From: a virus
Taxonomy: Duplodnaviria; Heunggongvirae; Uroviricota; Caudoviricetes
Strand: one strand, 5' to 3'
Length of the DNA: 64,000 bases
IMG/VR virus record: IMGVR_UViG_3300038443_000233
Span: 1 to 64,000 of that record
Part shown: positions 1 through 64,000 of the stretch, piece by piece
Layout of the letters: each line of letters begins with the position of its first letter
Numbering within the stretch: position 1 is the stretch's first letter
Program-made: the position numbers and the translations under genes
The notes under the pieces: generated by a model
What the model was told of the DNA's origin: nothing
Databases searched by the model: none
The model's input: only the letters and a program-made list of their open reading frames with translations

Positions 1-40
1 TTGCCAGCGACAGAATGATACCAGCGAAAATCTTCTTCAT
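1..40 (-). CDS. partial CDS (N-terminus only; MKKIFAGIILSLA...), lipoprotein-like signal start
   Basis: ATG on the minus strand at ~38-40, preceded by the conserved leader (complement of 'tctcctttggttgg'). The ORF runs off the window start. Confidence 0.3.
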   Translation of the reverse strand, partial: MKKIFAGIILSLA

Positions 41-76
41 GTTCTCTCCTTTGGTTGGATTGACCCTTACGGGCAA

Positions 77-868
77 TTACTTCGAAACGTTGACCATGCC
101 CTTGAAATCGTACGGTACGACGATGGTGTGGACACGACCAGCGGCGATGCCTTCAGCGATCTTCATTTGGGCCTGAGCTTGCATGTAGTTCACCGCACCG
201 GCATTCGCGTTCAGTGCTGCGATACGCTTCGATTCCTGTTCGGCCTTCTGCACTTCGATTGCCGACTGCTTCAGTTCGTTCTGTGCACGGACGAGGTTGT
301 TAGCCGATTGCGTGATTGCCGAAGGCGGTACGGCGTTACGGATCAGCACTTGCGATACGATGATCGACGTATCCAGCTTTTCCTTCGCCAGTTCTTCCTT
401 CATGATGGCGACGATATCCGACTCGACCGCTTGTCGCTGGATGTTGATCTTCAGCGCCTCGTACTTCGGGATCACCTTCATCACAGCGTTCTTCGCGATG
501 GTTTGCACGTAGCTCTCCATCAGCAGCGTTTCGCCTTTCTCGTTCACGCCGTTGAACGACTTCGCCTTGTTGACGTACAAGTCGCTCACGCTCGACGGGT
601 TGATGTTGTAAACGACGGTAAGATCGAAGTCATCCATCGTTACGTTCTCGACCGTCTGCGGCCGGAGGTCTTTCACTTCAGCGTTGATTTCACGCACCGG
701 GAAGGTCAACACTTCGCCCACGAGGGTCTGGTTCACCGAGCTGGCGGGCAGTTCGGTAGTGTCGATGCTCTTGTCCCAGTGTTTGCGGAGGCCGACTTCG
801 CCGGTGTCGATACGAGTGCAGCCCGTGAATGCCAGAGCCATTGCGATCATTGCCAGTACTTTCTTCAT
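77..868 (-). CDS. SPFH/band-7 (prohibitin/stomatin-like) domain lipoprotein
   Basis: 263 aa. The N-terminus MKKVLAMIAMALAFTGC has a lipobox. The coiled-coil-rich body resembles SPFH family proteins. A conserved leader/RBS sits upstream. Confidence 0.6.
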   Translation of the reverse strand: MKKVLAMIAMALAFTGCTRIDTGEVGLRKHWDKSIDTTELPASSVNQTLVGEVLTFPVREINAEVKDLRPQTVENVTMDDFDLTVVYNINPSSVSDLYVNKAKSFNGVNEKGETLLMESYVQTIAKNAVMKVIPKYEALKINIQRQAVESDIVAIMKEELAKEKLDTSIIVSQVLIRNAVPPSAITQSANNLVRAQNELKQSAIEVQKAEQESKRIAALNANAGAVNYMQAQAQMKIAEGIAAGRVHTIVVPYDFKGMVNVSK

Positions 869-894
869 TTGTTTCTCCTTTTTGGTTGGTTGTA

Positions 895-1245
895 TTACAG
901 TTGTGCTTCGATTGCGTCCGCCAGTTGTGCGAACGTTGCGCCGTTGTCGTTGTGATTCATCAGGTTATCCAAGACACCGTTGATTTCGACCTTTTCACCG
1001 AACACTGCCCCGGTCCATCCGAGTACTTCAGTGGACGGCCCCATGGCAAAGTCTCCGTATTCGAAATTGCCAGAGCGCCGCCGCCTCCATTGACTCACTT
1101 CGGACACATCACAGATGACTCCCCACACGCAGAAGCAGTTGGAAGCGTCACGCAGAACGCTCTGTCCCTGCGTGTAATTTCCACTCCGAAGTGCTTCGAT
1201 TACCTTGGCCTTCGCTTCCGGGTTCATCTTCTGAGTTTGCTCCAT
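895..1245 (-). CDS. hypothetical protein
   Basis: 116-aa ORF. A minus-strand promoter (TTGACA-17-TAACAT) lies at ~1277-1305, followed by the conserved 'ccaacc..aggaga' leader. Confidence 0.5.
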   Translation of the reverse strand: MEQTQKMNPEAKAKVIEALRSGNYTQGQSVLRDASNCFCVWGVICDVSEVSQWRRRRSGNFEYGDFAMGPSTEVLGWTGAVFGEKVEINGVLDNLMNHNDNGATFAQLADAIEAQL

Positions 1246-1276
1246 AGTGTTCTCCTAGTGGTTGGTAAGTAGTGCT

Positions 1277-1305
1277 ATGTTACTTGTTTCGTTCTACGCT
1301 GTCAA
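1277..1305 (-). promoter_or_regulatory. promoter TTGACA-17-TAACAT
   Basis: It lies upstream of the gene at 895..1245. Confidence 0.5.
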
Positions 1306-1308
1306 GCG

Positions 1309-1596
1309 TTATTTCGACATTTTCTTCATCGAATCTGCCAGTGCTTCAGCCCGTGCTGCGGACGCAATCGGCATATCGATCAGCGAGTAATCCGCACGCA
1401 TCAGCGGACCGTATTGGCGCTCCATCTGCGGGATGATCTGGTTGCTCACGAAGTTGCCGAGTGCTGCGAGCTGACGTTGCTCCAGCTTGTCCAGCTCTTC
1501 CATTTCCTGCTTCTGCACTTCGATGCTATCGTTCCATTTCGAACGAGCCTGTTCGACACGTTGTTCCAGCGTGCCACGGTTCTTTGCTTGGCCCAT
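1309..1596 (-). CDS. hypothetical protein (coiled-coil)
   Basis: ORF 1309..1644. The likely start (MGQAKNRG...) abuts the stop of the upstream gene. Confidence 0.4.
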   Translation of the reverse strand: MGQAKNRGTLEQRVEQARSKWNDSIEVQKQEMEELDKLEQRQLAALGNFVSNQIIPQMERQYGPLMRADYSLIDMPIASAARAEALADSMKKMSK

Positions 1597-1597
1597 G

Positions 1598-1792
1598 TTA
1601 GATAGCCTCCATGCAGTCATCGAACACCACTTGCACTTCACCACCTTCTGTACGGAAGCGGCCGTTCATCCTCGATTCGACTTCGTAAGCGTCTTCAAAG
1701 CGCTCTACGAGCATGCCTTCTTTAAGGATGAAAGGGTTCACGTAGGTGTCTCCGCCAAGGTAGCGGTGCGTGGGTTTGAATTCTTTACTCAT
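1598..1792 (-). CDS. hypothetical protein
   Basis: 64-aa ORF in a translationally coupled chain (its start overlaps the stop of the gene at 1789-1792). Confidence 0.4.
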   Translation of the reverse strand: MSKEFKPTHRYLGGDTYVNPFILKEGMLVERFEDAYEVESRMNGRFRTEGGEVQVVFDDCMEAI

Positions 1793-2010
1793 TTCGTGCT
1801 CTCCTGTACGTTTTTGACGACCTTCTTCACTGCCGTAGCGGTGTACGGCTCCTTGCTGTCGGTCAGTGCACCGCCGAGGGTGACGACATCTGCTGCCAGA
1901 GCAACAGGTGTTTCGACAACTACACCTACCGTGGCTTTCGCCAGCTTACCGAGCATTCCGAACATTTTGTTTCCTTTCGTAGTTGATTGCGACAGGTAAG
2001 ATTGTTTCAC
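1789..2010 (-). CDS. hypothetical protein
   Basis: 73-aa ORF. A minus-strand promoter TTGACA-17-TACTAT lies at ~2033-2061. Confidence 0.45.
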   Translation of the reverse strand: MKQSYLSQSTTKGNKMFGMLGKLAKATVGVVVETPVALAADVVTLGGALTDSKEPYTATAVKKVVKNVQESTK

Positions 2011-2059
2011 TAGCGTGCAACGATAGTACTGCTACTTACCCTACCTGTCAACAATTATT

Positions 2060-2209
2060 TTACAGCGTCGATTCGCCTTCTGCATCTTCCCACCCATCCG
2101 TCCAGTCATTGAACTCTGTGGTCCCTTCCTGATACGGATTCTCGTCGTGGCCGTAGCCTTCACGGTACGCACGCTTACCTTCGTAATACTCGTCATTCAA
2201 AAACATCAT
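2060..2209 (-). CDS. Rmf-like small protein (ribosome modulation factor family)
   Basis: 49-aa ORF that is not in the supplied track (too short): MMFLNDEYYEGKRAYREGYGHDENPYQEGTTEFNDWTDGWEDAEGESTL. It matches the Rmf pattern RA(H/Y)xxGY...(C/N)PYQ...W..GW.(E/D)A. Its ATG overlaps the stop of the 2206..2694 gene (ATGA), and a GGAGGA RBS is present. Confidence 0.55.
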   Translation of the reverse strand: MMFLNDEYYEGKRAYREGYGHDENPYQEGTTEFNDWTDGWEDAEGESTL

Positions 2210-2694
2210 TCCTCCTTCGTAAACTCTTCAATCAGGGCGTCAAGCGATTCAACCACTTTGATACCCGCTCGTTGACAGATGATGTCAACATTACCTTTCC
2301 TCCAGAAACCCGGAGGGCAGCAAACATACACCCGGCGTGGAGTGTAAGGCCAGCTTTTAGTCGTAGGCAGTGCTACCACATAGCCAAGCTCCATGAGCGT
2401 GATAGGTGACATGGTGTTCGGATCGAAATAGAACACTACGTTCTCCGCTCGTGCGATATAGTCCAGCTCCCAGTTCACTTGCTCTGCGAACTGCGGATTG
2501 TCAATACTCTGCACCCAGCTTGAGTCCCAGTCTTCCCTGCGAGGATTGAAGATCGTCAGGTGAAGGTGATCGACGGCACGCACAAAGCGTTCCTGCCAGT
2601 CCTCGGCCTTGCCCATCTCGATACTCCCCGCAAGAAAGACCGTCTCACCAGTTTGCCAGAGTTGCTTATGGTGCGGCGGTCTTATCTCAATCAA
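2206..2694 (-). CDS. nucleoside 2-deoxyribosyltransferase-like protein
   Basis: 162 aa. It contains VFLAGS...ELGYVVAL, which resembles the motifs of the Rossmann-like deoxyribosyltransferase/DUF4406 family. Confidence 0.45.
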   Translation of the reverse strand: MIEIRPPHHKQLWQTGETVFLAGSIEMGKAEDWQERFVRAVDHLHLTIFNPRREDWDSSWVQSIDNPQFAEQVNWELDYIARAENVVFYFDPNTMSPITLMELGYVVALPTTKSWPYTPRRVYVCCPPGFWRKGNVDIICQRAGIKVVESLDALIEEFTKEE

Positions 2695-2709
2695 TCTACT
2701 CTCCTTTCA

Positions 2710-5211
2710 TTAGTGGCAAGTTGCCCAATTAGTACCGATCATGTAGCCAGCCGTCAACTCCACTTTAAGCTTGTAGTACTTACCAGCGTCGGTGACAGCC
2801 TTCGTGGCAAGCTCTCCGGCTCGATTATAGGCCACGTAGAAGCATTTCTCCGTGTGGCCGATATCAGACCATACCTTATCCGTTTGCGCGTCTTTAAACG
2901 CCTTACAAGCCTTCTTAGCGGCTGCTGCGGATTCGGTCAGTTCTCCGTCAACTTCCATCGGACCGTCGAACTTGAACAGCTTGAACGTCACACTCGACTT
3001 CGTTACCTCGCACTGTGCCTCGTCGTGGTAAGCGATGAGTTGCTGTGCGAACTTTTCCTTCTCTTCCAACTTGGCTTTCCAGTCATCCACGAAGAAATCG
3101 ACTGACAAACCTTCTTCCTTCAGGTAACGGTCATGCAGCACCATTGCCCGTTTTGCGCAGATAACGCCGCACGATTGGAACGCAGTGTTAATCACGTTAC
3201 CCTTCGCCCGGATCGGAAGCTTACGTCCATCGATACCCAGCAGGAATTTCTTCTGGCCGGTCGATTCCCAGTAAGCTTGCATTGCTTCTTTCAACTGCTT
3301 CAGCGGGAACGCTTGCTCCCAGAACGTGTTGAAGATGATGGTTGCCTCTTCGATGCTACAGCCCACGGTCTTAGCGATACGTGGAATCTGTGCATTGTAC
3401 GAGCATCCGTACTTCACGTTCTTTGCAGTCGAACGAGGGAACTTACGCCCCAGAATGTCCGTGATCTTAGCAGCAAGTACAGAGTGGCAGTCGTTCGGCT
3501 TCTCAGCCGTCAGCGACACACCGTACTCAGGTCCGCCCGGATAACGATAAGTATAGTGTGCTTCCACCTTAGCTTCAAGCGAATCGAAGTCATACCCCAT
3601 CTGGTAGAAGTATTCGTCTGTTCCAAACAACTCCCGCATCTCGTAGCCGTACATCGAAGACACACGCGGCACGTTACACACCAGCCTGTGCTTGAATCGA
3701 CTGGTAGCAGCACCGCACGTATCAGCAGGCGTAGGGATTCGTCCATCAACGTCCAGACGGTCAACCGACATCCAACCCTTCTGAATGTCTTCGTCATCGT
3801 CCGGATCGATACCGCCACCCAAAATACTATTACGACGGTGCTTATACGTCAGGTAGTGGGAAATCTCCTTGGCATATCCAAACTTCTCCGACAGCTTCAG
3901 CAGCTCCGGGTCAATCTCCTTCTCCATACCAATCGTCAGCGTAGGATTCGTATAAACCTTCAGCGGACGCTTCATATGGTCGTGGGCCAACAACTTCTTC
4001 AGTACGAAGTCCTTGCTCACACGAGGCGAGTACTCCAACTCTTCCAACCTGTCCGCTTTGAACGGGCTATCAAAAGTCTGGTCAACCCACTTCGTTACCG
4101 CTTCCACGAACTTTTCCTTCGTGATCTTCTTCTTCTTGCTGTCAACCGTCAGGTCGCGTTCCTTGTACTGCGTAGGGGACCAGCCCAGATCAACGAGCCA
4201 TTGCTTGATGTGCAACGTATCGTCCAGCTTGGCAGGCTCCGTAAGGAACAATGGTTCGTTCGGGATAGGCAACTTGTGCTTCTGTCCGAACACTTCCAGC
4301 CACCAATCACCCGATTCCTCGTACAACGATCCGCCATGCTTTTTGGCGAAGTTGAACATATGGCTGACGGGTTCTCCGTTGTTCTTGAACTGCTTCTTCA
4401 CCGGAGTGACATCCGCAAGCTTACCCTTCGTCAACGGTTTCGGAGGGATGAGCGGTTCCACGGTGGATCGTAGCTCTTCCATCTTCGCGTCGAGGAAGCG
4501 AACGTTTTCAATCGCTTTGTCACGATTGAATTTGAAGCCTCGATGCTCCTGCCGGGTGATGATTTCAGCGACAGCCTTTTCCAGCTCGTACGCGTCGTTC
4601 CAGTCCCAGTCTCCCCATTCCCTCCGAAGCCAGTTGTACACCCGCTTGTTGACGTGACAGTCTCGCATCATGTAGACGCCCATTTCCGGGTGCCACTGAC
4701 GGAACTCTGCCCCTCGCGGTGCATCAGCGGTAATCAGGCCCAGTTCTACAGCCTTCGCCCGCCAGTTGATCTTTTCCAGTCCGAGAATACTACCGAAGTA
4801 CTCGATACTATGCTGCGGACGGTCTGGGTTGAGCGTCTTCGACATAACGAGCGTGTCGGTAATGATGATGTCTTTCGTCTTCCCTTTGTACGTGATGCGA
4901 TCCGGGATGTCCAGCAGACGGCAACCGATGGAGTAGTTCATACCATCGTGCAGTTTCATCAGCAGATGGTCGTAGCTGATCGTATTGTGACCGATCATCT
5001 CGTCAACCTCTTCCATGATGAATTCAGCGTGCTCGCCCCGCCTCACTTGCTCCGGGCCGAACAGCCATTCGTCTTCAGTATCCCGTGCTACAAACCCGGC
5101 ACAATGCATGAACTCCGGGTCGTGCAGTCGGTAAGGGGAAGCCGTGTAATCAATGGACTCGGAATTCAGCAGGTTCTTCGCTTCCGTGTCCCAGATTGCG
5201 GCAATGCCCAT
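2710..5211 (-). CDS. DNA polymerase, family A, with N-terminal 3'-5' exonuclease
   Basis: 833 aa. The N-terminal AIWDTEA motif looks like Exo I. GRIPTPADTCGAATSRFKHR matches the PolA O-helix region (GRLSSS.PNLQNIP-like). 'KNVKYGCSYNA' resembles motif B. Confidence 0.85.
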   Translation of the reverse strand: MGIAAIWDTEAKNLLNSESIDYTASPYRLHDPEFMHCAGFVARDTEDEWLFGPEQVRRGEHAEFIMEEVDEMIGHNTISYDHLLMKLHDGMNYSIGCRLLDIPDRITYKGKTKDIIITDTLVMSKTLNPDRPQHSIEYFGSILGLEKINWRAKAVELGLITADAPRGAEFRQWHPEMGVYMMRDCHVNKRVYNWLRREWGDWDWNDAYELEKAVAEIITRQEHRGFKFNRDKAIENVRFLDAKMEELRSTVEPLIPPKPLTKGKLADVTPVKKQFKNNGEPVSHMFNFAKKHGGSLYEESGDWWLEVFGQKHKLPIPNEPLFLTEPAKLDDTLHIKQWLVDLGWSPTQYKERDLTVDSKKKKITKEKFVEAVTKWVDQTFDSPFKADRLEELEYSPRVSKDFVLKKLLAHDHMKRPLKVYTNPTLTIGMEKEIDPELLKLSEKFGYAKEISHYLTYKHRRNSILGGGIDPDDDEDIQKGWMSVDRLDVDGRIPTPADTCGAATSRFKHRLVCNVPRVSSMYGYEMRELFGTDEYFYQMGYDFDSLEAKVEAHYTYRYPGGPEYGVSLTAEKPNDCHSVLAAKITDILGRKFPRSTAKNVKYGCSYNAQIPRIAKTVGCSIEEATIIFNTFWEQAFPLKQLKEAMQAYWESTGQKKFLLGIDGRKLPIRAKGNVINTAFQSCGVICAKRAMVLHDRYLKEEGLSVDFFVDDWKAKLEEKEKFAQQLIAYHDEAQCEVTKSSVTFKLFKFDGPMEVDGELTESAAAAKKACKAFKDAQTDKVWSDIGHTEKCFYVAYNRAGELATKAVTDAGKYYKLKVELTAGYMIGTNWATCH

Positions 5212-5224
5212 CTAATCCTCCTTT

Positions 5225-5410
5225 CTACATTTCCAAAATAGCGTAGGTTTCGTCCGGAAACTCTTTGTCCATGAACGCCTTGTTGTGCAGCACAATGGCC
5301 TTATCCTCCGTCGTGCCTCCGGGGACTCGTCGCCCGTCCAAATCTTGAAGCGAACACGTACGCCATGAGGTTGTGCCCTTCACTTTCCGCATCAGTTTGT
5401 ATTTTACCAT
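5225..5410 (-). CDS. hypothetical protein
   Basis: 61-aa ORF lying between the helicase and the polymerase in the same operon. Confidence 0.35.
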   Translation of the reverse strand: MVKYKLMRKVKGTTSWRTCSLQDLDGRRVPGGTTEDKAIVLHNKAFMDKEFPDETYAILEM

Positions 5411-5502
5411 TCATTTCTCCTTAAAATGGTAGTGTTTCTATATCCGTTAGAGTATAACCTTCTGCAATTCTAGCAGAAACCCACTCTTCGTGGGTCTGCA
5501 TA

Positions 5503-7125
5503 TTACATTCCTTGCCAGTCGTAGTCACGCTGCATTTGCCGAAGCTCCCTCCGCAGATTCGGCATGTGATCCAGCCCCATCTCGGCATGCATCGCATCTA
5601 CTGCGTGCTCTCCGTTGATAGTGCCGTTCAGGTACAGAGGGGTTGCCCCCTCGTCGTGTCTTGCACCGTTAGCGTAGTAATCGATAGCTTCCGCTACCGA
5701 ATCGTTGATTTCCAGCACACGCATCGCACGAGTAACAGCAACGTACAGAAGGTTCTGTTCCATGTCCGTCAGGCCCACCCAGTCCCCACCGTCGTAATGG
5801 CTTGGGAAGTCGTCTGCCAGAATCACTTGGTCGTGCTCACGTCCCTTCGCCTTGTGGCCCGTGGTGTAGATGATCGCAGCGTTGTCCGGGTTCTGGTAGT
5901 TCTCCAGCGTCCGGGTAAAGCGGAAATAGTCCCCACCTTCGATGATGTTGACGATGCGCTTCATCTCGCCCTTCATCTTCTCGGCTTCTTCCTTGTACTC
6001 TTCCCACGTAGGGTACGGAAGCATGTTCTCGTGCTTGACGTTCTTCATGTCCTTCTTGGACAGGGCGAACGCCGATTGTAGCAGACGGATGAAGTCTTTT
6101 ACGTCGATTTCCAGACGGATGTTCTGTCCAGCGGCGATAGCTGCCACGGCATTATACAGCAGGCCGGAGTTGGTACGGAAGAGGTACATATGCGGCTTCG
6201 TACGATCCACTACGTTCCTGCCAATGATGGTAGGCTGGTCGAGGCCGGTCAGCTTCATTTTGCCTTGCAGGACAGCCGTAGCAACGTCAGCAACGCCTTG
6301 GCCGAAGCGGAAGCTCTTCGTCAGGGCTTCGGTGTGGCCTTCGATACGCTCCATCGCGTTGATCGCACCACGCCAGCCGTAGATAGCTTGGTAGCGGTCG
6401 CCCACGAGGATGATCTTCGCACCGTACTTGGCTTGGGTCATCACGATGTCCAGAACGCAAGGGGTGCTATCCTGCGCTTCGTCCAGATACACCACGTTGA
6501 AGCCCAGCTTCGGCTTGCTGAGCTGGAACAGCTTCAGGTAGGTATCGTGCGATGCCAGCACAGGCGATTTCGGGTCGGTGCGATCTTCCCAGAGCTTCTT
6601 CGCCAGTCGCAGCACGTACGCACCACTCGATTTGTCAGCGTCCAGAGCCTTCTTCATGTCGAAACGCGGAAGGTGATGCTCGCCAATTTCCGAGTCAGCC
6701 GATTGTTCGAAGCGTTCAACGGTTTGGCGAACGAACAGGCCGACAGCATTCTCGGTGACAGCCAGCGTACCCAGCTCCATGTCCATGATGCAGCCGATCT
6801 TGTAGAAGCGAGCGATTTCCGTGCCGGTGAATGCCACGTTGACGTAGCCACCCTTCGGACGGGTCAGCTTGTCTTGCAGGCTACGGCCAAACTTGGCGTA
6901 GGCAATGCTGTGAGTGGTCTTGCACGTGACGTGTTGCGGGAACTTCTCGGCTGCGTCGGTTGCTGTTACCTTGTTGAAGGCCACGTAGAGCGATGGTTCC
7001 TGCACTTCCCCCGACACCAGCTTCAGGGTTGAGGTCTTACCACTGCCTGCGCCTGCTTCGATCTTCACAATCATGTGATTGACCGCTGCGGCGATGCAGT
7101 TCAGTTGTTGTTCGGTAGGGTTCAT
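5503..7125 (-). CDS. superfamily 1 (UvrD/Rep-like) DNA helicase
   Basis: The Walker A motif is GAGSGKTST and Walker B is YLDEAQD. GDRYQAIYGWRGA matches UvrD motif III. The likely start MNPTEQQ has a GGAGA RBS, and a minus-strand promoter TTGCAT-17-TATAAT lies at ~7156-7184. Confidence 0.8.
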   Translation of the reverse strand: MNPTEQQLNCIAAAVNHMIVKIEAGAGSGKTSTLKLVSGEVQEPSLYVAFNKVTATDAAEKFPQHVTCKTTHSIAYAKFGRSLQDKLTRPKGGYVNVAFTGTEIARFYKIGCIMDMELGTLAVTENAVGLFVRQTVERFEQSADSEIGEHHLPRFDMKKALDADKSSGAYVLRLAKKLWEDRTDPKSPVLASHDTYLKLFQLSKPKLGFNVVYLDEAQDSTPCVLDIVMTQAKYGAKIILVGDRYQAIYGWRGAINAMERIEGHTEALTKSFRFGQGVADVATAVLQGKMKLTGLDQPTIIGRNVVDRTKPHMYLFRTNSGLLYNAVAAIAAGQNIRLEIDVKDFIRLLQSAFALSKKDMKNVKHENMLPYPTWEEYKEEAEKMKGEMKRIVNIIEGGDYFRFTRTLENYQNPDNAAIIYTTGHKAKGREHDQVILADDFPSHYDGGDWVGLTDMEQNLLYVAVTRAMRVLEINDSVAEAIDYYANGARHDEGATPLYLNGTINGEHAVDAMHAEMGLDHMPNLRRELRQMQRDYDWQGM

Positions 7126-7155
7126 GTATTCTCCGTTTGGTTGGTTAGTGAGGTC

Positions 7156-7184
7156 ATTATACGTAAGAAGCGCTACGTATGCAA
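7156..7184 (-). promoter_or_regulatory. promoter TTGCAT-17-TATAAT
   Basis: It lies upstream of the helicase gene and has a consensus -10. Confidence 0.55.
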
Positions 7185-7358
7185 GCCCTTCACAAAAAGA
7201 AAAGCCACCCGAAGGTGGCACACCCGCCCCGGAGGGCGGTTGTTGTCAGCAGCTTTCGCTGATGATCCAGATCAAGATGAGCAGGAACAGGAAGCTCGCC
7301 GCATCGTCTGCCAGAACGAGCAGGAGTGTGAACACGATAATGAGTGCAAGTAGCATAG

Positions 7359-7613
7359 TTACCCTTTCTTATGTAGTTTGCCATGCAGGAAGGTAGACGT
7401 AATGCTACCAAGCCCGCCTCCGAGGCCGATTGCCAAGACAACCCACCCCATTCCGTTGTGGACGACGTTGAGCAAGATGATAGCCTCGCATACAGCCATC
7501 ACCATGCTCGTCGGCAGAATCCAAAGATACTTCTTGTGCATCACGTTCAATTGTTGGAACGAACGCAATCCAATGTTCAAGAAGCTCGTAATGAATGCTA
7601 GGAAGTAAATCAT
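7359..7613 (-). CDS. small membrane protein (2-3 TM helices)
   Basis: 84-aa hydrophobic ORF. A further 36-aa hydrophobic micro-ORF (MLLALIIVFTLLLVLADD...) lies at ~7243-7353 on the minus strand. Confidence 0.4.
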   Translation of the reverse strand: MIYFLAFITSFLNIGLRSFQQLNVMHKKYLWILPTSMVMAVCEAIILLNVVHNGMGWVVLAIGLGGGLGSITSTFLHGKLHKKG

Positions 7614-8956
7614 TTCTGATCCAGCGTGTAATGCTTCGGGTTCTTCCCAGCATGCAGCTCGTTGAGGGCTTTCACCTTGGCCTTCAGCATGTCCAGTTCC
7701 TTCAGGTAGCCAGCCATACGGAGGCGGTCATCGATCAGCATGCCAGCAGCACGAGCTTCCAGCAAGATAGCGATGTTCGCCAACACACCGCCGAGGTTAG
7801 GAACACCGTCAGCCGGGTCGTCTTCTTGTCCGCATGCCCACGCCAGCAAGTGACGCATTGCGGCAGCGATGTAGATACTCGCCTCTACGGGCGTATTCGC
7901 GAAGTTGGCCTTACCGTACTTCAGTGAACCATTGTACAGACCGAGTGCGCCGTACGCAGTCGCCAGTGGGCTCCACATATTCAACGGCACCGACGACACG
8001 CCGTACTGACGCTTCGGGTTTGTGTCTGGAGCCACATTCGTATCAGGTTGCACATTACCAGTCCAATCGATACCAAATGGCTTCGTACTTTCCGTGTTGA
8101 TCGTTCCAGTTGTAATGACGCCCGGACCAGTGCCCAGAGCTGACAGCGAACCTACTTCAAGGGCAATCGATTTGCCCATACTTTGTGCCAGATCAACAAC
8201 CATCTGTTCCTGCGTTACGGTCTTCATCTGTTCGCTTTCCGGTTGGATGCGGTACGCTACGATATCGCCCCCACTACCGTCTTGTTTCCAGTCCCAGTAA
8301 TACGTATCTGCTGCGGTTGCCAGAAGCTCATCACCATCGCTAAAACGTATCTCCACCAATGTTCCCGCAACGACCGGCATTTTTCCACCTTTCCACTCGA
8401 TCCACTCGCTTACTGCGGGCTTCTGTTTGTGCTTATTCGGCGTCAGCACTTTGTAGCTTTCGATGGTAAAGCCGCCGAAATCGTACCAACAGAAATAACC
8501 GGCTCGTCCAGTTTCCGTGTTGCCGTTACGAAAACGAACAGACACCAGAACATCCTTTCGGACAGGGATAGTGTTGTGAGTCTTCTTGGTAGCCGTAGCA
8601 TCCCATTTACGCTGCGCACGACGCTTCTTGGAAGCCTTGCTTTCCTCGCGTTTGATAGCTTTCACTTCTTCCGCAGCAGCTTTCAGCTCGTCCAGCGTCA
8701 CTTCACGTTGCGGGCCTTTCACAACAGCGGAACTTGGAACTTTCGGAGATGTGCCCGATGCGTGCCAAATAGTGCCTTCGTCGTCCACGCGGATGTATGC
8801 CGCCGGGGAGTAATCATGAACTTGACGAGGATTGCCGAAGCCCCACCGGAAGCCCATAGCGAAGTATGCCTTCTCGGCTTCACCTGTAGAGCCTCCGTGC
8901 AGTTTTACGAATGTATCTTTGAACTTCGACGTGATTTGATTGGTTGCTTGCGTCAT
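7610..8956 (-). CDS. hypothetical protein (448 aa), replication-module protein of unknown function
   Basis: Long ORF with an RBS and conserved leader. A minus-strand promoter TTGACA-17-TACACT lies at ~8987-9015. No motif could be assigned confidently. Confidence 0.6.
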   Translation of the reverse strand: MTQATNQITSKFKDTFVKLHGGSTGEAEKAYFAMGFRWGFGNPRQVHDYSPAAYIRVDDEGTIWHASGTSPKVPSSAVVKGPQREVTLDELKAAAEEVKAIKREESKASKKRRAQRKWDATATKKTHNTIPVRKDVLVSVRFRNGNTETGRAGYFCWYDFGGFTIESYKVLTPNKHKQKPAVSEWIEWKGGKMPVVAGTLVEIRFSDGDELLATAADTYYWDWKQDGSGGDIVAYRIQPESEQMKTVTQEQMVVDLAQSMGKSIALEVGSLSALGTGPGVITTGTINTESTKPFGIDWTGNVQPDTNVAPDTNPKRQYGVSSVPLNMWSPLATAYGALGLYNGSLKYGKANFANTPVEASIYIAAAMRHLLAWACGQEDDPADGVPNLGGVLANIAILLEARAAGMLIDDRLRMAGYLKELDMLKAKVKALNELHAGKNPKHYTLDQK

Positions 8957-8986
8957 AATTTTCTCCTTGGTTGATTGGAAGTACGT

Positions 8987-9015
8987 AGTGTAAGCTATCT
9001 ACGTACGTGTGTCAA
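8987..9015 (-). promoter_or_regulatory. promoter TTGACA-17-TACACT (spacer contains TACGTACGT/TACGTAG)
   Basis: On the minus strand. It drives the gene at 7610..8956. Confidence 0.55.
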
Positions 9016-9229
9016 CTACTAATTTCCGTGCCGGGAAGTATAACCTGCCCCGTGCACGTTCAGTTTCTCTATCTCATGGTCCCGGTGCCTGCAAGCGTCT
9101 CTGAACGCCACCATAACACCGAGGGTATCGATACTGAACGACTTCACCCTTTGCTTGCCCTCGGAGTTTGCCCAAGATGCTCTGAAATAGTGCCGGGTGA
9201 AATCTTCACTTGGAAATGTCACTGAGACG

Positions 9230-9571
9230 CTAAATACCCCCAGTCACGCCGGATGTGTTACTTCCGCGCTTAGCTCGGTTTCTGTTGTTGCCTTGTATGG
9301 TAGTAGTACGAAGATTCTCCCTCCTGTTGTCACTCTTGTTGCCGTTGATGTGGTCAATACACATACTACTATCTGGCAGTTCTCCGTCTAGCAACGCCCA
9401 CACAACCCTGTGGCACAGCAGGCGCTCCCCTCCGAGCTTCAATCCCCAGTAACCAGAGGAAGACATGGCTCCCGCCATGTCCCCGGCTTTTACTCCGCCG
9501 CCTCTAGCCACCTTCCACCTAAGCCCGCTTGGTACGTTCGGGGCATATTCAAGGAAGTCTGCGTATTTCAT
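9230..9571 (-). CDS. HNH endonuclease
   Basis: 113 aa with the HNH motif CIDHINGNKSDNRRENLR. Confidence 0.7.
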   Translation of the reverse strand: MKYADFLEYAPNVPSGLRWKVARGGGVKAGDMAGAMSSSGYWGLKLGGERLLCHRVVWALLDGELPDSSMCIDHINGNKSDNRRENLRTTTIQGNNRNRAKRGSNTSGVTGGI

Positions 9572-11331
9572 CAGAATTCCTTAGTACCGTTCTTAGCTAG
9601 GTAGTCGTCCTTATCAAACATGGTGTGACTAGCGTTATCGTAAAAATACTCTCCTGCAACGCCCGTCTTGCCGGTCCAGCGAATCTTACTAGCCTTCATG
9701 CGGGTAGTATTTCTTTCAATCTCGTCCTCTGCCTCTTTGTTACGCGTAAAGAGAAGATTGCATGCCCCGGATTTAAAAATGGAAGACGAACCCTGCATAT
9801 CTTCCTCAAACAGATCAGCCCCGGTGGAGTTGGCCTTCTGTCCGCCACCGCTCTTACGAACGTGGTTGACGTTGATGAACGTTACGTCGTGCGACTTCAA
9901 CATGCCCTTCATCCATTTCAGGAAGACAGCTTGCTCTTCGTTCGTCATACCGTCCAGAATGTCCTGCAACGGGTCCAGAATGATGAGTTGACAACCGCAA
10001 GCGATAATCAGCTCTTCGATCTTCGCCTTCATCGACTCAAGGCCGCCATCGCGGTCCTCGATAAGATAGAAGCGATCCGTACCATCCGGCATGAAGTACA
10101 GCTCTTTTTCCTTCTCCCGCACGTAGTCCGAGTCGAGGTATGCCAGTTTGTCCGTTTCGTCTTCGATCAGGTCGATCTTCCGTCCGACGTGTCGGCTCAG
10201 AATCTTCGTACCGTACTGCCCGCTGTCGCTTTCGAGCGTGACGATACCTACTTTGTACGGACTGTTGAAAATCCAGTAGTACGTCATCTCGTCCACGATA
10301 GTAGACTTACCAGTACCAGACGCAGAGCCGAGGTTGATAATGGTCTTGAGCGGGAACCCGCCAGCCATCATCTTTTGCAGCTTGTGCATGAACGGAGGTA
10401 GCGGAATCTTCTTCATCCCTGCTGCTTCACGAATCTTGTCACCCAGTCCACTCGACCCCACGATACCATCCGGCGTGTACGGCTTGGCCTTGAAGTAGTT
10501 GTTGACGAACTCCTTCTCCAGCCCGCTTGTCAGCATAAGATTTGGGTCTTTGCGTGACCACTTGGCGACATACACCTTACCCTTCGGCAGAACCTTCGCG
10601 ATCTTATGCGTAGCTGTCTCCCCGGCAGCGTCATTGTCCATGCCGATGATGATCCTGTCAAACTTGTTGAACCATTCATACTGTGCTTGGATTTGCTTCA
10701 CGCAACCTGTTTCGCCCACGGTAGGCGATACGACCGGGACAGCATCGTAGCCTTTCGACTCTTGGTACTCCGCTAGCATTTGGTAGGCCGACAGTTGATC
10801 TACCTCACCACCAACGATGACGACTACCCTGCCACCATTGGTGAACCTGAATTGCCCCACGAGGTCACAGTCCTTGCCAACAACTCCAACGGGACCGCTG
10901 AAGTCTTTTGGCATTCTTCTGACCTTGTAGCCAACGAGCTTGCCATTAATTGTCGTCGGTACATACTGGGCATCTGGCTCTCCCGTCTCTTCATCATATT
11001 CATATCTGATGCCGAAATACTTGTTTGTTTCATCTTTGATACCCCTCCACCCTTTTGATTTAGTTCCTGTGTAGCCTTTTATGGTTGCGTTCTCTTCATC
11101 TGTAATCGGGTCACGAGTGCTCACTTGTTCATCCTCTTCCTCTTCATAAATCCCTCGTTTAGCCTTCTCTTCGTCGCTCAGTAAAGTCCACCCGCAAGCG
11201 TGGCAGTAGGCTCCATTACCTTCTGAATAAACTTGTAGATTATCCCGTGCAGAATCGCGTCCCTCTCTTGCGCATCTCGGGCACTGCTCGTTATGCGGGT
11301 AACTTAAATCAATGTTCCATTTGTTGCTCAT
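9571..11331 (-). CDS. bifunctional DNA primase/helicase (T7 gp4-like: zinc-ribbon + TOPRIM + DnaB-like helicase)
   Basis: The zinc ribbon is CPRC...CHACGW. A TOPRIM-like segment (VVIVGGEVDQLSAYQ) is followed by the C-terminal Walker A GSASGTGKST. The ORF runs to 11412, but the ATG with a GGAGAGG RBS at ~11331 is the more plausible start. Confidence 0.8.
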   Translation of the reverse strand: MSNKWNIDLSYPHNEQCPRCAREGRDSARDNLQVYSEGNGAYCHACGWTLLSDEEKAKRGIYEEEEDEQVSTRDPITDEENATIKGYTGTKSKGWRGIKDETNKYFGIRYEYDEETGEPDAQYVPTTINGKLVGYKVRRMPKDFSGPVGVVGKDCDLVGQFRFTNGGRVVVIVGGEVDQLSAYQMLAEYQESKGYDAVPVVSPTVGETGCVKQIQAQYEWFNKFDRIIIGMDNDAAGETATHKIAKVLPKGKVYVAKWSRKDPNLMLTSGLEKEFVNNYFKAKPYTPDGIVGSSGLGDKIREAAGMKKIPLPPFMHKLQKMMAGGFPLKTIINLGSASGTGKSTIVDEMTYYWIFNSPYKVGIVTLESDSGQYGTKILSRHVGRKIDLIEDETDKLAYLDSDYVREKEKELYFMPDGTDRFYLIEDRDGGLESMKAKIEELIIACGCQLIILDPLQDILDGMTNEEQAVFLKWMKGMLKSHDVTFINVNHVRKSGGGQKANSTGADLFEEDMQGSSSIFKSGACNLLFTRNKEAEDEIERNTTRMKASKIRWTGKTGVAGEYFYDNASHTMFDKDDYLAKNGTKEF

Positions 11332-11359
11332 TTCCCGTGCCTCTCCATGTATCCCGCAT

Positions 11360-11737
11360 TCACTCCTTCCTTCCGTAGTAGCAATACACTCCCATCGGGT
11401 CTTTTTGCTCAAGCGTCGAGCGTATCCGGCAACGCATAAACTCCAGCGCTTCGGGCTTCACGTACTCGTCAATCCAGAGATGTGAAATCTGGTATCCGGC
11501 ATATTCACGGACATCCCTGTCGGCATGTCGCAACATAACCTTACCACCGTCCTTATGGGTAATCGAACGGCTACGAGCATCGTACGTGAAGCCCGACATC
11601 TTACTCGTTGCGAGGAATTTCCACAAGGCATTCTCGCTTGTAGCCTTACCACACATGATGATCGAGCGAGTGTTAGGACAAGCCTTGGCTTGCACCAAGG
11701 CCCGTTGCCCTATCGTTTTAAGCTGACGGGCCAACAT
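11360..11737 (-). CDS. hypothetical protein
   Basis: 125-aa ORF. It does not overlap the primase gene if the 11331 start is used. Confidence 0.4.
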   Translation of the reverse strand: MLARQLKTIGQRALVQAKACPNTRSIIMCGKATSENALWKFLATSKMSGFTYDARSRSITHKDGGKVMLRHADRDVREYAGYQISHLWIDEYVKPEALEFMRCRIRSTLEQKDPMGVYCYYGRKE

Positions 11738-12755
11738 AGTTCTCGCCCGGAATGAACTTCCGATACTGCCGCCAGCCCTTCAGGTTGCCCGACCACAACT
11801 TACCTTGACGATCCACGTGCGTGATGCCTTCTTCCCATGTGTACGGAACCCACGGATGGTTCTGTTCGTAGTTCGTCGGACGAACACTGCTTGGGTAGTA
11901 GCCCCATTCACGGATCGGCGTAGCACAGTGTTCGAACGCAGAAGCATGCTTTTTCTCGTCACCCACCAGCCGGTCGTACACTTCCAGCGACTTCTCCAGC
12001 CCGTAACCTTCGTTACGATAGCTTACAGCAGCGCAACGTGCACATGATACCTTGATTGCCTCTTCCAGCGTCAGCAATCGGCCCTCTTCCCCGATTTCCT
12101 CGTTCATCTGGTAGCCGATGATCGTGCCGTCTTCCTTTACAGCCTTGCCATAGATGTAAGGCAAGTGCCATTCACCAGCCTGCAACAACTCCGGCGTAGA
12201 AGCCTTACGTGCCTCGTTCATCACACGGGCCAGTTCCGCCAGAGTCGGATCAGCAGCTTCATGGTCGCGGAGCCAGAAGAAGTTCTCCAGCTCAGTACCA
12301 CTCAGCACCGTCTTCATCATCTGGAACGGCTCAAGTAGGCGATTGTACACTTGCTTGTGGTAGCCAGCCTTATTGAACTGATCTGCGAAGTAGATGGCGT
12401 GTTCCTTCGCTTCGTCCCAAGCTTCTTCAGGCGTCCACAGCGGGGAACCAGAGTTACCATCGTACTCCACAGGCCAGCCCAGAACGCCAGCGTTGAAGTC
12501 TTCACCTTTGTCCTGCATACCACTCTGGTTTGCACCGAAACGGAACGGACGGCCCAGCAGTTGCTTGAGCATCTTCAGGAACGGTACAGCACGTGAGCTG
12601 AAGCTGTTCTTCGACAGCATCCGGTGCGTGTTCAGCTCCGCCAACACCAGACGCGGGTATTCGATTTCGAACGTCAGGAACCGGACGCCCGCCTTGCTGA
12701 TCGAGTCAGCGAGGATGGTAGCCTTGATTCCGTACTTACCTTCGATTGTTACCAT
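11718..12755 (-). CDS. thyX: flavin-dependent thymidylate synthase ThyX
   Basis: It contains the ThyX signature RHR.....S (here THRMLSKNSFSSRA). The likely start is MVTIEGK. Confidence 0.75.
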   Translation of the reverse strand: MVTIEGKYGIKATILADSISKAGVRFLTFEIEYPRLVLAELNTHRMLSKNSFSSRAVPFLKMLKQLLGRPFRFGANQSGMQDKGEDFNAGVLGWPVEYDGNSGSPLWTPEEAWDEAKEHAIYFADQFNKAGYHKQVYNRLLEPFQMMKTVLSGTELENFFWLRDHEAADPTLAELARVMNEARKASTPELLQAGEWHLPYIYGKAVKEDGTIIGYQMNEEIGEEGRLLTLEEAIKVSCARCAAVSYRNEGYGLEKSLEVYDRLVGDEKKHASAFEHCATPIREWGYYPSSVRPTNYEQNHPWVPYTWEEGITHVDRQGKLWSGNLKGWRQYRKFIPGENYVGPSA

Positions 12756-13072
12756 CACTCCCCCAGAATGTCGATGATACGCTTGAGCTGGTCCGAACTC
12801 AGCAGCTTGCCGACACGGATAGTAGTTTCCACGTCGGTAACGTCGATGATGAAGTTCTTCAGTGGTGCTTCCTCTTCCACTACTTCGAAGTCGCCATCGG
12901 TCCACCCGCCGTGCGCTGTGCTAGACTTGCTCTTGGACACAGCCGTGAACTTCGTTGGATCACTGTACATGGGTTTGAACGTGTTAGGGACTGAGTAGAC
13001 GATATCCCCGACTACGAAGTCGTCGCCAAGGTCGTTAATCACGCGAAGTTTTGTACCGATTGGATGGGTCAT
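12755..13072 (-). CDS. hypothetical protein
   Basis: The start MTHPIGTKL is preceded by an RBS. A minus-strand promoter TTGCAA-17-TAGAAT lies at ~13218-13246. Confidence 0.45.
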   Translation of the reverse strand: MTHPIGTKLRVINDLGDDFVVGDIVYSVPNTFKPMYSDPTKFTAVSKSKSSTAHGGWTDGDFEVVEEEAPLKNFIIDVTDVETTIRVGKLLSSDQLKRIIDILGE

Positions 13073-13530
13073 TTGTGTTTCTCCTTTGGTTTTCGGGGCA
13101 TGTAAAAAGCATGCTTTCCGATGGTTAGAATTCGTTTCATCTTGTGTGCCCACGTTGGGTGCACTTTGTTGCTATGAAAGTACGTAGCGTTACTTGCGAC
13201 AGGTGCTATTCTACGTACTTTCGACAAGCGTTGCAACATTTCTTCGGTCGCTGTCAACCTCATGCCACGATGGTAGCCTGAGAACTGGTAAGGTTCCTTA
13301 ACTACCTCGCACGCCGTAAGGCGTCGAATTTCCATCCGGTGCTTGACGACATCATACACGGCTCGTTGGCCCCGTAGCGGCTCACCACGGGCTTCGTCAT
13401 CGATAACCCATGCCATGCAGATGTCGTCTCGTGTGATGGCTGGGGCCATCGGGATGTGCGGCGGGGTTGCCAGCGTGTTCGTAACCAGTGATGTACATAG
13501 CACTACCACACTAAGCAACCGTCTTATCAT
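13069..13530 (-). CDS. SleB/CwlJ-like cell-wall hydrolase with N-terminal signal peptide (candidate endolysin)
   Basis: MIRRLLSVVVLCTSLVTNTLA reads as a signal peptide. The motif EARGEPLRGQRAVYDVV is typical of the Hydrolase_2 (SleB) family. Confidence 0.55.
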   Translation of the reverse strand: MIRRLLSVVVLCTSLVTNTLATPPHIPMAPAITRDDICMAWVIDDEARGEPLRGQRAVYDVVKHRMEIRRLTACEVVKEPYQFSGYHRGMRLTATEEMLQRLSKVRRIAPVASNATYFHSNKVHPTWAHKMKRILTIGKHAFYMPRKPKEKHK

Positions 13531-14117
13531 TTCCCATGCCTTTCTGTATAGCCTGCACCTTCGGAATTCAAGTAGCTTACCACAGCACTGCGGTAGAAGC
13601 AAGCTGCGGAAAACGCTGGCAGCAAGCCGTACTTATCGACGCTGAAATACTTCGTGCGCCTTTTACCTTCACCGACATCATTCCACTGTACCTTGGCATA
13701 AGTGTTTCCTGCCTTGTTCACATGAAATCCGACTCCAGTTTTACCGGACGAGTTGTTCTCGTACATAGCCTTGTTACGGCTGTTCTCTATCGTACCTACT
13801 AGCCTCAAATTGGACGCCCGATTGTTACTTCGGTCGCCGTCTTCGTGGTCAACTTCGTCGTCCGTACCAAGCTCCACTTTGTTCACGATTGCATAGACAA
13901 TCCTGTGGCACTTCAGTTGGACACCTTTGTGCCTCGTGATCCAGCAGCCGGTTGCGTCGTGAAAGTGCCCTACAGCGTCTCCTGCTTTATTGACAACTGT
14001 TGTGTGCTTTCGCCCACGAGGTTTGTCCTTCCGCAGTCGGAGGCAACTTTCACTCGTCTCGTCATAATAAAAGGCAGCACTGAGTTCAGCAAGTGAAAAT
14101 TCAGTGCCCGCTCGCAT
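13527..14117 (-). CDS. HNH homing endonuclease with AP2 DNA-binding domain
   Basis: The HNH motif is CHRIVYAIVNKVELGTDDEVDHEDGDRSNNRASNL. The C-terminus is AP2-like (GVGFHVNKAGNTYAKVQW). Confidence 0.7.
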   Translation of the reverse strand: MRAGTEFSLAELSAAFYYDETSESCLRLRKDKPRGRKHTTVVNKAGDAVGHFHDATGCWITRHKGVQLKCHRIVYAIVNKVELGTDDEVDHEDGDRSNNRASNLRLVGTIENSRNKAMYENNSSGKTGVGFHVNKAGNTYAKVQWNDVGEGKRRTKYFSVDKYGLLPAFSAACFYRSAVVSYLNSEGAGYTERHGK

Positions 14118-15283
14118 TACGCCTTCTCTTTCAGAAGAAGGTAGTGGTTGCTAATACACTTGAAGCTGAAGTCCTTGTCGCATGCCTTGAACACGACGCC
14201 TTCACGCATCACACCCGGATTATCGCCTTCACCCGATGCGTATGTCAAGAGCTTTTGCACAGGGTCTTCGCCTTCCTTCAGTTGCAGGATGTTTCGCAGC
14301 GTACCCTTATCTACCACAGTAGCGTGGTTGATATCGTTCGAGATAGCGTACGACGTGCGTTCCCACGGCAGCATGTACTCTTGCATGTCGATCTTGAAGA
14401 TGTCAAACAGGTGGAATTCAACGCCCTTCACCTTCTCGTAGTTGCCTTGGATGTCCGGAGCAACCAGCTCGCCTTGCAGAGCGATGGAGCCTTCGCACAG
14501 GATGTCCAGATTGTCGTTCAGCTTCTCGATGAGAGGCTTAGCAGCCGTGTGGAAATTCGACGTACCGTCGAGCGGCAGCAGCACGTTACGCGAGCACAGG
14601 CCAAACACCGGCTGAGGTTTCTTGCGCAGCACGAAGTTCTTAATGCGAGTGAACAGCGAGTCCTTGCCATGCACCAGTGCCTTCGCATCTTCGTAGTATT
14701 CGCTACCCGGTACGATACGGAACACCGTCAGGCTGGAACCGTCCTTCTTCACTGTCACTTCGAAGATGGTGTCGAGGTTCTGTTCGATCATGTGCCCGTA
14801 GTTCTGTGCACGCTCTTGGTCCGTCTTCTTGATGAAGTACGGGAACGAGCGTGTCTTCGACGGCATCTGGCCGTTGTTGTTCGAAGTTCTCTCTTCCGGG
14901 GCTTCCCACTTCTGGACGCCCAGAGCCTCGGTCACGTCCATACCCGCGCTTTCAGGGCGAATGTCCTCGAAGTACGGTACGACAGCCAGCGGTAGCAGCA
15001 GACCTTGCGACAGCGTTTTGCGCAACTTGATCGTCTTCAGACGCTCGCCCTTCACGCCGTTGTATTCCTTCGGCTCGTATCCTTCTTTCGTCAGGAACGG
15101 AGCGATGGTGTTCGGCACCCACGAATCGATTTCGAAGTAGACGGCCAACTCACCTTCCTTGAATTCGCCCTTCTTCACGACGACTTGCCAGCCATCGACC
15201 ATTGCAACCTCGATCTTGTCCGCACCAGCAATGGGCATGATTTGTTTGATACGGCGGATGGTTGCCAGTTTACGTTCAGTCAT
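14117..15283 (-). CDS. ATP-dependent RNA ligase, Rnl1 (T4 RnlA)-like
   Basis: Nucleotidyltransferase motif I is KKDGSSL, similar to Rnl1 KEDGSL. Motif IV EGVVFK and a lysine-rich motif V are present. Confidence 0.5.
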   Translation of the reverse strand: MTERKLATIRRIKQIMPIAGADKIEVAMVDGWQVVVKKGEFKEGELAVYFEIDSWVPNTIAPFLTKEGYEPKEYNGVKGERLKTIKLRKTLSQGLLLPLAVVPYFEDIRPESAGMDVTEALGVQKWEAPEERTSNNNGQMPSKTRSFPYFIKKTDQERAQNYGHMIEQNLDTIFEVTVKKDGSSLTVFRIVPGSEYYEDAKALVHGKDSLFTRIKNFVLRKKPQPVFGLCSRNVLLPLDGTSNFHTAAKPLIEKLNDNLDILCEGSIALQGELVAPDIQGNYEKVKGVEFHLFDIFKIDMQEYMLPWERTSYAISNDINHATVVDKGTLRNILQLKEGEDPVQKLLTYASGEGDNPGVMREGVVFKACDKDFSFKCISNHYLLLKEKA

Positions 15284-15318
15284 TGTTATTCTCCTTAGTT
15301 AGTTGGTTGTGTTACGTA

Positions 15319-15729
15319 TTATTGCTCGACGCCGTTTGCGTAGATTACCAAAACGTCCTCTTGCTTGACGTATTCAGCAACCGTCTTGTAGGACTTCCAC
15401 GAGCGCCGGGTGTCCGGTTCATCGATGTACGTGCCATTTACCCATTTGCAGCTTCGGTCGTAGCCGCTAGCCTCTTCCAGCGTAGGCGATTCGCTGATGC
15501 TGTAGTCGTTGCCGCAGCAATTGCAGGTAACGTTATGTGGATCGCGCCCAAAACGCTCTTCGAAGATCGCCACTGCGGCATCTTCCGGTGCTTCAATGTA
15601 GATGTACTGCTTGCCCACACCGTTAATGTCGATCTTGCAGCTTCCGCCGCTGTGCATGTCCATGAAACGGGTGAACGGGATACGCGGCTCTTGGATTTCG
15701 GTAGACATTGTTCGCTCCTTATTCGTCAA
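15319..15729 (-). CDS. hypothetical protein
   Basis: 136-aa ORF with an RBS, in an operon with the ligases. Confidence 0.45.
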   Translation of the reverse strand: MTNKERTMSTEIQEPRIPFTRFMDMHSGGSCKIDINGVGKQYIYIEAPEDAAVAIFEERFGRDPHNVTCNCCGNDYSISESPTLEEASGYDRSCKWVNGTYIDEPDTRRSWKSYKTVAEYVKQEDVLVIYANGVEQ

Positions 15730-16267
15730 ATTGGCCTTCGACCAGATTCACTTTGATGCAGGCCACACGGTCACTGCACATCCCGCTGTCAGCCTCAGCA
15801 CGGGAGTTCCATGAACCTGCACACAAGGTATCTCCGTCTTTGTAAACGTTAAGGTACACGGTCTTCTCCAACGGTTTCGGCGGAACGTTACGAAGGTCAC
15901 GGTAGTCCGGACGAGACATGTAATACTTACCCTCAGCGGTCCAGCTCAGCATATCTTCACTGTCATCGATGTAACCACGGAGCGGGAAATCGCCGCGTGC
16001 GTCCGTCAGAACGAGTGTTACCGGGCGGCCGTCTTGGGTTTCCACTGGCTTCGACAGGTCGAGCGTAGCCTTCGCCGCCTCGCGCAGCTTGAACCGCTCT
16101 GGGAACAGTCCTTGGATGCATCCGTTATCACCGATAACGTTCACGTTGGTATCGGTTACTTGGTCGTTTGCGACGGTGTACGTCTTATCCAACGTCACGT
16201 TGTTCGGAGACGAGCAGCCCATCACGTCCACGTTGATGCAAACCACTTTATCGCCTTTTTTAAACAT
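15719..16267 (-). CDS. hypothetical protein
   Basis: 182-aa ORF. A minus-strand promoter TTGACA-17-TAAGAT lies at ~16301-16329, followed by the conserved leader. Confidence 0.5.
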   Translation of the reverse strand: MFKKGDKVVCINVDVMGCSSPNNVTLDKTYTVANDQVTDTNVNVIGDNGCIQGLFPERFKLREAAKATLDLSKPVETQDGRPVTLVLTDARGDFPLRGYIDDSEDMLSWTAEGKYYMSRPDYRDLRNVPPKPLEKTVYLNVYKDGDTLCAGSWNSRAEADSGMCSDRVACIKVNLVEGQFDE

Positions 16268-16300
16268 TATTTTCTCCTTGGTTGGTTTGTAGGAAGCGTT

Positions 16301-16329
16301 ATCTTACTTCCTACTGTTTCGTTTGTCAA
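16301..16329 (-). promoter_or_regulatory. promoter TTGACA-17-TAAGAT
   Basis: It lies upstream of the gene at 15719..16267. Confidence 0.55.
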
Positions 16330-16353
16330 GCGATACTACGAAAAAGCATGCTT

Positions 16354-17733
16354 TTATCCCTGCTTCGCAGCTTCCAGTTGTGCGTAGATGCGGTCTGCCT
16401 TATCAGCGCCCAGTGATTGCTTGTCCGCACGGATTTCCACGAAGATCGGCAGCGATAGCGAAGGCTTCTTACGGTCATCACGAGCTTGCGTGATGTCGTT
16501 CGCTTCCACCGTCACCACAGCATTACCGATCAGTTCCGGGTAATCCCAGTACTGTTTCCGCTGTGCATCCGAGAACCCGGAGCCGCACGCACATTCGATC
16601 AGACCGTCTTCGGACTGGATGTAGATGCCGCCCAGCATACCAGCAGCCTTGCCTTCACCTTCATACACACCAGTGACACGCATCTCCACTTGGAACTTGA
16701 TCTTCAGCTTCACCATGTCCTTAGCAGTACCATCCTTCCACAGCGATGCCGGGTCTTTGATGATACAACCTTCGAGGCCACGTTGCAAGTGCTCTTGGTA
16801 GATAGCGAACGCTTCTTCCAACGAGCTGACGATTTCCGTGAAGATGATCGTGACCTGCTTGTTCTCCAGCTTGTCCGCTTCATAGCGCAGCCCGTCCAGA
16901 CGCTCTTCGTACGGACGGTTCGACTTCCCGTCTTCGAATTCCTGCTGCGTCAGCAAGTCCCACGCTTCCATACGAACGGAATACTTCGACAGGTCGAACT
17001 TCTCTCCGTCCTTCAGGGCCGAATTCAGCAGGCCGTTGGCCGTCTTGCGGTCGAGATGGTACGTGGTATCCCCATTACCTTCAACGAATTGCGTCTCGTC
17101 CACCAGAAGTTCACCGACCAGCACCTTACCCGGAGCCAGTCCGTAGGCCAGCTTTTCAGCAAACCATTGCGGGTATTTCGAGCCCTGACGCGTGATTACA
17201 TCTACGGAGCCGTCGAGACGTTTGACGACGTACGCGAACGAACCATCTGCCTTGGTCTGGACGTAGAAGCGCTTCAGCTTACCGAAACGTTCACGAGCCT
17301 TCGCATCCAGCAGCGAGCAACGTTGGTACGGAACCGTGAAGAACAGTCCGGGCCACGTTTTAAGAGCCATTGTCTCGCCTACGTTCGTCTTCCCCAGCTT
17401 ACGGCTAACCATCATGGCAAGCAAATCCCGACCTTCCGCGTTCAACGCTGCTGCGTGTCCAGCAAGACGATTACTTGCTTCGCTTCCAGTGAATACGCGA
17501 TTCGACAGATGCTCCATGAAGCGAAGGTCCGCTACGCCGAATTCTGTCGTGCCCTGATGCAGTTTTTCGTAACCTTTCGGCAGCTTCGACTGGTAGTAGT
17601 TGATAGCAGGATCGAGCGTGGCTCTCACGAACTCTTTCAGCAGTTCGTTGCCCTTATGACTGTCAAGGATGGCTTGTTTTTCCAGCGTACCGCTTGCGTC
17701 ACCTAGTTGTTTGATGATGTCATGCAGTTTCAT
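16354..17733 (-). CDS. ATP-dependent DNA ligase
   Basis: Motif I is KADGSF, motif IV is EGCIIK and motif V is MVKLKIK. The start MKLHDII follows the conserved leader. A promoter (TTGACA-17-GAGAAT) lies at ~17768-17796. Confidence 0.8.
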   Translation of the reverse strand: MKLHDIIKQLGDASGTLEKQAILDSHKGNELLKEFVRATLDPAINYYQSKLPKGYEKLHQGTTEFGVADLRFMEHLSNRVFTGSEASNRLAGHAAALNAEGRDLLAMMVSRKLGKTNVGETMALKTWPGLFFTVPYQRCSLLDAKARERFGKLKRFYVQTKADGSFAYVVKRLDGSVDVITRQGSKYPQWFAEKLAYGLAPGKVLVGELLVDETQFVEGNGDTTYHLDRKTANGLLNSALKDGEKFDLSKYSVRMEAWDLLTQQEFEDGKSNRPYEERLDGLRYEADKLENKQVTIIFTEIVSSLEEAFAIYQEHLQRGLEGCIIKDPASLWKDGTAKDMVKLKIKFQVEMRVTGVYEGEGKAAGMLGGIYIQSEDGLIECACGSGFSDAQRKQYWDYPELIGNAVVTVEANDITQARDDRKKPSLSLPIFVEIRADKQSLGADKADRIYAQLEAAKQG

Positions 17734-17829
17734 ATTGTTCTCTCCTTGGTTGGTTGGTGTGATTCGCATTCTCCACGAAAAATTTTTCCGTGTCAAGCAG
17801 GTAGTGCTACTTATTTTCGCTCCCGGACA

Positions 17830-17904
17830 TTTCTCGGATTTGCTTTTGGAAATCAAAAGTCAGATTTTCAAGCCGGGATGGGGAAATTTTCACTTCTTTC
17901 TTAT
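17830..17904. repeat. direct repeat copy 1 (~75 bp) containing hairpin cttttgGaaatcaaaag
   Basis: ~88% identical to the copy at ~21794-21868. Confidence 0.8.
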
Positions 17905-18568
17905 ATAGGCAGCTCTGCCAACATACAGAACACCCTACTATGTTGCTTACCGTCGCCAAATCTTTAGGTAAAGCAACTCCCTTCCCTATGATTGTTTCTC
18001 ATAAGAAATGTTGCATACTATGTTGTGTTTTTACTACGTTTTCTCTATATTCCCTCCGTTTAGGCAAAGCAGCAGCTAGGAAACCTTACATTTCCTAGCT
18101 TTTGCACAACTTTTAAGCAGAAAATCAGCGTTTCAGAGAGCGGGTAATCTTCCACCCACTTCTCATTTTACACGTTTCCGTTCAGTTCTGCATGCCTTGT
18201 AATTAAAAATACTGTATGCATGAACAGCACTACGTACATACCATGTCACAAAGTTGTAATATATTTACGTAACAATCTACGTAACACTAGCTTCTTTCCT
18301 ACGTAACTTATTGATTTGTAGGAACACACCTACGTACGTAAGGTAGATAGGACGGAAGAATTGTCACAAGGGAAGGTGTATAAAATTTATTTCAAACATG
18401 TTGTACCTTCACAACATTGTTAGCAAATATTTATCAAAAGAGTGCGTACGCTTGAGATAACCACTTGCATTCTTCTTCCCTACGTATAAACTTTAGTTGT
18501 CCGCTGCAATGCAGCACGAGACAGAGTTAAACCTTGTGTTCACTTTCTTTCTATATAGGAGTTACATC

Positions 18569-19444
18569 ATGGCTACCGACATCCTCTGCCGCTTTGATCC
18601 AGCTCAACAAACCCCGGTTGTTTTCCTGCGCGACAGCATCAACGGTAACAAGATTCAAGTGTGGAAAGGCACTGGCAAACCGGAATATATGCCGCTGGAC
18701 TACTACAAGATGACTTCCCCGCTGTCCGCTGATGACGAGCGTGTTCTGATGGAACGCTTCAAACAAGCTACTGGCAAGCAGGATCAGGTAATTCGTATCA
18801 CGCACCGTATGCCGCGTACGTCTCGTCCGCTTCCTAACATGCTGGCTCCGCAATCGGCTCCGTCTAGCGTTGTGAGCGAGGATAAGCAACCTCTGGCAAC
18901 GCAGCGTAAGAGCACTGCCAAGCCAATCGATGCACAAAACGCCCCTAACGTCCCTACAGGCGATTTGCCAAAAGAGGGCGAGGTTCCAGCCCCAATGCCC
19001 GCCGCAACGGCTCCTACGCCCGTTCCTGTCGATCCTAACGAGCCTCCTAGCGCTGCGATGTTCCGCCGTATCAAGGAACTGAACGCACGCATGGCAGAAC
19101 TGTCGGCCACGATCCAGAACGCTACCACGGATTACGAAGCAGCGAAACAGGCATGTAAAGAATTGACGGCAGAATTTGAACAGCAGATCGAACGCGAGTC
19201 GCAAGAAGAGTTGCGCAAGCGTAAGGAAATGCTGGCACAGGTGACGGGCCTGTCCGATCCGCTCGCCACGGCTGCACAGGCGTTGCACGACTCGGCAACG
19301 AAGCCAGCCGAACAACCAGCCGACCCTGCACTGGCAGAGCCTCCGAAGGATGAGCCAAAGGCGGACGCCCCGGCCGCTTCGAAACCTCGTGCAACAGGGC
19401 AAGCCCGTCGTGCCCCCGCACCAGCCGGTAAGGCCAAGAAATAA
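18569..19444 (+). CDS. hypothetical protein with Pro/Ala-rich linker, coiled coil and basic tail
   Basis: ORF 18497..19444. The likely start MATDILC follows 'aggag'. Confidence 0.5.
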   Translation: MATDILCRFDPAQQTPVVFLRDSINGNKIQVWKGTGKPEYMPLDYYKMTSPLSADDERVLMERFKQATGKQDQVIRITHRMPRTSRPLPNMLAPQSAPSSVVSEDKQPLATQRKSTAKPIDAQNAPNVPTGDLPKEGEVPAPMPAATAPTPVPVDPNEPPSAAMFRRIKELNARMAELSATIQNATTDYEAAKQACKELTAEFEQQIERESQEELRKRKEMLAQVTGLSDPLATAAQALHDSATKPAEQPADPALAEPPKDEPKADAPAASKPRATGQARRAPAPAGKAKK

Positions 19445-19654
19445 CCTAGCTGTTGTGCGGGACAGGAAAACGTGGTAGAGTTTGACCTCCATCAACTCCT
19501 GTCCCAAACGACGTGCTATGAAAACGTTTTTCGACGTCCCCGCCATCTGGCGTGCTGTGAACCGTCCTACTCCCGCGTGGTATCGTCTCAACGTCAGCAT
19601 CGGCCTGTCCGTGTGGCGTCCTCGCAACATCCTCCGCACTCTTTGATTTTTGCA

Positions 19655-19690
19655 CAAACCCCTTGACGGGTTTTCTTTTTGTCGCTACCA
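19655..19690 (+). terminator. hairpin AACCCcttgacGGGTT + T-run, overlapping a TTGACG-17-TACCAT promoter
   Basis: The stem-loop is followed by ttcttttt. Confidence 0.4.
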
Positions 19691-19720
19691 TACGTAGCAC
19701 TACTTAACGACGAGGTAAAT

Positions 19721-20266
19721 ATGACTACCACAACCGAGTACAAGGGTTTCAAGATTCAGCACGGCATCCCGGCTTCGTCTACCCGCTACTTCGTTCTGGC
19801 CGATGGCTTCAAACAGGAAGGGTACGCAAGCTTGGGCACTGCGCACGGTGCGATTACAAAGCATTTGCAAGCGGAGGCTCTTAGCAAGGCGATTGACGCC
19901 GGTATCATGGGCGATAAGGAAGCTTTCCCGTGGGTGAAGCGGTCGAAAGCAGCTACCAGCGACGACAAGGATTACGCGACATACACCGAACTTCGGGCCG
20001 CTGTGAAAGCTGATGCCGACCGCATGACAGCCCTGTTGCGTTACTACGGGCTTGTTGATATGACTGGCTTCCCTTGTCAGACCGACAAACGGAGCCGTAA
20101 CCAACGCGAAGGCGGGTATGCTGGCACGGCTAGGCTCTACCAGATTCTTCCGGATGGCACTAGCAAGAGGCTTCGCAAGGGGCATCTTCGGGCGGGTAAC
20201 GGACGGTACATTCTAAGTCTCAGGGATCAGGCCCGTAATCTGGAACTGTCGGACCAAGGCGAATAA
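19721..20266 (+). CDS. hypothetical protein
   Basis: ORF 19679..20266. The start MTTTTEY follows an 'aggtaaat' RBS. Confidence 0.5.
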   Translation: MTTTTEYKGFKIQHGIPASSTRYFVLADGFKQEGYASLGTAHGAITKHLQAEALSKAIDAGIMGDKEAFPWVKRSKAATSDDKDYATYTELRAAVKADADRMTALLRYYGLVDMTGFPCQTDKRSRNQREGGYAGTARLYQILPDGTSKRLRKGHLRAGNGRYILSLRDQARNLELSDQGE

Positions 20267-20309
20267 ACGCCACATACATAACACACAACCAAAACTAGGG
20301 AGCAACACC

Positions 20310-20478
20310 ATGCAAGGCAATTTCAATTTCGAACGCAACACCCGTAAGCTCAACAACCAGCGCCCGCCACGTGGCGAGCAAACGGAGCGGCAACCGCAAC
20401 AGAAACGCGGTAAGCAGCAACAAAACTGGGAGCGAACGGATTCAAAACGTAACTGGGATTCATTTGGAGCTGTGTAAT
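20310..20478 (+). CDS. small basic protein (56 aa)
   Basis: The product is MQGNFNFERNTRKLNNQRPPRGEQTERQ..., with an 'agggag' RBS. The ORF is not in the supplied track. Confidence 0.3.
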
Positions 20479-21043
20479 GCTTCCAGACCAACAAGATAAT
20501 GGTATGTGGCTGCAAGGTCGGACAATTGACCGGAAATGGCACCGAACGCTAGCCGGTAACGTGTGGAACTGCATGCGCAACCGTTGCAAGTCAGGTGAAA
20601 AGCCTGCGTACCTTGGCTGTGAACTCTCTGAAGAATTCAAAGACTTTCAGAAGTTTGCTGAATGGTACGTTTCACAGGTGGGGTACGGTCTGGGCTATGA
20701 GTTGGACAAGGATTTTCTGGCGGGAGGCTCAAAGGTGTACTCCCCGGAAACTTGCGTACTGATTCCTCACAGTCTGAACGCGTTCATCAAACCTGTAAAC
20801 CCTACTAAAACTGATGGTCTACCAGTTGGCGTGTACCTACGACGTGGGAGCGGGACATACCGGGCTATCATTGGCATTGATAATAGAACGCAGTCGCTTG
20901 GTTCGTTCCAAACGGTTGAATCTGCTGAAACTGCGTATAAAGCAGCAAAACGCGCAGAGACGTTGCGTTGGATAGGTCGGCTTGAGAGTGGTGAATTCGT
21001 TGTGGATGATCGTATTATTACCGCTCTTCGCAAGATGGTATAA
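20477..21043 (+). CDS. HNH homing endonuclease with AP2 domain
   Basis: An HNH_3-like N-terminus is followed by an AP2-like segment (LPVGVYLRRGSGTYRAIIG). Confidence 0.65.
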   Translation: MLPDQQDNGMWLQGRTIDRKWHRTLAGNVWNCMRNRCKSGEKPAYLGCELSEEFKDFQKFAEWYVSQVGYGLGYELDKDFLAGGSKVYSPETCVLIPHSLNAFIKPVNPTKTDGLPVGVYLRRGSGTYRAIIGIDNRTQSLGSFQTVESAETAYKAAKRAETLRWIGRLESGEFVVDDRIITALRKMV

Positions 21044-21060
21044 GTAGTGCTACCAACATA

Positions 21061-21095
21061 CGGCCCCCGCTATTGCGGGGCTTTTCTTTTTGTGC
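21061..21095 (+). terminator. intrinsic terminator
   Basis: The stem GGCCCCCGC...GCGGGGC is followed by ttttcttttt. Confidence 0.7.
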
Positions 21096-21131
21096 TACAT
21101 TGCAAGCTCATTAACCTGAAGGAGAATTAAA

Positions 21132-21728
21132 ATGGGCCTTACCGCTGCTGAACGTGAATTTCTGGACAAGCTCTACGACACACTGACGGAGAACGAGCGT
21201 AACATCATGATGTTGGCACTGGATGACATGGTGTACCGTGCTAAAGTGTACGGTGTACCTCTGCGCGACGGTGAAGTGCTGGAAAAGCTGAAAGCAGCGT
21301 TCGTGCGTTACCTGTTGGATTGCAAGGGCGTTGATACCAGCGTAGCAGATAACGGTTTCCCGGCCCTCGACATCGATGCAAAGCTGTGGAAAGGCCAGCC
21401 GATGCACATCCGGGCAAAGAACGAGCGTAAGGTCGTGTATGCCCTTCTTACGCAAGCCGTAGAGGCCGGGTTCCAGCTCGTGGACGTGTACGATGGCGAC
21501 GAACACGAGAAGGTGAGCAACGTCAAGGAAGCGATGGAAGTGGTGTTCAACCTCGACATCTCGTACGTCTGGATGTGCAAGGAAGGCTTCAAGAAACATT
21601 ACCTGATGTTCGTGCTAGGGAACGCGGAAGACGGCTCAGAAGCGCTCGCCGACTGGAGCTACACCGATGGCGATCCTGACGGCTGGAATGCGCTCGTAGA
21701 CGGTTTTGACGCGTCCAAGGTAGTGTAA
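21132..21728 (+). CDS. hypothetical protein
   Basis: 198-aa ORF preceded by a 'gaaggag' RBS. Confidence 0.5.
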   Translation: MGLTAAEREFLDKLYDTLTENERNIMMLALDDMVYRAKVYGVPLRDGEVLEKLKAAFVRYLLDCKGVDTSVADNGFPALDIDAKLWKGQPMHIRAKNERKVVYALLTQAVEAGFQLVDVYDGDEHEKVSNVKEAMEVVFNLDISYVWMCKEGFKKHYLMFVLGNAEDGSEALADWSYTDGDPDGWNALVDGFDASKVV

Positions 21729-21751
21729 CGACCCTTCGGAGATTTTCAAAA

Positions 21752-21781
21752 ATGAACGCCACGGCTCGTCCGTGGCGTTTT
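21752..21781 (+). terminator. intrinsic terminator
   Basis: The stem AACGCCACGG...CCGTGGCGTT is followed by ttt. Confidence 0.65.
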
Positions 21782-21793
21782 CGTATGTAGAGT

Positions 21794-21868
21794 TTTCTCG
21801 GATTTGCTTTTGAAAATCAAAAGTCAGATTTTCAAACAGGACTGGGGAATTTTCGAGTCTCTTCTTAA
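21794..21868. repeat. direct repeat copy 2 (~75 bp)
   Basis: It matches the copy at 17830-17904 and contains the hairpin cttttgAaaatcaaaag. Confidence 0.8.
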
Positions 21869-21947
21869 AGAGAAATCGCCCGATCCTGCCCCGAAAATAG
21901 GCGAATTGGTGCACCGCAGCAGAGAAAGTTGCTCAAAATCAACGAAC

Positions 21948-22056
21948 TGTGGATAACCTGTGGACAAGCTGTGCACAACCCGTCCCGGCCTGTGGGCAAC
22001 CTTAGAAAAGCACGGCCGTTCTGTGGATATGTTTCCCCTGATGCATGTTATCCACA
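21948..22056. promoter_or_regulatory. cluster of six DnaA-box-like 9-mers (oriC-like)
   Basis: TGTGGATAA at 21948, TGTGGACAA at 21959, TGTGCACAA at 21970, TGTGGGCAA at 21991 and TGTGGATAT at 22022 share one orientation. TTATCCACA at 22048 is inverted. Confidence 0.6.
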
Positions 22057-22439
22057 GCCAATAGCCTATCGCCTATCATACTATGCCGATTGATAGGTAA
22101 ATGCTATTCACTATCGATTTTGGTTTTCGATAGCAAACACCGAACGCCCGGACGCGTGCGACAGGTACAGCCATGTATTTATTTTAGGCAACAGTTACCC
22201 ATTGGAAAGAGTTACTTGTAAGTAACATTCCCTTCCATCCAAGCAACGGGACACAATGCCCGATTACCCACTCTATCAGGCTGGAGCCGTACACAACAGG
22301 TTACGGTCGATACCTCACTCATCAGGTTAGACCATAGGCTAGATCGTAGGATGGAACGTAACACTAGCTGGCACGCTACTTGCCCATGCAAACTCTGTGC
22401 CATGTTGCTTGTGTGGTAAGGAATGTTGCTTACATAGCA

Positions 22440-22520
22440 CTCTTATACAAGAGTAGTCTTATATAAGACATCAGACTTAAAACTGATAAGCTATAAGAGT
22501 TAAGTCTTTGATTTGAAAAG
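22440..22520. repeat. AT-rich palindromic segment (CTTATA/TATAAG repeats; perfect palindrome GTCTTATATAAGAC)
   Basis: It lies between the DnaA-box groups and is a candidate DNA-unwinding element. Confidence 0.4.
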
Positions 22521-22537
22521 AAAAGTACCTTTCTGCC

Positions 22538-22546
22538 TGTGGATAA
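22538..22546 (+). promoter_or_regulatory. perfect DnaA box TGTGGATAA
   Basis: Exact match to the consensus. Confidence 0.5.
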
Positions 22547-22642
22547 CTATGCCATTGTGACGTGCTTTGCTTGCAAATTTCACAGAAATAAACAGGACGA
22601 TTTACACAAACCGCGTCTAAAGACCATGTTTTTAAGCAAAAG

Positions 22643-22651
22643 TTATCCACA
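22643..22651 (+). promoter_or_regulatory. perfect DnaA box TTATCCACA
   Basis: Exact match to the consensus. Confidence 0.5.
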
Positions 22652-23217
22652 TCCCTATGCCGTTTAAACGCGTTTTGAGGGGGCGCCAATGAGTTATTCA
22701 CACTGGGGTATAGCGGCATATCAACCATACCGAGAAAACGTCTCTATCGCGTTTTTCGGTTTTCTGGCACAGTTGTTGCTTATGGAGTTCTGGCACGAAT
22801 GTTGCTACGTGCGCGTGCGTCACGCGTGCGTGATTTCTCTTTTAGGTCGCGTACGTATCGCTGCCTACCTACCGTGGCGCTGTTACAAATTATTTTAAAT
22901 AGGGTATTGCGGATACCCTAAATCCTAGGCATAATCCTAACCACTGACACACACAACGATGTGTCAGGGAAGGGGCGAATGCCCTAAAGCCTAGCGGCGC
23001 GTAGCGGTGGATTCCAAAGCGCAAAGCGGTGGCAATAGGTAGATAGCCAATAAGTCTGTTCTTTAACAATTCATAACATGATGCCCGTATCGCTGGGATA
23101 GCGTAACAAGAGGGGCATACAAACTAGGCCACATGGGAATGTCGCTTAGGACAGTAGATAAAACTAGGAACCGTTAGAAATAGCGGTTCCGAATTTATCT
23201 CACTGACGGAGTATGAA

Positions 23218-23418
23218 ATGGGAATCGAAGCATTAAATAAATCGCAAGTGAAAGAGATTCAAAAACTCGCAATTTACTACAAGTTAGAAATGCAAGACAG
23301 TGTGGCGCTTGGGTTGTCCGCGTTGATTCGTGCATCCCGCACGAACGCACAGAAAACGGCATTGCTTGAATATGCCGAACTGTTCGGCGTGAAAGATCAT
23401 AAAGAATTCATCATTTAA
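23218..23418 (+). CDS. early small protein (66 aa)
   Basis: First gene of a tightly packed plus-strand operon. It has a GGAG RBS, and the hairpin GGAACCG..CGGTTCC lies upstream. Confidence 0.5.
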   Translation: MGIEALNKSQVKEIQKLAIYYKLEMQDSVALGLSALIRASRTNAQKTALLEYAELFGVKDHKEFII

Positions 23419-23428
23419 AGGATGCGGA

Positions 23429-23626
23429 ATGAAAACCTGTAAAACACATTCGCAATTCAACGAAGCAATAGTAAATAAAGAAATCGCACAATTTACCGTG
23501 CCGGAGAAATACAAACATACCGTTCTGATTCGCGCAATGCTGTACCACTGCAAAGCGTTGTTTACCGTTACAACTGTAGACGGACAACGTACATTTGCGA
23601 TTACCGGATACGATAAAAGGAAATGA
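23429..23626 (+). CDS. early small protein (65 aa)
   Basis: ORF preceded by an AAGGA RBS. Confidence 0.5.
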   Translation: MKTCKTHSQFNEAIVNKEIAQFTVPEKYKHTVLIRAMLYHCKALFTVTTVDGQRTFAITGYDKRK

Positions 23627-23627
23627 A

Positions 23628-23834
23628 ATGCGCCTGATTCAAATTATTCAATTACCGGATGCAGCGAAAACCGGACGTTCTGTAAAGATCAAAAAGGATA
23701 CGGACACGGCCGAATATGTTTGCCAATTGCACGAGCATGGCAAGCATTACGAACCAGCCGATTATTTCACATCGGATTATTTGGATGCGCTCGAAACAGC
23801 GCGTCAAATGTGCAAACCAGTTAATGCAGAGTGA
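23628..23834 (+). CDS. early small protein (~68 aa)
   Basis: An internal ATG with an AAAGGAAAT RBS avoids overlap with the upstream gene. Confidence 0.45.
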   Translation: MRLIQIIQLPDAAKTGRSVKIKKDTDTAEYVCQLHEHGKHYEPADYFTSDYLDALETARQMCKPVNAE

Positions 23835-23841
23835 GAACGTC

Positions 23842-24057
23842 ATGAAAGCACAAAAAGATTTGCGTTCGGCAATCCTGAATTGCTTGACGCCACAACAGCA
23901 AAAAGAATTGGCCGATGTAATTACGGAATTCGCAACGGCAACAAAAGAATACGGAATCTTTCTAACGGCAAATGATCCTCGTTTGTCGGAAAGTCTCCAG
24001 CGTGCTAACCGTGCATGGCATGAGTTGCGCTTTATCGGGCTGGAAACAAAATTCTAA
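23842..24057 (+). CDS. early small protein (~71 aa)
   Basis: The start is MKAQKDL. Confidence 0.45.
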   Translation: MKAQKDLRSAILNCLTPQQQKELADVITEFATATKEYGIFLTANDPRLSESLQRANRAWHELRFIGLETKF

Positions 24058-24075
24058 TAACGGAGACAAAACAAA

Positions 24076-24291
24076 ATGAAGAAATTAAAAAAGGCTATTA
24101 TCGATTTCATTATCGATAGCGTGAATTGCCTTGCACCGTACACTGTCCGTAATGCACATTTCAAAGTGGTGCATTCGGCATGGTCCTACGATGCCGCAAT
24201 CGAATGGCTTAAATGCTATGACGCTCGCAAATTCGGTGCAACACACATCTATGATTTCAATGGCGAATTGATCGCATACAAAGGGGCATAA
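24076..24291 (+). CDS. early small protein (71 aa)
   Basis: ORF with a 'cggaga' RBS. Confidence 0.5.
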   Translation: MKKLKKAIIDFIIDSVNCLAPYTVRNAHFKVVHSAWSYDAAIEWLKCYDARKFGATHIYDFNGELIAYKGA

Positions 24292-24292
24292 T

Positions 24293-24541
24293 ATGCAATT
24301 AGCAAAGCGTGAACTACTTTCATCGGAAAAGTTTCTTACTAGATGGAAGGATGCCGATAACCTTGTATCCTATTCCATCGGATACAGCTACCATTCCGAA
24401 AGACATGGCGTCCATTGCCAATTAAAGGATACGGATAATAAAAGTTTCTTTTTACGCTTTACGCCAGAGCAGGCAGAGCAATTCGCTAATCAGTTGCTTG
24501 AATGGGCAGGTAAAGCACGTGAATATCAAAAGACTGTATAA
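24293..24541 (+). CDS. early small protein (82 aa)
   Basis: Its start abuts the stop of the upstream gene. Confidence 0.5.
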   Translation: MQLAKRELLSSEKFLTRWKDADNLVSYSIGYSYHSERHGVHCQLKDTDNKSFFLRFTPEQAEQFANQLLEWAGKAREYQKTV

Positions 24542-24552
24542 GGAATAAGATC

Positions 24553-24843
24553 ATGGCAAAGCGTAAAACTAATGTGCAATTCGTAAAGCACGTAATGGAA
24601 TTCTCGAACCACGGCGCACTGATGCAAGTATTCATCTTGCAAGGTTTGGAACAGTACGCAAAGTCTGTTGCAGCCAAAACGCCCGAACAGCTTGATTCTC
24701 CGATGGTAAACGGCCGGGCATGGCATGGATGCGCAACGGAACTGATTCAAGCAATCAATGAGCATTTCGAACGTCCGAAGCCAAAAACGCTTGCCGAACT
24801 GGAAAGGAAAACCCGCAAGACTTTCGCAACCCGTAAGAGCTAA
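24553..24843 (+). CDS. early small protein (96 aa)
   Basis: ORF with an 'aggaa' RBS. Confidence 0.5.
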   Translation: MAKRKTNVQFVKHVMEFSNHGALMQVFILQGLEQYAKSVAAKTPEQLDSPMVNGRAWHGCATELIQAINEHFERPKPKTLAELERKTRKTFATRKS

Positions 24844-24901
24844 TCAGCTATAGCGCATCCTCGTGCGCTATGTCGGATTCTTTTATAGGAGGCATACCGG
24901 A

Positions 24902-25201
24902 ATGAAATTGCTAAATGGCGACGGTTCGCCTATGGGCCTAAATTTCAGACGTCACAAACAGAACAAAGGTTTTGTTATTCGTGTTGCTGGAAATGGGCAA
25001 CAAACAGATTTTGGAGTCACGCCCGATAACATAACTGATGTGTACGAAAAGGCGATAGACAAGCGCCTAGAGCTTTTGGGCATACCAGACGATGCGGACG
25101 CATGGCAAACGCTTGCGAGCGCCTACGGTGCGTTTTTGACGCGTTACGGCGTGGAAGTTAAACCAGTGACTCATTATGAATTCAAGATAAAGGGGAAATG
25201 A
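24902..25201 (+). CDS. early small protein (~99 aa)
   Basis: The start MKLLNG follows a 'taggagg' RBS. Confidence 0.5.
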   Translation: MKLLNGDGSPMGLNFRRHKQNKGFVIRVAGNGQQTDFGVTPDNITDVYEKAIDKRLELLGIPDDADAWQTLASAYGAFLTRYGVEVKPVTHYEFKIKGK

Positions 25202-25204
25202 ATT

Positions 25205-25453
25205 ATGGCTTTCAAGTTTGGTGTAGACGGAGCTAAAAACCGCGTTGAAACTATTTTCTCTACTGGCGTAAATGTTGGCGGAAAAGAAATCACGCATGGC
25301 GTTGTTTTGAAAGAAGACGGACAAGCGACCAAGATTACAAATCGTCTAGGCGAATCGGTTTTCATCGGTGACGATTCATTAGATGCTCTGGTTCTCGCGT
25401 TGCAAGAGGTACAAAGGCAAATCCAAATCGGCATGCTGAAAAGGAACAGTTAA
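25205..25453 (+). CDS. early small protein (82 aa)
   Basis: ORF translationally coupled to its neighbours. Confidence 0.5.
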   Translation: MAFKFGVDGAKNRVETIFSTGVNVGGKEITHGVVLKEDGQATKITNRLGESVFIGDDSLDALVLALQEVQRQIQIGMLKRNS

Positions 25454-25455
25454 TC

Positions 25456-25815
25456 ATGGCATACGACACTTTTAAAAATGTGTTTGTTGCGGATAACGGT
25501 GATTTGATTCGCAAAAGAGATTGCGCAGTAGTTCGCAAACAATACAGTTTCACGTTCTCTAAGTCTCGCGATTCCCAGCAATTGCGAGCAACCATTCGTC
25601 GCGGCGGATTTGTATGGCCGGGAGGATATCCGCTTTACCTGATTAACAAAGACGGAGATTGCATTTGCTTTAAATGCGCAAAAGAGAATTACAAAAGCTT
25701 GTCCCGTGATTTGCTGCATAACGGGTCTTTGCATACCGACGTGAATTTCGAAAACAACGATTTGATTTGCGACTACTGCAATAACCAAATCGAACCAGCA
25801 TACACCAACGATTAA
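25456..25815 (+). CDS. early zinc-ribbon protein (119 aa; CICFKC...CDYC)
   Basis: It carries a Cys4 motif. Confidence 0.5.
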   Translation: MAYDTFKNVFVADNGDLIRKRDCAVVRKQYSFTFSKSRDSQQLRATIRRGGFVWPGGYPLYLINKDGDCICFKCAKENYKSLSRDLLHNGSLHTDVNFENNDLICDYCNNQIEPAYTND

Positions 25816-25827
25816 AGGCATAAAATC

Positions 25828-26640
25828 ATGAGCAAAAACATTAGCACCGTCTTGCACGTCTTCGATTTCAACATCAGCAATTCGGAGGAAAAAGCGGCGT
25901 ATTTGGCACTTGTCGAAAGTCTTAAAGCAAAAGGATTGAAATGTTTTGAATCACATGGAGCTGGAAGCCATTACATCCCGCAATTGGCTGGGCCTGTTAC
26001 ACTCGAAACTGACTTTCTGTTTGATAACCAATGGAACACCGAAGGCAGGGACGGTAAAAACGGACATCGGGTTTTCGATTGGGCAATGGACTACAAGCCG
26101 AACAATAACCCGAATTTGAAGCGTGGGCATTGGTTAGAACAAACCGAAGAAATGCGAACGGCGCGCGCTAACCGTTGCAAATGCGGTTTTTGCGGTAATC
26201 AGATGGATATGCCCGACGTACCAAAGTTTTGCCCGAAATGCCTTGATAGCGAATATCTTAAATCGACGGAATTGCATTTGACGCGAATGCAACCAATCGC
26301 GAATGAGGTTCGCGAACCGTTGACGCCTGACGAACTGGCCGAACGTCTTCCACTGTACAAGGATGCGCAATTGCATGGCACCACTGCACGCGGAAGAGCA
26401 CGCATCGCAAAACGTCGCGCTGATTTGCTTAAAGAACGGGATTCAGCAATTCGTAATGCTAATACAGAATACGACGGTATGATTTGGTTAATGGACCACG
26501 GCATAACTGAGCAACCAATCTATTACAATCATACCGGGCGTTTTTGCTTTGGCTGGCGTAGTGGTGGAGTGGATGCCGCAGTAAAGCCGGATTTGATTGC
26601 AGCGCTTGACGGCTTCCCGTTTCCGTTTGACATCAAGTAA
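25828..26640 (+). CDS. early protein (270 aa) with zinc-ribbon CKCGFC...CPKC
   Basis: Largest ORF of the early operon. Confidence 0.55.
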   Translation: MSKNISTVLHVFDFNISNSEEKAAYLALVESLKAKGLKCFESHGAGSHYIPQLAGPVTLETDFLFDNQWNTEGRDGKNGHRVFDWAMDYKPNNNPNLKRGHWLEQTEEMRTARANRCKCGFCGNQMDMPDVPKFCPKCLDSEYLKSTELHLTRMQPIANEVREPLTPDELAERLPLYKDAQLHGTTARGRARIAKRRADLLKERDSAIRNANTEYDGMIWLMDHGITEQPIYYNHTGRFCFGWRSGGVDAAVKPDLIAALDGFPFPFDIK

Positions 26641-26649
26641 GGGGCAATA

Positions 26650-26844
26650 ATGGCAAAGCCTGAATTGACGCATTACGGTCTAACGCGTGAAGAGTTTGCA
26701 AATAGGGTTGGCAAACACAAATCTTGCTTTGATGCTAGACCATATTTACGTGCAATCTGCGGAAATGGGAGTTATCACGCGAAATGCACTCAAATTAAGA
26801 GCAAGGTAGATTGCCCTGAGTGCTTAAAGCAAATCACGAGCTAA
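26650..26844 (+). CDS. early small zinc-ribbon protein (64 aa; C..C...CPEC)
   Basis: ORF preceded by a 'taagggg' RBS. Confidence 0.45.
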   Translation: MAKPELTHYGLTREEFANRVGKHKSCFDARPYLRAICGNGSYHAKCTQIKSKVDCPECLKQITS

Positions 26845-26910
26845 TCAGCTAATACGCAATTCAGAATACCGGATTGCGTATTGTCGGATTAACTAACACG
26901 AGGTTATAGA

Positions 26911-27147
26911 ATGGCGAATGATTACAGGGTAGACCGTACGGACGATAAAAACCGTGTACCGTGCGGCATGAATTCGATTGTCTTTATCGGAGAACGCAAA
27001 GGACAGGCAAGAAACGCGTTCATTGCGACAGAACCGGGCAAAGATGCATGGGGCAAACCTAACGAAAATTACGGTGTGGTTCTGTCGTGCTGGGATGCAT
27101 CAAAACGTGATTATGTGATTATCGATACTAAAGGATTCGACAAATGA
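26911..27147 (+). CDS. early small protein (78 aa)
   Basis: ORF with a 'cgagg' RBS. Confidence 0.5.
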   Translation: MANDYRVDRTDDKNRVPCGMNSIVFIGERKGQARNAFIATEPGKDAWGKPNENYGVVLSCWDASKRDYVIIDTKGFDK

Positions 27148-27662
27148 AATACGAAACTCTTCCCGCCGTTGCGCTGTTGCTTGACTCGTCACGCGGCGTT
27201 TACATTCCAAAAGCTTTTGCAGAATCGTTCAATATGAATGACTGGCACGTATCGGACAATCAACGGGATTGCCTGTTAGCTGGTCCGGACGATGAGCAAG
27301 ATTTGTATTGGGATTACTGGTCTAGCATTCTGGATAATGCCTACTACGAAAAAGACGGCAAACGCTGGACGTTGTATCAAGACGGTGATTTGTGGGCGCT
27401 TTGCGATGCCGACATGACGAACGATGAAAAACGCAATTTCGGCTTTGACGTCGATCCGTTTGAATACGTTATCGATTTGGACGAACGCGGGGAATTCAAA
27501 GCGACGGTTTATGACGATAAAGGTAATCAGGTATTTGAAATAAACGGCTTCGATTTGTTTGACGATGGGTACATGAAGCATAAAGACGACATCGACGGAT
27601 TGAAAGCTTATCTTGTCGGACTGTGCATCATGCAAGACGGTGACAAACTGATTACGGGATAA
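27144..27662 (+). CDS. early acidic protein (172 aa)
   Basis: Its ATGA start overlaps the upstream stop. Confidence 0.5.
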   Translation: MKYETLPAVALLLDSSRGVYIPKAFAESFNMNDWHVSDNQRDCLLAGPDDEQDLYWDYWSSILDNAYYEKDGKRWTLYQDGDLWALCDADMTNDEKRNFGFDVDPFEYVIDLDERGEFKATVYDDKGNQVFEINGFDLFDDGYMKHKDDIDGLKAYLVGLCIMQDGDKLITG

Positions 27663-27666
27663 CGCT

Positions 27667-27921
27667 ATGGCAAATCCGCTTAAAAGGAAATTCGGGCATC
27701 GTAATCAATACGATGTTGAGCTGATTTTGAATGTCAACGGGGAAGGGGGCAATGGCGTATATATCGAATACAAAGCGGCACGGACACACAAAAGCTATAC
27801 AGCGTCACTTGCATGTGCACAAGATACAGGGGAATTAGAAAGCGCTGACGGTATGACTCATTTCATCGAATCAGCCATTCTGGACGACATAGAAGCATGG
27901 GCAATTGAAAACGGTTACTAA
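27667..27921 (+). CDS. early small protein (84 aa)
   Basis: ORF. Confidence 0.45.
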   Translation: MANPLKRKFGHRNQYDVELILNVNGEGGNGVYIEYKAARTHKSYTASLACAQDTGELESADGMTHFIESAILDDIEAWAIENGY

Positions 27922-27980
27922 GCTATTCAGCTATAGCGCTACGGGTTAGCGCTATGTCGGACCAGCTTTAAGGGGCAACC

Positions 27981-28208
27981 ATGAAACAGACTCGCATGCG
28001 AAGCGGGAACGCTCGCAAGATTAACGCATTAGCGGACATTGAAATCATCCGGCCTAATGGCAATACGATTAGCAAAGCTATTCCATGCCGCATCGTTGGC
28101 GACAAGCTTTATACGATGACACGGACGTTTTGCATTAACTCGAAAAAGAAGATTGCCGGTATCAAAGGCGATACCGAGTGCAAGCTAATTGCATACTCAA
28201 CCGTATAA
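27981..28208 (+). CDS. early small protein (75 aa)
   Basis: ORF with an 'aagggg' RBS. Confidence 0.45.
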   Translation: MKQTRMRSGNARKINALADIEIIRPNGNTISKAIPCRIVGDKLYTMTRTFCINSKKKIAGIKGDTECKLIAYSTV

Positions 28209-28220
28209 GGGATTACAGGT

Positions 28221-28454
28221 ATGAATAAAGGTAGCTGGAATTCTTACCTTGCCAGTTTCACTATAGGCGAAAGACGGTATGTCGAAACTACGCTAAACAC
28301 ATATCCCGCAACAATGCGCACAGTGAATACGCCCAAATCACGCCGTCCCGAAGAAATAAGGGAATGGGAATTTACAACAGAACTATTTACGGCCGTTAGC
28401 GCGAGCAAAGCCGGAGAAATACGCTATTTAATATCAATTGAAAGGATTTCATAA
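28221..28454 (+). CDS. early small protein (77 aa)
   Basis: ORF. Confidence 0.45.
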   Translation: MNKGSWNSYLASFTIGERRYVETTLNTYPATMRTVNTPKSRRPEEIREWEFTTELFTAVSASKAGEIRYLISIERIS

Positions 28455-28455
28455 C

Positions 28456-28764
28456 ATGCGCAATATCAAAACTAAATACTACGTCGGCAAACGCTATAGT
28501 GATCCGATCCAAACCAATTCGGGCAAAGATGCAAACATGGCTGTTGCTCAAGCTGTTCTGCATATGCAGATTGCCCACTATCGCGACGAATCGCGCAACC
28601 CTGCTACCTCGTGCGAAGTGTACGATAACGCATCAGGACAGTTGCACGCGATCATTACGCGTTCGCCATTGGGACAGATTCAAATCGTTTATAAACGCGA
28701 TCCAGAGAAATACGAAACTCGTCTTGCCATCGGTGCATTGTTCGATAAACCGAAGGGGAACTAA
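28456..28764 (+). CDS. early small protein (~102 aa)
   Basis: The start MRNIKTK follows an 'aaagga' RBS. Confidence 0.45.
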   Translation: MRNIKTKYYVGKRYSDPIQTNSGKDANMAVAQAVLHMQIAHYRDESRNPATSCEVYDNASGQLHAIITRSPLGQIQIVYKRDPEKYETRLAIGALFDKPKGN

Positions 28765-28955
28765 TGAAAACCGGATACCTCAAAAAGGACCGTCAGGAAC
28801 GGTTCAATATGAAACGGGCTTGGTTCGTAAATGCATGGCGTATCGTGGACGCTCAAGGGGTAGACATGGTGCAACCATGGTGCAATACGAAAACCGATGC
28901 TAGACGAGTTGCAAAACAATTGAATATCAACCTTATCGAAAGTGACGAGAAATGA
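28764..28955 (+). CDS. early small protein (63 aa)
   Basis: ORF with overlapping ATGA coupling. Confidence 0.45.
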   Translation: MKTGYLKKDRQERFNMKRAWFVNAWRIVDAQGVDMVQPWCNTKTDARRVAKQLNINLIESDEK

Positions 28956-29557
28956 AAAACTTTAAATCGTCTGTGCCGTTGTTGGTGCAAGCAAAGATTC
29001 ATTCCCTCGCAACGGAAATCAAACTTTCCTTTTCCGATGTCGTCACGTGCCGTTATGAATCAATGGGTGACGTTCGTATGTCCGACATCGAAGGTAATTA
29101 CGTATCCGGATGGATGCCACGTCAGGACGGCGGATTTGATGTTAGTTTGCTTGTCGACAGTGGTATCGATTCGTCCTACCACGTAACACCCAAGCAAACG
29201 GAATTCGTCAACGAACAGGAAAAGAATTGCTTTAACGCGTTCCTATCGGATAACGATTTGGACGACGAAACGTCATGGGATGATTTGACGGATGAACAGA
29301 AAGAGGAATATTGCAATTACCAGCATGATTGGTTTTCTGACGGTGCATTGATTCAGATTCAAATCTTCGCATCGGGTTATCCCGGTTCCTACTGGGAAGA
29401 GAAAGAGCAAACGATCACCGTACGCGTTAGCGTCAATTACAGAGATGCCCCTTATTTCCGTGAAAAATCCGCTGAAGACATCAAGCAACTGATTCTGTCC
29501 GAAGCTGAATTTATGGAAATGTCCAACGCGGACATCATGAAACAAATCACGATCTAA
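28952..29557 (+). CDS. early acidic protein (201 aa)
   Basis: ORF. Confidence 0.5.
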   Translation: MKNFKSSVPLLVQAKIHSLATEIKLSFSDVVTCRYESMGDVRMSDIEGNYVSGWMPRQDGGFDVSLLVDSGIDSSYHVTPKQTEFVNEQEKNCFNAFLSDNDLDDETSWDDLTDEQKEEYCNYQHDWFSDGALIQIQIFASGYPGSYWEEKEQTITVRVSVNYRDAPYFREKSAEDIKQLILSEAEFMEMSNADIMKQITI

Positions 29558-29569
29558 AGGAAAACAGAA

Positions 29570-29830
29570 ATGAAAGCATATCAGGCATACGGCAAAGCTG
29601 GACGCGTCACTAAACCTACGCCACGACAAGCGGCATTGGCCTATTTCGACCAATGGCCTACCAGCCGTAAATGCGATGTCATACAAGGGGAAACGGACGG
29701 CAATTTCTTTACCGTGAAATACGGGCGTGCGTCTAACGGTGACTGGCCGGAAAGCTTCAAAGGCATTACCAAGAAAACCGCAAGCGAATTGCACGATAAC
29801 GCCCAAGGGGAAGCAAATGAGCCGCAATAA
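29570..29830 (+). CDS. early small protein (86 aa)
   Basis: ORF with an 'aaggaaaa' RBS. Confidence 0.45.
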   Translation: MKAYQAYGKAGRVTKPTPRQAALAYFDQWPTSRKCDVIQGETDGNFFTVKYGRASNGDWPESFKGITKKTASELHDNAQGEANEPQ

Positions 29831-30071
29831 AACGGAGGGATGGTACAAAGGGAAAATAAACGGCGTGCACCAGCGTAACGGCGTTACGTGGGGCCGCACA
29901 TGCAAACGCACATATCGGGGCGGCGTGAATTTCAACACGCGTACACGAGCCATGCGCAAGTATTGGAAAATGCTTAACTCCAATTCAGCACCAGAGAATC
30001 AAGGCAAATGGGGCGGATGGATTAAACCCGAATCATTCCCCGCACCGTGCAAGCTGTACCCGGATGACTAA
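29817..30071 (+). CDS. early small basic protein (~84 aa)
   Basis: ATG at 29817 after 'aagggga', with a 14-nt overlap with the upstream gene. It is followed by a terminator. Confidence 0.45.
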   Translation: MSRNKTEGWYKGKINGVHQRNGVTWGRTCKRTYRGGVNFNTRTRAMRKYWKMLNSNSAPENQGKWGGWIKPESFPAPCKLYPDD

Positions 30072-30078
30072 CCACATA

Positions 30079-30114
30079 GGCCCGTACCTAGACAGGACGG
30101 GCCTTTTCTTTTAG
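30079..30114 (+). terminator. intrinsic terminator of early operon
   Basis: The stem GGCCCGT...ACGGGCC is followed by ttttctttt. Confidence 0.7.
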
Positions 30115-30412
30115 GCAATACTTGCGTAATCAATGAGTAGTCAACCAGCCCTGTCTGCCGACCTAGTACGTAACCCTACCTAACCATGCATGCGGTAACA
30201 CGCCTAGAACGCATGGGAATGGGCCTACATTCAACGAACGCCATTACTTGGCTAGGCTGGTATAGGCAAGCCTATTTAAAACGCTCTAAACGCGTCCTGT
30301 AGAACGTACATATAACACTGTTATTCGCAACGATTATAGTCATAGTCTAGTGCCATAGGCACAGAACATAACTCTATCGGCCTATGGCCGTTGCCTGTAC
30401 TACCTTCCCCAT

Positions 30413-30434
30413 TGACCCCTTGAACGGGGTCAAC
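30413..30434. repeat. perfect palindrome TTGACCCC-TTGAAC-GGGGTCAA
   Basis: 8-bp arms, located inside the palindrome array region. Confidence 0.6.
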
Positions 30435-30916
30435 CTATAGGCCATTGGCCTAATCCTACCTGTGCCATTGGCACAATAGATAACTCTATCGTTCTCTATT
30501 CATCATTCCTATATCATCCCCACATAGCAGAAATACTATCGCCTATGGCGAATTAATAGCACATAGCCATAGGCTATGGCATATACCATGCCCATAGGGC
30601 ATAGCAATAATAGCCTGTGCCTATGGCACTAGACATACTCATATGTGTAGCCAATGACAGACAGGCGGGGCGTTAGCTTAGCCTGTGCACTAGCCAATGG
30701 CTCTTTCTTGGCACGAGAATTGCATGTCCGGGCCTTTGGCCCCTACCAAACGCTATCGATCTACACTCGGCCATAGGCCAGAGCTATAATCGTTTAAACG
30801 AGCTATGAGGCGTTTGCAGAACGCACCCTAGTGCGGACATCAACGAGGCATCGTTCGGCCCTCTACGGGCCTATACGCAAGCCGTAGGCATATCCCTGTG
30901 CCAATGGCACGAATAG

Positions 30917-30925
30917 TTATCCACA
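30917..30925 (+). promoter_or_regulatory. perfect DnaA box TTATCCACA within the palindrome array (a near-box, TTGTGGACA on the opposite strand, lies 20 bp downstream)
   Basis: Exact consensus 9-mer. Confidence 0.45.
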
Positions 30926-31261
30926 CTGGACAGGTAGATGTCCACAACCCAGACGTTCCTCTGGATTTTATACACAGCCCTTTAAACGCGTTTAGAGGCC
31001 CATAGCGACGTTCTCTGTGCCGATGGCACTTTCCCCCTGTCTGAGCCCTCCGGGCTGCTCCTATGATATTTCTGAGCCATTGGCGACCCCAATCGCCGCC
31101 CCCGGCGAGCCGTTAAGCAATCCGTTCGCCCTCCGCAGGTATTACCCTTTTTGAACATATCATCTTGAACGTGTTTCATAGGAGAAATGCCGAGAAAGTT
31201 TCGGCAGTGGGCGGATAAATTTCGCCAATGGCGATGGATATTGCGAATGAGGGCTGTTTCT

Positions 31262-31285
31262 TAAATTTTTTTTTTTTAAGAAAAT
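31262..31285. repeat. homopolymeric T12 tract flanked by CTTAAA/TTTAAG
   Basis: The sequence is cttaaattttttttttttaag. Confidence 0.7.
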
Positions 31286-31467
31286 CAATGACTTAGAAAT
31301 ACAAAGAGCCGGTGCAGCACAACGGCTACATCCCGGCTCTAGGGCTTACAGTTGACGGGCATGGCTGTAAGCATTTGCTCTATAGGGCCAATGGCCCGGT
31401 AGCCCGTGCAGTGACTTGACGTACGCTACACAGCGTAGGATATTCCAAGAGAACGTCAAGAAAAGAA

Positions 31468-31500
31468 AAGCCCCGCACGAGGCGGGGCCAAAGGGTATGC
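31468..31500 (-). terminator. intrinsic terminator for minus-strand operon
   Basis: On the minus strand, GGCCCCGCctcgtGCGGGGCC is followed by ttttcttttc. Confidence 0.65.
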
Positions 31501-31664
31501 CTTTCGGCGTACGCCCGGATGGAAACGGGCAAGAGGAATGTTATGCCCATTGGGCAGGTAGGTATTGATCCAGCTCACGCTGGAGCCAGCCCGCTAGGCG
31601 GGAAGCGGTCATTCCTGAACAGCTCGCGTAGGCGAGCCAATAGGGAAGTAAGCATATTTCTCCT

Positions 31665-31865
31665 TTAGTCAAAGATTTTGGTAAGCTCGTAACGTTTGTT
31701 ATTGTACGAGGGATGGAGTCGATGGTTGCAACCCATCCTTACGGCCCAGTCGGTGAACGCATTGTTCAATCCAACCAGTCCACAGCCAGTGCACCATTGC
31801 TTTCCTCCGACCCGGAGGTCGAAGGTGTGAGGCTCGTATTCGTATTTCTCCTTGGGTTGAGCCAT
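31665..31865 (-). CDS. hypothetical small protein (66 aa)
   Basis: Last gene of the minus-strand operon. Confidence 0.4.
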   Translation of the reverse strand: MAQPKEKYEYEPHTFDLRVGGKQWCTGCGLVGLNNAFTDWAVRMGCNHRLHPSYNNKRYELTKIFD

Positions 31866-31866
31866 G

Positions 31867-32205
31867 TCAATAGTCCGGATTGGAACGGCGGAAGCGGATA
31901 CTCTTCATCCCTGTCCTCCAGTCGAACCGCTCCCACGTCGTCTTCACGTCCAAGTCCTTCCGATCCTTCGGCGGAGCGGGACGGAGATACGTATCGATAC
32001 ACGTTTCGATAACTCCGCCATCCATTAGAACGCCATAGGCGATGCGGAAGACAGGATGGAAGCCGGGTAGTGCTACCACAGTACCTATCATACCGTTGTA
32101 GACGCAATCCGCCGAGAAATCGGGGAGTCCGTGAATCTCGACCCTCTGGCCTACCTCGAATTTGTAAGTCGTCATGACTTGCTTTCCGCGAACTCTTTGA
32201 TTTCG
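31867..32205 (-). CDS. hypothetical protein (~112 aa)
   Basis: ORF 31867..32340. The likely start is MTTYKFEV. Confidence 0.4.
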   Translation of the reverse strand, partial: RNQRVRGKQVMTTYKFEVGQRVEIHGLPDFSADCVYNGMIGTVVALPGFHPVFRIAYGVLMDGGVIETCIDTYLRPAPPKDRKDLDVKTTWERFDWRTGMKSIRFRRSNPDY

Positions 32206-32372
32206 TTCATCATTGCGTTCTGGGCATGCATAGCACTGTCTCCGTAGTATTGGGCGTACTTCTGTTCGAAGACAGCGTGTGTCGTACCATTGACTCCTTG
32301 CTTTTCGAAATCCACGATAGCAATGATTCTGTCGCTGCAATGGCGCATCGTAATGTTTTTGATAAGGCTCAT
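32172..32372 (-). CDS. hypothetical small protein (66 aa)
   Basis: ORF that overlaps its downstream neighbour by ~34 nt. Confidence 0.35.
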   Translation of the reverse strand: MSLIKNITMRHCSDRIIAIVDFEKQGVNGTTHAVFEQKYAQYYGDSAMHAQNAMMNEIKEFAESKS

Positions 32373-32523
32373 TTCTTCTCCTTCAGTAGAGCGTACATAC
32401 GTTCCGTAGTTGCATCGTAGACAGCCTTAGCTGCCTTAGCTCGTCCTTCCACCGGACCCTCCGTCAGAGCCCGGTAGAGTTCGCTACCCTTCGCAGCGAA
32501 CGTGTCCTTGTATGGGATGCCAT

Positions 32524-32787
32524 TCATAGAGAATACGAACTCCCGTTTGGGTAGTGTGGTCCATGCCCCGGAGGGGTAGATGGAAGCTCCTGACGCTCAT
32601 ATTCCACCTTACCGCAATGGCAGCACTTCTGCTGGTACTGGACAGGCCATGACACTAGAGCAATACCTGTGTAGTGGTAGCAGTGTTCCTTACAGTCTTC
32701 CTTATTCATTTCTTCTCCTTCGTAGATAGTGCTTCGTACACACGGAACTCCGTCAGGTAGAACGTCTGCTTCGCATCCTCGCAGCAC
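32524..32787 (-). CDS. hypothetical Cys-rich small protein (87 aa)
   Basis: It contains C..C/CC.C motifs. Confidence 0.35.
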   Translation of the reverse strand: MLRGCEADVLPDGVPCVRSTIYEGEEMNKEDCKEHCYHYTGIALVSWPVQYQQKCCHCGKVEYERQELPSTPPGHGPHYPNGSSYSL

Positions 32788-32895
32788 TCCGTAGCTTCCG
32801 TTCTGTCAGCGAATGGGCCAGCGAACGTCACCCACCCGTCCACGCTAAGAGTTTGTACGTTCCAGCCGTTGTGGTTCACAGCGTTTCGGTCTTCC
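32706..32895 (-). CDS. hypothetical small protein
   Basis: ORF 32706..32963. The likely start is MEDRNAV. Confidence 0.3.
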
Positions 32896-32898
32896 ATG

Positions 32899-33075
32899 TC
32901 AGTCCTTTTCATGGAAATCGAGGTACTGATATACCCCGTACAGTGCAATACCGAACAGGACAAGGACCACGAACAGCCCTTTCGTCCACACCATCATCAG
33001 CATTACCAGCAGCACGCCTAGCATTGCAAGCACTACGATGAACAGTGCCTTCATCAGTCGTACAAATTTCTTCAT
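32899..33075 (-). CDS. small membrane protein (58 aa, 2 TM)
   Basis: The product MKKFVRLMKALFIVVLAMLGVLLVMLMMVWTKGLFVVLVLFGIALYGV... is below the size cut-off of the supplied track. Confidence 0.35.
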   Translation of the reverse strand: MKKFVRLMKALFIVVLAMLGVLLVMLMMVWTKGLFVVLVLFGIALYGVYQYLDFHEKD

Positions 33076-33298
33076 TTCATATCCTCCGCGATAAATAGCC
33101 CGTTGTCACAACGGTAGGTACGTACTGGTTCGTTCCGAGTCGCCACGTACCCTTCAGGGCGACAGTTATGCTCTTGGTAAAACGTCGATACCCTCTGCGT
33201 CTTCTCTTCCGCACGGACAGCGTTCACCCTTAGCATGTAGATTGCGTTCGCTGCGAACGCGATAATGCACAGCTATGCAACGATATGTCCGAATCGCA

Positions 33299-33610
33299 TT
33301 ACGCCCCCTTGCAGCATGTGCTGTCTTCGTTTTCAACTTCAGGCATCGCCAAGTACTCTTGGTACGACTTCCTCATATGGTCAATCAACCCTCGCGGGAT
33401 TGCAGGTTTAGGCTCGATATGGCTATAGTCTGAACTCCCGCCAGTGCCGAAGCATCGTGGGCAATCCTCCGGCCCGTCAAGGCTTTTGAACCCTCCACCG
33501 ACCGTCCCGCTTCCTCCGCAATAGTCGCAGTTGTGATAGGTCGGCTCCGTCTTGCATTTGTAGTCGAGCGTAGCTGCTAACTTCCAGTCTTTCGTATCTA
33601 CGGCAGGCAT
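33299..33610 (-). CDS. DnaJ-type zinc-finger small protein (CxxCxGxG repeats)
   Basis: It carries CDYCGGSG and CPRCFGTG motifs. Confidence 0.5.
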   Translation of the reverse strand: MPAVDTKDWKLAATLDYKCKTEPTYHNCDYCGGSGTVGGGFKSLDGPEDCPRCFGTGGSSDYSHIEPKPAIPRGLIDHMRKSYQEYLAMPEVENEDSTCCKGA

Positions 33611-33666
33611 GTAGTGCTCCTTGGTAAGTTTGTAGGTAGGATTGTAGCCCTACCTATGCTGTTGTG

Positions 33667-34809
33667 TCAAGTGTTGTAGCTGGTGTACGTCGGAATCGCG
33701 GGTGGCTTGCGGGTCAGGACAGGCTTCCGTTCGTTCCAACGTTGAGAAATTACCACAACGCCCTTCGCTGTGAAGCGGCTCTGCTCGAATGTTACGCCTT
33801 CAGCATTTACGCTGGTCTTCATATCGAACAGCTTCATACCTTTAGGGCCGTACCTGTCGGTGTGCACCCACTTACCATTCAAGCGACGATTGTATCCGTT
33901 ATCTACGAGGAAGTTGCGGAATTCGCGCTCGTTTGCTCCCAGCAGCTTCGCTACGACGCGGAACGGTTTTAGTTCTTGTCCGTCAACATACTTATCAACG
34001 AATTCGACTGACGGCTTCTGAGTCTCGATGAGCATCGTCTGCTGTTCGATCTGCACGGCCTTCTGTGCATTCTCCAGTTGCAGGGCTTCCGTACGTTGCA
34101 CGTTAGCTGCCAGTTCCAGAAGCGCTTCGGCGTACGTCTGCGGAAGCTTGAACGTAGTGTTTGCTACTTGATGTTCCAGTTCCGTCAAGCGGTCATATAC
34201 TTTCGTCTGAACTTCCAGCGATTCCGACATTACCATCAGTTCCGCTTCCCGCTTTGGCAGGTAGTAGCAGGGGTTGGTCTTCCCATTTCCCCCTACGTAG
34301 TAGCCCGAAAAATTCCGGGCTTCGATTCCGGGGTGAGAGCGGATTTTCACCATGAAGTCATCGTGGCGCAGTTCAGCCTTGCCAGTAGGGCGAAGCTGGT
34401 TGATGACTTCCACGATTTCCACAGACGACATCGTTTTGACGTTCGCCAGATGGACAGGAGGCGTGAACTTTTTAGCGACAGGCGCTACTGCTACAGCGGT
34501 GGTCGGGACATGACGCTCAAGGTACACTTGGACAGCTCTTGCGACCCCACCCTCCGTGCGCCGAGCGAACTCCAGTGCAGTCCGGATTGACAACTTGTAG
34601 TCCATACGCCCTTTTCTCGGCGGTGCGATATTGGATGTATCGACAGCAACGTAATCAACGTTCTCGACGGAACGCGTTACTGCAAGCTTCTTCTTAGCCC
34701 AGTCGGAGAAATCTTGACCGAGTTGCAGGCGGGTATGCAGCTCCCGTGCGTCAACGGTGTCAATTACCACGCCGCCGACTTGTTCTTTGTTAATTTGAAT
34801 CAGTTCCAT
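33667..34809 (-). CDS. putative antirepressor-like protein (Ant/ORF6N-like N-terminus, KilAC-like C-terminus)
   Basis: The start MELIQINKEQ follows the conserved leader. A promoter TTGCGG-17-TACAAT lies at ~34844-34872. The domain assignment is tentative. Confidence 0.45.
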   Translation of the reverse strand: MELIQINKEQVGGVVIDTVDARELHTRLQLGQDFSDWAKKKLAVTRSVENVDYVAVDTSNIAPPRKGRMDYKLSIRTALEFARRTEGGVARAVQVYLERHVPTTAVAVAPVAKKFTPPVHLANVKTMSSVEIVEVINQLRPTGKAELRHDDFMVKIRSHPGIEARNFSGYYVGGNGKTNPCYYLPKREAELMVMSESLEVQTKVYDRLTELEHQVANTTFKLPQTYAEALLELAANVQRTEALQLENAQKAVQIEQQTMLIETQKPSVEFVDKYVDGQELKPFRVVAKLLGANEREFRNFLVDNGYNRRLNGKWVHTDRYGPKGMKLFDMKTSVNAEGVTFEQSRFTAKGVVVISQRWNERKPVLTRKPPAIPTYTSYNT

Positions 34810-34856
34810 CTGTGTTACTCCTTGGGTTGGTTGAGGAAGTACGATTGTAGTGCTAC

Positions 34857-35411
34857 TTACGCTGCACCGCAAGCGTTTTGTTGCTGAAATTCACGCACGA
34901 TGGCGTCCAGCTTCGCCCAGAGCACCGGGCAACCGCCGACGAGGGCTCCGTCCAGTAGCTCACGCGTCTCTGCAACGATGACAGGAGCGAATTTCGGATC
35001 GTGTTCGATGACGGACGGCAGGTTGTCGCAGCGGTCGGCCAGCTTGATCGTCTTGACGACGGCTGGAGCGTCCTTCAGGCGGGCGATTTCGAACGCTTTG
35101 CGCTCCGCACGGGACGGTGCCGGAGCTTCCCACTCAGTTTTCGTCAGCCAACCCACGAGGACGGCCACGTCGTTGCCGAAATACTCGATGATCTGCTCGT
35201 GCGTGATGTGCGTGTCCTCGACCGTATCGTGCAGCAGGGCCGCTTGAAGCGTCACGAGGTCTTTGTGACCGTGCTGGTCGAGAATTTCAGCGACACGTTT
35301 CGGGTGATGGTAATAATCCTCGCCTGTGTACTTGCGCTTCTGGCCCGCGTGAGCAGCCAGTGCGAAGCCCGAAGCCGCTGCGATAGTCATATCGAATTCA
35401 AAGTCCGTCAT
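34857..35411 (-). CDS. HD-domain (p)ppGpp hydrolase, SpoT/RelA-hydrolase-like small alarmone hydrolase
   Basis: AHAGQKRKYTGEDYYHHPKRVAEIL...AALLHDTVEDT aligns to the SpoT HD motif HxGQ.R..GEPY..HP..VA.IL...AALLHD..EDT. Confidence 0.75.
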   Translation of the reverse strand: MTDFEFDMTIAAASGFALAAHAGQKRKYTGEDYYHHPKRVAEILDQHGHKDLVTLQAALLHDTVEDTHITHEQIIEYFGNDVAVLVGWLTKTEWEAPAPSRAERKAFEIARLKDAPAVVKTIKLADRCDNLPSVIEHDPKFAPVIVAETRELLDGALVGGCPVLWAKLDAIVREFQQQNACGAA

Positions 35412-35424
35412 TTTCTTCTCCTTT

Positions 35425-35445
35425 GGTTAAAAAGCCGGGACTCCC
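35425..35445 (-). terminator. hairpin GCCGGGAgtCCCGGC + T-run (minus strand)
   Basis: It lies downstream of the recombinase gene. Confidence 0.45.
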
Positions 35446-35476
35446 GGCAAAATTTTTGCGGCCCGCCTGCGGCGCT

Positions 35477-36148
35477 TCACGCTACCTCTCTGAAGCGGTC
35501 TACGACGTTTTTGACGGACATGGCGTGCCATTCACCGCCACGGGCGGTCTTCACCCGCATGTCGTTCAATTCGTTCGCCATCGCCCGGTAGGACATCCCG
35601 GCGAGGATCATACGCTGGATCATCGGGCGGAGTTTGTCAGCAAACGCGTCAGCCTGTTCCTTGAGGGCCAAGGAAGCGCATGCGACAGCCTTCGCACGGA
35701 CAGCGGCAGACGCCCCAAGAACCTCGCCACGGGCTTTCTTGGCTTGCAGGCCATCCCGTGTGCGGTCCGAAATCATCTTGCGCTCTTTCTCCGCCAAACC
35801 GGCGTAGATGTGCAGCGTGAACGGGTCAACGTCCTCGCCAAGCTGGGTCACGATAGTGCGGGGATTGTCGCGGACGTACGTGAGGATGAACACGGCGTCA
35901 CGAGAGAGGCGGTCGAGCTTGTTGACGACGATGTAGGCGCCGATCTTCTTTGCTCGTTTGGTGATTTCAGCAAGCACCGGGCGCTCGTCATCGGCTCCAG
36001 TGCGGACTTCCTGAACTATTTCAACGATTTCGTAACCGTTGTAGTGGGCGAACAGGCGGATTGCCTCTGCCTGTGCCTCCAGACCGTTTTTCGTCTTGCC
36101 TTGCTCTTTGGTCGATACGCGGGTGTAGCCGATGATTTTCTTCTTCAT
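35477..36148 (-). CDS. serine recombinase (resolvase/invertase family)
   Basis: The catalytic N-terminus is IIGYTRVSTKEQ, with a C-terminal HTH. The start MKKKIIGY follows a GGAAGGA RBS. Confidence 0.8.
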   Translation of the reverse strand: MKKKIIGYTRVSTKEQGKTKNGLEAQAEAIRLFAHYNGYEIVEIVQEVRTGADDERPVLAEITKRAKKIGAYIVVNKLDRLSRDAVFILTYVRDNPRTIVTQLGEDVDPFTLHIYAGLAEKERKMISDRTRDGLQAKKARGEVLGASAAVRAKAVACASLALKEQADAFADKLRPMIQRMILAGMSYRAMANELNDMRVKTARGGEWHAMSVKNVVDRFREVA

Positions 36149-36207
36149 GATGTCCTTCCATGCGGTGGGTTGCGATGGAAGGATTATCACGTATAAAACC
36201 TAGACGG

Positions 36208-36603
36208 TCAAGCAGTTTTTGCAACTTTCGTATCTACGAACAAGAGGGCCAACTCTGCCTTCTGCTCTGCCAGCAGGGCGTCGAGCATCGCTTCCTGCTC
36301 ACGAGTGGTAGCCTGCTGCTGTTCAGGCAACTTACCAAATACGCGCATGTACTTCACGCGGATACGTTCTTTGCGGAAGATGGTCGAGATTTCTTCCTTG
36401 ATACGTTTCTGCATCTCGACGGCCTTATCCAGCTTTACAGCGTGTTTGCGACGATCCGCACATGCTTCCACGAAATACGCCGTCTCGCCTTGCTTGCGCC
36501 AATGTGCTGCTTCCAGCTTGCATTCCTTGACAGCAAATTGCAGCAGGGTAATGACATCGGCGTTCAGTTTCAGCGAATTGCGCAGGATCAGCAGGTTGCT
36601 CAT
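36208..36603 (-). CDS. hypothetical protein (131 aa)
   Basis: ORF. Confidence 0.4.
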   Translation of the reverse strand: MSNLLILRNSLKLNADVITLLQFAVKECKLEAAHWRKQGETAYFVEACADRRKHAVKLDKAVEMQKRIKEEISTIFRKERIRVKYMRVFGKLPEQQQATTREQEAMLDALLAEQKAELALLFVDTKVAKTA

Positions 36604-36737
36604 CTACTCAGACTCCAGTTGTTAGGTTATTTGTTCTCGGCATGTGGCCGACAGGAAGAATTATGCCGCAGGCGTAATGTAACGGAACAAGAAAATTTGA
36701 AAGTGTTGTTTCCGTACATCAATGTACGAACAAACAA

Positions 36738-37025
36738 TCACTTTCCGTCTGTCTTACCCCATCTGGCTTGACGAGCTTTAGCCAAGCTATCAGCTTTCGA
36801 CTGTTTAGGTGTCTGGTCCTGTACGCTCGCAACATTCGTGCGAAGACGTTGCACAGTGTCGTTGCTTCGCTCAAGCGTAACGGTGTACGTACCGCCCCAT
36901 AGACCTACTACATCTCCCGGATTTGCGACACTGATGGCCCAGCCATCCATGACCTTCAGTTCCAGTTCCTTCGCAAACTTTGCGAGACTGGTTTCCACGA
37001 TGTCGTGGTAGATGATGTCACTCAT
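36738..37025 (-). CDS. hypothetical protein (95 aa)
   Basis: ORF preceded by a 'ggaggta' RBS. Confidence 0.45.
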   Translation of the reverse strand: MSDIIYHDIVETSLAKFAKELELKVMDGWAISVANPGDVVGLWGGTYTVTLERSNDTVQRLRTNVASVQDQTPKQSKADSLAKARQARWGKTDGK

Positions 37026-37099
37026 TTAATACCTCCATGTTTATAAGTAAGAAGATTATATAGTACTCCTTACGATATGTCAAGTAGTACTGTCTAAAG

Positions 37100-37128
37100 T
37101 TGACAAACTTAAGACTATAGTGTAACAT
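37100..37128 (+). promoter_or_regulatory. sigma70-like promoter TTGACA-17-TAACAT
   Basis: Perfect -35 hexamer with a 17-nt spacer. Confidence 0.5.
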
Positions 37129-37311
37129 ACGACCGAACGAGCGCAGCGAGTGAGGGAGTAGAAGAAAGAATATAAGTAATATTTATAAACTACTACTATA
37201 TGTTCCCCTGAAAGGGGGAACAATAAATAAGTAGTTAAGTAACACTATAGATATTCTATAACATAGTCAATAGATATTTATAATAATATATCTATAGGAT
37301 GTTGCGTAAAG

Positions 37312-37340
37312 TTGACAAAAGAGTGTACGTAGTATATACT
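37312..37340 (+). promoter_or_regulatory. sigma70-like promoter TTGACA-17-TATACT (spacer contains GTACGTAG)
   Basis: It sits upstream of the gene at 37361. Confidence 0.6.
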
Positions 37341-37360
37341 AAGAACTTTCAGGAGTACGT

Positions 37361-37699
37361 ATGGCAGTAACACTACGAGAAGGACAAATCTTCGTGAAGA
37401 AGAAGCATGAACTTGCTGACCTTGCAAAATCTCTGGACAAGGTAACGCCAGATGCGATTGATTTGATGGCAAGTTCGATGATGGACGAAGAGAACGTTCC
37501 ACTGAAGGAGCGTCTGAAGCTCGCTGAGTCCTTGATCGACATCAAGATTCGTATCACCGACCAGATCAACAAGGACGAACTGAACCGTCAGATCGCAGAA
37601 ATCAAAGCGAAGGGTGTGAGCACTCCGCTCGTTCCGGGAGACGATAAACCGAAGCCCGGAGCACCACGTCTCGATATGAACACGATCCAACAAGTATGA
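37361..37699 (+). CDS. hypothetical coiled-coil protein (112 aa)
   Basis: ORF with a 'caggag' RBS. Confidence 0.5.
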   Translation: MAVTLREGQIFVKKKHELADLAKSLDKVTPDAIDLMASSMMDEENVPLKERLKLAESLIDIKIRITDQINKDELNRQIAEIKAKGVSTPLVPGDDKPKPGAPRLDMNTIQQV

Positions 37700-37723
37700 A
37701 CACATTAACCCAAGGAGTAGGAC

Positions 37724-38092
37724 ATGGCTAAGAGCTGGAGTGAATTGACCTTGGACGAAGCAGTAGAACGGGCCAAAGGCATCTCTCGCCAAGCCCTTCA
37801 CATCGCTATCAAAACGTACACAGCCAATGGCCGTACGGATATCGTAGAACAGCTTCGTCTCGTACGCAAGACCCTGAAGCGTGATAAACGCATCGCGAAG
37901 GTAGGTAAGGAGGCTATAGAGGCAAAAGAAGCTTCCACGGCTGCATACGAGGCCCGCGTCGCGAAGATGAAGCAAATCAAGGCTCAGTTGGCAAGTGGGG
38001 CGTCCATGGCACAAGTAGCGAAGGATAACAACGCATCGTACACCGTCGTTTACAACATCGCGAAAGGTAAGACGTGGAGCCGGTTGCAATAA
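37724..38092 (+). CDS. putative DNA-binding regulator with two HTH-like segments
   Basis: ISRQALHIAIKTY and ASMAQVAKDNNASYTVVYNIAKG resemble HTH / sigma region 4-like helices. It lies immediately upstream of the tRNA-array promoters. Confidence 0.4.
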   Translation: MAKSWSELTLDEAVERAKGISRQALHIAIKTYTANGRTDIVEQLRLVRKTLKRDKRIAKVGKEAIEAKEASTAAYEARVAKMKQIKAQLASGASMAQVAKDNNASYTVVYNIAKGKTWSRLQ

Positions 38093-38095
38093 AAC

Positions 38096-38124
38096 TTGAC
38101 AAGTAACGCTTCATAGTGTAAGAT
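38096..38124 (+). promoter_or_regulatory. promoter TTGACA-17-TAAGAT
   Basis: It precedes the tRNA array. Confidence 0.6.
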
Positions 38125-38400
38125 AGCATTACTGACGAATTCAGTGGTACGAAATAACCAACGTACTGCCATGATTTGAGTAGTCGCCACTTGATTTAAT
38201 TTCCGAAAGGAGGTTGATCCTATCTCGATAGACCCAGCGTTGCAGGGTCTTGGCGAAGTTACCGTCCCCGAAACGACACGCTACGGATTGCTCCAGTGTT
38301 GTCGTAGGCGACTACTCTTCCGTTTGTTCTCCTTGGTGGTTGGTTGCCACACTGTCATCGCGAAAGCAGTTGACCCCGTATCAGTAAGCGGGACTAACAT

Positions 38401-38475
38401 AGCTGACTTACCCGAGAGGAAAGGGACCATCCTTGTAAGATGGAAGCCGTGGGTTCGAATCCTACAGTCAGCACC
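38401..38475 (+). tRNA. tRNA-Thr (anticodon TGT)
   Basis: Cloverleaf: acceptor GCTGACT/AGTCAGC, anticodon loop CTTGTAA, T-arm GTGGGTTCGAATCCTAC, CCA encoded. Confidence 0.7.
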
Positions 38476-38564
38476 ACGAGCCTGCGTTGCCGTCTACGGT
38501 CTTAATTGATTGAGAAGCGGCATGTAAGTCAAATCCCATTGCACACGGGGAGATAGTGTGCCAT

Positions 38565-38639
38565 TCTGGGTGTAAGTCATTGGTAGACAGCCTGTCTTGG
38601 ATACAGGTCGCAGTTGGTTCGATTCCAACCTCCCAGACC
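38565..38639 (+). tRNA. tRNA-Pro (anticodon TGG)
   Basis: Anticodon stem CCTGT/ACAGG, loop CTTGGAT, T-arm GTTGGTTCGATTCCAAC, CCA encoded. There is one acceptor mismatch. Confidence 0.65.
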
Positions 38640-38663
38640 AGAATTCAGTGCTAGTGTACAAAA

Positions 38664-38692
38664 CTTGACAAATTGTCGAGCGTATAGTAAGA
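38664..38692 (+). promoter_or_regulatory. promoter TTGACA-17-TAAGAT (internal to tRNA region)
   Basis: Same architecture as the promoter at 38096. Confidence 0.55.
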
Positions 38693-38878
38693 TAGCAGTA
38701 CGTAACGAATTTGACGTAACAACTACTTGTACCAGCTACGACCTGTAAGCGTACGTACGCGAATACCGGGCAACGTAGGAATGCTGGAACGTCATACTTA
38801 GCAATCGCAGAAGCGGCGTGAGTTAATCTACTCTCACTGAGGCGGAGACGGCCAAGAAACAGAACTGTCCAAGAACAA

Positions 38879-38952
38879 TTGCGGTGTGGTGTAACGGTTA
38901 GCACTATGGGCTCATAACCCGAAAGACCAGTTCGAATCTGGCGTCCGCAACC
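38879..38952 (+). tRNA. tRNA-Met/Ile2-type (anticodon CAT)
   Basis: D-arm GTGT-AACGGTTA-GCAC, anticodon loop CTCATAA, T-loop TTCGAAT. Two acceptor positions are mismatched, so the boundaries are approximate. Confidence 0.6.
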
Positions 38953-39023
38953 ATCCAATCCCGGTAACGTGTCCGGGTTTCTGCCGGTGAGCCGTGCAGG
39001 GAGAGCAAAACACGATTGACAAT

Positions 39024-39110
39024 TGTGGTGTGAGCGGAATTTGGTATCGCAGCGGACTGTTAATCCGTCACCGAAAGGTAACTGCTGGTTCGAGTCCAGC
39101 CTCCACAGCC
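39024..39110 (+). tRNA. atypical class II (long variable arm) tRNA with anticodon GTT (Asn) - assignment uncertain
   Basis: T-arm GCTGG-TTCGAGT-CCAGC is perfect. Anticodon stem GCGGA/TCCGT, loop CTGTTAA. The 15-nt variable arm folds as ACC-GAAA-GGT. The acceptor has a T-T mismatch. Confidence 0.45.
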
Positions 39111-39160
39111 AAGTTGAGAGTTAGCTGATAGCTCATGTCCAAAAATCAGCACGAACATAA

Positions 39161-39235
39161 TGGCTCTATCGTATAGTGGTTATTACGCCGGATTGTCGAT
39201 CCGAGCACGGGAGTTCAATTCTCCCTAGAGTCGCC
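39161..39235 (+). tRNA. tRNA-Asp (anticodon GTC)
   Basis: Acceptor GGCTCTA/TAGAGTC, anticodon loop TTGTCGA, T-loop TTCAATT, CCA encoded. Confidence 0.7.
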
Positions 39236-39251
39236 AGAATAGGACTAGACG

Positions 39252-39649
39252 TGAACACAACAAACATCGGAGACATCACTGAGCAAGGCTTTGTTCTACG
39301 GTGTTTGGAAAAAGAGATACCGATACTTCGTCCCGTAGGTAACAATCTACCGTACGACTTCGTGATTGAATATGAAGGCGCTCTCCGCAAGGTGCAAGTT
39401 AAGACGGGCCGGAAGGCCGCTTACGAAGGTTCGTACATATTCAACACACGTTCAACGTCGAAGAATTTTAATGAGGTAGTGCAGAAAACTTACGAAGGTA
39501 AGATCGACTACTTCGCAGTACAGTTCAGGGACCACTCCCGCGAATTCTATCTGATTCCGGTAGGGGACACAGGGACCAATGCTACCACTCTGTACCTTGG
39601 CGATAATCCTCGTCCGGGGCAGAATGTAGGCTCCAAGTACAAGTTTTAA
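39252..39649 (+). CDS. putative nuclease-fold protein (PD-(D/E)XK-like; free-standing/homing endonuclease candidate) embedded in tRNA array
   Basis: Track ORF 39176..39649 overlaps tRNA-Asp. The plausible start is GTG at ~39252 after AGGA. PYDFVIEYEG...RKVQVK resembles a PD-(D/E)XK core. The assignment is tentative. Confidence 0.35.
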
Positions 39650-39655
39650 GAATAT

Positions 39656-39728
39656 GCGGCCTACCTACTGGGATAGGGCTTTGCCTTCCAAGCAAATGAA
39701 AACGGTTCGAATCCGTTAGGCCGCTCCA
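39656..39728 (+). tRNA. tRNA-Gly (anticodon TCC)
   Basis: Acceptor GCGGCCT/AGGCCGC is perfect. Anticodon stem TTTGC/GCAAA, loop CTTCCAA. T-arm AACGG-TTCGAAT-CCGTT. Confidence 0.75.
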
Positions 39729-39830
39729 AGTTCCCCGACAAGGAACAGCAGCTCGTAACAGAGCTTCGCTACGTTAGTTTCGTAAAACTCAGGTTGGTAC
39801 GTACCTGTCAGTAATCGTACCACGAACATT

Positions 39831-39907
39831 GGGCAAGTGACGGAATTGGTTTACGTGCTACTCTTAGAAAGTAGATTTTGTGGGTTCGAGTCCCACCTTG
39901 CCTACCA
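39831..39907 (+). tRNA. class I tRNA with anticodon TAG (would read CUA/Leu) - atypical
   Basis: Acceptor GGGCAAG/CTTGCCT, anticodon stem CTACT/AGTAG, loop CTTAGAA. Short 5-nt variable arm. T-arm GTGGG-TTCGAGT-CCCAC. Confidence 0.55.
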
Positions 39908-39912
39908 GTCAG

Positions 39913-39950
39913 GGATGTCGTCGCAGGTTCGATTCCTGCCGCTTAAAACC
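39913..39950 (+). other. orphan tRNA 3'-half-like element (perfect T-arm GCAGG-TTCGATT-CCTGC without matching 5' half)
   Basis: It follows the previous tRNA immediately. An orphan canonical D-arm-like 5' half (TAGCTCAGTCGGTAGAGCG) lies downstream at ~39957-40000. Confidence 0.35.
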
Positions 39951-39999
39951 TTAAGTGGTCTAGCGTAGCTCAGTCGGTAGAGCGGTCCCACATTACAAC

Positions 40000-40082
40000 G
40001 TGCGAGTGGCTTGGGTAAATCGGTACAGCCAGTAGGCTCAAACCCTACGCTTTTGTCGGTTCGAATCCGGCCTTGCATACCA
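40000..40082 (+). tRNA. tRNA-like, anticodon CAA (Leu?) with irregular D-region
   Basis: Anticodon arm GTAGG-CTCAAAC-CCTAC is perfect. T-arm GTCGG-TTCGAAT-CCGGC. Acceptor GTGCGAG/CTTGCAT pairs with two G-U wobbles. The D-arm is unusually long. Confidence 0.4.
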
Positions 40083-40093
40083 AGCAGTACAAT

Positions 40094-40167
40094 GGTGACG
40101 ATAGTGTAATGGGAGCATTGCTGTCTGTGAAACAGCAGGAATGGGATCGAAACCCAGCGTCACACCA
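40094..40167 (+). tRNA. tRNA-His (anticodon GTG)
   Basis: Anticodon stem GCTGT/ACAGC, loop CTGTGAA. An extra 5' G is consistent with the His G-1 identity element. Confidence 0.65.
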
Positions 40168-40309
40168 AATTTATTTACTCATACGTGGGTTCCTAGTACG
40201 GGGGTTCGAGTCCCAATGGTAACGGAAGTGGAATCCAGCTACCGCCGACTAGCTACCGGCGAAATACGGCGCCTAGCGAGCGAACGGCGTATGCGTAAGT
40301 GAATTTAAT

Positions 40310-40385
40310 GCGGAAGTAGCTGATGAGGTCTTAGCGCTGGCCTGAAAACCCAGAGATGAAGGTTCGATACCTTCATTCCGCACCA
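40310..40385 (+). tRNA. tRNA-Phe (anticodon GAA)
   Basis: T-arm GAAGG-TTCGATA-CCTTC, acceptor GCGGAAG/ATTCCGC, anticodon loop (C)CTGAAAA. Confidence 0.6.
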
Positions 40386-40395
40386 GACGAACAAC

Positions 40396-40487
40396 GCGTG
40401 TAAGCCGAATATTGGTTAAGTCGGCGCTGACTGTAAATCAGTAGTGGGCTCGACCCGGTGGAGGTTCAATTCCTTCTGCACGCACCA
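40396..40487 (+). tRNA. tRNA-Tyr (anticodon GTA), class II
   Basis: Anticodon stem GCTGA/TCAGT, loop CTGTAAA. The variable arm is 17 nt. Acceptor GCGTGTA/TGCACGC. Confidence 0.7.
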
Positions 40488-40493
40488 TACAGT

Positions 40494-40570
40494 GTTCCAT
40501 TCGACTTCTGGTTGAGGTCAGCGTCCTTTCAAGTCGCGCAGGCTCGGTTCAAATCCGGCATGGAACTCCA
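40494..40570 (+). tRNA. tRNA-Glu (anticodon TTC)
   Basis: Acceptor GTTCCAT/ATGGAAC is perfect. D-stem GACT/GGTC. Anticodon loop CTTTCAA. Confidence 0.7.
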
Positions 40571-40577
40571 AAACAAT

Positions 40578-40652
40578 GCTTGGTTAATTCAGCGGTAGAA
40601 AATCATCCTTACAAGGTGATAGTCGTTGGTTCGAATCCAACACCAAGTACCA
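40578..40652 (+). tRNA. tRNA-Val (anticodon TAC)
   Basis: T-arm GTTGG-TTCGAAT-CCAAC. Anticodon stem TCATC/GGTGA, loop CTTACAA. Confidence 0.7.
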
Positions 40653-40658
40653 AGATAT

Positions 40659-40733
40659 GGGCTGGAGCGTAGGTTACGCTGGCCTCCCTTGCACGGAGCG
40701 CTGATCGGAGTTCGATTCTCCACTGGTCCACCA
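40659..40733 (+). tRNA. tRNA-Ala (anticodon TGC)
   Basis: The G3:U70 wobble in the acceptor is the Ala identity element. D-stem AGCG/CGCT. Anticodon loop CTTGCAC. Confidence 0.8.
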
Positions 40734-40800
40734 GAGTAGAAGCGTGGAACAACACAAAGCTACGGCTAATAACGGCTGCTGCGTGCCACGCTCAATGAAC

Positions 40801-40874
40801 CGCCGCATGGCAGAGTGACTATGTACTTGCCTGCAAAGCTTGGGAGATTGGTTAAAATCCAATTGCGGCGTCCA
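40801..40874 (+). tRNA. tRNA (isotype unresolved; possible Cys GCA)
   Basis: Acceptor CGCCGCA/TGCGGCG is perfect and T-arm ATTGG-TTAAAAT-CCAAT is perfect. The D and anticodon arms are poorly paired in my manual fold. Confidence 0.5.
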
Positions 40875-40881
40875 AGACAAT

Positions 40882-40954
40882 ACGTGATCCGAGGGATATC
40901 GGCTCTGGCGCTACGAACGCTGGCTGGGTGGTTCGACTCCATCATTACGTGCCA
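40882..40954 (+). tRNA. tRNA-Arg (anticodon ACG)
   Basis: Anticodon stem TGGCG/CGCTG, loop CTACGAA. T-arm GGTGG-TTCGACT-CCATC. Acceptor ACGTGAT/ATTACGT. Confidence 0.7.
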
Positions 40955-40956
40955 TA

Positions 40957-41030
40957 TAATCTGCTACTTACCTTCACCCTGAATTGACAGGGCATTCGCG
41001 GAAGGGGAGCCACGTAGGTAGCAGATTATA
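40957..41030 (+). other. long imperfect hairpin (TATAATCTGCTACTTACC ... GGTAGGTAGCAGATTATA) with structured 42-nt loop
   Basis: A ~17-bp inverted repeat lying between tRNA-Arg and tRNA-Ser. Confidence 0.4.
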
Positions 41031-41031
41031 T

Positions 41032-41121
41032 GGAAGATTAACCAGCCGGGGCGCTGGCGGGCTTTGCTAAAGCTTTGGTGCGTGTCGAGCGCATGGCAGT
41101 CGGGATGTCAATCTTCCGCCA
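41032..41121 (+). tRNA. tRNA-Ser (anticodon GCT), class II, 90 nt
   Basis: Acceptor GGAAGAT(T)/(A)ATCTTCC + G + CCA. Anticodon stem GGGCT/AGCTT, loop TTGCTAA. The long variable arm GTGCG-TGTCGAG-CGCAT has a non-canonical T-loop. The terminal sequence resembles selC, but the anticodon is not TCA. Confidence 0.55.
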
Positions 41122-41229
41122 GAGTAAATTTTCGCTGAACGTGGTAAGCGTTTCCGTCACCAAGCGCTTGAGGGCGGTAGCTAAGTAAAAACAACTCTTC
41201 GCCATTATCGGACTAAATGGCACGAACAT

Positions 41230-41321
41230 GGAGACTCAATCCGATTGGCGACGGAACCGGCCTTGAAAGCCGTGCGAGCTAGAAATAGCCTTGGGAGTTC
41301 GACTCTACCCAGTCTCCGCCA
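41230..41321 (+). tRNA. tRNA-Ser (anticodon TGA), class II, 92 nt
   Basis: Acceptor GGAGACT/AGTCTCC is perfect. D-stem TCC/GGA with a long loop. Anticodon loop CTTGAAA. Variable arm GCTA-GAAA-TAGC. T-loop TTCGACT. Confidence 0.7.
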
Positions 41322-41461
41322 GAGTACCCGTAAGGGGCTTGCTACGTTGCTGCTTCTTAAGCGTTAAAGCAGACTATAGGTTGGCCGTAGATTTGTGTGC
41401 ACACGAAGAACGGCGTGATGGTACTAACGTACATGACAGGTCGAGAAAGATCGACACGAAT

Positions 41462-41537
41462 AGTCCCGTAGTTTAACTGGTTAAAACGGTGGACCGATAA
41501 TCCACTAATCTGTGTTCGATCCACAGTAGGACTACCA
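41462..41537 (+). tRNA. tRNA-Ile (anticodon GAT)
   Basis: D-stem GTTT/AAAC, anticodon stem GTGGA/TCCAC, loop CCGATAA. T-arm CTGTG-TTCGATC-CACAG, CCA encoded. Confidence 0.75.
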
Positions 41538-41574
41538 AGAACAATTCCCGGCAAATCGACAAGGGCAGATACTA

Positions 41575-41700
41575 CTCTTTGAAAGTAGGTGGCTTGGAGC
41601 GTTACCAAGGCTGGGTGCCAACGCTATATACGCGCATGTACCAAGGCTGGCGAGCGAGGTTCCAACCCTTGCTGTGGAGCGTTCGATTCGATTCCGCGTA
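41575..41700 (+). other. tRNA-like debris / tandem 13-nt repeat (TACCAAGGCTGG x2) with an anticodon-arm-like CTACT-CTTTGAA-AGTAG
   Basis: There is no complete cloverleaf. The arm is a paralogue of the arm in the tRNA at 39831. Confidence 0.3.
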
Positions 41701-41713
41701 TGCCCTCTAAGGT

Positions 41714-41744
41714 AGCCCGTGTCTAACGATACGGGCTTTTTTTG
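41714..41744 (+). terminator. intrinsic terminator closing the tRNA array
   Basis: The stem AGCCCGT...ACGGGCT is followed by TTTTTTT. Confidence 0.8.
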
Positions 41745-41777
41745 TGTTTCAGAAGAAGTATAACTAAGGAGCATTAA

Positions 41778-42020
41778 ATGACACCAAAACTTGTCGACAT
41801 TGCAAGCGGATACGTTCCTGCGTTCATTCCGTTTGCATACGACCAATCTGGGCAGTTTGCTTTCAGTCCTGATTCCCTTTCTGTGTCGTACACCTACGAC
41901 ACAAGCAGCAATCTCCAATCAGAGACTCGTGGACCCGATCTAGCTGGTAACTACTACAAGAAGACTTACACCTTTACAAACGGCCAGCTAACGGCAGAAT
42001 CTATGTGGGTGAAGCAATGA
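41778..42020 (+). CDS. hypothetical structural protein (80 aa)
   Basis: ORF with an 'aaggag' RBS. It is the first gene of the late operon after the terminator. Confidence 0.5.
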   Translation: MTPKLVDIASGYVPAFIPFAYDQSGQFAFSPDSLSVSYTYDTSSNLQSETRGPDLAGNYYKKTYTFTNGQLTAESMWVKQ

Positions 42021-43702
42021 CGCGGCTTGCTGACCTATTAAAGTTCGGAGCCAATGTCGGAAGTGATCTACACGTCACGGGCAACAGTGCTCCCGGTGGT
42101 GTCATAACAGGAGCTTATCTGAAAGGTTCTGGGACGTTCAAGTTCACCAGAACACCAGCGTCCGGGGGAGCAGCAGTGCCGTTTGGAAGTGAAGTATCGA
42201 GCGGTTCTACTTACACCGTGAAAATCTCGGACATGGGGTATATTATTGGGGCTGTTCCCGTAACTTACCTACCGCCCCCTGCTGCCGGAGCTACCGTTCG
42301 TGTAGCCCCGGCACTACGTCCAGTGACAGATCGTGGTGCGCTACCGAACTTCTACAGCACCAGTTCTCAGTTGACTTATTTGCAGTGCCGGTCCGCACAC
42401 ATCGCGCATGACGTGATCACAAAGCCTGTGGTCGAGTGGACGCTGGCCTACCCGAATGGTTCTACCGAAAATGGCGTATCTAGCGTCGCAACACTAATTT
42501 CCTCATCGGTTGAATACCCAGCAGGGACGTTTACTAGGCTCACGTATAATGGATCGGTGAGTGCAACAATCGATGGCACTTCAATCTTGTCGAGTGATGC
42601 AAACACTCTTCTAGCCTCGATTCCAGACGGCGCAACTTTCTGGGTATGGGTGAATTTGCACTATACGTCAACGAACAAGGCGTACTACGATGACGGACTT
42701 AATTTTTATTATACGACTGCATCCGGTGAGGTAACGAAGGCTTCAACGTCTGCCTTGACCGATTACACGATGGTAGGTGGAATGGTGTCAGGCGGCGTTG
42801 GCTCTCCGGGATGGTCTTTCCGTCCAGTGGCTATTAGGGATATCTCAACCAAGCTATCAGCATTCCTAATGGGGGACAGCCGTCAGCGAAAAACACAAGG
42901 GGTCTATGGACACGTTGATCCGAAAGGACGTACAGGCGAAGCACAACGAGCTGTCGGTGCACGTATGGCCTGCATTAACGGTGCAGTATCAGGTGATAGC
43001 TACTTCAATGTGACCCAAGCTGGAGCGTACACTATCCGTAAGGCACTGGCCGACCGATGCGACATTATTATTGACGAATACGGCATCAATGATTTGGGCA
43101 CGGGCGTCAATCTCAGTGTGGCTAGCTTCTCAAATGACATTAATACGATGCGTGCGTTGCTTGGCCCGACGAAGCCATATTTCCGGCAGACCATCACGCC
43201 GAGGGCTACTAGCACTAATAGATTTACGGATACGGCTGGGCAGACTCCAACGTCGAACGCGTCTTACCGTAGTGCACTCAACGACGCGATTCGAAATGGC
43301 ACGCTGACGCTCAACAACGCGATGGCGGGATATTTCGAAACAGCGGATGCTGTGGAGACAGCACGGAACTCTGGCATTATCAAACCACTGTCTGGGCGAG
43401 TTCTAACAGATATCACTGTTTCTGCCAATAGTACTACTGTTACATCGACTAATAATGATTTCACATCTGCTGATGTTGGACGCTCTCTATTTGCGTCGTC
43501 TAATAACTTCGGCGCAGAAATTGTAGCTTACGTCTCTCCTACTCAAGTGACTATTAGTCAAAGCCAAACAACAGCTATCAACCCCGGCGATTCAGTTTAC
43601 GTAGGACTGTCTACACAAGATGGCCTGCACTACTGGCCCGAAGCAGAGATTTTAATGGCTGCTGACCCATCATGGAATCAGCTAGGAAATCCGCAGTATT
43701 AA
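42005..43702 (+). CDS. tail/fibre-associated protein with C-terminal SGNH (GDSL) esterase domain
   Basis: SGNH blocks are present: block I MGDSRQ, the Gly block GAVSGDS, block III GINDLG (GxND) and block V DGLHYW (DxxH). Confidence 0.6.
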   Translation: MGEAMTRLADLLKFGANVGSDLHVTGNSAPGGVITGAYLKGSGTFKFTRTPASGGAAVPFGSEVSSGSTYTVKISDMGYIIGAVPVTYLPPPAAGATVRVAPALRPVTDRGALPNFYSTSSQLTYLQCRSAHIAHDVITKPVVEWTLAYPNGSTENGVSSVATLISSSVEYPAGTFTRLTYNGSVSATIDGTSILSSDANTLLASIPDGATFWVWVNLHYTSTNKAYYDDGLNFYYTTASGEVTKASTSALTDYTMVGGMVSGGVGSPGWSFRPVAIRDISTKLSAFLMGDSRQRKTQGVYGHVDPKGRTGEAQRAVGARMACINGAVSGDSYFNVTQAGAYTIRKALADRCDIIIDEYGINDLGTGVNLSVASFSNDINTMRALLGPTKPYFRQTITPRATSTNRFTDTAGQTPTSNASYRSALNDAIRNGTLTLNNAMAGYFETADAVETARNSGIIKPLSGRVLTDITVSANSTTVTSTNNDFTSADVGRSLFASSNNFGAEIVAYVSPTQVTISQSQTTAINPGDSVYVGLSTQDGLHYWPEAEILMAADPSWNQLGNPQY

Positions 43703-43833
43703 TAACACGTGGGAAAATTAATGGCAACATTAAACCGATCCCACGTGTGCCAAGACTGCTGCCCCACCAACGAGGTTGGGGCAGCTTCTCACATAGCTTT
43801 TTAAAAGCTTACATACTACCTTAAAGGAACAAA

Positions 43834-44277
43834 ATGAGCAAGTCGGATACATGGGAAAATGACCTCCTGAAACTGGTCTTTAATAATGTTGGAACATCCC
43901 TTATTGGTGACGCAACTGGTATCGTGCCTAGCACGACAGCGGGTAGTCTTTACCTGTCGCTTCATACGTCTGATCCGGGCGAAACAGGAACACAAGCTAC
44001 TAACGAAACTGCGTACACCGGCTATGCTCGCGTCGCCGTCGCCCGTTCATCGTCTGGATTCACTGTCTCAGCCAACTCTGTAAATCTTGCAGCGAACGCT
44101 GACTTCGGCCAGTGCACCGCGTCGCCGGGAGGCAACCTTACACACTTCGGTGTAGGAACGTCGTCGTCTGGTGCAGGTAAGCTTCTATACAGCGGAACGC
44201 TAACACCCAACATTATAATGAACATTGGCGTGCAGCCGCGTATTACGACAGCTGCTGGACTCGTTACAGAGGACTAA
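43834..44277 (+). CDS. hypothetical structural protein (147 aa)
   Basis: ORF with an 'aaggaac' RBS. Confidence 0.5.
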   Translation: MSKSDTWENDLLKLVFNNVGTSLIGDATGIVPSTTAGSLYLSLHTSDPGETGTQATNETAYTGYARVAVARSSSGFTVSANSVNLAANADFGQCTASPGGNLTHFGVGTSSSGAGKLLYSGTLTPNIIMNIGVQPRITTAAGLVTED

Positions 44278-44283
44278 TTAAAC

Positions 44284-44691
44284 ATGGCAATCACGAAAGA
44301 AGAAATCCTTGCGAAATGCTCTGCTGAACTGATTGCCAGCCGTGATTGCCATGCAATTGCGGAGGTAGTTAGCGAAGGTAGGACAAAAGCTAGCGGCCTG
44401 ACGATTGGCAACGGGACTATTATCACTGCAATCGGAGATTTGGCGACCGCAAACACGCTGCTCGACGCATTACACAGCGATCAGCGTTTTAAGTACGTAA
44501 TCCCTCTTCTAGATCAAGGCCGTCTAATTGGTAGCGATCCGTTAGTAGTGGCAACAATTCAAGCATTTGTGCCGTCCATTTTGAACCAAGCGCAAGCTGA
44601 CAAGCTGATTGCTCTTTGCAGGGTAGCCGACCCAGTATCTCAAGGGGAAGTGGCAGAAGTTCTTTATAACCCTGACGGGAGTATGAAATAA
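44284..44691 (+). CDS. hypothetical structural protein (135 aa)
   Basis: ORF. Confidence 0.5.
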   Translation: MAITKEEILAKCSAELIASRDCHAIAEVVSEGRTKASGLTIGNGTIITAIGDLATANTLLDALHSDQRFKYVIPLLDQGRLIGSDPLVVATIQAFVPSILNQAQADKLIALCRVADPVSQGEVAEVLYNPDGSMK

Positions 44692-45065
44692 TGGCAATCA
44701 CAAAATCGAATAAGGTTATTATCGCGGCGGGAACGTCTTGTGCCGCTGGCACAACCAAGGCGTCGCCGGGTGTAACTGGTACGGCATATGATTGCACTAC
44801 GTATTACGGAGGCGAACTTACTTGGCGTATTACTAATGGTTCGTCAGCTCCTACGGTGGCATGTACGATTCAGTTTCAAATTTCCCCAGATAACAGCACT
44901 TGGTACGACTATTATGCTGTGGCTGGCGATGTCACTGCTAGTAGCGCATACAGTGGAGCTTTTATCCTTGATAGGGGTGCTATGTATGTAAGGGCAATTG
45001 CTTACGGTAACGCAACTAATGCAGTTACCGTAGAAGCAGCTCTTCAGGCCGTGACAGGAGTTTAA
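44691..45065 (+). CDS. hypothetical structural protein (124 aa)
   Basis: ORF with overlapping ATGA coupling. Confidence 0.5.
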   Translation: MAITKSNKVIIAAGTSCAAGTTKASPGVTGTAYDCTTYYGGELTWRITNGSSAPTVACTIQFQISPDNSTWYDYYAVAGDVTASSAYSGAFILDRGAMYVRAIAYGNATNAVTVEAALQAVTGV

Positions 45066-45066
45066 T

Positions 45067-46767
45067 ATGCCGGGGATGCGACACCAGCCGTCAGGGCGTG
45101 CGCAGCTTGATAAAACAAATCCGCTGTGCCAAGGCATTGTGTTTGCAACAAGTGACCTAACTGTTCCTGTCTCTGCATCAGGTCACGTACAGACGCAGAT
45201 CAGTCCGTCAACATTTGCACGAACAACTGATCCTAACGGACGAGGGGTAGCAGTAAACGCATACTCCGCTAACGCTGCTATTTCTCTTCCGGCGAGTGTT
45301 AGAGACGCTATCGTAGGAAGTCCTTACACTATTGCGTGGATTTGCAGCCCAATCTTGAACTCTGCTGGCGGTCAATTGCTATATGGTAATCGTAACGACG
45401 GGCAAGGTACTGCGCAATTCACTGTCGTGCTGTCGCAGGGTCAATTGGTGGTTAGCAATGCTAGTACGTCTGTAACTTTTAACCGATCCAGCATTACGCA
45501 GGGCGGGAGAATGTCGATGTCGGTTAATTCGTCAACAGTAACGTTCCGCAATAGTGGAGGCACACAAGGACCGGCATTTAGTAGTTCTACGAATACTATT
45601 GGTCTTCCGGCGTCCACAACTATTCTTCCCTACGTGTTGAATAAAGGTGATGGCGCTCGTGGATTTCTTTCTGGGGTAAGTTTCCTTGCGATCTGGAACA
45701 GGGCGCTAAGTGCTGCTGAACAGGCCGCGTGGGAGGCTAATCCTTGGCAGATTTTTGCCAGTGCAGAAGATGAACATTACGATACGGATTACATTGCAGC
45801 AGCGGGAGGCATCTTTTCCGCAGACGGGTCGTCAATTGGTACGAGTAATCTGACGGCGGCAGCTAATGCTATTTTCAATGCGTATGGCTCTAGTACAGCG
45901 ATTGCTGGTGCAGCAGGAGCTTCGACATCTGTGTTCCCGTCAAATGGAGCATCGAACGGGACAAGCTCGCTTGACGCTGCAAATATCGTGCTGTTCTATA
46001 CAAACGCAGCAGCGTCCGGTACAAGTAATGACAGTGCAAGCAGCGTAAGCGTCTTTACGTCAGACGGATCAAGCACAAGTACTGCAAGTGTGTCCGGTAA
46101 CGCTTATGCCATTTGGCGTGTGTCCGCAGAAAGCTTTGGCTCTGCTTCAAACTCTGGTGGCGGTGTAGCACTTGCTCCAGTTGCCGGAGCTTCAGCTGGG
46201 TCATCTTCGTCAGGTGGCGGCGGTTCATCTATGGGACCGGCCGATGGGTCGGCGGATGGAACAGCAGTTGGAACATCAAATGCGGCAGCAATCGCAAGCG
46301 CTTTCTACAATGCAATTGCAAATGCTGTAGGTAGCGCAACAGTTACGGCCGTTGGAGCATCAACCAATAGCGTAACAGCTAGTTCGAACGGGTCTGCGTC
46401 CGGAACAGGAAACGTTACAGCTTTGGCTACAGCGAACGCAAACACAGGCGGGGCATCGTCGGCAGCTGCTGGCGGGGTTATTTTGGCTTGCGCTTCTGGC
46501 GCAGCAACTGGCCTTGCGAACGTTGGAGGTTTGTCCGTTGCTATCTACAGCACTGGTGGTATCTCAATATCAGCAGCACAAGTGCAAGCACTCGCTGCAT
46601 CTGTAGCATCTACGTTCGGGAATTCGGAAGGACGTTCAACTGTATCTGGCGTCACGGAAGGAGGTTTGCATTATACGGCTTCTGGAGACAAGTTCTCGAT
46701 TACGTTGGTCCTATCTCCGTACAAACTGACGTTTAATGATGTCCCTTTCAAACTGAAACTTAACTAA
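45067..46767 (+). CDS. fibre-like protein: N-terminal concanavalin/LamG-like domain + long Ser/Ala/Gly-rich periodic repeat region
   Basis: The N-terminal ~220 aa carry LamG-like motifs (LYGNRNDGQG...FLAIWNRALSAAE). The C-terminal ~340 aa are low-complexity, with recurring G(S/T)SxxTSNxxAAANAIFNAYG units. Confidence 0.55.
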   Translation: MPGMRHQPSGRAQLDKTNPLCQGIVFATSDLTVPVSASGHVQTQISPSTFARTTDPNGRGVAVNAYSANAAISLPASVRDAIVGSPYTIAWICSPILNSAGGQLLYGNRNDGQGTAQFTVVLSQGQLVVSNASTSVTFNRSSITQGGRMSMSVNSSTVTFRNSGGTQGPAFSSSTNTIGLPASTTILPYVLNKGDGARGFLSGVSFLAIWNRALSAAEQAAWEANPWQIFASAEDEHYDTDYIAAAGGIFSADGSSIGTSNLTAAANAIFNAYGSSTAIAGAAGASTSVFPSNGASNGTSSLDAANIVLFYTNAAASGTSNDSASSVSVFTSDGSSTSTASVSGNAYAIWRVSAESFGSASNSGGGVALAPVAGASAGSSSSGGGGSSMGPADGSADGTAVGTSNAAAIASAFYNAIANAVGSATVTAVGASTNSVTASSNGSASGTGNVTALATANANTGGASSAAAGGVILACASGAATGLANVGGLSVAIYSTGGISISAAQVQALAASVASTFGNSEGRSTVSGVTEGGLHYTASGDKFSITLVLSPYKLTFNDVPFKLKLN

Positions 46768-46774
46768 GGACGAT

Positions 46775-47104
46775 ATGCAAATCACACGTATTCGTGGAGA
46801 TACAGCCCCGGATAGTTTCACAGTCACTAACGCAAAAACGCGGGGTGTAGTGAACCTTACCGGGTGCACGTTCAAAATGACAATTAGTACCGTTCCTGAC
46901 CCGGTTGATACATCTACTCAGGTATATCAATTGGACGGAGTAATCAACACCCCGGAAACGGGGATTGTTGAATTTTCCCCGACAGCGGATCAAGCAAACC
47001 AAGTAGGGTACTTCTACTACGATGTTCAGATGACGGACTCGTACGGACGTGTCCTTACGTTAGATAAAGACGTGTACCTGTTCACACAGGACATCACGAA
47101 ATAA
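46775..47104 (+). CDS. hypothetical protein (109 aa); positional candidate for small terminase subunit
   Basis: It lies immediately upstream of the large terminase. No HTH is recognisable. Confidence 0.3.
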   Translation: MQITRIRGDTAPDSFTVTNAKTRGVVNLTGCTFKMTISTVPDPVDTSTQVYQLDGVINTPETGIVEFSPTADQANQVGYFYYDVQMTDSYGRVLTLDKDVYLFTQDITK

Positions 47105-47115
47105 GGAGTAAGAGC

Positions 47116-48600
47116 ATGGCTAAAAAGAAGCCAATCCCGGAAAGCGTAGAGCAGGCGTACGAAGAAGAACAATTGGTTCTAGGGCCATGCTCTGAAAAGC
47201 AGCGGATGGTGTTGACGGATAATACTACCGATATGCTGTTGATCGGTGGTGGTGCCGGAGGCGGTAAGTCGTATCTGGCACTTCTGAAAGCGCTTAACTT
47301 TTGCATGACCGACCCGGCAGCTCGCGTGCTAATCGTACGTCTGACGTACCCAGTGCTAAAAGCTGTCGGTGGCCTTGTGGACGAATCGAAGTACCTCTAC
47401 AAGCAATTCGGCGCTGAATTCAAACTGCAACCCCTTGAATGGCACTTCCCAAACGGCGCTGTCATTAAGTTCGTTGCTATGCCAGCAGATAAACAAGAGG
47501 TACAGGGTTGGCAGGCAACCAACATCATTGTAGACGAGGGCGCCGAATTCAAACTAGAAGACATTCTTGCACTACAAGAGCGTATTCGGGGCGCGCGTTA
47601 CAAGGGTAAGCTAGGAATGATTATTACCTGCAACCCGAACCGTAATAGCTGGCTGTATGAATTCGTGAAATACTGCCTCGACCCGGACACAGGCGTACCA
47701 AAACCGGGGACTGAAGATATTACACGCTGGTTCATGCAGCTAAACGGTAATATCGTATGGGGTGAAAGTTATGATGACCTGTTTGAAAAGCATGGTCATG
47801 GTATGGACAAAGCTAAGGACTACCATCCTACGTCATTCCGCTTCATTCCGATGGACGTGTTCTCTAACCCGGTATTGTTGAAGAATAACCCCGGATATCT
47901 GGCTAAGCTGAAGGCAGGTACACGTGTATCTCAGTTGCGATTTTTGCACGGCTCTTGGACTGCTGTTCCTGAAGGTAACAGCAACTTCAACCGTAGCTGG
48001 GTAACGATGGTTGAACACGCCCCTGTCGAAGTTACAGGACGCGTCCGCTCATGGGACTTGGCTCACTCTATTCCGAGCGAAACGTATCCCGACCCAGACT
48101 GGACCGCTGGCGTGCGGATGAGCCGCACGAAAGCAGGGCGGTACGTAGTGGAGCATGTCAAGCGATTCCAAAAGCTGACGGACGGCGTTGTGAAAGGAAT
48201 CATCGAAACTGCGCACCAAGAGGACGGGCTGAACGTCCCGGTGACGATCCCGAAGGATAACGGCGGTGGTAAGGCTGCTACGCAGTTCTTCACGAAGGAG
48301 CTGGCAGAAGAGGGCATCACTGTGAAGGGTATCCCGATTTCGGGGCACACGAGCAAGATGCAACGCTTCCTGCCGTTCTGTTCTTTGGCAGAGGCCGGAT
48401 TGGTAGACGTTGTACGCGGAGACTGGAACGAAGACTTCTTCGTTGAGCTTGAACACTTCCAAGGTATCAGGAACGAAAAGAACGATCAGGTTGACGCCTG
48501 TGCGGACGCATTCAACTACCTAGCGAAGAACGGGAACATCCCTGACTTCGTTGTACCTGATTTGTCAAGGCCGAGTCCAGTTCCTACCATACTATCGTAA
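47116..48600 (+). CDS. terminase large subunit
   Basis: The Walker A motif is LLIGGGAGGGKSY and Walker B is IIVDEGAEF. The size is 494 aa. Confidence 0.85.
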   Translation: MAKKKPIPESVEQAYEEEQLVLGPCSEKQRMVLTDNTTDMLLIGGGAGGGKSYLALLKALNFCMTDPAARVLIVRLTYPVLKAVGGLVDESKYLYKQFGAEFKLQPLEWHFPNGAVIKFVAMPADKQEVQGWQATNIIVDEGAEFKLEDILALQERIRGARYKGKLGMIITCNPNRNSWLYEFVKYCLDPDTGVPKPGTEDITRWFMQLNGNIVWGESYDDLFEKHGHGMDKAKDYHPTSFRFIPMDVFSNPVLLKNNPGYLAKLKAGTRVSQLRFLHGSWTAVPEGNSNFNRSWVTMVEHAPVEVTGRVRSWDLAHSIPSETYPDPDWTAGVRMSRTKAGRYVVEHVKRFQKLTDGVVKGIIETAHQEDGLNVPVTIPKDNGGGKAATQFFTKELAEEGITVKGIPISGHTSKMQRFLPFCSLAEAGLVDVVRGDWNEDFFVELEHFQGIRNEKNDQVDACADAFNYLAKNGNIPDFVVPDLSRPSPVPTILS

Positions 48601-48628
48601 GCAAGTAAATAGGTAGTGTGGCAAAAAG

Positions 48629-48657
48629 TTGACAAATAAGGGTACGTAGTGTACAAT
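48629..48657 (+). promoter_or_regulatory. promoter TTGACA-17-TACAAT (spacer GTACGTAGTG)
   Basis: It lies between the terminase and portal genes. Confidence 0.55.
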
Positions 48658-48685
48658 CACGCATATACAGTAAAGAAGGAGCACT

Positions 48686-50158
48686 ATGGCAGACCAAAAG
48701 CCACAAGCTGATAGCGGCGCTGGTTTGAACGCCGATCCTTCAGCAGTAATCCCACGTATCAGTTTGAGTGAGGTTGGTTTCTCCGGCCTGACGACCATGA
48801 GTGGTCGAATCCTTGAGGAACAGAATCGAGTCTTCCGATTCCCAGAGTTCCTAAAGACTGTTACGGAAATGAAGACCGACCCGACAATTGCAGCATCGCT
48901 TGGTATCTATCGAATGATGATTACAGGCGTTCAGTGGCACGTGGCTCCGCCAGATAACGCTACTGAGACTGACAAACAGCGTGCAGCATTTGTTGAAAGC
49001 TGTATGTCTGATATGGAAGGGTCGTGGCCCCAATTTATGGCGGAAGTGGTAACGTATCTCGAATACGGCTTCTCCATTCAAGAAAAAGTATTTCGCCGAC
49101 GCCTGACAAGGAACGGGAGCAAGTATAATGATGGTTTGGTAGGGCTACGTAAGATCGCAACACGTCCTCAAGATACGATTCGTCACTGGAATTTCTCCGA
49201 AGACGGTCGTGAGTTGTTGAGTGTCGGGCAGAGTATAAAGAATATGGAAAACTCGGCACGGTTTATGAATCTTGCTGATCCGAACGGACTGATTACAATC
49301 GACCGTGCGAAGTTCATGTTGTTCTCTGCTGATAGCGTGAAAGGCAACCCGGAAGGTAAGTCGATTTTGAAGTCGGTGTACCTGCCGTATAAGCAGCTAA
49401 CACTGCTTAAAGACCAGTTGATGCTTGGTGTATCGAAAGACATTGCCTCTGTCCCGGTAATCTACATCCCGCCAAAATTCATGGCGAACGACGCAAGCGA
49501 TTCGGAGCGCGCAGTGTACCAAGCGTACCTGAATGCAGCTCAAGCGATTGCGGATGGTAAGCAGCGCTCTCTAGTGATGCCGCTGGTACTGGATGAAGGT
49601 GGGAATAAGCAGTTCGAATTCACGTTGATGGAAGCAAAAGGCCACAACAAATTCGACATCCCTTCGATCATCACCGGATTGCAAAACGACATCCTTACAG
49701 CCCTGTCAACGAAAGTGCTGACGGCAGAGCAAGAGGAAGCTAGCGTTCTCTGCAAAATGGCAATCGAACACAGACTGAATGAAATCCGCGACGTTCTTAA
49801 CAACGATCTGGTAGCTCAAATCTTCGCATTGAATGGTTGGAACCAAGATCGTCTGCCAACATTTGAGTTTGGTGACGTTAATGAAGTCGATAGCGAAGCA
49901 TGGTCGAAAGCCCTGCAACGTGCGGCATCTGTCGGTCTTGTTGAAATTGACCGACCAATCCTGAATAAAACTCGCGAAGTCCTTGGCGTTGAGCCCCTAC
50001 CTGTTGACGAACCAGTCGATAAAGAAAATCTGACGGGTAACGCAAGCCGCTCCGGCGATGGCATGGCAGCAGGTAAATCCGGCGAAGGTACGGCAGATAT
50101 CGGTGGCAAGTCCAGCAAGCAGGATAAGTCAGCGAGAAATCGTGACAACACAGGATAA
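48686..50158 (+). CDS. portal protein
   Basis: 490-aa protein immediately after the terminase, with the composition and size typical of portal proteins. Confidence 0.7.
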   Translation: MADQKPQADSGAGLNADPSAVIPRISLSEVGFSGLTTMSGRILEEQNRVFRFPEFLKTVTEMKTDPTIAASLGIYRMMITGVQWHVAPPDNATETDKQRAAFVESCMSDMEGSWPQFMAEVVTYLEYGFSIQEKVFRRRLTRNGSKYNDGLVGLRKIATRPQDTIRHWNFSEDGRELLSVGQSIKNMENSARFMNLADPNGLITIDRAKFMLFSADSVKGNPEGKSILKSVYLPYKQLTLLKDQLMLGVSKDIASVPVIYIPPKFMANDASDSERAVYQAYLNAAQAIADGKQRSLVMPLVLDEGGNKQFEFTLMEAKGHNKFDIPSIITGLQNDILTALSTKVLTAEQEEASVLCKMAIEHRLNEIRDVLNNDLVAQIFALNGWNQDRLPTFEFGDVNEVDSEAWSKALQRAASVGLVEIDRPILNKTREVLGVEPLPVDEPVDKENLTGNASRSGDGMAAGKSGEGTADIGGKSSKQDKSARNRDNTG

Positions 50159-50168
50159 GGAACACAAC

Positions 50169-50993
50169 ATGACAATGCAACGGCCTGTTCGCAGATTGAC
50201 ATCCGATCTGTACAACAAGCCGCATCTCATTTCTGCGGAAGCGTTCAGTGCGATTACTTCGTATCTGGACCTCCGCAACACTGGGATGCTGGCACAAGTA
50301 GAAACTGTTTCAGCCGACCTTGATAAACCTTCTAATGTTGGCAAGGTTGGACTAATCAACATCCACGGAAGCCTGACTAACAAACCAGTCGAATCCCTTT
50401 GTGGTGCAACTGGTACAAGCTACGCCGGACTGTTGAATCAGATGGACGAACTTATCGGGATGGGCTGTAAAAAAGTCGTCTTCGATATTAGCTCTGGCGG
50501 CGGAGAGGCATTCAATTGCTTCCAAACCGCAGACGCACTCCGCAAAATGGCTGACGATAACGATGTCTACCTGATTTCGTACGTACAGGATTGCGCAGCA
50601 TCCGCCGCTTACGCTTTGTGCGTATTGTCGGACGAGGTTGTTTGCCATCCTCAAGGCCAAGTCGGGAGCATCGGAGTTCTTATCGCCCTGATGAACAACA
50701 GCAAGCAGCTTGAACAAGAAGGACTGACACGTACGTTCGTAACAGCGGGAGCTAATAAGATTCCGTTCGATGCAAATGGTGATTTCCGAGACGAGTTCAT
50801 TGAATCTCTACAAGAGAGTGTGAATGAACTTTACGGCGAATTCGTAACCCACGTATCCAAATACACGGGACTTTCGGAAGAGGAAATCAGGTCTACAGAG
50901 GCTTCGATGTTCCGGGCTAACAAAGCGCTATCGATGGGACTGATTAACTCGATCATGACCAACGAACAGTTCGCTGAATATCTATCGCAATAA
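50169..50993 (+). CDS. prohead protease (S49/ClpP-like serine peptidase)
   Basis: The start is MTMQRPV. IHGSL...SSGGGEAF fits the ClpP/SppA fold. Confidence 0.65.
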   Translation: MTMQRPVRRLTSDLYNKPHLISAEAFSAITSYLDLRNTGMLAQVETVSADLDKPSNVGKVGLINIHGSLTNKPVESLCGATGTSYAGLLNQMDELIGMGCKKVVFDISSGGGEAFNCFQTADALRKMADDNDVYLISYVQDCAASAAYALCVLSDEVVCHPQGQVGSIGVLIALMNNSKQLEQEGLTRTFVTAGANKIPFDANGDFRDEFIESLQESVNELYGEFVTHVSKYTGLSEEEIRSTEASMFRANKALSMGLINSIMTNEQFAEYLSQ

Positions 50994-51002
50994 GGAGCCA
51001 TT

Positions 51003-51566
51003 TTGAAAGACGTACTCAAACGGATGTTCGGGAAATCGCCCGACGCTGCGCAAGCAGAAACCACACAAGAAGGAATTGAAACGATGGCAGACGCCGTAAC
51101 TGAAGTGCCTAGCGCGAGCGCTAGTCTTACAGACCAAGTAGCAGCGCTGCAAGCCACTGTTACCGCTCTGACGGATCAACTGAACGGCAAGGTTGCAGAA
51201 CTGGCAGACAAGGATTCGAAGATCGCTGAATTGACCGCTCTGGTTAATGCTGCTACAGAATTCAAAGCTGCTCAGGAAAAAGCAGCGGCCGAAGCAAAGG
51301 TTGCAGCTCGTACTGCAAAACTGGCAGAAGTGGTCGGCACAGAGCAAGCCACCAGCCTACAAGCAGCGCTGGCAACTCTGGACGACGCAGCGTTTGATGT
51401 AGCTGTAGGAGCTATGTCAAACAAACTGAATACCGAAGCAAAGTCTGCGGCATTCAACGAAGTCGGAGTTGAAGGTTCAACCGACGCTGTAGCGCTTGCT
51501 ACTGAAACCAGTGGCTCGCGTGTGATGGACTACCTGAAGACCATCGATCATAACCAATCCAACTAA
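51003..51566 (+). CDS. scaffolding protein
   Basis: Ala-rich coiled-coil protein lying between the protease and capsid genes. Confidence 0.6.
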   Translation: MKDVLKRMFGKSPDAAQAETTQEGIETMADAVTEVPSASASLTDQVAALQATVTALTDQLNGKVAELADKDSKIAELTALVNAATEFKAAQEKAAAEAKVAARTAKLAEVVGTEQATSLQAALATLDDAAFDVAVGAMSNKLNTEAKSAAFNEVGVEGSTDAVALATETSGSRVMDYLKTIDHNQSN

Positions 51567-51584
51567 TCCATAAAGGAATGTAAC

Positions 51585-52016
51585 ATGCCAGTTTTCGCAA
51601 CTGAAGGCCAATACTCTCGTTTCGGTTCGCTTGTAAAAATGAGCGACACTCCGGAGCGTTTTGAGTTCCACACTGATGTCATCACCGCTAACGAAGCCGG
51701 TACTCCTACTTACACGCTGGGTACTGTTCTAGGCAAAGTGACTGCCACCGGAAAATACATCGTCTGCGTCCGCACTGCGGTTGATGGCTCACAAACCCCT
51801 GCTGCTATCTATCTCGGTGACGGTAAGATGGGTGCCATCGTTGACACTACCCTCGTGGCAGCTACCGATACTCCTGTTCTGGCCCTGACGCGCGGCAAAG
51901 TAATCGTCGCTAAAGAGGCTCTGAAACTGGACGCGTCGTTCTCTACGACCACGCAGAAGCAGGCAGCATACGATGCTCTTAAAGCAGTCAACATCCTCGT
52001 TGAAGCCTCGTTCTAA
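51585..52016 (+). CDS. head decoration/minor capsid protein (143 aa)
   Basis: Assigned by its position just before the major capsid gene, with an 'aaaggaatg' RBS. Confidence 0.45.
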   Translation: MPVFATEGQYSRFGSLVKMSDTPERFEFHTDVITANEAGTPTYTLGTVLGKVTATGKYIVCVRTAVDGSQTPAAIYLGDGKMGAIVDTTLVAATDTPVLALTRGKVIVAKEALKLDASFSTTTQKQAAYDALKAVNILVEASF

Positions 52017-52039
52017 TTAACCAAGTAAAGGAATAACAA

Positions 52040-53068
52040 ATGATCGTTCGCGATTTTGGTAACGGCTTCAGCGTCGTTGACTGGACCCAAGAAGTAAACA
52101 CCGTTCCGAACCAGTGGGGTCTGCTAGGCCAACTGGGTATCTTCCAAGAGGAATCGGTTGCTGAACACGTGGTTGTGTTCGAAGAAATCATCAAAGACGG
52201 CCAACTGATCGTTGACCGCGTTCGCGGCGACCGTGCAAGCGTGGGCCGTGACCAACAGCGCAAGATGCACTCGTTCACCGTTCCGCACTTCCCATACGAA
52301 GATGCGATCTATCCGCAAGACATCCAAGGTAAGCGCGCCTACGGATCGGCTTCGGAAGCTGAAACGCTGGACCTAGTGCGTGCTCGTAAGCTGGCTCGTA
52401 TCCGTCAAAACCACGCATGGACGCTGGAAGCAGCTCGTGCGCAGGCAATCGTATCGGGCACTGTGTACGCTCCGAACGGTACTGTGTCGCAAGACTGGTA
52501 TCAGGAAATGACTGGCGGGGCTCGTCCTGCTGCTGTTGACTTCCTGCTGGGTACTTCGACCACTGAGATTTCGACAATGATCGAAACTGTTCTGGCACAG
52601 ATTCAGGATAACAGCGGTCAAGTGAACTACACGGGTGTCGTCGCTCTGTGCGGTACTACGTTCTTCCAAAAGCTGATTACCCACCAGGTAGTTAAGCAAG
52701 CCTACCAATACTACACTTCGACCAGCGAACCGCTGCGTCGTCGTCAGTCAGCAGACGGTAGCGCAATCGGAATGCGTCGTACGTGGGAGTTCATGGGCGT
52801 TACGTTCATCGAAATGCGTGATGCCTACAACGGCAACCGTCTGATCCCGGCTGCTGATGCGTACTTCGTGCCGACTGGTACGGACTTCTTCAAGACGTAC
52901 TTCTCGCCAGCTAACCGTTTCGGTCTGGTGAATACGCTGGGTGAACAAGTCTACGTGTTCGAAACGATGGCACCGAACGGCACTGCCTACACCATCGAAT
53001 CGGAGTCGAACTTCATCAACGCGCTGCTGAAGCCACTGATGGTTGTGAAGGCTACCACAAGCAACTAA
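52040..53068 (+). CDS. major capsid protein
   Basis: 342 aa with a strong 'aaaggaataa' RBS. It follows the scaffold and decoration genes and is followed by a hairpin. Confidence 0.7.
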   Translation: MIVRDFGNGFSVVDWTQEVNTVPNQWGLLGQLGIFQEESVAEHVVVFEEIIKDGQLIVDRVRGDRASVGRDQQRKMHSFTVPHFPYEDAIYPQDIQGKRAYGSASEAETLDLVRARKLARIRQNHAWTLEAARAQAIVSGTVYAPNGTVSQDWYQEMTGGARPAAVDFLLGTSTTEISTMIETVLAQIQDNSGQVNYTGVVALCGTTFFQKLITHQVVKQAYQYYTSTSEPLRRRQSADGSAIGMRRTWEFMGVTFIEMRDAYNGNRLIPAADAYFVPTGTDFFKTYFSPANRFGLVNTLGEQVYVFETMAPNGTAYTIESESNFINALLKPLMVVKATTSN

Positions 53069-53077
53069 TGCTTGAAG

Positions 53078-53100
53078 ACAGACCCTTCGGGGTCTGTTAT
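53078..53100 (+). terminator. hairpin ACAGACCC-ttcg-GGGTCTGT (partial terminator/attenuator after capsid gene)
   Basis: 8-bp GC-rich stem with a weak T-tract. Confidence 0.4.
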
Positions 53101-53174
53101 CTATGAAGGTTACGTTCCATGTCAAACGGTTAATTCCGTACCTAGCCTTCATAGATAACATTGAAAGGAATATC

Positions 53175-53651
53175 ATGGCACTTCTTGATCCAACAACACC
53201 CGTAGGTAAGATGCGCCTCCGGGTCGGTGATTTCTCCGATCTTCCGTTGATGCCTGATTCGGTTTATATCTCGGCATTGCAGGACACGAATAACAACCTC
53301 CCGAAAGCGAGCGTTCTGGTAGCACAATATATTCTGGCGATGCTGACATCCCAGACGCACCAGAAACTAGCGCAGATCGAAGTGTTCGGTTCAGAGTGGT
53401 TCAACAACTACCTTGCATTCGTTAAAGCTACGATCCTTAATCCGAACTTCATGGACATCGCTCCGATGCCATACGTTCCAACGATTAAGAACGAATTCGG
53501 GCAAGAGGTTGAATTGCCTCTTGTGCAATTCCAGAAGGATTGGAATAACAACTACATCACGACAACACAATCGCAGGATATGCATTTGATGGCTCTGCCG
53601 CCAAGCACAATTCCTAACGATCCGTTTAGTACTATCGGAAGGTTCTACTAA
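53175..53651 (+). CDS. head-tail connector/adaptor protein
   Basis: The start is MALLDPT. Assigned by position. Confidence 0.45.
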   Translation: MALLDPTTPVGKMRLRVGDFSDLPLMPDSVYISALQDTNNNLPKASVLVAQYILAMLTSQTHQKLAQIEVFGSEWFNNYLAFVKATILNPNFMDIAPMPYVPTIKNEFGQEVELPLVQFQKDWNNNYITTTQSQDMHLMALPPSTIPNDPFSTIGRFY

Positions 53652-54028
53652 TGGTTGACCCGCTAATCAGAACCGTTTATTCGATGATGGCTCGGTTCGG
53701 CGGGGACGCAACGCTGGTAGTGGACTCTGGTGAATCTACGTACGATCCAGAAACCTCCACTACAATCTCAAGCGTTACCGAGTACCCAGTGCGAATTATT
53801 GCTCAAGACTACATTCAGAAGTCTCTAGGACTGTTGACCAAAGCAGGAACAACGATCCAAACAGGGGATAAATGGATTTTCGTTCAGCCGAGCGAAGACT
53901 CACCGCTTCCGCGTGCAGAGGTAGATTGCCTCCTGTTCGAAGGGAAGAAATGGGTAGTGAAGGTTGTAAAAGACCATAACCCGTCTGGGACGAAGAGCTA
54001 CCTGTACGAGATTTACGCGAGGGCCTAA
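53651..54028 (+). CDS. head-tail joining protein
   Basis: ORF with overlapping ATGG coupling. Confidence 0.45.
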   Translation: MVDPLIRTVYSMMARFGGDATLVVDSGESTYDPETSTTISSVTEYPVRIIAQDYIQKSLGLLTKAGTTIQTGDKWIFVQPSEDSPLPRAEVDCLLFEGKKWVVKVVKDHNPSGTKSYLYEIYARA

Positions 54029-54444
54029 TGGGATTCGCTGACTCTATTAGGCTCCATAACGCAAAGGTCAAGCAAGAGGTAAGCAACAAGATCATCGACA
54101 TAGCGGCCGAGTTGTTCACTGAAGTAGTGAACGGTACGCCAGTTGACAAGGGTATCCTGAAGAACAACTGGTACGGAGGCACAGGTGGGACATATAACGC
54201 GTCGTACAACGAAGCGTCGGCCAGTAAGGATGGAATGTCCAGCCTAACGCAGATCGCGTCTCTACGGGCTTATACGGGCTTCGTAGGTAAGGATGGAAGC
54301 GTTAGCCTATCGAACTCAACTCCGTATGGCTTCCGTGCCGAGTATGCCGGATGGCCCGCTCCTGAGTGGACTGGACGCATCGGCCCTTACGCAATGATCG
54401 CTAAAGCCTTTATCAAAGTCGCACCGAAATATAAGAGGCCATAA
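54028..54444 (+). CDS. head-tail joining/tail completion protein
   Basis: ORF. Confidence 0.45.
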   Translation: MGFADSIRLHNAKVKQEVSNKIIDIAAELFTEVVNGTPVDKGILKNNWYGGTGGTYNASYNEASASKDGMSSLTQIASLRAYTGFVGKDGSVSLSNSTPYGFRAEYAGWPAPEWTGRIGPYAMIAKAFIKVAPKYKRP

Positions 54445-54836
54445 TGACAGCGCGATCAGAAATCGAAACAAGAATTAACACATGGGCTGAAGCGCAAATT
54501 CCGCCGATCCCAGTCGCCTTTGAGGGCGTGAATTTTACTAAGCCCGCAAGTGGTCCCTACCTAGAAGTGTATATGCTCGGTTCGGACAGTAAGTTGCGGA
54601 CAGTATCAGCAGATGGTGTGCGTGAACTAGGAATGTTCCAAGTGAATTGCTACGCCGAAGCTGGAAAAGGAATGGGAGAAGTGGAAGCGATTGGTCAAAG
54701 CATTGTATCGCTTTTCCCTGTACTACCAAAGACGGGGACAGTCAGCATTGAACAGCCCTTGAGTTGGTCACGTGGGAGCATTATCGACGGGTACGCATTC
54801 GTCCCCGTTCGTGGCAACTACCGAATTGAATCATAA
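54444..54836 (+). CDS. tail completion protein
   Basis: ORF. Confidence 0.45.
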   Translation: MTARSEIETRINTWAEAQIPPIPVAFEGVNFTKPASGPYLEVYMLGSDSKLRTVSADGVRELGMFQVNCYAEAGKGMGEVEAIGQSIVSLFPVLPKTGTVSIEQPLSWSRGSIIDGYAFVPVRGNYRIES

Positions 54837-54860
54837 CAACTTTTCTTCGAAGGAAAATAA

Positions 54861-55214
54861 ATGGGTGCTATCACTACAACTAATCGCGGCGCTAAGGTAA
54901 CTGCTACCCGTATCACCGCATCAGCATCGGATACGTTCACGTACGTGCCGAATACTGGACAAGTGCTTGAGCTACACAACAACACTGCCGGTGCACTGAC
55001 GGCTGTTATCAAAGGTACTGCCCCATCGGCGGCTTACCCAATTCCGGGTGCTGGTGGTACGACTGTTGACTTGAGTGCCGGTCTATCAGTTCCGGTAGCA
55101 GCAGGCGCTTCGGTGTTCGTAACGCTTGATTCGCACGCAGCATACCTAGCAGGTACAGGTGCCATCACCGTGACTGGTGCAACTGGCATGACCGTCATCC
55201 TGCTTGCCAACTAA
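54861..55214 (+). CDS. hypothetical structural protein (117 aa)
   Basis: ORF with a 'gaaggaaaa' RBS. Confidence 0.45.
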   Translation: MGAITTTNRGAKVTATRITASASDTFTYVPNTGQVLELHNNTAGALTAVIKGTAPSAAYPIPGAGGTTVDLSAGLSVPVAAGASVFVTLDSHAAYLAGTGAITVTGATGMTVILLAN

Positions 55215-55233
55215 TTTAACAAAGGAGTAACAA

Positions 55234-55722
55234 ATGGCTGTTTCAAAAGTACGTACCAGTGCTGGTACAACCCTGTTCATCTCGGGCACTGGTTCGGCGC
55301 CTACTGCCGCTCCGGCTGGTCTTGCTACCACGTACGACGCTGCCACCTTCGCCGGAGCATCGTACATCGCCATCGGTGAACTAACTGATCTTGGCTCATT
55401 CGGTAAGAAGTACAACCTAGTGTCGTTTAACCCGCTAGGCTCACGTCAAACCGTTAAGCGTAAAGGTTCGTTTAACAACGGCACCCTGCAACTGAAGATG
55501 GGTGATTCGATTCTGGATAATGGTCAGATCGCTATCAAAGCCGCTTCGGACCAAGACGTATCGTACGCGTTCAAAGTTGTCACCCAGTCGGGAACGACCT
55601 ACTACTTCACCGGACAGGTGATGGGATGGACGCTGGAAGTTGGATCGGTTGACCAGATCACCGGCCTGACTGTTGACGTTGAAATCGACAACGACATCGT
55701 TACGACGAACCAAACCGCGTAA
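55234..55722 (+). CDS. major tail (tube) protein
   Basis: 162 aa with an 'aaaggag' RBS, followed by a strong terminator and then a promoter. Confidence 0.55.
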   Translation: MAVSKVRTSAGTTLFISGTGSAPTAAPAGLATTYDAATFAGASYIAIGELTDLGSFGKKYNLVSFNPLGSRQTVKRKGSFNNGTLQLKMGDSILDNGQIAIKAASDQDVSYAFKVVTQSGTTYYFTGQVMGWTLEVGSVDQITGLTVDVEIDNDIVTTNQTA

Positions 55723-55728
55723 TGGATG

Positions 55729-55751
55729 GCCGACCTTCGGGTCGGCTTTTT
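55729..55751 (+). terminator. intrinsic terminator
   Basis: The stem GGCCGACC-ttcg-GGTCGGC is followed by ttttt. Confidence 0.75.
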
Positions 55752-55785
55752 ACTAACATAGTTTAGTACGTAGTGATACCAAAAT

Positions 55786-55814
55786 TTGACAAAGTGTGGT
55801 ACGTAGTGTACAAT
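55786..55814 (+). promoter_or_regulatory. promoter TTGACA-17-TACAAT (spacer GTACGTAGTG)
   Basis: It lies upstream of the chaperone and tape-measure genes. Confidence 0.55.
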
Positions 55815-55894
55815 CGTTGGTATCTGCGTAGCGAGCTACGTTAGTAAAAATACAGGCAATAACTGCCGCAACCTACCATGAAAAGGAATATACC

Positions 55895-56305
55895 ATGTTT
55901 GACGTAAAAAGCCTAGCAATCAAGGAATCGACTGTTCTGCATCTGAAGAACCCGTTCACCGACGAACCGCTGTACGTGAACGACAAAGGCGAACTGGACC
56001 CGAAAGGTACTAACCCCGTCACCGTCACCGTCGCCTCAACCGGATCGCGTGAGTACCGTCTAGCTGTGAACGCAATGATTAACCGCAGCATCAAGCGCGG
56101 CAATAAGAAGCTGAACGCTGAGGAACAAAAAGCAGAAGGCATCGAACTGCTGGTGGCATGCTGCATCGACTCGGAGAATCTGTCGTATGATGGAGAGCCG
56201 GTCAAATCGGACGCACAATTCCGTGCAATGTTGGGCGACGATTCCATCGGATTCATCAAAGCGCAGATTGACGAAGCACTGGGTACTATCGAGCTTTTCA
56301 AGTAA
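55895..56305 (+). CDS. tail assembly chaperone (gpG-like)
   Basis: 136 aa, located upstream of the tape measure gene. Confidence 0.55.
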   Translation: MFDVKSLAIKESTVLHLKNPFTDEPLYVNDKGELDPKGTNPVTVTVASTGSREYRLAVNAMINRSIKRGNKKLNAEEQKAEGIELLVACCIDSENLSYDGEPVKSDAQFRAMLGDDSIGFIKAQIDEALGTIELFK

Positions 56306-56856
56306 CAGTCGATGAGGCTGAACTTTTTGTTCGACAGGAAGCGTACTACAACGCTGTCCCAGAAGGTCAAAAACTCAGCCGGTCGGAGCAAATAAGGCGG
56401 GCAGCATTAGGTGATATTGTCCCGCTGGACGACTCCGGGGAAAAGGCCGAAGACGGTTCACTCCCCGACACGCTGGATGTATCAGTTCAAGAGCTACGAG
56501 AAATTCCAATGCCCGATGTATCGGAAGCAGCGGGGTATCTCGTAGCTCTTTTGCATTCTGCCGGGGTAGCGAGCACTAATGGAATGGGGCTGTCTGGTCT
56601 GTCGTGGCAAGAGATTGAATCGTGGGCAAGATGTAACGATATGGTTGGAATTTTGACCCCTAAAGAATATAGGGCAATCTACAACCTTAGCAGGGCGTAT
56701 GTAGCAGAGCACTCGGTAGCATCGAAGAAAGGTGCAAAACCTCCGTATGTTAAAGTGGAGCCGAAAGAAGCAAAAGACGAAGTTGTGCGCAAGATGGTGG
56801 AGACGAAAGTGGAAGACGTATTCGCATCCATGCTTTCTGCACAAAAACGAGAGTGA
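56272..56856 (+). CDS. -1 frame extension ORF (gpGT-like frameshift product candidate)
   Basis: The -1 frame is open from 56272 through 56856 and overlaps the last ~34 nt of the chaperone gene. A U-rich tract CTTTTC lies at ~56294-56299, just before its stop. Confidence 0.35.
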   Translation, partial: RSTGYYRAFQVTVDEAELFVRQEAYYNAVPEGQKLSRSEQIRRAALGDIVPLDDSGEKAEDGSLPDTLDVSVQELREIPMPDVSEAAGYLVALLHSAGVASTNGMGLSGLSWQEIESWARCNDMVGILTPKEYRAIYNLSRAYVAEHSVASKKGAKPPYVKVEPKEAKDEVVRKMVETKVEDVFASMLSAQKRE

Positions 56857-56888
56857 TAGGCCGAAAGGTCGTTTTATAAGGAACGGGA

Positions 56889-59800
56889 ATGGCAACACAA
56901 GATATTAGCCAACTTGTCGTAGACGTTAAGAGCCAAGGTATCCAAACTGCTGCAAAGCAATTGGATAAACTCGCTACGTCTGCTGACAATGCCGAAGCCG
57001 CTGTAAAGAAGTTGGGAACCGCCGTCGTCGGCACGAATGGTACGTTGTCAGGTGGAGTAGCAAATGCTACAGCCCTTGTTTCGTCTATGACGGCTCTGAC
57101 AGCAGTTCTCGAACGTATGGCGCAGAGCCAAACGCGTGCTGCGGCGTCGGCACGTGTCAATAACGAAGCTATGGCGGAGGCCCATGCGCTTGCGCGTGGT
57201 CTTTCGGGGTCGCTAGGAGCGCTATGGGTCACGTACGGCAACCTTGCTGGTATGGGTGTCGGTATTGCTCTAGGTGCGTCCCTGAAGGGCGTTATCGGTG
57301 TTGGAAAGGATGTCGAGCAAACGCTTGAAGGTATTCGCGTTCTAGGTGGCGCAACGACAACCGAGATGGTCAAGATGTCTGATGCCATCAACTCTCTTGG
57401 TACTGGAACTAGCGGTCCAAAAGAAGTTGCTGAAGCGCTGAAAACCTTGACGCTGGCAGGTTTGAATGCTGAGCAATCCCTGAAGGGCGTAGGTGCGGCA
57501 CTTAACCTCGCTATCGGGGGAGAAGTATCTATCGAGAAATCGGCAGAGACGCTTGTGCAGGTTGGATCAGCTCTAGGATATACGGCGGAAAGTTTCGATC
57601 ACATTTCTGACGTTATCGTGAAAACCGCTGCTGCGTCGATGTCCAGCGTTGACAGTATTTCGGGGGCTTTCAAATCAGCAGCAGCGGTTGGCACTACATA
57701 CGGCGCTTCGTTGCAGGACATCGCTGTCGGCCTTGCTGCTGTGGCTAACCTTGGCATCCAAGGTACTGCTGCTGGTACGGCCCTGAAGAACCTATACAAA
57801 GACCTGTCTGCCTCAACGCAGAAAGTAACGCAGACGTTGAAGGACATGCATATGTCCATTAGCAGCTTCCGTGACGCGCAAGGTTTCATGCTTCCGCTGG
57901 TAGAAGTGATTCAAAAGCTGGACGAAGGGTTTAACAGGCTCAGCACTGGAGCCCGTAACATGGCGATGGTGAAGATGTTCGGTCAACAAGGTCTGCGTGA
58001 AGGCGCGGCCCTTATTTCGTTGCTACACCAAGCAGCCGATGACACCGAAAGGTACGGTACTAAAGTTGATAGCACTCACAACAAACTGGTTGAGCTTCAA
58101 GATCAGATCAAAGAGTCTGCTGCAACTGCCAAGCTCGCCGCTATCGCGATGTCTCAGACAACGGAAAACCAGTTCAAGTCTGTAAAGAACACTCTTGAAA
58201 CGACGTTCAGCCAAGTGTTCACGCAAATCCAACCTCAGATCGGGGCAATCGCACGAGCGCTAAAGGAAGCTTTTGCTTCGGAAGAATTCAAGAGCGGCCT
58301 GAAAACCGTTATCAGTCTTCTTGTCGATTTCACGAAAGTGCTGTTCGATAATGCAGCGCTTCTCCGTGACGTGGCGTTCGGCATGGCAGGCGCTAAGTTC
58401 TTGGAAATGGCGTCTGGTATTCGTGCAGCAGCCGGTGCAGCAGCTACGTTCAATGCAGCTCTAGGTCCGATTGGTGTCGCCATTGCAGCTTTGACATTCG
58501 CTTGGCAGATGTATAAGCAGGCGAAAGACCGTGCCCTGAGCAACAAGGATGCTGAAGGTAATTTGACAGACTACGTAAAAGAAGTCGAAAAGGAAACCGA
58601 GAAACAAACGAGCCTGTACAATCTCCGTGTTAAGTATGGTTCTGACGCTGCTGCACAGCGCGCACAGGAAGCAAAGGAGCGTAGGGAAGCTTCTCAGAAA
58701 GCAATTGATGACGCTAAAGCAGGCGTGAACGCGCTCCTGAAAGTCCGTGACGATTACTTGGCTAAGATGTCGGGGAGCGAGAGAGCGAAAGCTGAAGCTA
58801 TTCTGAAGTTGGATGAGGAAGGGCAGAAAGCAGCGCTAGAAAAGCGTAAGTTTTTCGGGCAGCAGGGTTTGTTTGATAATATTGCTAACGCAGTGTCTGC
58901 GAACATTGCATACGCGGAGTCTAGCCGTAAAGTGGCTATTCAAACCGAGAATGCAAAGAAAGCCGTCGAAGGGCTTATCGGAGCTGCGGGGAAGAACGCC
59001 GACTGGTCCGATGCAGAGGCTAAGAAGAACCGCATCATCTCTCCCGGAGATGGTCAATTGTCGGGGAAGGTAGATACGAAAGCTCTGAATGCAGCGTACA
59101 ACGAGGCCATCACTGCGCAACAAGACATCATCAAAGCAGCCAGCCAAGCACTCGCTAACTTCCGCGAACAGGAGCAAGCAAAGTTCAAGGCAGGGCAAAT
59201 CGGCCAGATTCAGATGATTAACGAAGTGGCTGATGCTGAAGTTGAAGCAGCTACTAAAACCGCTGAAGCAGCTCGTGCCGCTCAAAGGAAAGCCGAAAGC
59301 ACTCCCAACAAGCAAGCCGATGCAGAGCGATTCAAAGCTGAAGCTGAACGGGCTGAAGTTGATTACGTTCAAGCTCAGAAAATGAGGAATCAGAACATTT
59401 TGGCAGCACAACGCCAGATGGAAGAAGACTCTGTACGATTGAAAGTGAAATCACTGGAAGATCAGGGAAGGTTTGTAGAAGCTGCTGAATTGAAGTGGTC
59501 GCAAGAAGGCCGTGTTGCGTTGGAGCAGGCTAGAGCTGATCTTGCAAAATACGGAGACGCGTATCCTGAACTTGCTGAAAAAGTTAAAGCTTTCGAAGCA
59601 GTACAACGAGATGCTATGAACTCGGCACAAGTTAAGGAAGACGCTAACGATTTCAACACTACGCTGATTGAGCTTCAAGGTACACTGAAAGGTTTTAAGT
59701 CAGAGTCATATGGTCGCAGTATTGGTGGAATCTTTACCGCTGCTACGAAGGCTTCTGAAGACTATCAGAAGAAGCTTGAAGAGCTAAAGACAAAACGTAA

Positions 59801-62441
59801 CGCATTGTGGGCAGATGCAGTCCTTAAAGGTGATCCAACGGCTAAAAAAGCGCTGGCAGAAGCCGACAAGGAAATGGCTGCAATGGCGGACAAGCAGAAG
59901 GGTATGTGGCAGGAAGTCGGTGATACGATTTCTAAGTCGCTTGGAGACGCTTTCGGTACTGCTGGCACAGCGCTTGGAGATTTGTTCAAAGCTACACTTG
60001 AATACCAAAACACTGAAAACGCTTCAGCAGAAGATCGTATGAAGCAGTATGGAGACATGGCCCAAGCAGCTAGCGGATTCTTCGACAAACAATCGAAGGG
60101 CTACCGTGTGCTGAATGGTATCGCTCAAGTCTTCCACGTGGCTCAGATGGCCCGTACGATGATGCAAACCGCTGCTTCGGTAGCGGCTGGTGCTGCGCAA
60201 TTCTTTGCACAGTCTGGATGGGGCGGATTCGCTGGTGTGGCGGCTATGGGTGCAGTGATGGCAGGGCTTGGATACGCAATGTCGGGTGCAAGCACGCACG
60301 GAGCTGATCCGACCATGGACGCCGAGTACGTACAGAAGCATCAAGGTACTGGTACGGTTCTTGGGGACGCAGACGCTAAGTCGAAATCTATCACGGATTC
60401 TATCTCTGAGCTGAAATCGAACTCGGATATGATGCTTCCGCTGACACAAGGAATGCTGAATTCGCTGCACAATATCGAAGACTCTATGAAAGGGCTTGCG
60501 AAGCTGGCAGTGCAAAGTGGTATTACTACCGGCCAAAACATGGGGATCGACACGTATAGCAACAAGAGTAGTATTTCTTGGGGCACTGCTGTTTTGCTGG
60601 GAGGCGTTACAGCCCCACTTGTGAAATGGCTTGGCGGGTTGTGGGGTAAATCATCGCAGGAAATCACTGACTCTGGGTTGCAATTCGGGGGACGTGTATC
60701 TGATCTGCAAGCTGGCCGTGGTTTCAACCAGTATGCAAACGTGAAGACATCTTCTTCAAGCTGGTTCGGTCTGTCGAAGAGCAGCAGCAATTCGGTTCAA
60801 ACTCAAGGATTGAGTTCGGACATTTCGGCCCAGTTCGGTCTGGTGTTTAGTAACCTCGAAGACGCACTGAAAGGTGCTGCTGGAGCATTGGGTACAAACA
60901 GCGATGCAGTCGGACGTGCGATTGATAACGTGGTTCTCAAGACTACGAAAATCTCGCTGAAAGACCTGAAGGGCCAAGAGCTGACAGACGCAATCAACAA
61001 CGTCCTGTCGAGCGCAATGGACCAGATCGCAACAGCCGTCTACCCGCAGATGCAGCAGTTCCAGCAAATCGGAGAAGGTTACGCTCAAACGGTTGTCCGT
61101 GTTGCCTCTGGTGTCGAACAAGCTAAAAATGCGTTGGAACAACTTGGTGTAACGGCTGTAAATTACGCAGACTTGACCAACAAACAGGGTGATGTAGCTT
61201 CAGAGATCGTGAAGCAAAGCCTGTTGGACAAGGAGACGACGACTCGTGTCATTGGTACGATGGATAAGTCTCAGCTTGGCGGTGTGCTAGGGAACATTTT
61301 CAAGCATTTCGGTGGAACCACTGTAACGATCCTTCAGAAAGACCTGTCCGGTATCGGGGAAATCATTAAGAACATGACTGGCAGCGTTGAAGAACTGACT
61401 GCTGCGTACAAAGCTCTTGATGCCATCCGTACTCAGATGAATCTGATCGGCTTGAACGGTAACGGTTTGAACTTGGATATGGTGAAGGGTGCAGGCGGAG
61501 TGTTGCAGCTTCAGTCAGCAGTCAATACATACCAAGACAAATACTTTACAGATCAAGAGAAGTCTGCTATAATGCTGAAGTCCGTAACTGCTGAGTTCGC
61601 AAAACTTGGCGTTGCACTTCCACCTACACGTGCGAACCTTCGATCACTGATTGAGGAAGCGAGCAATAGCAATCCTAAGCTGGCTGGACAGTTGCTTGCA
61701 CTGTCTGGGGATTACGACAAGCTGATGTCAGCGGCAGAAGATGCTAACAAAGCTACGACTGATACGCTGAACAACACAATCGACGGCCTGAAATCATTCA
61801 GGGATGCGTTGAAGAGCTTGAAAGACTCTTTGGCTCTTGGGGATTTGTCGATCCTGACGCCGATGCAGAAATTCCTAGAAGCACAGCGCCAATACGAAGA
61901 TACGGTAGCAAAAGCTAAAGCGGGTGACGCTACAGCTCAAGGTAACGTTTCTGCGACGGCTCAAGCTTATCTGGATGCTTCTCGTGTGGTCAATGCTAGT
62001 TCGCAGGCTTACACCGATACGTACAATCAGGTCATGACGGACATCGACAAACTCGGTGCATCCGCTGATACGCAATTGTCAAACGCTGAAAAGCAATTGG
62101 CAGCTTTGCAGGATCAGGTAACAGCTCTGGATGCATTGAACGCTACGGCGTCCAACATGGCATCAAGCCTTACAACGATTGCTACGAACTCTTCGGCCCC
62201 GGTTACATCTACTGGGACTGTTGCGGTGGATACGTCGGAGCTACAGGCAGAGATTAAAGACCTGAAGCAGCAATTGGCTGATGCCCAGACTGCTAATGCG
62301 CAAGCACTGGCTAACCTGACAGCAGCTTTGTTCGACGCAAATGCTCAGGGTGCAAAAACTATCTCTGACGCTGTGAAGGGAACTGCTTCCGCATCTGACT
62401 TCATTCAGCAAACAATTAAGAAAGTCCTATCAGAAAGGTAA
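56889..62441 (+). CDS. tape measure protein
   Basis: 1850 aa, Ala-rich with coiled-coil segments, in the canonical position. Confidence 0.85.
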   Translation: MATQDISQLVVDVKSQGIQTAAKQLDKLATSADNAEAAVKKLGTAVVGTNGTLSGGVANATALVSSMTALTAVLERMAQSQTRAAASARVNNEAMAEAHALARGLSGSLGALWVTYGNLAGMGVGIALGASLKGVIGVGKDVEQTLEGIRVLGGATTTEMVKMSDAINSLGTGTSGPKEVAEALKTLTLAGLNAEQSLKGVGAALNLAIGGEVSIEKSAETLVQVGSALGYTAESFDHISDVIVKTAAASMSSVDSISGAFKSAAAVGTTYGASLQDIAVGLAAVANLGIQGTAAGTALKNLYKDLSASTQKVTQTLKDMHMSISSFRDAQGFMLPLVEVIQKLDEGFNRLSTGARNMAMVKMFGQQGLREGAALISLLHQAADDTERYGTKVDSTHNKLVELQDQIKESAATAKLAAIAMSQTTENQFKSVKNTLETTFSQVFTQIQPQIGAIARALKEAFASEEFKSGLKTVISLLVDFTKVLFDNAALLRDVAFGMAGAKFLEMASGIRAAAGAAATFNAALGPIGVAIAALTFAWQMYKQAKDRALSNKDAEGNLTDYVKEVEKETEKQTSLYNLRVKYGSDAAAQRAQEAKERREASQKAIDDAKAGVNALLKVRDDYLAKMSGSERAKAEAILKLDEEGQKAALEKRKFFGQQGLFDNIANAVSANIAYAESSRKVAIQTENAKKAVEGLIGAAGKNADWSDAEAKKNRIISPGDGQLSGKVDTKALNAAYNEAITAQQDIIKAASQALANFREQEQAKFKAGQIGQIQMINEVADAEVEAATKTAEAARAAQRKAESTPNKQADAERFKAEAERAEVDYVQAQKMRNQNILAAQRQMEEDSVRLKVKSLEDQGRFVEAAELKWSQEGRVALEQARADLAKYGDAYPELAEKVKAFEAVQRDAMNSAQVKEDANDFNTTLIELQGTLKGFKSESYGRSIGGIFTAATKASEDYQKKLEELKTKRNALWADAVLKGDPTAKKALAEADKEMAAMADKQKGMWQEVGDTISKSLGDAFGTAGTALGDLFKATLEYQNTENASAEDRMKQYGDMAQAASGFFDKQSKGYRVLNGIAQVFHVAQMARTMMQTAASVAAGAAQFFAQSGWGGFAGVAAMGAVMAGLGYAMSGASTHGADPTMDAEYVQKHQGTGTVLGDADAKSKSITDSISELKSNSDMMLPLTQGMLNSLHNIEDSMKGLAKLAVQSGITTGQNMGIDTYSNKSSISWGTAVLLGGVTAPLVKWLGGLWGKSSQEITDSGLQFGGRVSDLQAGRGFNQYANVKTSSSSWFGLSKSSSNSVQTQGLSSDISAQFGLVFSNLEDALKGAAGALGTNSDAVGRAIDNVVLKTTKISLKDLKGQELTDAINNVLSSAMDQIATAVYPQMQQFQQIGEGYAQTVVRVASGVEQAKNALEQLGVTAVNYADLTNKQGDVASEIVKQSLLDKETTTRVIGTMDKSQLGGVLGNIFKHFGGTTVTILQKDLSGIGEIIKNMTGSVEELTAAYKALDAIRTQMNLIGLNGNGLNLDMVKGAGGVLQLQSAVNTYQDKYFTDQEKSAIMLKSVTAEFAKLGVALPPTRANLRSLIEEASNSNPKLAGQLLALSGDYDKLMSAAEDANKATTDTLNNTIDGLKSFRDALKSLKDSLALGDLSILTPMQKFLEAQRQYEDTVAKAKAGDATAQGNVSATAQAYLDASRVVNASSQAYTDTYNQVMTDIDKLGASADTQLSNAEKQLAALQDQVTALDALNATASNMASSLTTIATNSSAPVTSTGTVAVDTSELQAEIKDLKQQLADAQTANAQALANLTAALFDANAQGAKTISDAVKGTASASDFIQQTIKKVLSER

Positions 62442-62444
62442 TAC

Positions 62445-63917
62445 ATGATCGACTATGCAGCTTGGTTGCAAGACCCGGCTGCTGTTCGAGTGGTACTAAT
62501 CGAGGTAGGGGTGCAAGTGGCCGGGTTGGAAACAACCCGGTATTTGTCTACCCGTCCTTACGTAACGTCACCAACGGACAGCCCAGCTAACCAGTATTAT
62601 GAACCCGCTGTAACTACCGGGTTCACTTACACTGAACAACTTGATATCGATGGAAGTGGTAGCATCTCTGTAGGTGATATCGAAATCGCCAACTACAGCG
62701 GAGAGCGTGACAGTTGGCTAAATGACGTATGGGATAATCGCCCACTGAAGGCTTGGATTGGCGACCCGCGTTGGGCTCGTTCCGATTTTCAAATGATTTT
62801 CAATGGCGTTGTAGCGACCATTGGCAGCAAATCTCGCGAAGTGCTGAACCTAACGCTCCGCGACAAATTGCAATATCTAAATACCCCGATCACCGACAAA
62901 ACTATCGGAGGATCAGGAGCAAATAAAGACGAAGTTATCAGCTTGACGTTCGGAGAGGTACATAATGTTACCCCTCAACTCGTTGATGCATCGACACTTA
63001 AATACCAAGTGCACGACGTCCAGATCGAAAAGATTATCGAGGTTCGGGATAATGGTATGCCGGTGAGTTATGCAACACCGGACCTTACAACTGGCACGTT
63101 CCTACTTACCCAAGCATCGGCAGGGCAAATCACTGTCTCTGTGCAAGGTGATAAAGGTGATGGAACGTACCGCAACACAATTTCAGCGCTGATCCAACGT
63201 ATCGTAACAAGCTACGGAACGGCCAGCGGCAGATTTACCACGGCAGACCTTGATACTACGAATCTGAGTACATTCGAGGCAGCTCACACGCAGCCTGTCG
63301 GGGTGTACGCAGATGGACGTACAAATGTGCTTGAGCTGTGCCAGAATCTAGCGGCAAGCGTTGGGGCTCAGCTGGTAATGTCGAGGCTTGGACAGCTCCG
63401 TCTGATTCAGTTGGCAGTGCCCGGAACTGGAACGCCGGTTCAAGTCGGCCCAGCTCAGATGGTTGAGCGTTCGTTGAAGATTAAATCCCGTCCGCTTGTA
63501 AAGGCCGGTGTTAACCTCGGATTCTGCAAGAATTGGACAGTGCAAGAAGGACTGCTTACCGCGATTCCTGACGAGCACAAGAAGCTCTACGAGATGGAAT
63601 GGCTGAATGCCATCGTAACGTCTAGTGCCGTGCAAGCAGCTTATAAACTGAACGCTGCACCAGCTCAACAAGATACCATGCTGATTCGTCGCACAGAGGC
63701 AGTAACGGAAGCACAGCGTCAGCTTGATATCTGGAGTACTCCACGTACAGTGTTCGAATTCGAAGGAACAGCGGATTTGCTGGCAACGCTTGAACTGGGT
63801 AACGCAATCACAATTACTAACCAACGATTCGGTCTTCAAAATGGAAAGACAGGTATCGTTGTTTCGCTGGCTCCTAATTGGCTGAACGGTCACGTTACAG
63901 TCGGCGTACTCGTATAA
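62445..63917 (+). CDS. tail protein (distal tail/baseplate-associated)
   Basis: 490 aa, immediately after the tape measure gene. Confidence 0.55.
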   Translation: MIDYAAWLQDPAAVRVVLIEVGVQVAGLETTRYLSTRPYVTSPTDSPANQYYEPAVTTGFTYTEQLDIDGSGSISVGDIEIANYSGERDSWLNDVWDNRPLKAWIGDPRWARSDFQMIFNGVVATIGSKSREVLNLTLRDKLQYLNTPITDKTIGGSGANKDEVISLTFGEVHNVTPQLVDASTLKYQVHDVQIEKIIEVRDNGMPVSYATPDLTTGTFLLTQASAGQITVSVQGDKGDGTYRNTISALIQRIVTSYGTASGRFTTADLDTTNLSTFEAAHTQPVGVYADGRTNVLELCQNLAASVGAQLVMSRLGQLRLIQLAVPGTGTPVQVGPAQMVERSLKIKSRPLVKAGVNLGFCKNWTVQEGLLTAIPDEHKKLYEMEWLNAIVTSSAVQAAYKLNAAPAQQDTMLIRRTEAVTEAQRQLDIWSTPRTVFEFEGTADLLATLELGNAITITNQRFGLQNGKTGIVVSLAPNWLNGHVTVGVLV

Positions 63918-63926
63918 GGACAAAAG

Positions 63927-64000
63927 ATGGCAACAACTTTGAATGACCGCGACGTGCTGTTGCAGAGTGCATCAGCTCGCGCAACAGCAGGGGGTCGCTA
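63927..64000 (+). CDS. partial CDS (MATTLNDRDVLLQSAS...), likely next tail protein
   Basis: It has an 'aaggacaaaag' RBS and runs off the window end. Confidence 0.3.
   Translation, partial: MATTLNDRDVLLQSASARATAGGR

What the first reader, a model, noticed from the sequence alone, without database searches (positions are those of the whole stretch)
2060..2209. Unannotated 49-aa Rmf-like (ribosome modulation factor) ORF translationally coupled to the upstream gene
The ORF is below the 60-aa cut-off of the supplied track. It has an ATGA overlap with the preceding gene, a GGAGGA RBS, and a sequence matching the Rmf signature (RAY.EGY...NPYQ...WTDGWEDA). A phage Rmf homologue would dimerise and hibernate host ribosomes, a plausible host-takeover or translation-control function.
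Basis: partly seen in the sequence, partly recalled or inferred. Interest (0 to 1): 0.6.

Follow-up and report, generated by a model that had tools for sequence, protein, structure and literature searches.

The report
Acidic Rmf-fold phage mini-protein
A real 48-residue phage gene has the same tiny two-helix fold as the bacterial ribosome-silencing factor Rmf, but its charge is reversed and the RNA-gripping residues are gone, so it almost certainly does not hibernate ribosomes and more likely docks onto DNA replication or recombination proteins.

The parts
2060..2206 (-). Coding sequence of the 48-aa acidic Rmf/CrpP-fold protein (ATG 2206-2204; stop TAA 2062-2060): MFLNDEYYEGKRAYREGYGHDENPYQEGTTEFNDWTDGWEDAEGESTL
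   Evidence: ORF, purifying selection, conserved Met-Phe start; Rmf-fold homology; model pLDDT 88.9, helices 5-16 and 30-47.
2207..2209 (-). Probably not the main start.
   Evidence: sequence; homologues begin at the second ATG, and the first ATG is missing in L001 and L017-L019.
2211..2217 (-). Shine-Dalgarno AAGGAGG, lying inside the last codons of the upstream gene; 4 nt upstream of ATG 2206
   Evidence: An SD (AAGGAG/AGGAG) precedes the ORF in all homologous loci.
2206..2694 (-). Upstream cistron: nucleoside 2-deoxyribosyltransferase-like protein (162 aa; stop TGA 2208-2206 overlaps the small ORF). An optional insert in this phage clade.
   Evidence: PF15891, E=1e-31; phrog_30579, 8.6e-52. 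Absent in L013 and L017, where the small ORF follows PolA directly.
2710..5211 (-). DNA polymerase A (833 aa), the conserved upstream anchor of the small ORF in the clade
   Evidence: PF00476 in relatives; at most 50% aa identity to Aeromonas/Pseudomonas phage polymerases.
5503..7221 (-). UvrD-type helicase, part of the same minus-strand replication/nucleotide-metabolism gene string (continues with a dATP/dGTP diphosphohydrolase-domain protein 7613-8956, primase-helicase 9574-11412, ThyX-like 11721-12905)
2023..2051 (-). Sigma-70-like promoter TTGACA-17-TACTAT starting 9 nt after the ORF's stop. It marks the 3' end of the ORF's operon and the start of the next one.
   Evidence: 10/12 match; conserved in 10 of 11 clade loci.
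1991..2049 (-). Conserved 10-bp inverted repeat (GACAGGTAGG 2049-2040 / CTTACCTGTC 2000-1991) bracketing that promoter
   Evidence: 94% of cells paired vs 32-49% when slid; one pair changed on both sides in 2 loci; RNA fold -25.5 kcal/mol, z = -4.3.

Best explanation
The ORF is a genuine, translated 48-aa phage gene and the last cistron of the replication/nucleotide-metabolism operon (UvrD helicase - DNA polymerase A - optional NDT-like enzyme - this gene). It encodes a two-helix hairpin of the Rmf/CrpP fold. It keeps the structural skeleton shared with Rmf (G10, A13, G17, N23-P24-Y25, W35, G38-W39, A42), but its surface is charge-inverted, so it cannot use Rmf's mechanism of inserting a basic helix and N-terminal arm into 16S rRNA. 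It belongs to a large, mostly acidic, mobile-element-borne branch of the fold. The most likely mode of action (inferred, not shown) is that of a small acidic protein-binding module: an adaptor, or an electrostatic nucleic-acid mimic, that docks onto a basic nucleic-acid-binding surface of a DNA replication or recombination protein of the phage or host. This would resemble the way acidic C-terminal tails of SSB-type proteins recruit or regulate partners. Shown: real gene, fold, charge, loss of rRNA contacts, operon position, domain fusions. Inferred: the partner and the effect. Confidence that it is NOT a canonical Rmf is about 0.9. Confidence in the DNA-transaction docking-module mechanism is about 0.4, and that is the figure given below.
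For: - Real gene: 16 synonymous vs 4 non-synonymous codon changes against L003; third-position excess over 11 loci.
- Charge: pI 4.05, net -11.4 vs Rmf +6.6; 94% of 88 short relatives are net negative, median -7.
- Acidic residues are position-specific: D/E in at least 50% of members at positions 9, 21, 22, 31, 34, 37, 41, 45.
- Conserved position after PolA in all clade loci, with or without the NDT-like gene, and duplicated in L016.
- Fusions to DNA-transaction proteins: RecT C-terminus in L050/L058/L073, with the RMF module scoring 33-35.5 bits, above Pfam's cut-off, and carrying charge -11.5 to -12.6; FtsK-gamma in P0024, in an Erf/SMC/methylase region; dATP/dGTP pyrophosphohydrolase in P0033, downstream of UvrD-PolA in an unrelated phage.
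- An independent paper notes RMF-like folds in RecT C-terminal extensions and proposes they are host-coupling or partner surfaces (PMC13490951).
Against: - No partner has been identified and no binding was tested.
- The aggregate Pfam profile of 146 ORFs flanking 30 diverse stand-alone members shows no dominant neighbour family; structural genes occur as often as DNA enzymes. So outside this clade, adjacency does not support a DNA-metabolism link.
- In many phages the gene simply sits in arrays of small unknown early genes.
- Fusion partners indicate what the module can be attached to, not what the free protein does.
- The three RecT fusions carry nearly identical modules and may represent one evolutionary event.
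- No DNA-mimic or other characterised protein of similar structure was found besides Rmf.
Confidence: 0.4

Rival explanations
1. Canonical Rmf function: the phage protein binds the 30S subunit at the Rmf site near the anti-Shine-Dalgarno sequence and drives 70S dimerisation and hibernation of host ribosomes.
For: Homologous fold and shared core motif. JGI and UniProt pipelines name relatives 'ribosome modulation factor'. The nearest catalogued phages infect Aeromonas and Pseudomonas, gammaproteobacteria, the class in which rmf is found.
Against: - Net charge -11 vs +6.6.
- Rmf's rRNA contacts Arg3, Lys5 and Arg8 have no counterpart; Arg11 becomes Asp and Arg15 becomes Glu (Glu in 70 of 89 family members); the S1 contact Arg37 becomes Phe; Arg45 becomes Glu.
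- Scores 13.4 bits against the NCBIfam Rmf equivalog (cut-off 40), and is below Pfam's gathering score.
- Close structural relatives occur in phages of Burkholderia, Caulobacter, Rhizobium, Agrobacterium and Delftia, whereas rmf is described as mainly gammaproteobacterial (PMC8778775).
- The gene sits in a replication operon, not with translation-related genes such as the tRNA cluster.
Confidence: 0.04
2. Ribosome-related but non-canonical: an acidic decoy that counteracts hibernation, for example by sequestering the basic host Rmf or binding basic ribosomal proteins around the Rmf pocket (S2/S7/S9/S21/S1). This would keep ribosomes active in starved hosts.
For: Same fold with complementary charge to Rmf. 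The phage invests in translation (14 tRNA genes). Probable gammaproteobacterial host lineage.
Against: No evidence that Rmf-fold proteins pair with one another; Rmf acts as a monomer on the 30S in the structure described in 10.1101/382572. The acidic family is common in phages and plasmids of bacteria outside the group that carries rmf. Fusions are to RecT, FtsK-gamma and a dNTP hydrolase, none to translation proteins.
Confidence: 0.1
3. Anti-defence or anti-nuclease DNA mimic: a free acidic mini-protein that blocks a host DNA-binding enzyme (restriction enzyme, RecBCD-type nuclease, or another defence protein). This would be analogous to Ocr, ArdA or T7 Gp5.9, and would protect replicating phage DNA.
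For: Extreme, position-specific acidity. Wide spread on phages and plasmids. Sits in arrays of small early genes. One P. aeruginosa plasmid copy lies about 4 kb from acrF1. From general knowledge, the position at the end of a replication module recalls T7 gene 5.9 after the polymerase gene.
Against: No sequence or structural similarity to any known mimic. No PADLOC context. At 48 residues and with no evidence of oligomerisation, it offers a short surface compared with known mimics. Fusion to enzymes such as RecT suggests a docking role in cis rather than an inhibitor.
Confidence: 0.2
4. CrpP-like small-molecule (fluoroquinolone) phosphotransferase.
For: Weak NCBIfam match to the CrpP-related family (13.7 bits, E=0.043). 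Plasmid homologues are named 'Rmf/CrpP family protein'.
Against: Far below the cut-off of 35. The enzymatic activity of CrpP itself has been refuted (Zubyk and Wright 2021, as summarised in PMC9495688). A 48-aa two-helix hairpin has no plausible active site.
Confidence: 0.01
5. Chance ORF or non-functional remnant.
For: Short ORFs are abundant in the window.
Against: Strong purifying selection, a conserved SD and start, a conserved position in at least 11 loci, and 257 database representatives at E<=1e-3.
Confidence: 0.01

Closest known systems
Ribosome modulation factor Rmf (E. coli b0953; Pfam PF04957; structures 2JRM, 4V8G, 6H4N)
   Different: - Charge inverted (-11 vs +6.6).
- No basic N-terminal extension.
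- The rRNA-contact arginines are replaced by Asp/Glu.
- One-residue insertion before helix 2 (conserved G-[TS]).
- Phage gene in a replication operon rather than a stationary-phase chromosomal gene.
- Fails the Rmf equivalog model (13.4 vs 40 bits).
Mobile-element 'Rmf/CrpP family proteins' (CrpP of Pseudomonas ICEs/plasmids; NCBIfam NF041856 CrpP-related; phage 'ribosome modulation factor domain proteins' such as Agrobacterium phage OLIVR4 gp45, Milano, BcepSaruman gp330)
   Same: Same fold and motif. Carried by phages and plasmids. Small and usually acidic: pPA1045-2 copy pI 4.3; BcepSaruman gp330 charge -14, 48% identical to the window protein, BFVD TM 0.92. Function unknown for all of them.
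   Different: The window protein is below the CrpP-related model cut-off (13.7 vs 35 bits). Its own clade (14 sequences, at least 54% identical apart from the L016 second copy at 41%) is restricted to viral contigs of about 90 kb and always follows PolA. CrpP's claimed ciprofloxacin kinase activity has been refuted (PMC9495688).
C-terminal Rmf-like extensions of phage RecT annealing proteins (noted in ETfinder, NAR 2026, PMC13490951)
   Same: The same acidic module (EYDEGATAFRQGKGASDCPYEDD..RTDWLAGWNDA, charge about -12) with Pfam RMF scores above threshold. Association with DNA transactions.
   Different: There the module is covalently attached to RecT. Here it is a free protein encoded next to the polymerase, and no RecT was identified beside it.
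Acidic docking tails and DNA mimics of phage DNA metabolism (SSB C-terminal tail, T7 gp2.5/gp4 acidic tails, T7 Gp5.9, Ocr) - functional analogy only, from general knowledge
   Same: Small, strongly acidic elements encoded in replication/recombination modules that bind basic surfaces of DNA enzymes.
   Different: No sequence or structural relationship. The analogy was not tested.

Membership tests
Rmf (ribosome modulation factor, functional equivalog) | Scores at or above the curated cut-off of the NCBIfam equivalog model NF011162 (40 bits) | tested here: not met
   13.4 bits, E=0.052.
Rmf (ribosome modulation factor, functional equivalog) | Scores at or above Pfam PF04957 gathering score (27.9 bits) | tested here: not met
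   25.0-25.1 bits, E=1.9e-5. Marginal: many relatives and all the fused modules tested pass.
Rmf (ribosome modulation factor, functional equivalog) | Two-helix Rmf fold | tested here: met
Rmf (ribosome modulation factor, functional equivalog) | Small basic protein with conserved Arg3, Lys5, Arg8, Arg11, Arg15 contacting the 16S rRNA backbone (10.1101/382572; PMC8778775) | tested here: not met
   pI 4.05, net charge -11. Arg3/Lys5/Arg8 have no counterpart; Arg11 becomes Asp and Arg15 becomes Glu.
Rmf (ribosome modulation factor, functional equivalog) | N-terminal extension that intertwines with ribosomal protein S7 | tested here: not met
   The protein starts about 7 residues later than Rmf relative to helix 1; there is no extension.
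Rmf (ribosome modulation factor, functional equivalog) | Binds 30S/70S and, with HPF, produces 90S/100S dimers | not testable with these tools
   Needs sucrose-gradient or cryo-EM experiments.
Rmf (ribosome modulation factor, functional equivalog) | Chromosomal gene mainly of gammaproteobacteria, induced in stationary phase | tested here: not met
   Phage gene in a replication operon. The clade is absent from 185,579 representative bacterial and archaeal genomes.
Rmf/CrpP-fold superfamily, mobile-element branch | Core motif G-x2-A-x3-G ... [NC]-P-Y ... W-x2-G-[WFY]-x-[DE]-A in a module of about 45 residues | tested here: met
   All core positions are present. G10, W35 and G38 are invariant and A13 and P24 are at least 90% conserved in 89 sequences.
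Rmf/CrpP-fold superfamily, mobile-element branch | Encoded on phages, plasmids or ICEs | tested here: met
   The window is a phage genome segment. Relatives occur on IMG/VR contigs, 29 phage records, 169 plasmid records and 141 BFVD models.
Rmf/CrpP-fold superfamily, mobile-element branch | Scores at or above the NCBIfam CrpP-related family cut-off (NF041856, 35 bits) | tested here: not met
   13.7 bits. So it is not a CrpP-subfamily member, only a member of the wider fold.
DNA-mimic anti-restriction / anti-nuclease proteins (Ocr, ArdA, Gp5.9 type) | Strongly acidic surface | tested here: met
   14 Asp/Glu in 48 residues, conserved at specific positions.
DNA-mimic anti-restriction / anti-nuclease proteins (Ocr, ArdA, Gp5.9 type) | Sequence or structural similarity to a known mimic | tested here: not met
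   PDB sequence and fold searches return only Rmf as a meaningful hit.
DNA-mimic anti-restriction / anti-nuclease proteins (Ocr, ArdA, Gp5.9 type) | Binds and inhibits a DNA-binding enzyme | not testable with these tools
   Needs biochemical or genetic assays.

The most novel reading that the evidence does not exclude
The acidic Rmf-fold module is a widespread, so far unrecognised docking or decoy element of mobile-element DNA metabolism. As a free protein or as a tail on RecT, FtsK-gamma-type or nucleotide-hydrolase proteins, it binds one conserved basic surface, for example on SSB, a polymerase or helicase, or a host nuclease. The ribosome factor Rmf would then be a basic, rRNA-binding offshoot of this older mobile-element fold (or the reverse). 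If so, hundreds of phage and plasmid genes now auto-named 'ribosome modulation factor' are mis-named.
Probability: 0.3. Interest if true: 0.6.

Novelty: new member of a known kind. Interest (0 to 1): 0.33.

Why it matters
Automatic pipelines already label phage and plasmid proteins of this fold 'ribosome modulation factor', which invites the conclusion that phages hibernate host ribosomes. This analysis shows that, for this gene and most of its relatives, the label transfers a fold but not a function: the RNA-binding chemistry is inverted. That guards against a wrong host-takeover story. It also points experiments towards DNA replication and recombination partners, where the same module is found fused to RecT. 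RecT C-terminal regions matter for recombineering tool design, so the module's partner could be of practical interest. The gene itself is otherwise an ordinary small accessory phage gene of unknown function.

Tried and rejected
- Megablast of the region against 50,697 phage records found no match. The phage is novel, and its best PolA match is 50% aa identity.
- The nearest catalogued phages (phiA047, vB_PseuGesM_254) have no annotated equivalent ORF after the polymerase.
- A narrow 4-sequence profile against the PDB gave only noise; the 89-sequence profile was needed.
- PADLOC gave no hits.
- PHROGs gave only a weak hit to an unknown-function family, phrog_10492.
With the clade alignment it found 6 viral loci and no bacterial genome.
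- A strict DNA motif scan gave only 9 loci; a looser one gave 44.
- The aggregate Pfam profile of 146 flanking ORFs was meant to reveal a common partner and did not.
- P0005, a 3,670-aa Aeromonas protein with 29 profile matches, is named 'Calx-beta domain-containing' and was set aside as a probable compositional or repeat artefact.
- Literature searches found no experimental study of phage Rmf-like proteins. The 'hibernation factor' mentions in phage papers concern HPF or Balon homologues.
- There is no second copy of the module in the window.
- A mimic of the SSB C-terminal tail was considered and rejected, because the C-terminal residues are not conserved in the clade.

Full report
**1. What is in the sequence**

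The finding's coordinates hold an ORF on the minus strand, 2209..2060. It reads MMFLNDEYYEGKRAYREGYGHDENPYQEGTTEFNDWTDGWEDAEGESTL. The upstream minus-strand gene (2694..2206, 162 aa) is a nucleoside 2-deoxyribosyltransferase-like protein (PF15891, E=1e-31).

There is, however, a second ATG at 2206-2204. The GGAGG core is only 1 nt from the first ATG and 4 nt from the second. Every homologue in 10 related loci begins at the equivalent ATG-TTT (Met-Phe). In L001 and L017-L019 there is no upstream in-frame ATG at all. The product is therefore most likely 48 aa, occupying 2206..2060.

Overlap with the upstream gene is seen only in the window and in L003. Elsewhere the ORF has its own Shine-Dalgarno after a short gap. 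Translational coupling is thus a local accident of gene packing rather than a conserved property.

**2. Is it a real gene?**

A 49-codon ORF by itself is no evidence: there are 56 ORFs of at least 30 aa in the first 6 kb. The case rests on conservation.

- Against L003 there are 16 synonymous and 4 non-synonymous codon differences, and 18 of 22 substitutions fall at third positions.
- Over all pairs of 11 loci, differences by codon position are 429/476/1248.
- The gene keeps its place in the genome in every relative.
- An exhaustive profile search finds 257 cluster representatives at E<=1e-3.

It is a real protein-coding gene.

**3. Is it Rmf-like?**

The fold is.

- Pfam RMF (PF04957) is the only Pfam hit. 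It covers profile positions 9-49 of 53 at E=1.9e-5 and 25 bits, just below the 27.9-bit gathering score.
- 82 of 89 short family members hit PF04957 at E<=0.01.
- A profile of those 89 sequences searched against all PDB sequences returns only Rmf as significant: 2JRM at 6e-8, and E. coli Rmf in 4V8G/6H4N at about 2e-6.
- An AlphaFold model built on that alignment is confident (pLDDT 88.9, helices 5-16 and 30-47).

**4. Does it work like Rmf?**

The evidence says no.

- **Charge.** E. coli Rmf, read from NC_000913, has pI 10.9 and net charge +6.6. The window protein has pI 4.05 and net charge -11.4. Rmf is described as a small basic protein (PMC8778775).
- **rRNA contacts.** The 100S cryo-EM study states that conserved Arg3, Lys5, Arg8, Arg11 and Arg15 hydrogen-bond the 16S rRNA backbone. 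It also states that the N-terminal extension intertwines with S7 and that Arg37 contacts S1 (10.1101/382572). Aligned to the family profile, the window protein has no N-terminal extension, so there is no counterpart of Arg3, Lys5 or Arg8. It has Asp at the Arg11 position and Glu at the Arg15 position (Glu in 70 of 89 family members), Phe at Arg37 and Glu at Arg45.
- **Acidity is position-specific.** Asp or Glu occupies positions 9, 21, 22, 31, 34, 37, 41 and 45 in at least 50% of members. The residues shared with Rmf are glycines, alanines, Pro-Tyr and tryptophans, that is, the packing core.
- **Curated thresholds.** The protein scores 13.4 bits against NCBI's Rmf equivalog model (cut-off 40) and 13.7 against the CrpP-related model (cut-off 35).
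- **Host range of relatives.** Structural and sequence relatives occur in phages of Burkholderia, Caulobacter, Rhizobium, Agrobacterium, Delftia, Gluconobacter and Xanthomonas. The rmf gene, by contrast, is mainly found in some gammaproteobacteria.

**5. The family**

Of 88 short representatives (80 aa or less), 94% are net negative, with a median charge of -7. Plasmid copies named 'Rmf/CrpP family protein' are acidic too; the pPA1045-2 copy has pI 4.3. Phage genome papers and records already list 'ribosome modulation factor domain' proteins, for example Milano (PMC6588377) and OLIVR4 gp45. UniProt auto-names several phage models 'Ribosome modulation factor'. I found no experimental study of any of them. 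CrpP, the best-known mobile member, was claimed to be a ciprofloxacin kinase, and that claim has been refuted (PMC9495688).

**6. Context in this phage**

The window comes from a novel phage. There is no megablast hit, and its PolA is at most 50% identical to polymerases of Aeromonas phiA047/PAc and Pseudomonas KPP10-like phages.

The ORF's own clade has 14 sequences, at least 54% identical to the window protein apart from the second L016 copy at 41%. It is found only on viral or metagenomic contigs of about 89-92 kb, and in none of 185,579 representative bacterial and archaeal genomes.

The minus-strand gene string reads, in order:

1. RNA ligase
2. HNH endonuclease
3. cell-wall hydrolase
4. 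ThyX-like protein
5. primase-helicase
6. dATP/dGTP diphosphohydrolase-domain protein
7. UvrD helicase
8. PolA
9. NDT-like protein
10. this ORF

In the relatives the ORF always follows PolA. It does so either directly (L013, L017) or after the NDT-like gene, which is therefore an optional insert. L016 has two tandem acidic copies.

Nine nucleotides after the stop lies a sigma-70-like promoter, TTGACA-17-TACTAT (2051-2023). It is conserved in 10 of 11 loci. So the ORF is the last cistron of the replication operon.

**7. Clues to function from fusions**

The same module is found fused to DNA-transaction proteins.

- **RecT.** Three viral contigs encode RecT (PF03837, E from 3.5e-36 to 5.7e-13) with a C-terminal Rmf-like module. 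That module scores 33-35.5 bits, above Pfam's threshold, and is as acidic as the window protein, -11.5 to -12.6. A 2026 paper independently noted RMF-like folds in RecT C-terminal extensions and interpreted them as partner or host-coupling surfaces (PMC13490951).
- **FtsK-gamma.** P0024 combines an FtsK-gamma DNA-binding domain with three modules. It lies in an Erf/SMC-like/DNA-methylase early region.
- **dNTP pyrophosphohydrolase.** P0033 fuses a dATP/dGTP pyrophosphohydrolase domain to three modules, downstream of UvrD and PolA in an unrelated phage.

No fusion to a translation-related domain was seen.

Against over-reading this, the pooled Pfam profile of 146 ORFs flanking 30 diverse stand-alone members shows no dominant neighbour. 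Many copies simply sit in arrays of small unknown genes.

**8. Best explanation and rivals**

I conclude, with about 0.9 confidence, that this is a genuine acidic Rmf/CrpP-fold mini-protein that does not act as Rmf.

With about 0.4 confidence, I infer that it is a protein-binding module acting in DNA replication or recombination. It would dock, as an adaptor or electrostatic mimic, on a basic nucleic-acid-binding surface of a phage or host protein.

| Rival | Confidence |
|---|---|
| Free DNA-mimic inhibitor of a host nuclease or defence enzyme | about 0.2 |
| Non-canonical ribosome or anti-hibernation role | about 0.1 |
| Canonical Rmf function | about 0.04 |
| CrpP-like enzyme, or a spurious ORF | about 0.01 each |

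**9. Novelty and interest**

Rmf-fold proteins on phages and plasmids are already catalogued and named, so this is a new member of a known kind. The useful results are negative and corrective. The name 'ribosome modulation factor' should not be read as a function for this acidic branch, and the RecT, FtsK-gamma and dNTP-hydrolase fusions point elsewhere. Interest is modest (0.33). It would rise if a conserved partner in DNA metabolism were found.

Noticed in passing
window 1991-2051 (minus strand); same element in L001, L003, L013, L014, L016-L019, L021: A sigma-70-like promoter (TTGACA-17-TACTAT) lies directly after the ORF. It is bracketed by a conserved 10-bp inverted repeat: GACAGGTAGG, overlapping the -35, and CTTACCTGTC, just after the -10. 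94% of cells are paired against 32-49% in slid controls, and one pair changes on both sides (GC to AU) in L019 and L021. As RNA it folds at -25.5 kcal/mol (z = -4.3). It could be an operator, or a hairpin at the 3' end of the read-through replication-operon transcript.
   Followed up: partly
window 2001-2022 (minus strand): Only the window carries a 22-nt insertion (CGTTGCACGCTAGTGAAACAAT) between the -10 hexamer and the 3' arm of that inverted repeat. All other loci have the arm immediately after TACTAT.
   Followed up: no
window 13190-13260 (minus strand): A related half-motif, ACCTGTCGCAA, recurs after TTGACAGCGACC...TAGAAT. This suggests the promoter/repeat element is a reused phage regulatory signal.
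   Followed up: no
window 2206-2694 (minus strand): The NDT-like gene (PF15891) between PolA and the small ORF is an optional insert. It is absent in L013 and L017, where the small ORF follows the PolA stop directly.
   Followed up: partly
L016 4853-4999 and 5001-5150: Tandem duplication of the acidic Rmf-like gene in one clade member. The two copies are diverged: the first copy is only 41% identical to the window protein.
   Followed up: partly
L050 444-1397(-), L058 6295-7278(-), L073 1987-3174(-): RecT proteins with divergent cores (Pfam E from 3.5e-36 to 5.7e-13) carry nearly identical C-terminal acidic Rmf-like modules. This suggests module shuffling between recombinases.
   Followed up: partly
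window 38402-41537: A cluster of 14 tRNA genes on the plus strand: Thr, Pro, Met, Asn, Asp, Gly, Leu, His, Phe, Glu, Val, Cys, Arg, Ile.
   Followed up: no
window 7613-8956 (minus strand): A 448-aa protein whose dATP/dGTP diphosphohydrolase N-terminal domain (PF18909) occupies only residues 313-411. The first 300 or so residues have no Pfam match.
   Followed up: no
window 80-868 (minus strand): An SPFH/Band-7 family protein (263 aa) is conserved a few genes downstream of the small ORF in the clade (L001, L013, L014). This is an unusual phage gene.
   Followed up: no
L023 (P. aeruginosa plasmid pPA1045-2) 4965-5153 and 9067-9303: A plasmid 'Rmf/CrpP family protein' (62 aa, pI 4.3) lies in a run of small unknown genes about 4 kb from the anti-CRISPR gene acrF1.
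   Followed up: no
P0005 (Aeromonas veronii BBU03528.1, 3670 aa): A giant 'Calx-beta domain-containing' protein gave 29 matched stretches to the narrow clade profile (E=2.3e-16). This is probably an acidic-repeat artefact, but it was not examined.
   Followed up: no

Follow-up and report, generated by a model that had tools for sequence, protein, structure and literature searches.

Results

Here we show that two direct repeats in the central control region of an uncultured phage are DNA sites rather than RNA elements, inherited vertically as an orientation-specific pair, and that they enclose the first rightward operon, which consists of isl1-isl3-isl5 and variable inserts. The analyzed stretch (IMGVR_UViG_3300038443_000233, 64,000 nucleotides; hereafter the window) belongs to an uncultured ~91-kb phage family that is distantly related to the PAK_P1-like and Felix O1-like myoviruses. 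An earlier note had taken the repeats for duplications flanking a mobile or acquired island; this reading is refuted, since the block and both repeats occupy the same place in 14 of 14 relatives. The claimed ~75-bp repeat pair itself is real and far beyond chance: the copies (17830-17908 and 21794-21872) are 79 nt long and 82% identical without gaps, or 85% identical over 80 columns with two 1-nt gaps, and 41 of their first 42 nt match. They are the sole two copies in the 64 kb (Table 1). Exactly two occurrences of the 36-nt repeat core were found, with matches in 0 of 100 shuffles, and in a position-weight scan the true sites reached 39-40 bits, while no third site exceeded 14 bits. Scanning all IMG/VR contigs with the core pattern revealed paired matches only within the ~91-kb phage family, the remaining ones being single and in unrelated contigs; in bacterial genomes the pattern turned up only singly, 14 times, among unrelated MAGs and genomes, and L151, the one of these matches that we inspected, was due to chance.

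Table 1. Features of the repeat-bracketed region and of the recombinase gene in the window.
Feature	Position	Strand	Remarks
ATP-dependent DNA ligase	16354..17739	-	first gene of the leftward module in this genome
Leftward sigma-70-type promoter, ligase/replication module	17768..17796	-	TTGACA-17-GAGAAT
GTAGTGCTAC dyad	17801-17810		precedes the leftward promoter
Repeat copy 1, arm and core	17829..17908	+	conserved in 14 genomes
Copy 1, A/T-rich arm	17829-17874	+	
Copy 1, asymmetric core	17875-17903	+	GGGATGGGGAAATTTTCACTTCTTTCTTA
Non-coding leader NCR1	17909..18568	+	
GTTGCTTACC..GGTAAAGCAAC dyad	17942-17978		in NCR1
Hairpin	18069-18105		in NCR1
Candidate isl1 promoter	18465-18492		TTGCAT-16-TAAACT, in NCR1; our reading, not called by the promoter scanner
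isl1	18569..19444	+	present in all relatives
isl2	19721..20266	+	basic; detectable in 9/13 relatives, weakly conserved
isl3	20310..20477	+	55-aa basic Gln-rich peptide, pI 11.3; in all relatives
isl4	20477..21043	+	free-standing HNH endonuclease (PHROG 953, E=1e-49); lineage-specific insertion
isl5	21132..21728	+	acidic protein, pI 4.6; C-terminal domain matches PHROG 4158
Intrinsic terminator	21755..21783	.	ends the isl operon
Repeat copy 2, arm and core	21793..21872	+	conserved in 15 genomes
Copy 2, arm	21793-21838	+	
Copy 2, core	21839-21867	+	GGACTGGGGAATTTTCGAGTCTCTTCTTA
GTTGC-N6-(G/T)CAAC dyad	21928..21943	.	between copy 2 and the DnaA boxes; recognizable there in most relatives
DnaA-box array A	21948..22056	.	
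DnaA-box cluster B	22538..22702	.	boxes at 22538, 22643 and 22694
Small serine recombinase	35477-36190	-	Resolvase domain PF00239, E=3e-25

The bracketed operon and its relatives

Both repeats were found in the same orientation in all 14 related genomes recovered with both flanks, and all 14 share the gene order isl1-(isl2)-isl3-isl5 between them, at a repeat spacing of 2.7-7.5 kb; this comparison spans ligase identities down to 55% and isl1 identities down to 41-43%. Neither these genomes nor more than 20 near-identical metagenome contigs included a single-repeat relative lacking the island, and the contigs contained no empty site, deletion or hybrid repeat. Given that the pair brackets the same early operon in every relative, the repeats do not mark a mobile island. 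Moreover, the cores are orthologous by position across genomes, hence the duplication predates the ~91-kb phage family; the flanking copies are not each other's closest relatives, as would be expected after a recent duplication. The 3.9-kb block is ancestral, and only its HNH gene was recently acquired. Nor does the block lie inside the minus-strand replication module, as had been proposed: the coding strand switches at copy 1 and does not switch back at copy 2, the genes remaining on the plus strand from copy 1 to ~30.07 kb, and the block sits at the divergent junction of the leftward and rightward modules.

The five ORFs between the repeats (isl1-isl5) are present as described. The isl1 product comprises a conserved N-terminal small beta-barrel domain (residues 1-85), a Pro/Ala-rich linker, a long helix (residues 160-227) and a basic tail; isl5 was detected in 12 of 13 relatives, the exception being L010. 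As to the assignment of isl4 to the HNH-AP2 endonucleases, the HNH part stands by PHROG 953, but Pfam gave neither an AP2 nor an HNH match at E<=0.01; an AP2-like C-terminus may be present, which is only our reading of the sequence. An HNH gene occupies the isl4 position only in the window and is located elsewhere or inverted in L011, L032 and L033. Within the block, only this gene behaves as mobile, and isl2 is partly variable. The leader does carry the reported CTACGTA motifs (five boxes, 18230-18486), and terminator-like hairpins are present at 19656, 21065 and 21755.

Architecture of the sites

The conserved part of each repeat is an asymmetric 29-bp core, GGAC-TGGGGAATTTT-N4-TTCTTTCTTA, preceded by an A/T-rich arm of ~45 bp that consists of GAAWTTC-type boxes, including a GGAAWTC-N8-GAWTTYC dyad. 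Core identity equals 0.81 both between and within genomes, and the intergenic DNA around the core has diverged; arm identity is 0.71 within a genome versus 0.54 between orthologous copies of different genomes. In the clade formed by the window, L007 and L008 the cores remain copy-specific, copy 1 core plus spacer agreeing at 96-97% with copy 1 of L007 and L008 but at only 69% with its own genome's copy 2. Arms matched within a genome, together with copy-specific cores, fit two sites obliged to match one trans factor; alternatively, the similarity of the arms could reflect plain gene conversion of no functional meaning.

The hairpin CTTTTG-NAAAT-CAAAAG, already noticed in the repeats, occurs in both copies, but it is not conserved: 59.8% of cells pair versus 54.8% in shuffles. 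For the arm dyad these values are 79.8 and 78.0%, which indicates conserved half-sites and not a helix. The RNAalifold consensus energy of the aligned repeats was -0.5 kcal/mol for one strand and 0 kcal/mol for the other, not a single pair being compensatory, and an Rfam search returned nothing. Since neither strand has a conserved RNA structure, we regard the repeat as a DNA-level site.

A structured RNA element (nut/put-like, riboswitch or sRNA hairpin) was rejected, as the named hairpins do not exceed shuffles and lack compensatory changes. Likewise rejected was an IHF-bent nucleoprotein site, the best WATCARNNNNTTR match having on average 1.9 mismatches versus 2.1 in shuffled copies and no fixed position, and so was an ordinary sigma-70 promoter element, the promoter scanner finding none inside either copy and each genome having only two sites. 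Copy 2 contains no -10 element with T at position 6. Hence, the fallback proposal of duplicated regulatory sites survives in a modified form: the DNA sites are conserved as a pair, and with just two in each genome they cannot be ordinary promoter elements of the kind that recurs at many other genes.

Flanks of the two copies

In every compared genome, copy 1 is immediately adjacent to the leftward sigma-70 promoter that serves the replication module. In the window it lies upstream of the ligase promoter, as previously stated, at a distance of ~35 bp, and the TTGACA of this promoter is invariant in 10 aligned genomes. This promoter does not keep a constant distance from copy 1, the genomes differing by about 25 bp, which speaks against an activator site in strict phase.

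Copy 2, in turn, is preceded by the operon terminator in all compared genomes; in the window's clade this terminator is bidirectional, with an A-tract before the stem and a T-tract after it. Array A, located ~100 bp (94-196) to the right of copy 2 in 15 of 15 genomes, is composed of TGTGGATAA, TGTGGACAA and TGTGCACAA at an 11-bp period, two more boxes and a convergent TTATCCACA. An A/T-rich stretch (22420-22530) adjoins cluster B, and four of the five perfect TTATCCACA boxes of the 64 kb are found within 700 bp right of copy 2. The clustering and helical phasing of boxes that characterize a DnaA-dependent origin are thus seen right of copy 2 and not in the repeats.

Discussion

Our best guess, which we put forward tentatively, is that the repeats are an inherited pair of DNA sites in a divergent control and origin region, both bound by one sequence-specific protein. 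This protein, probably phage-encoded, would bind both sites, and by bridging or insulating them it might tie expression of the enclosed operon to the flanking leftward promoter and the origin-like region, resembling the OL/OR operators on either side of the lambda immunity region. The lambda OL and OR operator regions are about 2.4 kb apart and are bridged by one protein. In both systems related sites flank a gene block at a divergent control region near early promoters; however, the lambda sites are 17-bp dyads in triplicate and mirror-arranged, whereas here a single long asymmetric site stands on each side, in direct orientation. Also unlike lambda, the present phage appears to be virulent, and no repressor was identified. 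Bridging or looping between the copies is something that we purely infer. Against the protein-bound pair count the variable distance of copy 1 from the leftward promoter and the fact that the island proteins contain no recognizable DNA-binding fold and no binding protein was identified; moreover, an asymmetric two-block core with fixed spacing also suits a promoter for another holoenzyme.

Such a promoter, leftward and served by RNA polymerase with some sigma or phage factor, is rather unlikely in our view. Read on the minus strand, the core is TAAGAAAGAA-N4-AAAATTCCCCA(G/T)TCC; copy 1 would then provide the replication operon with a second promoter, located upstream, while copy 2 would give a short RNA ending at the bidirectional terminator, with the arm as a shared transcribed leader. 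The form of the core (asymmetric, about 29 bp, two blocks at fixed spacing) agrees with this, as do the abrupt end of conservation at TAAGAA, on the upstream side in the leftward reading, the tandem arrangement of copy 1 with the leftward sigma-70 promoter, the hairpin and T-tract leftward of copy 2 in the clade of the window, L138, L007 and L008, and the CCCCA(T) block, which we take to recall loosely the sigma-32 -10 elements. However, with only two sites per genome there is no promoter class, the -35-like block agrees with TTGAAA at no more than 3-4 of its 6 positions, and in most copies CCCCAG stands in place of CCCCAT. Moreover, no sigma factor or RNA polymerase was present among the ORFs scanned, the terminator lacks a leftward T-tract in L009, L032 and L033, and the supposed leader has no conserved structure.

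It is unlikely that the pair forms part of a replication origin, in which the right copy, the GTTGC dyad and the phased boxes would constitute a host-DnaA-assisted origin, the A/T-rich arms would serve as unwinding or loading sites, and the left copy would be a second entry site by the replication-gene promoter. Besides the concentration of perfect boxes and the constant position of the 11-bp array described above, the repeat element and the array co-occur, both being absent from more distant ligase relatives, and the cumulative GC-skew minimum falls at 19-20 kb. Against this, copy 1 has no DnaA boxes, the arm is about 110 bp from the nearest box with the GC-rich core between them, unlike oriC-type unwinding elements, the GC skew here also tracks the coding-strand switch, and no initiator protein was identified.

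We are distinctly doubtful about a reading that unites the repeat pair and the phased DnaA array into one machine, a T5-'injection stop'-like, host-DnaA-coupled region in an unrelated myovirus family, where one phage protein would clamp both elements, thereby bracketing the operon expressed first, and would gate entry, early expression or origin firing. As in the left terminal repeat of T5 (IRC-spacer-IRD / IRD'-spacer-IRC', the 'injection stop signal' region), two related non-coding elements of ~80-130 bp, a few kb apart, bracket early ORFs, and they are conserved family-wide while most ORFs between them vary. Both systems also have DnaA boxes in a conserved, precise arrangement, and in both some members carry an HNH insertion (bioRxiv 10.1101/866236). 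However, the T5 pair is inverted with DnaA boxes inside, whereas ours is direct with the boxes ~100 bp outside copy 2; there is neither sequence nor protein homology between the systems; and the terminal-repeat location shown for T5 is rather unlikely for the present pair.

That location would turn the copies into the edges of a long direct terminal repeat, where terminase would recognize or cleave the DNA, and the block into a T5- or SPO1-like early region, terminally repeated and first to enter, which we judge improbable. The nearest terminase relatives belong to PAK_P1-like (41%) and Felix O1-like (36%) phages, and PaP1 and K8 have terminal repeats of 1.19 kb (PMC3652863; PMC4773840). The T5 terminal repeat contains pre-early genes, conserved non-coding repeats, DnaA boxes and an HNH insert (bioRxiv 10.1101/866236), and in Phobosvirus records the first large gene by a record end encodes a homolog of the isl5 C-terminal domain. 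In T7, CCTAAAG arrays of the same orientation (SRL/SRR) lie on both sides of the terminal repeat, as we checked in the T7 sequence, so that there, too, repeated motifs flank a defined genome segment; the T7 arrays, however, are built of 7-bp units around a 160-bp repeat, whereas our element is composite, 80 bp long and present once on either side of a gene block of 2.7-7.5 kb. Contrary to a terminal repeat, the gene order shared with K8 ([terminal repeat]-[minus block with phosphohydrolase]-[tRNAs]-[TerL]) puts the corresponding junction in the convergent non-coding region at 30.1-31.8 kb and not at the island, the two borders of the K8 terminal repeat carry no direct repeat, and no contig ends at either repeat.

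Still less probable are res-like sites for the conserved small serine recombinase of the family, at which recombination of the direct repeats would release the block in circular form, or would serve to resolve or cyclize genomes. A Resolvase-domain protein is encoded in every family contig checked (the window and 7 of 7 IMG/VR family contigs). The length of ~80 bp, direct orientation, internal dyad and accessory boxes of the repeats presumably resemble res sites; those of Tn3/gamma-delta, Sin and beta are likewise composite, ~80-120 bp long, directly repeated, with a dyad, accessory boxes and a genome-encoded Resolvase-domain protein. However, the recombinase here is not specific to element-bearing genomes, its family occurring in 185 viral contigs, including relatives without the element (L012, L036 and the L168-L177 contigs). 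The dyad arms are 8 bp apart around an asymmetric inner sequence, a geometry unfit for a crossover site, no site lies beside the recombinase gene, and no recombination product, be it a deletion or a hybrid-repeat variant, was seen among the more than 20 assembled contigs.

Finally, a mobile cassette that was acquired recently and duplicated a ~75-bp target on insertion, as the HNH homing-type endonuclease inside the block and the variable gene content between the repeats (2.7 to 7.5 kb) might suggest, is almost certainly wrong, given the same locus of block and repeats in all 14 relatives, cores orthologous to same-position copies elsewhere (up to 96-100% identity) and an empty site found nowhere searched.

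Our results correct a tempting misreading, as repeats together with a homing endonuclease do not amount to a mobile island here. They define a testable cis-element, with two sites per genome and an invariant 29-bp core, in a family known only from metagenomes. T5 is a known case of conserved DnaA boxes in a virulent phage. The present family, unrelated to T5 but similarly laid out, offers a second, independent system in which to study the use of host DnaA to such phages, and the same system lets one ask how paired non-coding elements organize an early control region.

Results

A strictly paired element at a divergent junction

The earlier note had described two repeats of 75 bp, about 88% identical, around an island of plus-strand genes. 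The pair was confirmed, and its two members (copy 1 and copy 2, direct repeats) measured 79 nt, with 82% identity ungapped or 85% across 80 columns once two 1-nt gaps are allowed, the initial 42 nt matching at 41 positions. A search for the central 36 nt found two occurrences and no more in the 64 kb, with no match in any of 100 shuffles, and a weight matrix of two blocks, derived from every copy in the family, scored the true sites at 39-40 bits and the rest of the window at no more than 14 bits on both strands. A scan of bacterial genomes with the core pattern returned chance single matches only, including one on an unrelated Pseudomonadales MAG contig. Five ORFs (isl1-isl5) lie between the copies, as previously noted, the fourth being an HNH endonuclease gene (isl4; PHROG 953, E=1e-49; Pfam without match at E<=0.01). 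The block does not, as had been thought, sit inside the minus-strand replication module: coding moves to the plus strand at copy 1 and stays there past copy 2, small plus-strand genes continuing to about 30.07 kb. Thus, the block lies at the divergent junction between the rightward genes and a leftward replication module at 1-17.8 kb, which encodes a family-A DNA polymerase, helicase, primase-helicase, thymidylate synthase, RNA ligase and DNA ligase. A protein-coding role for the minus strand of the repeat was rejected, since the ORFs concerned (see table) place the copies mutually out of frame and share no common start codon, and the copy-2 ORF crosses a terminator.

Relatives were collected by ligase searches, by exact-protein look-ups of isl1 and isl5 homologues (for two of these, P0004 and P0011, the contig was not found) and by scanning every IMG/VR contig for the core pattern. 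This gave 14 further genomes of the family, the window's group of uncultured phages of about 91 kb: 13 with both flanks (L007-L011, L032, L033, L139, L140, L157-L160) and one cut contig (L138), so that, with the window included, both flanks are available in 14 genomes and copy 2 in 15. Further contigs bearing isl1 are P0013, P0019, P0023, P0025 and P0033-P0036. All 14 both-flank genomes carry two same-orientation copies, 2.7-7.5 kb apart, around the constant order leader-isl1-(isl2)-isl3-(variable genes)-isl5-terminator, with an isl5 homologue undetected in L010; moreover, the block is intact and the repeats are invariant in more than 20 near-identical contigs. The HNH gene occupies the isl4 position in the window only, and its kin in L011, L032 and L033 lie elsewhere or inverted. 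By these comparisons, the block is ancestral to the family, and the HNH gene alone looks recently acquired. Block, element and DnaA boxes are all absent from ligase relatives at 43-47% identity. Among 50,697 phage records neither megablast and blastn with the region nor tblastn with isl1 found a match, and bacterial genomes searched by ligase gave none.

The nearest proteins are those of PAK_P1-like, KPP10-like and Aeromonas phages (47-50% identity for the DNA polymerase, 41% for the large terminase), the window contains a myovirus-type structural module, and a series of JGI and SRA metagenomes contains near-identical contigs, the longest of 91.5 kb; samples with this phage include SRR35144446, SRR35147322, SRR35145553 and JGI 3300037418. 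Between the minus-strand block and the structural genes 14 tRNA genes are clustered, likewise in PAK_P1-like phages, with a PD-(D/E)XK endonuclease gene inside the cluster; two further free-standing HNH_3 nuclease genes lie within the replication module, and HNH positions vary among relatives. The ligase gene is strain-variable, with versions of 457-471 aa. Contigs of near-identical strains from independent metagenomes break repeatedly at the same five positions, which are likely borders of strain-variable segments.

Anatomy and evolution of the element

The consensus of 29 aligned copies (alignment A3) reads TTTTCGnAATCCnATnTGGAAnTCAAAAGTCAGAATTTCnAnnnGGAC-TGGGGAATTTT-nnnn-TTCTTTCTTA. At its 3' end the element has an asymmetric 29-bp core in which TGGGGAA is invariant and TTCTTA near-invariant, with 3-4 free positions between the blocks, and its 5' part is an A/T-rich arm with GAAWTTC-like boxes, including a GGAAWTC-N8-GAWTTYC dyad. 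Pairing within this dyad is close to that of shuffles (79.8% of cells vs 78.0%); hence, its half-sites are conserved and covariation is absent. The hairpin CTTTTG-AAAAT-CAAAAG of the earlier note is present in both copies, as CTTTTG-NAAAT-CAAAAG, but is not conserved (59.8% of cells pair vs 54.8% in shuffles). Moreover, RNAalifold returned a consensus structure on neither strand of the element, and an Rfam scan of 17-24 kb returned nothing relevant. Given this, along with the dyad lacking covariation, the element is a DNA-level site and not a structured RNA. IHF sites are not enriched within it. Inspected by eye, the core was rejected as a host sigma-32, sigma-E, sigma-54 or sigma-28 site, the -35 or spacing fits being poor, and a boxA-like reading of CTCTTCTTAA holds for some copy-2 sequences only.

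Core identity is 0.81 within genomes vs 0.81 between genomes, and in the clade of the window, L007 and L008 core plus spacer are 96-97% identical to the same-position copy elsewhere vs 69-76% to the other copy of the same genome. For the arms, identity is 0.71 within genomes vs 0.54 between orthologous copies, and in 5 of 14 genomes they are nearer to each other than to any orthologue. This pattern indicates an old duplication of the element, after which the arms have been kept alike genome by genome and the cores have retained position-specific variants. The likeness of the arms could come either from gene conversion under selection or from co-evolution with a trans factor.

Surroundings of the two copies

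Left of copy 1, a leftward sigma-70-type promoter is found in all aligned genomes, with TTGACA invariant; its distance from the core varies by about 25 bp, and the gene that follows is whichever leads the module of that genome. On the left side of copy 2, the isl operon ends in a terminator that is bidirectional in the window's clade. To the right of copy 2 come a short C-rich tract, a GTTGC-N6-GCAAC dyad in most genomes, and an array of 2-3 DnaA boxes with 11-bp period, then 1-2 more and a convergent box. Counted from the core, the array starts after 94-126 bp in 14 of 15 genomes (196 bp in L011), a second cluster lies 0.4-1 kb further on where the sequence suffices, and the DnaA layout is conserved across 15/15 family genomes; in the window, 4 of the 5 perfect TTATCCACA boxes fall within 700 bp right of copy 2. 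We consider this region a candidate DnaA-assisted origin or T5-iss-like region.

Each copy stands at the left edge of a long non-coding region (660 bp and about 1.3 kb, respectively). Both regions share ATGTTGCT, all 4 plus-strand copies of which in the window lie there, and ATGTTGCT(TA) copies may be iteron-like sites. The isl1 leader also contains a hairpin, in a stretch strongly conserved in the window, L007, L008 and L010, that could be an RNA or protein site. The CTACGTA-rich character of this leader was borne out, and the motif is over-represented in the window (23 copies vs 5.2 expected; 0/100 shuffles); other copies lie within or beside strong TTGACA-N17-TACAAT promoters with the spacer motif GTACGTAGTG, and a regulator acting genome-wide probably uses CTACGTA as its operator.

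Where the plus-strand early block and the next minus-strand block converge, there is a non-coding region of about 1-1.7 kb, rich in GCC(A/T)4GGC-type palindromes (GTGCCATAGGCAC, GGCCATAGGCC), with a 43-nt inverted repeat and two DnaA boxes; several metagenome contigs end within it.

Coordinates of the features (window positions unless a record is named)
Feature	Position	Strand	Detail
Copy 1	17830-17908
Copy 2	21794-21872
Rejected ORFs over the copies	17807-17959; 21636-21914	-
Sigma-70-type promoter	17796-17768	leftward	TTGACA-17-GAGAAT
isl1-leader hairpin	18069-18105		GCAGCAGCTAGGAAA-N7-TTTCCTAGCTTTTGC
CTACGTA, isl1 leader	18230-18486		five copies, same strand
CTACGTA, elsewhere	8982/8999, 13181/13211, 37326, 48643, 55767/55800
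Promoters with CTACGTA	37293, 38077, 48610, 55767
ATGTTGCT(TA) motif	17940, 22402, 22423, 22798 (and 18009)
Region right of copy 2	21928-22702		GTTGC-N6-CAAC precedes array
DnaA boxes	21948, 21959, 21970, then 21991, 22022, 22048		first three at 11-bp period
DnaA-box cluster 2	22538, 22643, 22694
Convergent non-coding region	30080-31800
Inverted repeat, 43 nt	30345/30592
DnaA boxes, convergent region	30917, 30968
Contig ends	31036-31488
Shared contig breakpoints	13161, 16355, 22490, 22650, 31036
HNH_3 genes	9230-9571; 13527-14117	-
Serine recombinase gene	35477-36190	-	PF00239 Resolvase, 237 aa
tRNA cluster	38402-41537		14 genes
PD-(D/E)XK endonuclease gene	39176-39649	+
isl5 C-terminal domain gene, record L243	857-2011		PspYZU01
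isl5 C-terminal domain gene, record L244	447-1598		Phobos

Proteins of the block

Pfam and PHROGs gave a function for none of isl1, isl2, isl3 and isl5, and when the small ORFs were concatenated and run against Pfam, neither a sigma factor nor an RNA polymerase nor an obvious DNA-binding regulator came up. In its AlphaFold model, isl1 has a confidently predicted small beta-barrel N-domain (residues 1-85, pLDDT about 88), then a Pro/Ala linker that is disordered, and a long helix; isl3 is a basic peptide of 55 aa and isl5 is acidic (pI 4.6). Neither the isl5 model (pLDDT 77) nor that of isl1 had a significant PDB fold match (best E 0.02 and 0.7, respectively). The C-terminal domain of isl5 (PHROG 4158) ends the first large gene beside the record end in Phobosvirus records, and in Microbacterium phage records it lies about 2 kb from the right end. 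The Phobosvirus position gives mild support to the idea that the block acts early and is expressed first, and there are hints of an early, first-entering function for the domain.

Discussion

We herein show that the repeat pair is a vertically inherited, strictly paired and oriented DNA element in the divergent control and origin-like region. Tentatively, we favour a reading in which one putative sequence-specific protein, probably phage-encoded, would occupy both copies. The first rightward operon would thereby be bracketed, and it would be coupled at copy 1 to the leftward replication promoter and at copy 2 to the DnaA-box region, much as the lambda OL/OR pair functions.

Alternatively, the core could be a leftward promoter for some other holoenzyme, as its two blocks at fixed spacing, the tandem position of copy 1 with the sigma-70 promoter and the terminator downstream of copy 2 would fit; however, there are just two sites, a sigma or polymerase gene was not found among the ORFs scanned, known sigma consensus sequences fit poorly and a distant clade has no leftward T-tract, and we regard this as unlikely. 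That the copies are origin components, suggested by the strict co-occurrence of the element with the DnaA array and by a GC-skew minimum at 19-20 kb, seems quite unlikely, as copy 1 has no DnaA boxes.

The copies might also be borders of a long terminal repeat, since terminase relatives package via terminal repeats (PMC3652863, PMC4773840), the T7 terminal repeat has same-orientation repeats on each side (T7 sequence inspected) and T5 is a close layout analogue. We consider this improbable: gene order in the PAK_P1-like phage K8 puts the counterpart of its terminal repeat, and hence the terminal repeat expected here, in the convergent non-coding region, no direct repeat marks the terminal-repeat borders of K8, and none of the contigs ends at either copy. 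The TerL gene lies about 25 kb from the block, as in K8, an apparent agreement that gene order does not back. It is very improbable that the copies are res-like sites for the serine recombinase; the enzyme was found in every family contig examined, yet it also occurs in 185 viral contigs, many of which lack the element, and recombination products were not seen. Finally, the mobile or acquired island of the earlier note is scarcely credible, because the comparison with relatives revealed no single-repeat variant in the family and no island-less one among the more than 20 near-identical contigs, all 14 both-flank genomes keeping both copies and the block, an outcome that by the note's own reasoning counts against it.

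The layout nearest to the family's pair that has been described is that of the T5 terminal-repeat region, where paired conserved non-coding repeats lie a few kb apart with variable ORFs between them, DnaA boxes are precisely placed, some members have an HNH insert and the function is still debated (bioRxiv 10.1101/866236). Unlike T5, the family differs in repeat orientation and has its DnaA boxes outside the repeats; it lacks homology to T5, and its pair is probably not terminal. As a cis-element the pair is solid; for its mechanism, the protein-bracketing reading that we prefer stays tentative. The conserved DnaA array beside copy 2 is probably the more interesting lead.

What the first reader, a model, noticed from the sequence alone, without database searches (positions are those of the whole stretch)
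21900..23217. oriC-like module: six DnaA boxes in 110 bp plus two more perfect boxes flanking an AT-rich palindromic segment
Five boxes in one orientation lie at 21948-22030, with an inverted sixth at 22048: TGTGGATAA, TGTGGACAA, TGTGCACAA, TGTGGGCAA, TGTGGATAT and TTATCCACA. Two more perfect consensus boxes lie at 22538 and 22643. They bracket an AT-rich stretch at 22440-22520 built from CTTATA/TATAAG repeats and a perfect 14-bp palindrome, which has the architecture of a DNA-unwinding element.

This 1.3 kb is non-coding and separates the replication module from the early operon. It suggests host-DnaA-dependent initiation, as in a phage-plasmid or P1 oriR-like origin, or deliberate DnaA titration. 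The phage also encodes its own primase-helicase, so a DnaA-dependent origin is notable.
Basis: partly seen in the sequence, partly recalled or inferred. Interest (0 to 1): 0.75.

Follow-up and report, generated by a model that had tools for sequence, protein, structure and literature searches.

The report
Phage DnaA-box arrays bracketing early genes
A 1.5-kb gene-free stretch of an uncultured 91-kb phage carries conserved clusters of binding sites for the host replication initiator DnaA, mixed with sigma-54-type promoter elements and followed by the early promoter and a structured leader RNA; the clusters are real and under selection, but they resemble the DnaA-box arrays beside the first-injected genes of phage T5 at least as much as a replication origin.

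Summary
The gap 21729-23217 holds four perfect TTATCCACA boxes and five near-consensus ones; shuffles give 0.36 perfect boxes in 64 kb. Six related metagenomic phages (ligase 63-72% identical in five of them) keep 4-7 perfect boxes at the same place. Between strains the gap varies less than the neighbouring genes.

The gap is composite. Its right third is a sigma-70-type early promoter plus a ~270-nt leader RNA with compensatory base changes. The AT-rich "unwinding element" is an array of conserved 16-bp palindromes. Perfect sigma-54-type -24/-12 elements are interleaved with the boxes.

A second, smaller box group lies 8 kb downstream (30917-30997), so the boxes bracket the early operon in all close relatives. 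This layout matches the untranslated DnaA-box regions around the T5 pre-early genes. I found no Rep gene, P1-type iterons, GATC cluster, plasmid relative or GC-skew switch.

Tandem DnaA boxes and helically phased sigma-54-type arrays each occur in at least 120 viral contigs and co-occur about 30 times more often than chance.

My estimates: T5-type DnaA platform bounding the early block 0.38; DnaA-assisted origin 0.32.

The parts
21755..21779 (+). Hairpin after the upstream gene (21132-21728), with a T-run on the plus strand; probably that gene's terminator
   Evidence: Perfect 10-bp inverted repeat (I21). The terminator scan scored it on the minus strand; the plus-strand T-run (gttttcgt) is read. 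The assignment to the upstream gene is an inference.
21803..21877 (+). Conserved ~70-bp block (TTGCTTTTGAAAATCAAAAGTCAGATTTTCAA..GGACTGGGGAATTTTC..TCTTCTTA). A second copy lies at 17840-17905.
   Evidence: Two copies only in the window, none in shuffles. The block is invariant in parts across relatives.
21948..22056 (.). DnaA-box cluster I. Five boxes in one orientation (21948, 21959, 21970, 21991, 22022; the first three 11 bp start to start) and one inverted perfect box (22048).
   Evidence: The same layout occurs in six relatives.
22369..22402 (.). Divergent, overlapping pair of perfect sigma-54-type -24/-12 elements: TGGCACGCTACTTGC on the plus strand and TGGCACAGAGTTTGC on the minus strand
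   Evidence: The identical 15-mer is present in L001, L003 and L005.
22436..22535 (.). AT-rich segment built from 16-bp palindromes (TCTTATACAAGA 22441-22452, TCTTATATAAGA 22457-22468, partial copy about 22490-22506)
   Evidence: Relatives carry 3-4 copies spaced 16-23 bp.
22538..22702 (.). DnaA-box cluster II: TGGATAA-type perfect box at 22538 (minus), perfect box at 22643 (plus), TTATTCACA at 22694 (plus). The spacings of 105 and 51 bp are conserved.
   Evidence: L001 and L002 have identical spacing.
22663..22680 (.). Imperfect dyad TTTAAACGCGTTTTGAGG, core of a motif ATGCCRTTTAAACGCGTTTTRAGG that is widespread in viral contigs
   Evidence: 46 IMG/VR loci. Only 20 hits in 596 Gb of bacterial genomes, about chance by my estimate. 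A second copy lies at 30980-30997.
22765..22805 (+). Two tandem sigma-54-type elements, 26 bp apart (22765-22779 and 22791-22805)
   Evidence: D6. The 22791 copy is conserved in L001-L004.
22806..22842 (+). GC-rich hairpin with a T-run (terminator-like) directly after the sigma-54-type element
   Evidence: Conserved in relatives and in unrelated loci L050, L102 and L204.
22902..22935 (+). Sigma-70-type early promoter: -35 TTGCGG (22907-22912), 17-nt spacer, -10 CATAAT (22930-22935), overlapped by the palindrome GGGTATTGCGGATACCC
   Evidence: Read from the sequence. Both hexamers are conserved in 7 genomes. The generic promoter scan did not call it. This is an inference.
22942..23217 (+). Structured 5' leader RNA of the early operon: hairpins at 22944-22967, 23089-23104, 23124-23150 and 23167-23190
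   Evidence: RNAalifold: 28 of 44 pairs keep pairing through changes on both sides (on alignment A3).
23218..30071 (+). Early operon of about 22 small ORFs, almost all of unknown function
   Evidence: Partly syntenic in relatives.
30709..30723 (+). Sigma-54-type element in the second non-coding region
   Evidence: Conserved in relatives, with the TTATACACA box 258-259 bp downstream in each.
30917..30997 (+). Second DnaA-box group: TTATCCACA (30917), ATGTCCACA (30938), TTATACACA (30968), then TTTAAACGCGTTTAGAGG
   Evidence: Conserved in the relatives that reach this region (L063-L067).
30340..31400 (.). Array of 14 short palindromes of the type GCC-WWW-GGC in the second non-coding region (30072-31664)
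   Evidence: 11-13 copies in four relatives; L067 has only 2. The region is hypervariable between strains.

Best explanation
The gap 21729-23217 is the conserved early control region of a ~91.5-kb siphovirus-type phage known only from metagenomes.

Shown. The right third of the gap is a sigma-70-type early promoter and a ~270-nt structured leader RNA. The left two thirds are a platform of conserved sites that match host proteins: two clusters of consensus DnaA boxes, sigma-54-type -24/-12 elements, and in the closest relatives a LexA-type box. These surround an array of 16-bp palindromes. A smaller copy of the box module lies at the other end of the ~7-kb early operon.

Inferred. This is the same kind of element as the DnaA-box arrays in the untranslated regions that flank the pre-early genes of T5-like phages. 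Host DnaA is already present and partly membrane-bound, so it would load on the phased high-affinity boxes as soon as this DNA is in the cell. DnaA oligomers at the two ends of the early block could bridge or anchor it. The resulting complex would mark and hold the inner boundary of the first-expressed block. It could pause further genome entry, or insulate the block, until early proteins act. On this reading the complex does not fire the phage's replication.

The structural role, and the assumption that the early block enters first, are inferences. The binding sites, their conservation and their placement are shown.
For: Boxes are real and selected.
- Five perfect boxes against 0.36 expected, four of them within 800 bp.
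- Six relatives have 4-7 perfect boxes at the same place. The five with ~12-21-kb loci (L001-L005) have none elsewhere.
- The 105-bp and 51-bp spacings are conserved.
- The gap always lies between the homolog of 21132-21728 and the early genes.
- Between strains the gap shows 0-1 change in 1489 bp. In the variant strains the early genes show 25-34 changes in 6854 bp.

Boxes bracket the early block.
- In four relatives a second region about 8 kb downstream has a sigma-54-type element, a TTATACACA box 258-259 bp after it, and a palindrome array.
- The two other relatives that reach this region keep a box there.

T5 precedent.
- All T5-like phages carry about 8 DnaA boxes in pairs, in two untranslated regions around the pre-early genes. 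The author argues these are not the origin (bioRxiv 10.1101/866236).
- I confirmed the boxes and a conserved LexA-type palindrome in five T5-like genomes.
- Relatives L001 and L002 carry TACTGTATAAAAACACAGTA after cluster II.

Wider pattern.
- Cultured virulent phages with box arrays carry them near genome ends or early regions. Examples are the T7-like phages A7 and ZK1 (boxes within the first 200 bp of the record), the Vibrio phage BD1, three Arthrobacter phages, and T5-likes.
- A distant relative with PhageTerm-mapped ends has them in a convergent non-coding region that matches this phage's second gap (PMC11512268).

Against an origin.
- No initiator gene was found in the window.
- GC skew does not switch across the gap.
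- The phage has its own polymerase, primase-helicase and ligase.
Against: - The role of the DnaA boxes in T5 is itself an untested hypothesis.
- This region has no sequence homology to the T5 region beyond the boxes.
- I found no A1/A2-like proteins.
- The genome ends of this phage are unknown. Contig ends scatter inside the second gap and give no single terminus, so "first-entering block" is an assumption.
- The two box groups are direct repeats with 2-bp spacers. In T5 they are inverted repeats with 3-bp spacers.
- Boxes at 2-bp spacing beside the least stable DNA of the gap are exactly what an origin would show.
- Only 64 of about 91.5 kb was inspected for initiator genes.
Confidence: 0.38

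Rival explanations
1. DnaA-assisted, transcription-coupled replication origin. DnaA oligomers on the phased boxes stress and open the AT-rich palindrome segment. Transcription from the flanking sigma-54-type or sigma-70-type promoters supplies an R-loop or primer. The phage primase-helicase then loads on the opened DNA. The palindromes may bind a phage initiator, as the lambda O sites do.
For: - Three boxes are head to tail with 2-bp spacers, and an inverted box closes the cluster.
- A TGTGGATAA box sits about 10 bp from the least stable segment of the gap, in E. coli R1-like orientation, in the window, L001, L002 and L004 (orientation from my own knowledge).
- Relatives carry 3-4 palindromes at 16-23-bp spacing, which recalls the lambda ori O-binding sites (comparison from my own knowledge).
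- Promoter elements point into the region.
- In other viral contigs the arrays lie next to long AT-rich tracts and a C-rich motif.
- In the T7-like phage A7 the array lies downstream of a T7-type promoter near the genome end. In T7 the equivalent phiOR promoter is linked to secondary origins (my own knowledge).
Against: - No virulent phage with its own T7-type replisome is known to use DnaA (my own knowledge).
- The box next to the AT-rich segment is absent in L003, L005 and L036.
- I saw no DnaA-trio pattern by eye, and GATC is not enriched.
- GC skew does not change sign across the gap.
- A second box group at the far end of the early operon is not needed by this model.
- No initiator gene was found in the window.
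- The divergent region 17906-18496 lies next to the replication operon and about 1.3-1.9 kb left of the skew minimum. It has its own repeats and is an equally good origin candidate.
Confidence: 0.32
2. Purely regulatory region. DnaA, sigma-54 RNA polymerase and, in relatives, LexA act as sensors of host state. They tune or insulate early transcription. DnaA bound at both ends of the early operon would act as a roadblock against read-through.
For: - The region lies directly upstream of the early promoter and leader.
- The second box group lies where the early operon ends.
- DnaA is a known transcription factor and roadblock (PMC8203912 was listed but I did not read it; this rests on my own knowledge).
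- An operator-like palindrome overlaps the -35 hexamer.
Against: - The main box clusters are 200-990 bp upstream of the early -35 hexamer, too far for classical activation or repression.
- Intrinsic terminator-like hairpins are already present.
- Sigma-54 promoters need an enhancer-binding activator. None was found in the window, and no GAFTGA signature occurs in 3.1 Mb of fetched loci.
Confidence: 0.15
3. DNA decoy or sponge. As the genome replicates, its arrays of high-affinity DnaA and sigma-54 sites titrate these scarce host proteins. This would shut off host initiation and sigma-54-dependent stress responses.
For: - All perfect boxes are of the high-affinity consensus type.
- Sigma-54-type arrays of up to 11 copies occur in viral contigs.
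- E. coli datA is a known DnaA-titrating box cluster (my own knowledge).
Against: - Conserved spacing, orientation and placement are not needed for titration.
- Helical phasing of the sigma-54-type sites suggests an ordered complex.
- About nine boxes per genome is a small load early in infection.
Confidence: 0.1
4. Chance clustering of box-like 9-mers with no function.
For: The window-wide count with one mismatch allowed is not enriched (14 against 12).
Against: - Four perfect boxes lie within 800 bp, against at most 1 in 300 shuffles.
- The boxes are conserved in six diverged genomes.
- The gap is more conserved between strains than the neighbouring genes.
Confidence: 0.01

Closest known systems
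[quoted passage not shown]
   Same: - Large conserved gene-free regions flank a block of small first-expressed genes in a big virulent phage that has its own replisome.
- Consensus and near-consensus DnaA boxes occur as close pairs in two separate regions a few kb apart.
- A LexA-type palindrome lies next to the boxes (T5-likes; relatives L001 and L002 here).
- The distal region is packed with short repeats and palindromes.
- The non-coding DNA is better conserved than the neighbouring genes.
   Different: - No sequence homology beyond the boxes. The shared TTAAACGCGTT 11-mer is specific to T5 and therefore chance.
- Spacers are 2 bp here and 3 bp in T5.
- The two groups are direct copies here and inverted copies in T5.
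- Sigma-54-type elements are present here and absent in T5.
- No A1, A2 or dmp homologs were found.
- A long terminal repeat is not shown for this phage.
Bacterial oriC (E. coli type) and the DnaA-titrating locus datA
   Same: - A cluster of high-affinity 9-mers is present.
- Same-orientation boxes have 2-bp spacers, which suit DnaA oligomer growth.
- One box is inverted at the end of the cluster.
- In four of seven genomes a box lies about 10 bp from the least stable DNA.
   Different: - No GATC cluster and no recognisable DnaA-trio or 13-mer repeats.
- The AT-rich part is an array of specific palindromes.
- GC skew does not switch there.
- The element sits in a phage with its own helicase-primase.
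- A second group lies 8 kb away.
P1 oriR and iteron-plasmid origins (DnaA boxes flanking Rep iterons)
   Same: DnaA boxes lie on both sides of a set of repeated protein-binding sites.
   Different: - No adjacent rep gene and no 19-22-bp direct iterons.
- No GATC-rich 7-mers.
- No partition genes were seen in the window.
- The gap has no match among plasmid records.
Terminal-repeat regions of T7-like phages of the genus Berlinvirus and the subfamily Molineuxvirinae (seen here in records NC_048180, NC_028822, OK625527)
   Same: - Arrays of 4-6 perfect TTATCCACA boxes lie in gene-free DNA near genome ends, in virulent phages with their own replisome.
- In A7 a T7-type promoter lies upstream of the array.
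   Different: - Those arrays lie within about 200 bp of the start of the linear records A7 and ZK1.
- They have no sigma-54-type elements and no palindrome array.
- Their function is also unknown, and the records carry no annotation there.

Membership tests
oriC-type DnaA-dependent origin | Cluster of several DnaA boxes, beyond chance | tested here: met
   Four perfect boxes in 800 bp against at most 1 in 300 shuffles. Conserved in six relatives.
oriC-type DnaA-dependent origin | AT-rich unwinding element directly next to a correctly oriented box | tested here: inconclusive
   Present in the window, L001, L002 and L004. The adjacent box is absent in L003, L005 and L036. The segment is made of specific 16-bp palindromes. 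It is only the fifth least stable site of the window.
oriC-type DnaA-dependent origin | Switch of strand composition (GC skew) at the origin | tested here: not met
   The cumulative G-C minimum is at 19792. The slope is positive on both sides of the gap although both sides are plus-strand genes. This is a weak test in phages.
oriC-type DnaA-dependent origin | DnaA binding and DnaA-dependent autonomous replication | not testable with these tools
   Needs footprinting and replication assays.
P1 oriR / iteron-plasmid origin | Adjacent rep initiator gene and direct 19-22-bp iterons | tested here: not met
   No Rep, initiator or partition family among the scanned window ORFs. The repeats found are palindromes and sigma-54-type 15-mers. 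Only 64 of about 91.5 kb was seen.
P1 oriR / iteron-plasmid origin | GATC-rich segment; relatives among plasmids | tested here: not met
   Two GATC in 1489 bp against about 6 expected. The gap has no plasmid match.
T5 injection-stop / pre-early repeat regions | Conserved untranslated regions with paired DnaA boxes on both sides of the first-expressed gene block | tested here: met
   The T5 side was checked.
T5 injection-stop / pre-early repeat regions | Sequence homology to T5 IRD'/IRC', and A1/A2 genes | tested here: not met
   BLAST finds only the boxes. No annotated function fits A1/A2 among the early ORFs.
T5 injection-stop / pre-early repeat regions | Location inside a long terminal repeat; two-step DNA entry | not testable with these tools
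   Contig ends give no terminus. Read-level analysis and infection experiments are needed.
Sigma-54-dependent promoter | -24 GG / -12 GC elements with exact spacing (YTGGCACGr-N3-TTGCW) | tested here: met
   Five perfect matches, all in the two gaps. Across 384 viral array members the unconstrained flanking positions also follow the sigma-54 consensus.
Sigma-54-dependent promoter | An enhancer-binding activator and its upstream sites | tested here: not met
   No Sigma54_activat family in the scanned ORFs. No GAFTGA signature in 3.1 Mb of loci. A host activator cannot be excluded.

The most novel reading that the evidence does not exclude
Many unrelated phages carry a previously undescribed class of non-coding "host-factor platform". 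It consists of helically phased arrays of sigma-54-type -24/-12 elements, often coupled to arrays of 2-bp-spaced consensus DnaA boxes. These sit next to early genes, terminase genes or genome ends.

On this reading the phage recruits two pre-existing host machines, DnaA and sigma-54 RNA polymerase. Sigma-54 polymerase binds stably without transcribing. Together they would build an ordered nucleoprotein complex on incoming DNA, or a transcription-primed origin. The window's gap would be one member of this class.
Probability: 0.3. Interest if true: 0.85.

Novelty: new variant of a known kind. Interest (0 to 1): 0.62.

Why it matters
The function of DnaA boxes in virulent phages that bring their own replisome is an open question. 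The only discussion I found is a hypothesis for T5.

This clade gives a second, independent case with the same layout: boxes on both sides of the early gene block. The boxes are consensus-perfect and strongly conserved, so the T5 idea becomes testable by comparison.

The unexpected part is the company the boxes keep. Sigma-54-type elements match the full host consensus. They occur as phased arrays in at least 120 viral contigs. They co-occur with DnaA boxes about 30 times more often than chance. My library searches found no paper describing sigma-54-type promoter arrays in phage genomes.

If these sites are bound by host sigma-54 polymerase, phages would be using a silent, activator-gated polymerase form at the very start of infection, or as part of origin or entry control.

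Tried and rejected
- DNA similarity of the gap, or of 20 kb around it, to cultured phages and to plasmids: none.
- Rfam: only tRNAs at gathering score, and nothing credible in the gap at relaxed thresholds. No tRNA or tmRNA in 21.5-31.8 kb.
- PAK_P3, a distant relative by polymerase: no DnaA boxes at all.
- The published in-silico "origin" of phage vB_PseuGesM_254: an AT tandem repeat in a divergent promoter region, not homologous.
- A link to T5 through the shared 11-mer TTAAACGCGTT: rejected, because other T5-likes do not keep it.
- The 49-nt imperfect inverted repeat 22207-22255 / 22396-22444 as an RNA or cruciform: not conserved in relatives.
- A general DnaA-box plus LexA-box rule: only 2 of 120 tandem-box loci have a CTGT-N8-ACAG within 250 bp. 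The pairing holds only for T5-likes, this clade and a few others.
- A phage-encoded sigma-54 activator: not found.
- Genome termini from contig ends: ends scatter within the second gap and give no single terminus.
- Related loci through proteins 21132-21728 and 33667-34872: no relative, or only unrelated phages.
- Plasmid search with protein 42005-43702, which I first took for the terminase: no match, and it was the wrong protein. The true terminase large subunit was not searched against plasmids.
- Literature searches for the dyad motif and for sigma-54 promoters in phage genomes: nothing relevant.
Full report
1. What the window is

The 64-kb window has no nucleotide match among 50,697 cultured phage records. 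Its proteins place it far from any cultured phage.
- The family A DNA polymerase (2710-5211, minus strand) is 47-50% identical to those of Aeromonas phage phiA047 and the Pseudomonas PAK_P3 / KPP10 group.
- The terminase large subunit (47116-48600) is 41% identical to Pakpunavirus terminases.
- The DNA ligase is at best 38% identical to any cultured phage.

Gene content:
- A minus-strand replication and nucleotide block occupies 1-17856. It encodes the polymerase, a UvrD-type helicase, a protein with a dATP/dGTP diphosphohydrolase domain, a primase-helicase (9571-11412), a ThyX-like protein, an RNA ligase and a DNA ligase.
- Four plus-strand genes lie at 18497-21728.
- A plus-strand block of about 22 small ORFs lies at 23218-30071.
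- A minus-strand block at 31665-37025 includes an AntA/KilAC antirepressor, an HD-domain protein and a serine recombinase.
- Thirteen tRNAs lie at 38402-41534.
- Structural genes follow, including a portal, a major capsid protein and an 1850-aa tape measure.

The same phage occurs in several JGI and Logan assemblies. The longest contig is 91,532 bp.

One more, TTATTCACA at 22694, was missed. Perfect TTATCCACA occurs five times in the window against 0.36 expected. Four copies lie within 800 bp, and none of 300 dinucleotide shuffles had more than one in such a span. The fifth copy is at 30917.

The count with one mismatch allowed is not enriched across the window (14 against 12). The signal is therefore the clustering of perfect sites. 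The first three boxes of cluster I are head to tail, 11 bp start to start (2-bp spacers).

3. Conservation

A search with the ligase found six IMG/VR contigs, five of 89-92 kb and one 13-kb fragment, with 59-72% ligase identity. A DNA-motif scan added a seventh, L036.
- Each of the five loci that reach this region has 4-7 perfect boxes within about 800 bp and none elsewhere in 12-21 kb. All five show the same two-cluster layout. L001 and L002 also share the 105-bp and 51-bp spacings of cluster II. L036 has four perfect boxes in two clusters.
- The gap always lies between the homolog of 21132-21728 and the early genes.
- Two more distant contigs, L006 and L068, lack perfect boxes.
- Alignment A1 shows invariant blocks separated by variable DNA.
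- Among strains of this same phage, the gap has 0-1 change in 1489 bp. In the variant strains the early genes have 25-34 changes in 6854 bp, and the second gap has up to 31 mismatches and 11 gaps in 1593 bp.

The gap is under stronger constraint than the genes beside it. Its small ORFs are not kept as ORFs in relatives; the largest and two others carry stops there.

4. Anatomy of the gap, left to right

- A hairpin that probably terminates the upstream gene (21755-21779).
- A conserved ~70-bp block (21803-21877). Its only other copy is at 17840-17905.
- DnaA cluster I (21948-22056).
- A stretch of GATAGC / GCTATC-type repeats (about 22060-22140).
- A divergent, overlapping pair of perfect sigma-54-type elements (22369-22402).
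- The AT-rich segment (22436-22535). In every relative it consists of 3-4 copies of a 16-bp palindrome, consensus ASTCTTATATAAGAST, spaced 16-23 bp.
- DnaA cluster II (22538, 22643, 22694), with the dyad TTTAAACGCGTTTTGAGG between the last two boxes.
- Two more sigma-54-type elements 26 bp apart (22765, 22791). The second abuts a GC-rich terminator-like hairpin (22806-22842).
- A sigma-70-type promoter, TTGCGG-N17-CATAAT (22907-22935), overlapped by the palindrome GGGTATTGCGGATACCC and conserved in seven genomes.
- A leader of about 270 nt. RNAalifold predicts 44 pairs in it, and 28 of them keep pairing through changes on both sides.

At least the right third of the "non-coding origin" is therefore a promoter and an RNA.

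5. A second module

The 1.6-kb gap 30072-31664, at the far end of the early operon, contains:
- a sigma-54-type element (30709);
- a perfect box (30917), and weaker boxes at 30938 and 30968;
- the same dyad (TTTAAACGCGTTTAGAGG, 30980-30997);
- fourteen short GCC-WWW-GGC palindromes.

In four relatives the sigma-54-type element lies 258-259 bp upstream of TTATACACA and comes with 11-13 palindromes. The two other relatives that reach this region keep a box there. DnaA boxes therefore bracket the early block across the clade.

6. The origin reading

In favour:
- The 2-bp spacers and single orientation of cluster I suit DnaA oligomerisation.
- An inverted box closes the cluster.
- In the window, L001, L002 and L004 a TGTGGATAA box lies about 10 bp right of the least stable DNA of the gap. 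By my recollection this is the orientation of E. coli R1 relative to its unwinding element.
- The palindrome array recalls the lambda O-binding sites.

Against:
- That adjacent box is absent in L003, L005 and L036.
- GATC is not enriched.
- I saw no DnaA-trio pattern.
- The cumulative G-C minimum is at 19792, and the slope is positive on both sides of the gap although both flanks are plus-strand genes.
- The scanned ORFs contain no Rep, initiator or partition family.
- The gap has no plasmid match.
- The region 17906-18496 abuts the replication operon and lies about 1.3-1.9 kb left of the skew minimum. It carries about six CTACGTAAC-type repeats and a LexA-type palindrome, so it is an equally good origin candidate.

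The P1 oriR / phage-plasmid version is not supported. A DnaA-assisted origin remains possible.

7. The T5 precedent

A full-text search found Davison's analysis of T5 (bioRxiv 10.1101/866236).
- All T5-like phages carry about eight DnaA boxes in close pairs, in two untranslated repeat regions around the pre-early genes of the terminal repeat.
- T5 origins were mapped near the genome centre.
- The author proposes that membrane-bound DnaA stops DNA injection at these boxes. This has not been tested.

I confirmed the boxes in T5. Five T5-like genomes also share a perfect LexA-type palindrome next to the boxes. The paper does not mention it. The closest relatives here, L001 and L002, have TACTGTATAAAAACACAGTA after cluster II.

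No homology exists beyond the boxes. An apparent shared 11-mer turned out to be chance.

The shared architecture is:
- a large virulent phage with its own replisome;
- a block of small first-expressed genes;
- conserved gene-free regions on both sides;
- box pairs in both regions;
- a repeat-rich distal region.

A distant relative with PhageTerm-mapped 628-bp terminal repeats has its ends in a convergent gene-free region that corresponds to the second gap here (PMC11512268). The early block may therefore lie next to a genome end. Contig ends did not settle this.

8. A wider pattern found on the way

- Tandem boxes. Arrays hold 2-11 perfect boxes. Apart from a distant primase-helicase match in 4 of the 120 loci, these phages share no protein with the window at E<=1e-8. 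In several, the array lies in a gene-free region between the terminase gene and small early-type ORFs.
- Cultured phages. Arrays lie within about 200 bp of the record start in the T7-like phages A7 and ZK1. In A7 a T7-type promoter lies upstream. Arrays lie within 100 bp of the record ends in Arthrobacter and Vibrio phages, and they occur in T5-likes.
- Sigma-54-type elements near tandem boxes. There are 22 within 700 bp of the boxes against 0.65 expected, with arrays of 5-6 in two loci.
- The reverse scan. Arrays reach 11 copies. Same-strand spacings peak at 26-28, 36-37, 46-47, 57, 67, 77, 88-89 and 99-101 bp, which is helical phasing. Perfect DnaA boxes are enriched near them, 38 against 1.2 expected.
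- Consensus. In 384 distinct array members the positions that my pattern did not fix follow the sigma-54 consensus: Y before TGGCA in 86%, G then R after it, and W after TTGC in 90%.
- No enhancer-binding-protein signature occurs in 3.1 Mb of these loci.
- The dyad motif of the gap is also phage-wide: 46 viral loci, against a chance-level 20 in 596 Gb of bacterial genomes.

9. Verdict

The boxes are real DnaA-type sites under selection. They belong to a composite early control region. I rank the explanations as follows:
- A T5-type DnaA platform that bounds and holds the early block: 0.38.
- A DnaA-assisted, transcription-coupled origin: 0.32.
- A purely regulatory role: 0.15.
- Titration of host factors: 0.10.

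The binding sites, their conservation, their placement, the promoter and the leader RNA are shown. Every statement about what DnaA or sigma-54 does there is inference. One caveat applies to all host-factor models. The phage encodes a dATP/dGTP diphosphohydrolase-type domain, a nucleoside deoxyribosyltransferase-like protein and a ThyX-like protein. Its DNA may therefore be modified, and that could change host protein binding.

Noticed in passing
window 22369-22402, 22765-22805, 30709-30723; loci L132, L192 and L216 onward: Five perfect sigma-54-type -24/-12 elements, all inside the two gene-free regions. Similar elements form helically phased arrays (spacings 26-28, 36-37, 46-47, 57 bp and so on) in at least 120 viral contigs. 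No activator gene was found.
   Followed up: partly
window 30072-31664: Second gene-free region with fourteen short palindromes of the type GCC-WWW-GGC (for example GTGCCATAGGCAC and GGCCTATGGCC). Four relatives keep 11-13 copies. The region is hypervariable between strains, and several assemblies break inside it.
   Followed up: partly
window 17840-17905 and 21803-21877: A ~70-bp block with an internal 10-bp inverted repeat occurs exactly twice, as direct repeats. The copies flank the four-gene segment 18497-21728, which includes an HNH endonuclease. A similar AAAAGTCAAG motif starts the array regions of unrelated contigs L106, L132 and L192.
   Followed up: partly
window 17906-18496: Divergent gene-free region next to the replication operon, about 1.3-1.9 kb left of the GC-skew minimum. 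It has a LexA-type palindrome (TACTGTATGCATGAACAGCA, about 18211) and about six CTACGTAAC-type repeats. It is an alternative origin or operator region.
   Followed up: no
window 22942-23217: Structured ~270-nt leader RNA of the early operon, with four helices supported by compensatory changes. Two hairpins have GGGA loops. A terminator-like hairpin lies just before the first start codon. No Rfam family matches.
   Followed up: partly
window 22655-22685 and 30975-31000; loci L007-L052: The imperfect dyad ATGCCRTTTAAACGCGTTTTRAGG occurs in 46 viral contigs of several unrelated groups. It is usually intergenic, and in one group it sits 23 nt upstream of a 57-aa gene. In bacterial genomes it is at about chance level. 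The binding protein is unknown.
   Followed up: partly
window 7610-8956, 2206-2694, 11718-12905: A dATP/dGTP diphosphohydrolase (MazZ-type) domain, a nucleoside 2-deoxyribosyltransferase-like protein and a ThyX-like protein suggest that the phage may modify its DNA bases. No PurZ was looked for.
   Followed up: no
window 33667-36190 (minus strand): An AntA/KilAC antirepressor, an HD-domain protein and a small serine recombinase sit together in an otherwise virulent-looking genome. The antirepressor-like gene retrieved only contigs outside the clade identified by ligase.
   Followed up: partly
window 37000-37300 and 31261: The least stable (most AT-rich) DNA of the window lies in the gene-free region before the tRNA cluster, and at a T12 run inside the second gene-free region. 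It is not in the finding's region.
   Followed up: no
loci L344-L346 (phages A7, ZK1, P483) and hits H117-H136: Cultured T7-like, Vibrio and Arthrobacter phages, and several gokushoviruses, carry unannotated arrays of 4-6 perfect DnaA boxes. In the tailed phages most arrays lie within 60-200 bp of a record end.
   Followed up: partly
locus L341 (JGI 3300037419, 8,777-bp contig): One assembly produced a contig that runs from the AT-rich part of the first gap (window-equivalent 22,489) to the T-run in the second gap (31,265). That span is the early block alone. It could reflect different coverage of this block, as a long terminal repeat would give, or only repeats.
   Followed up: no
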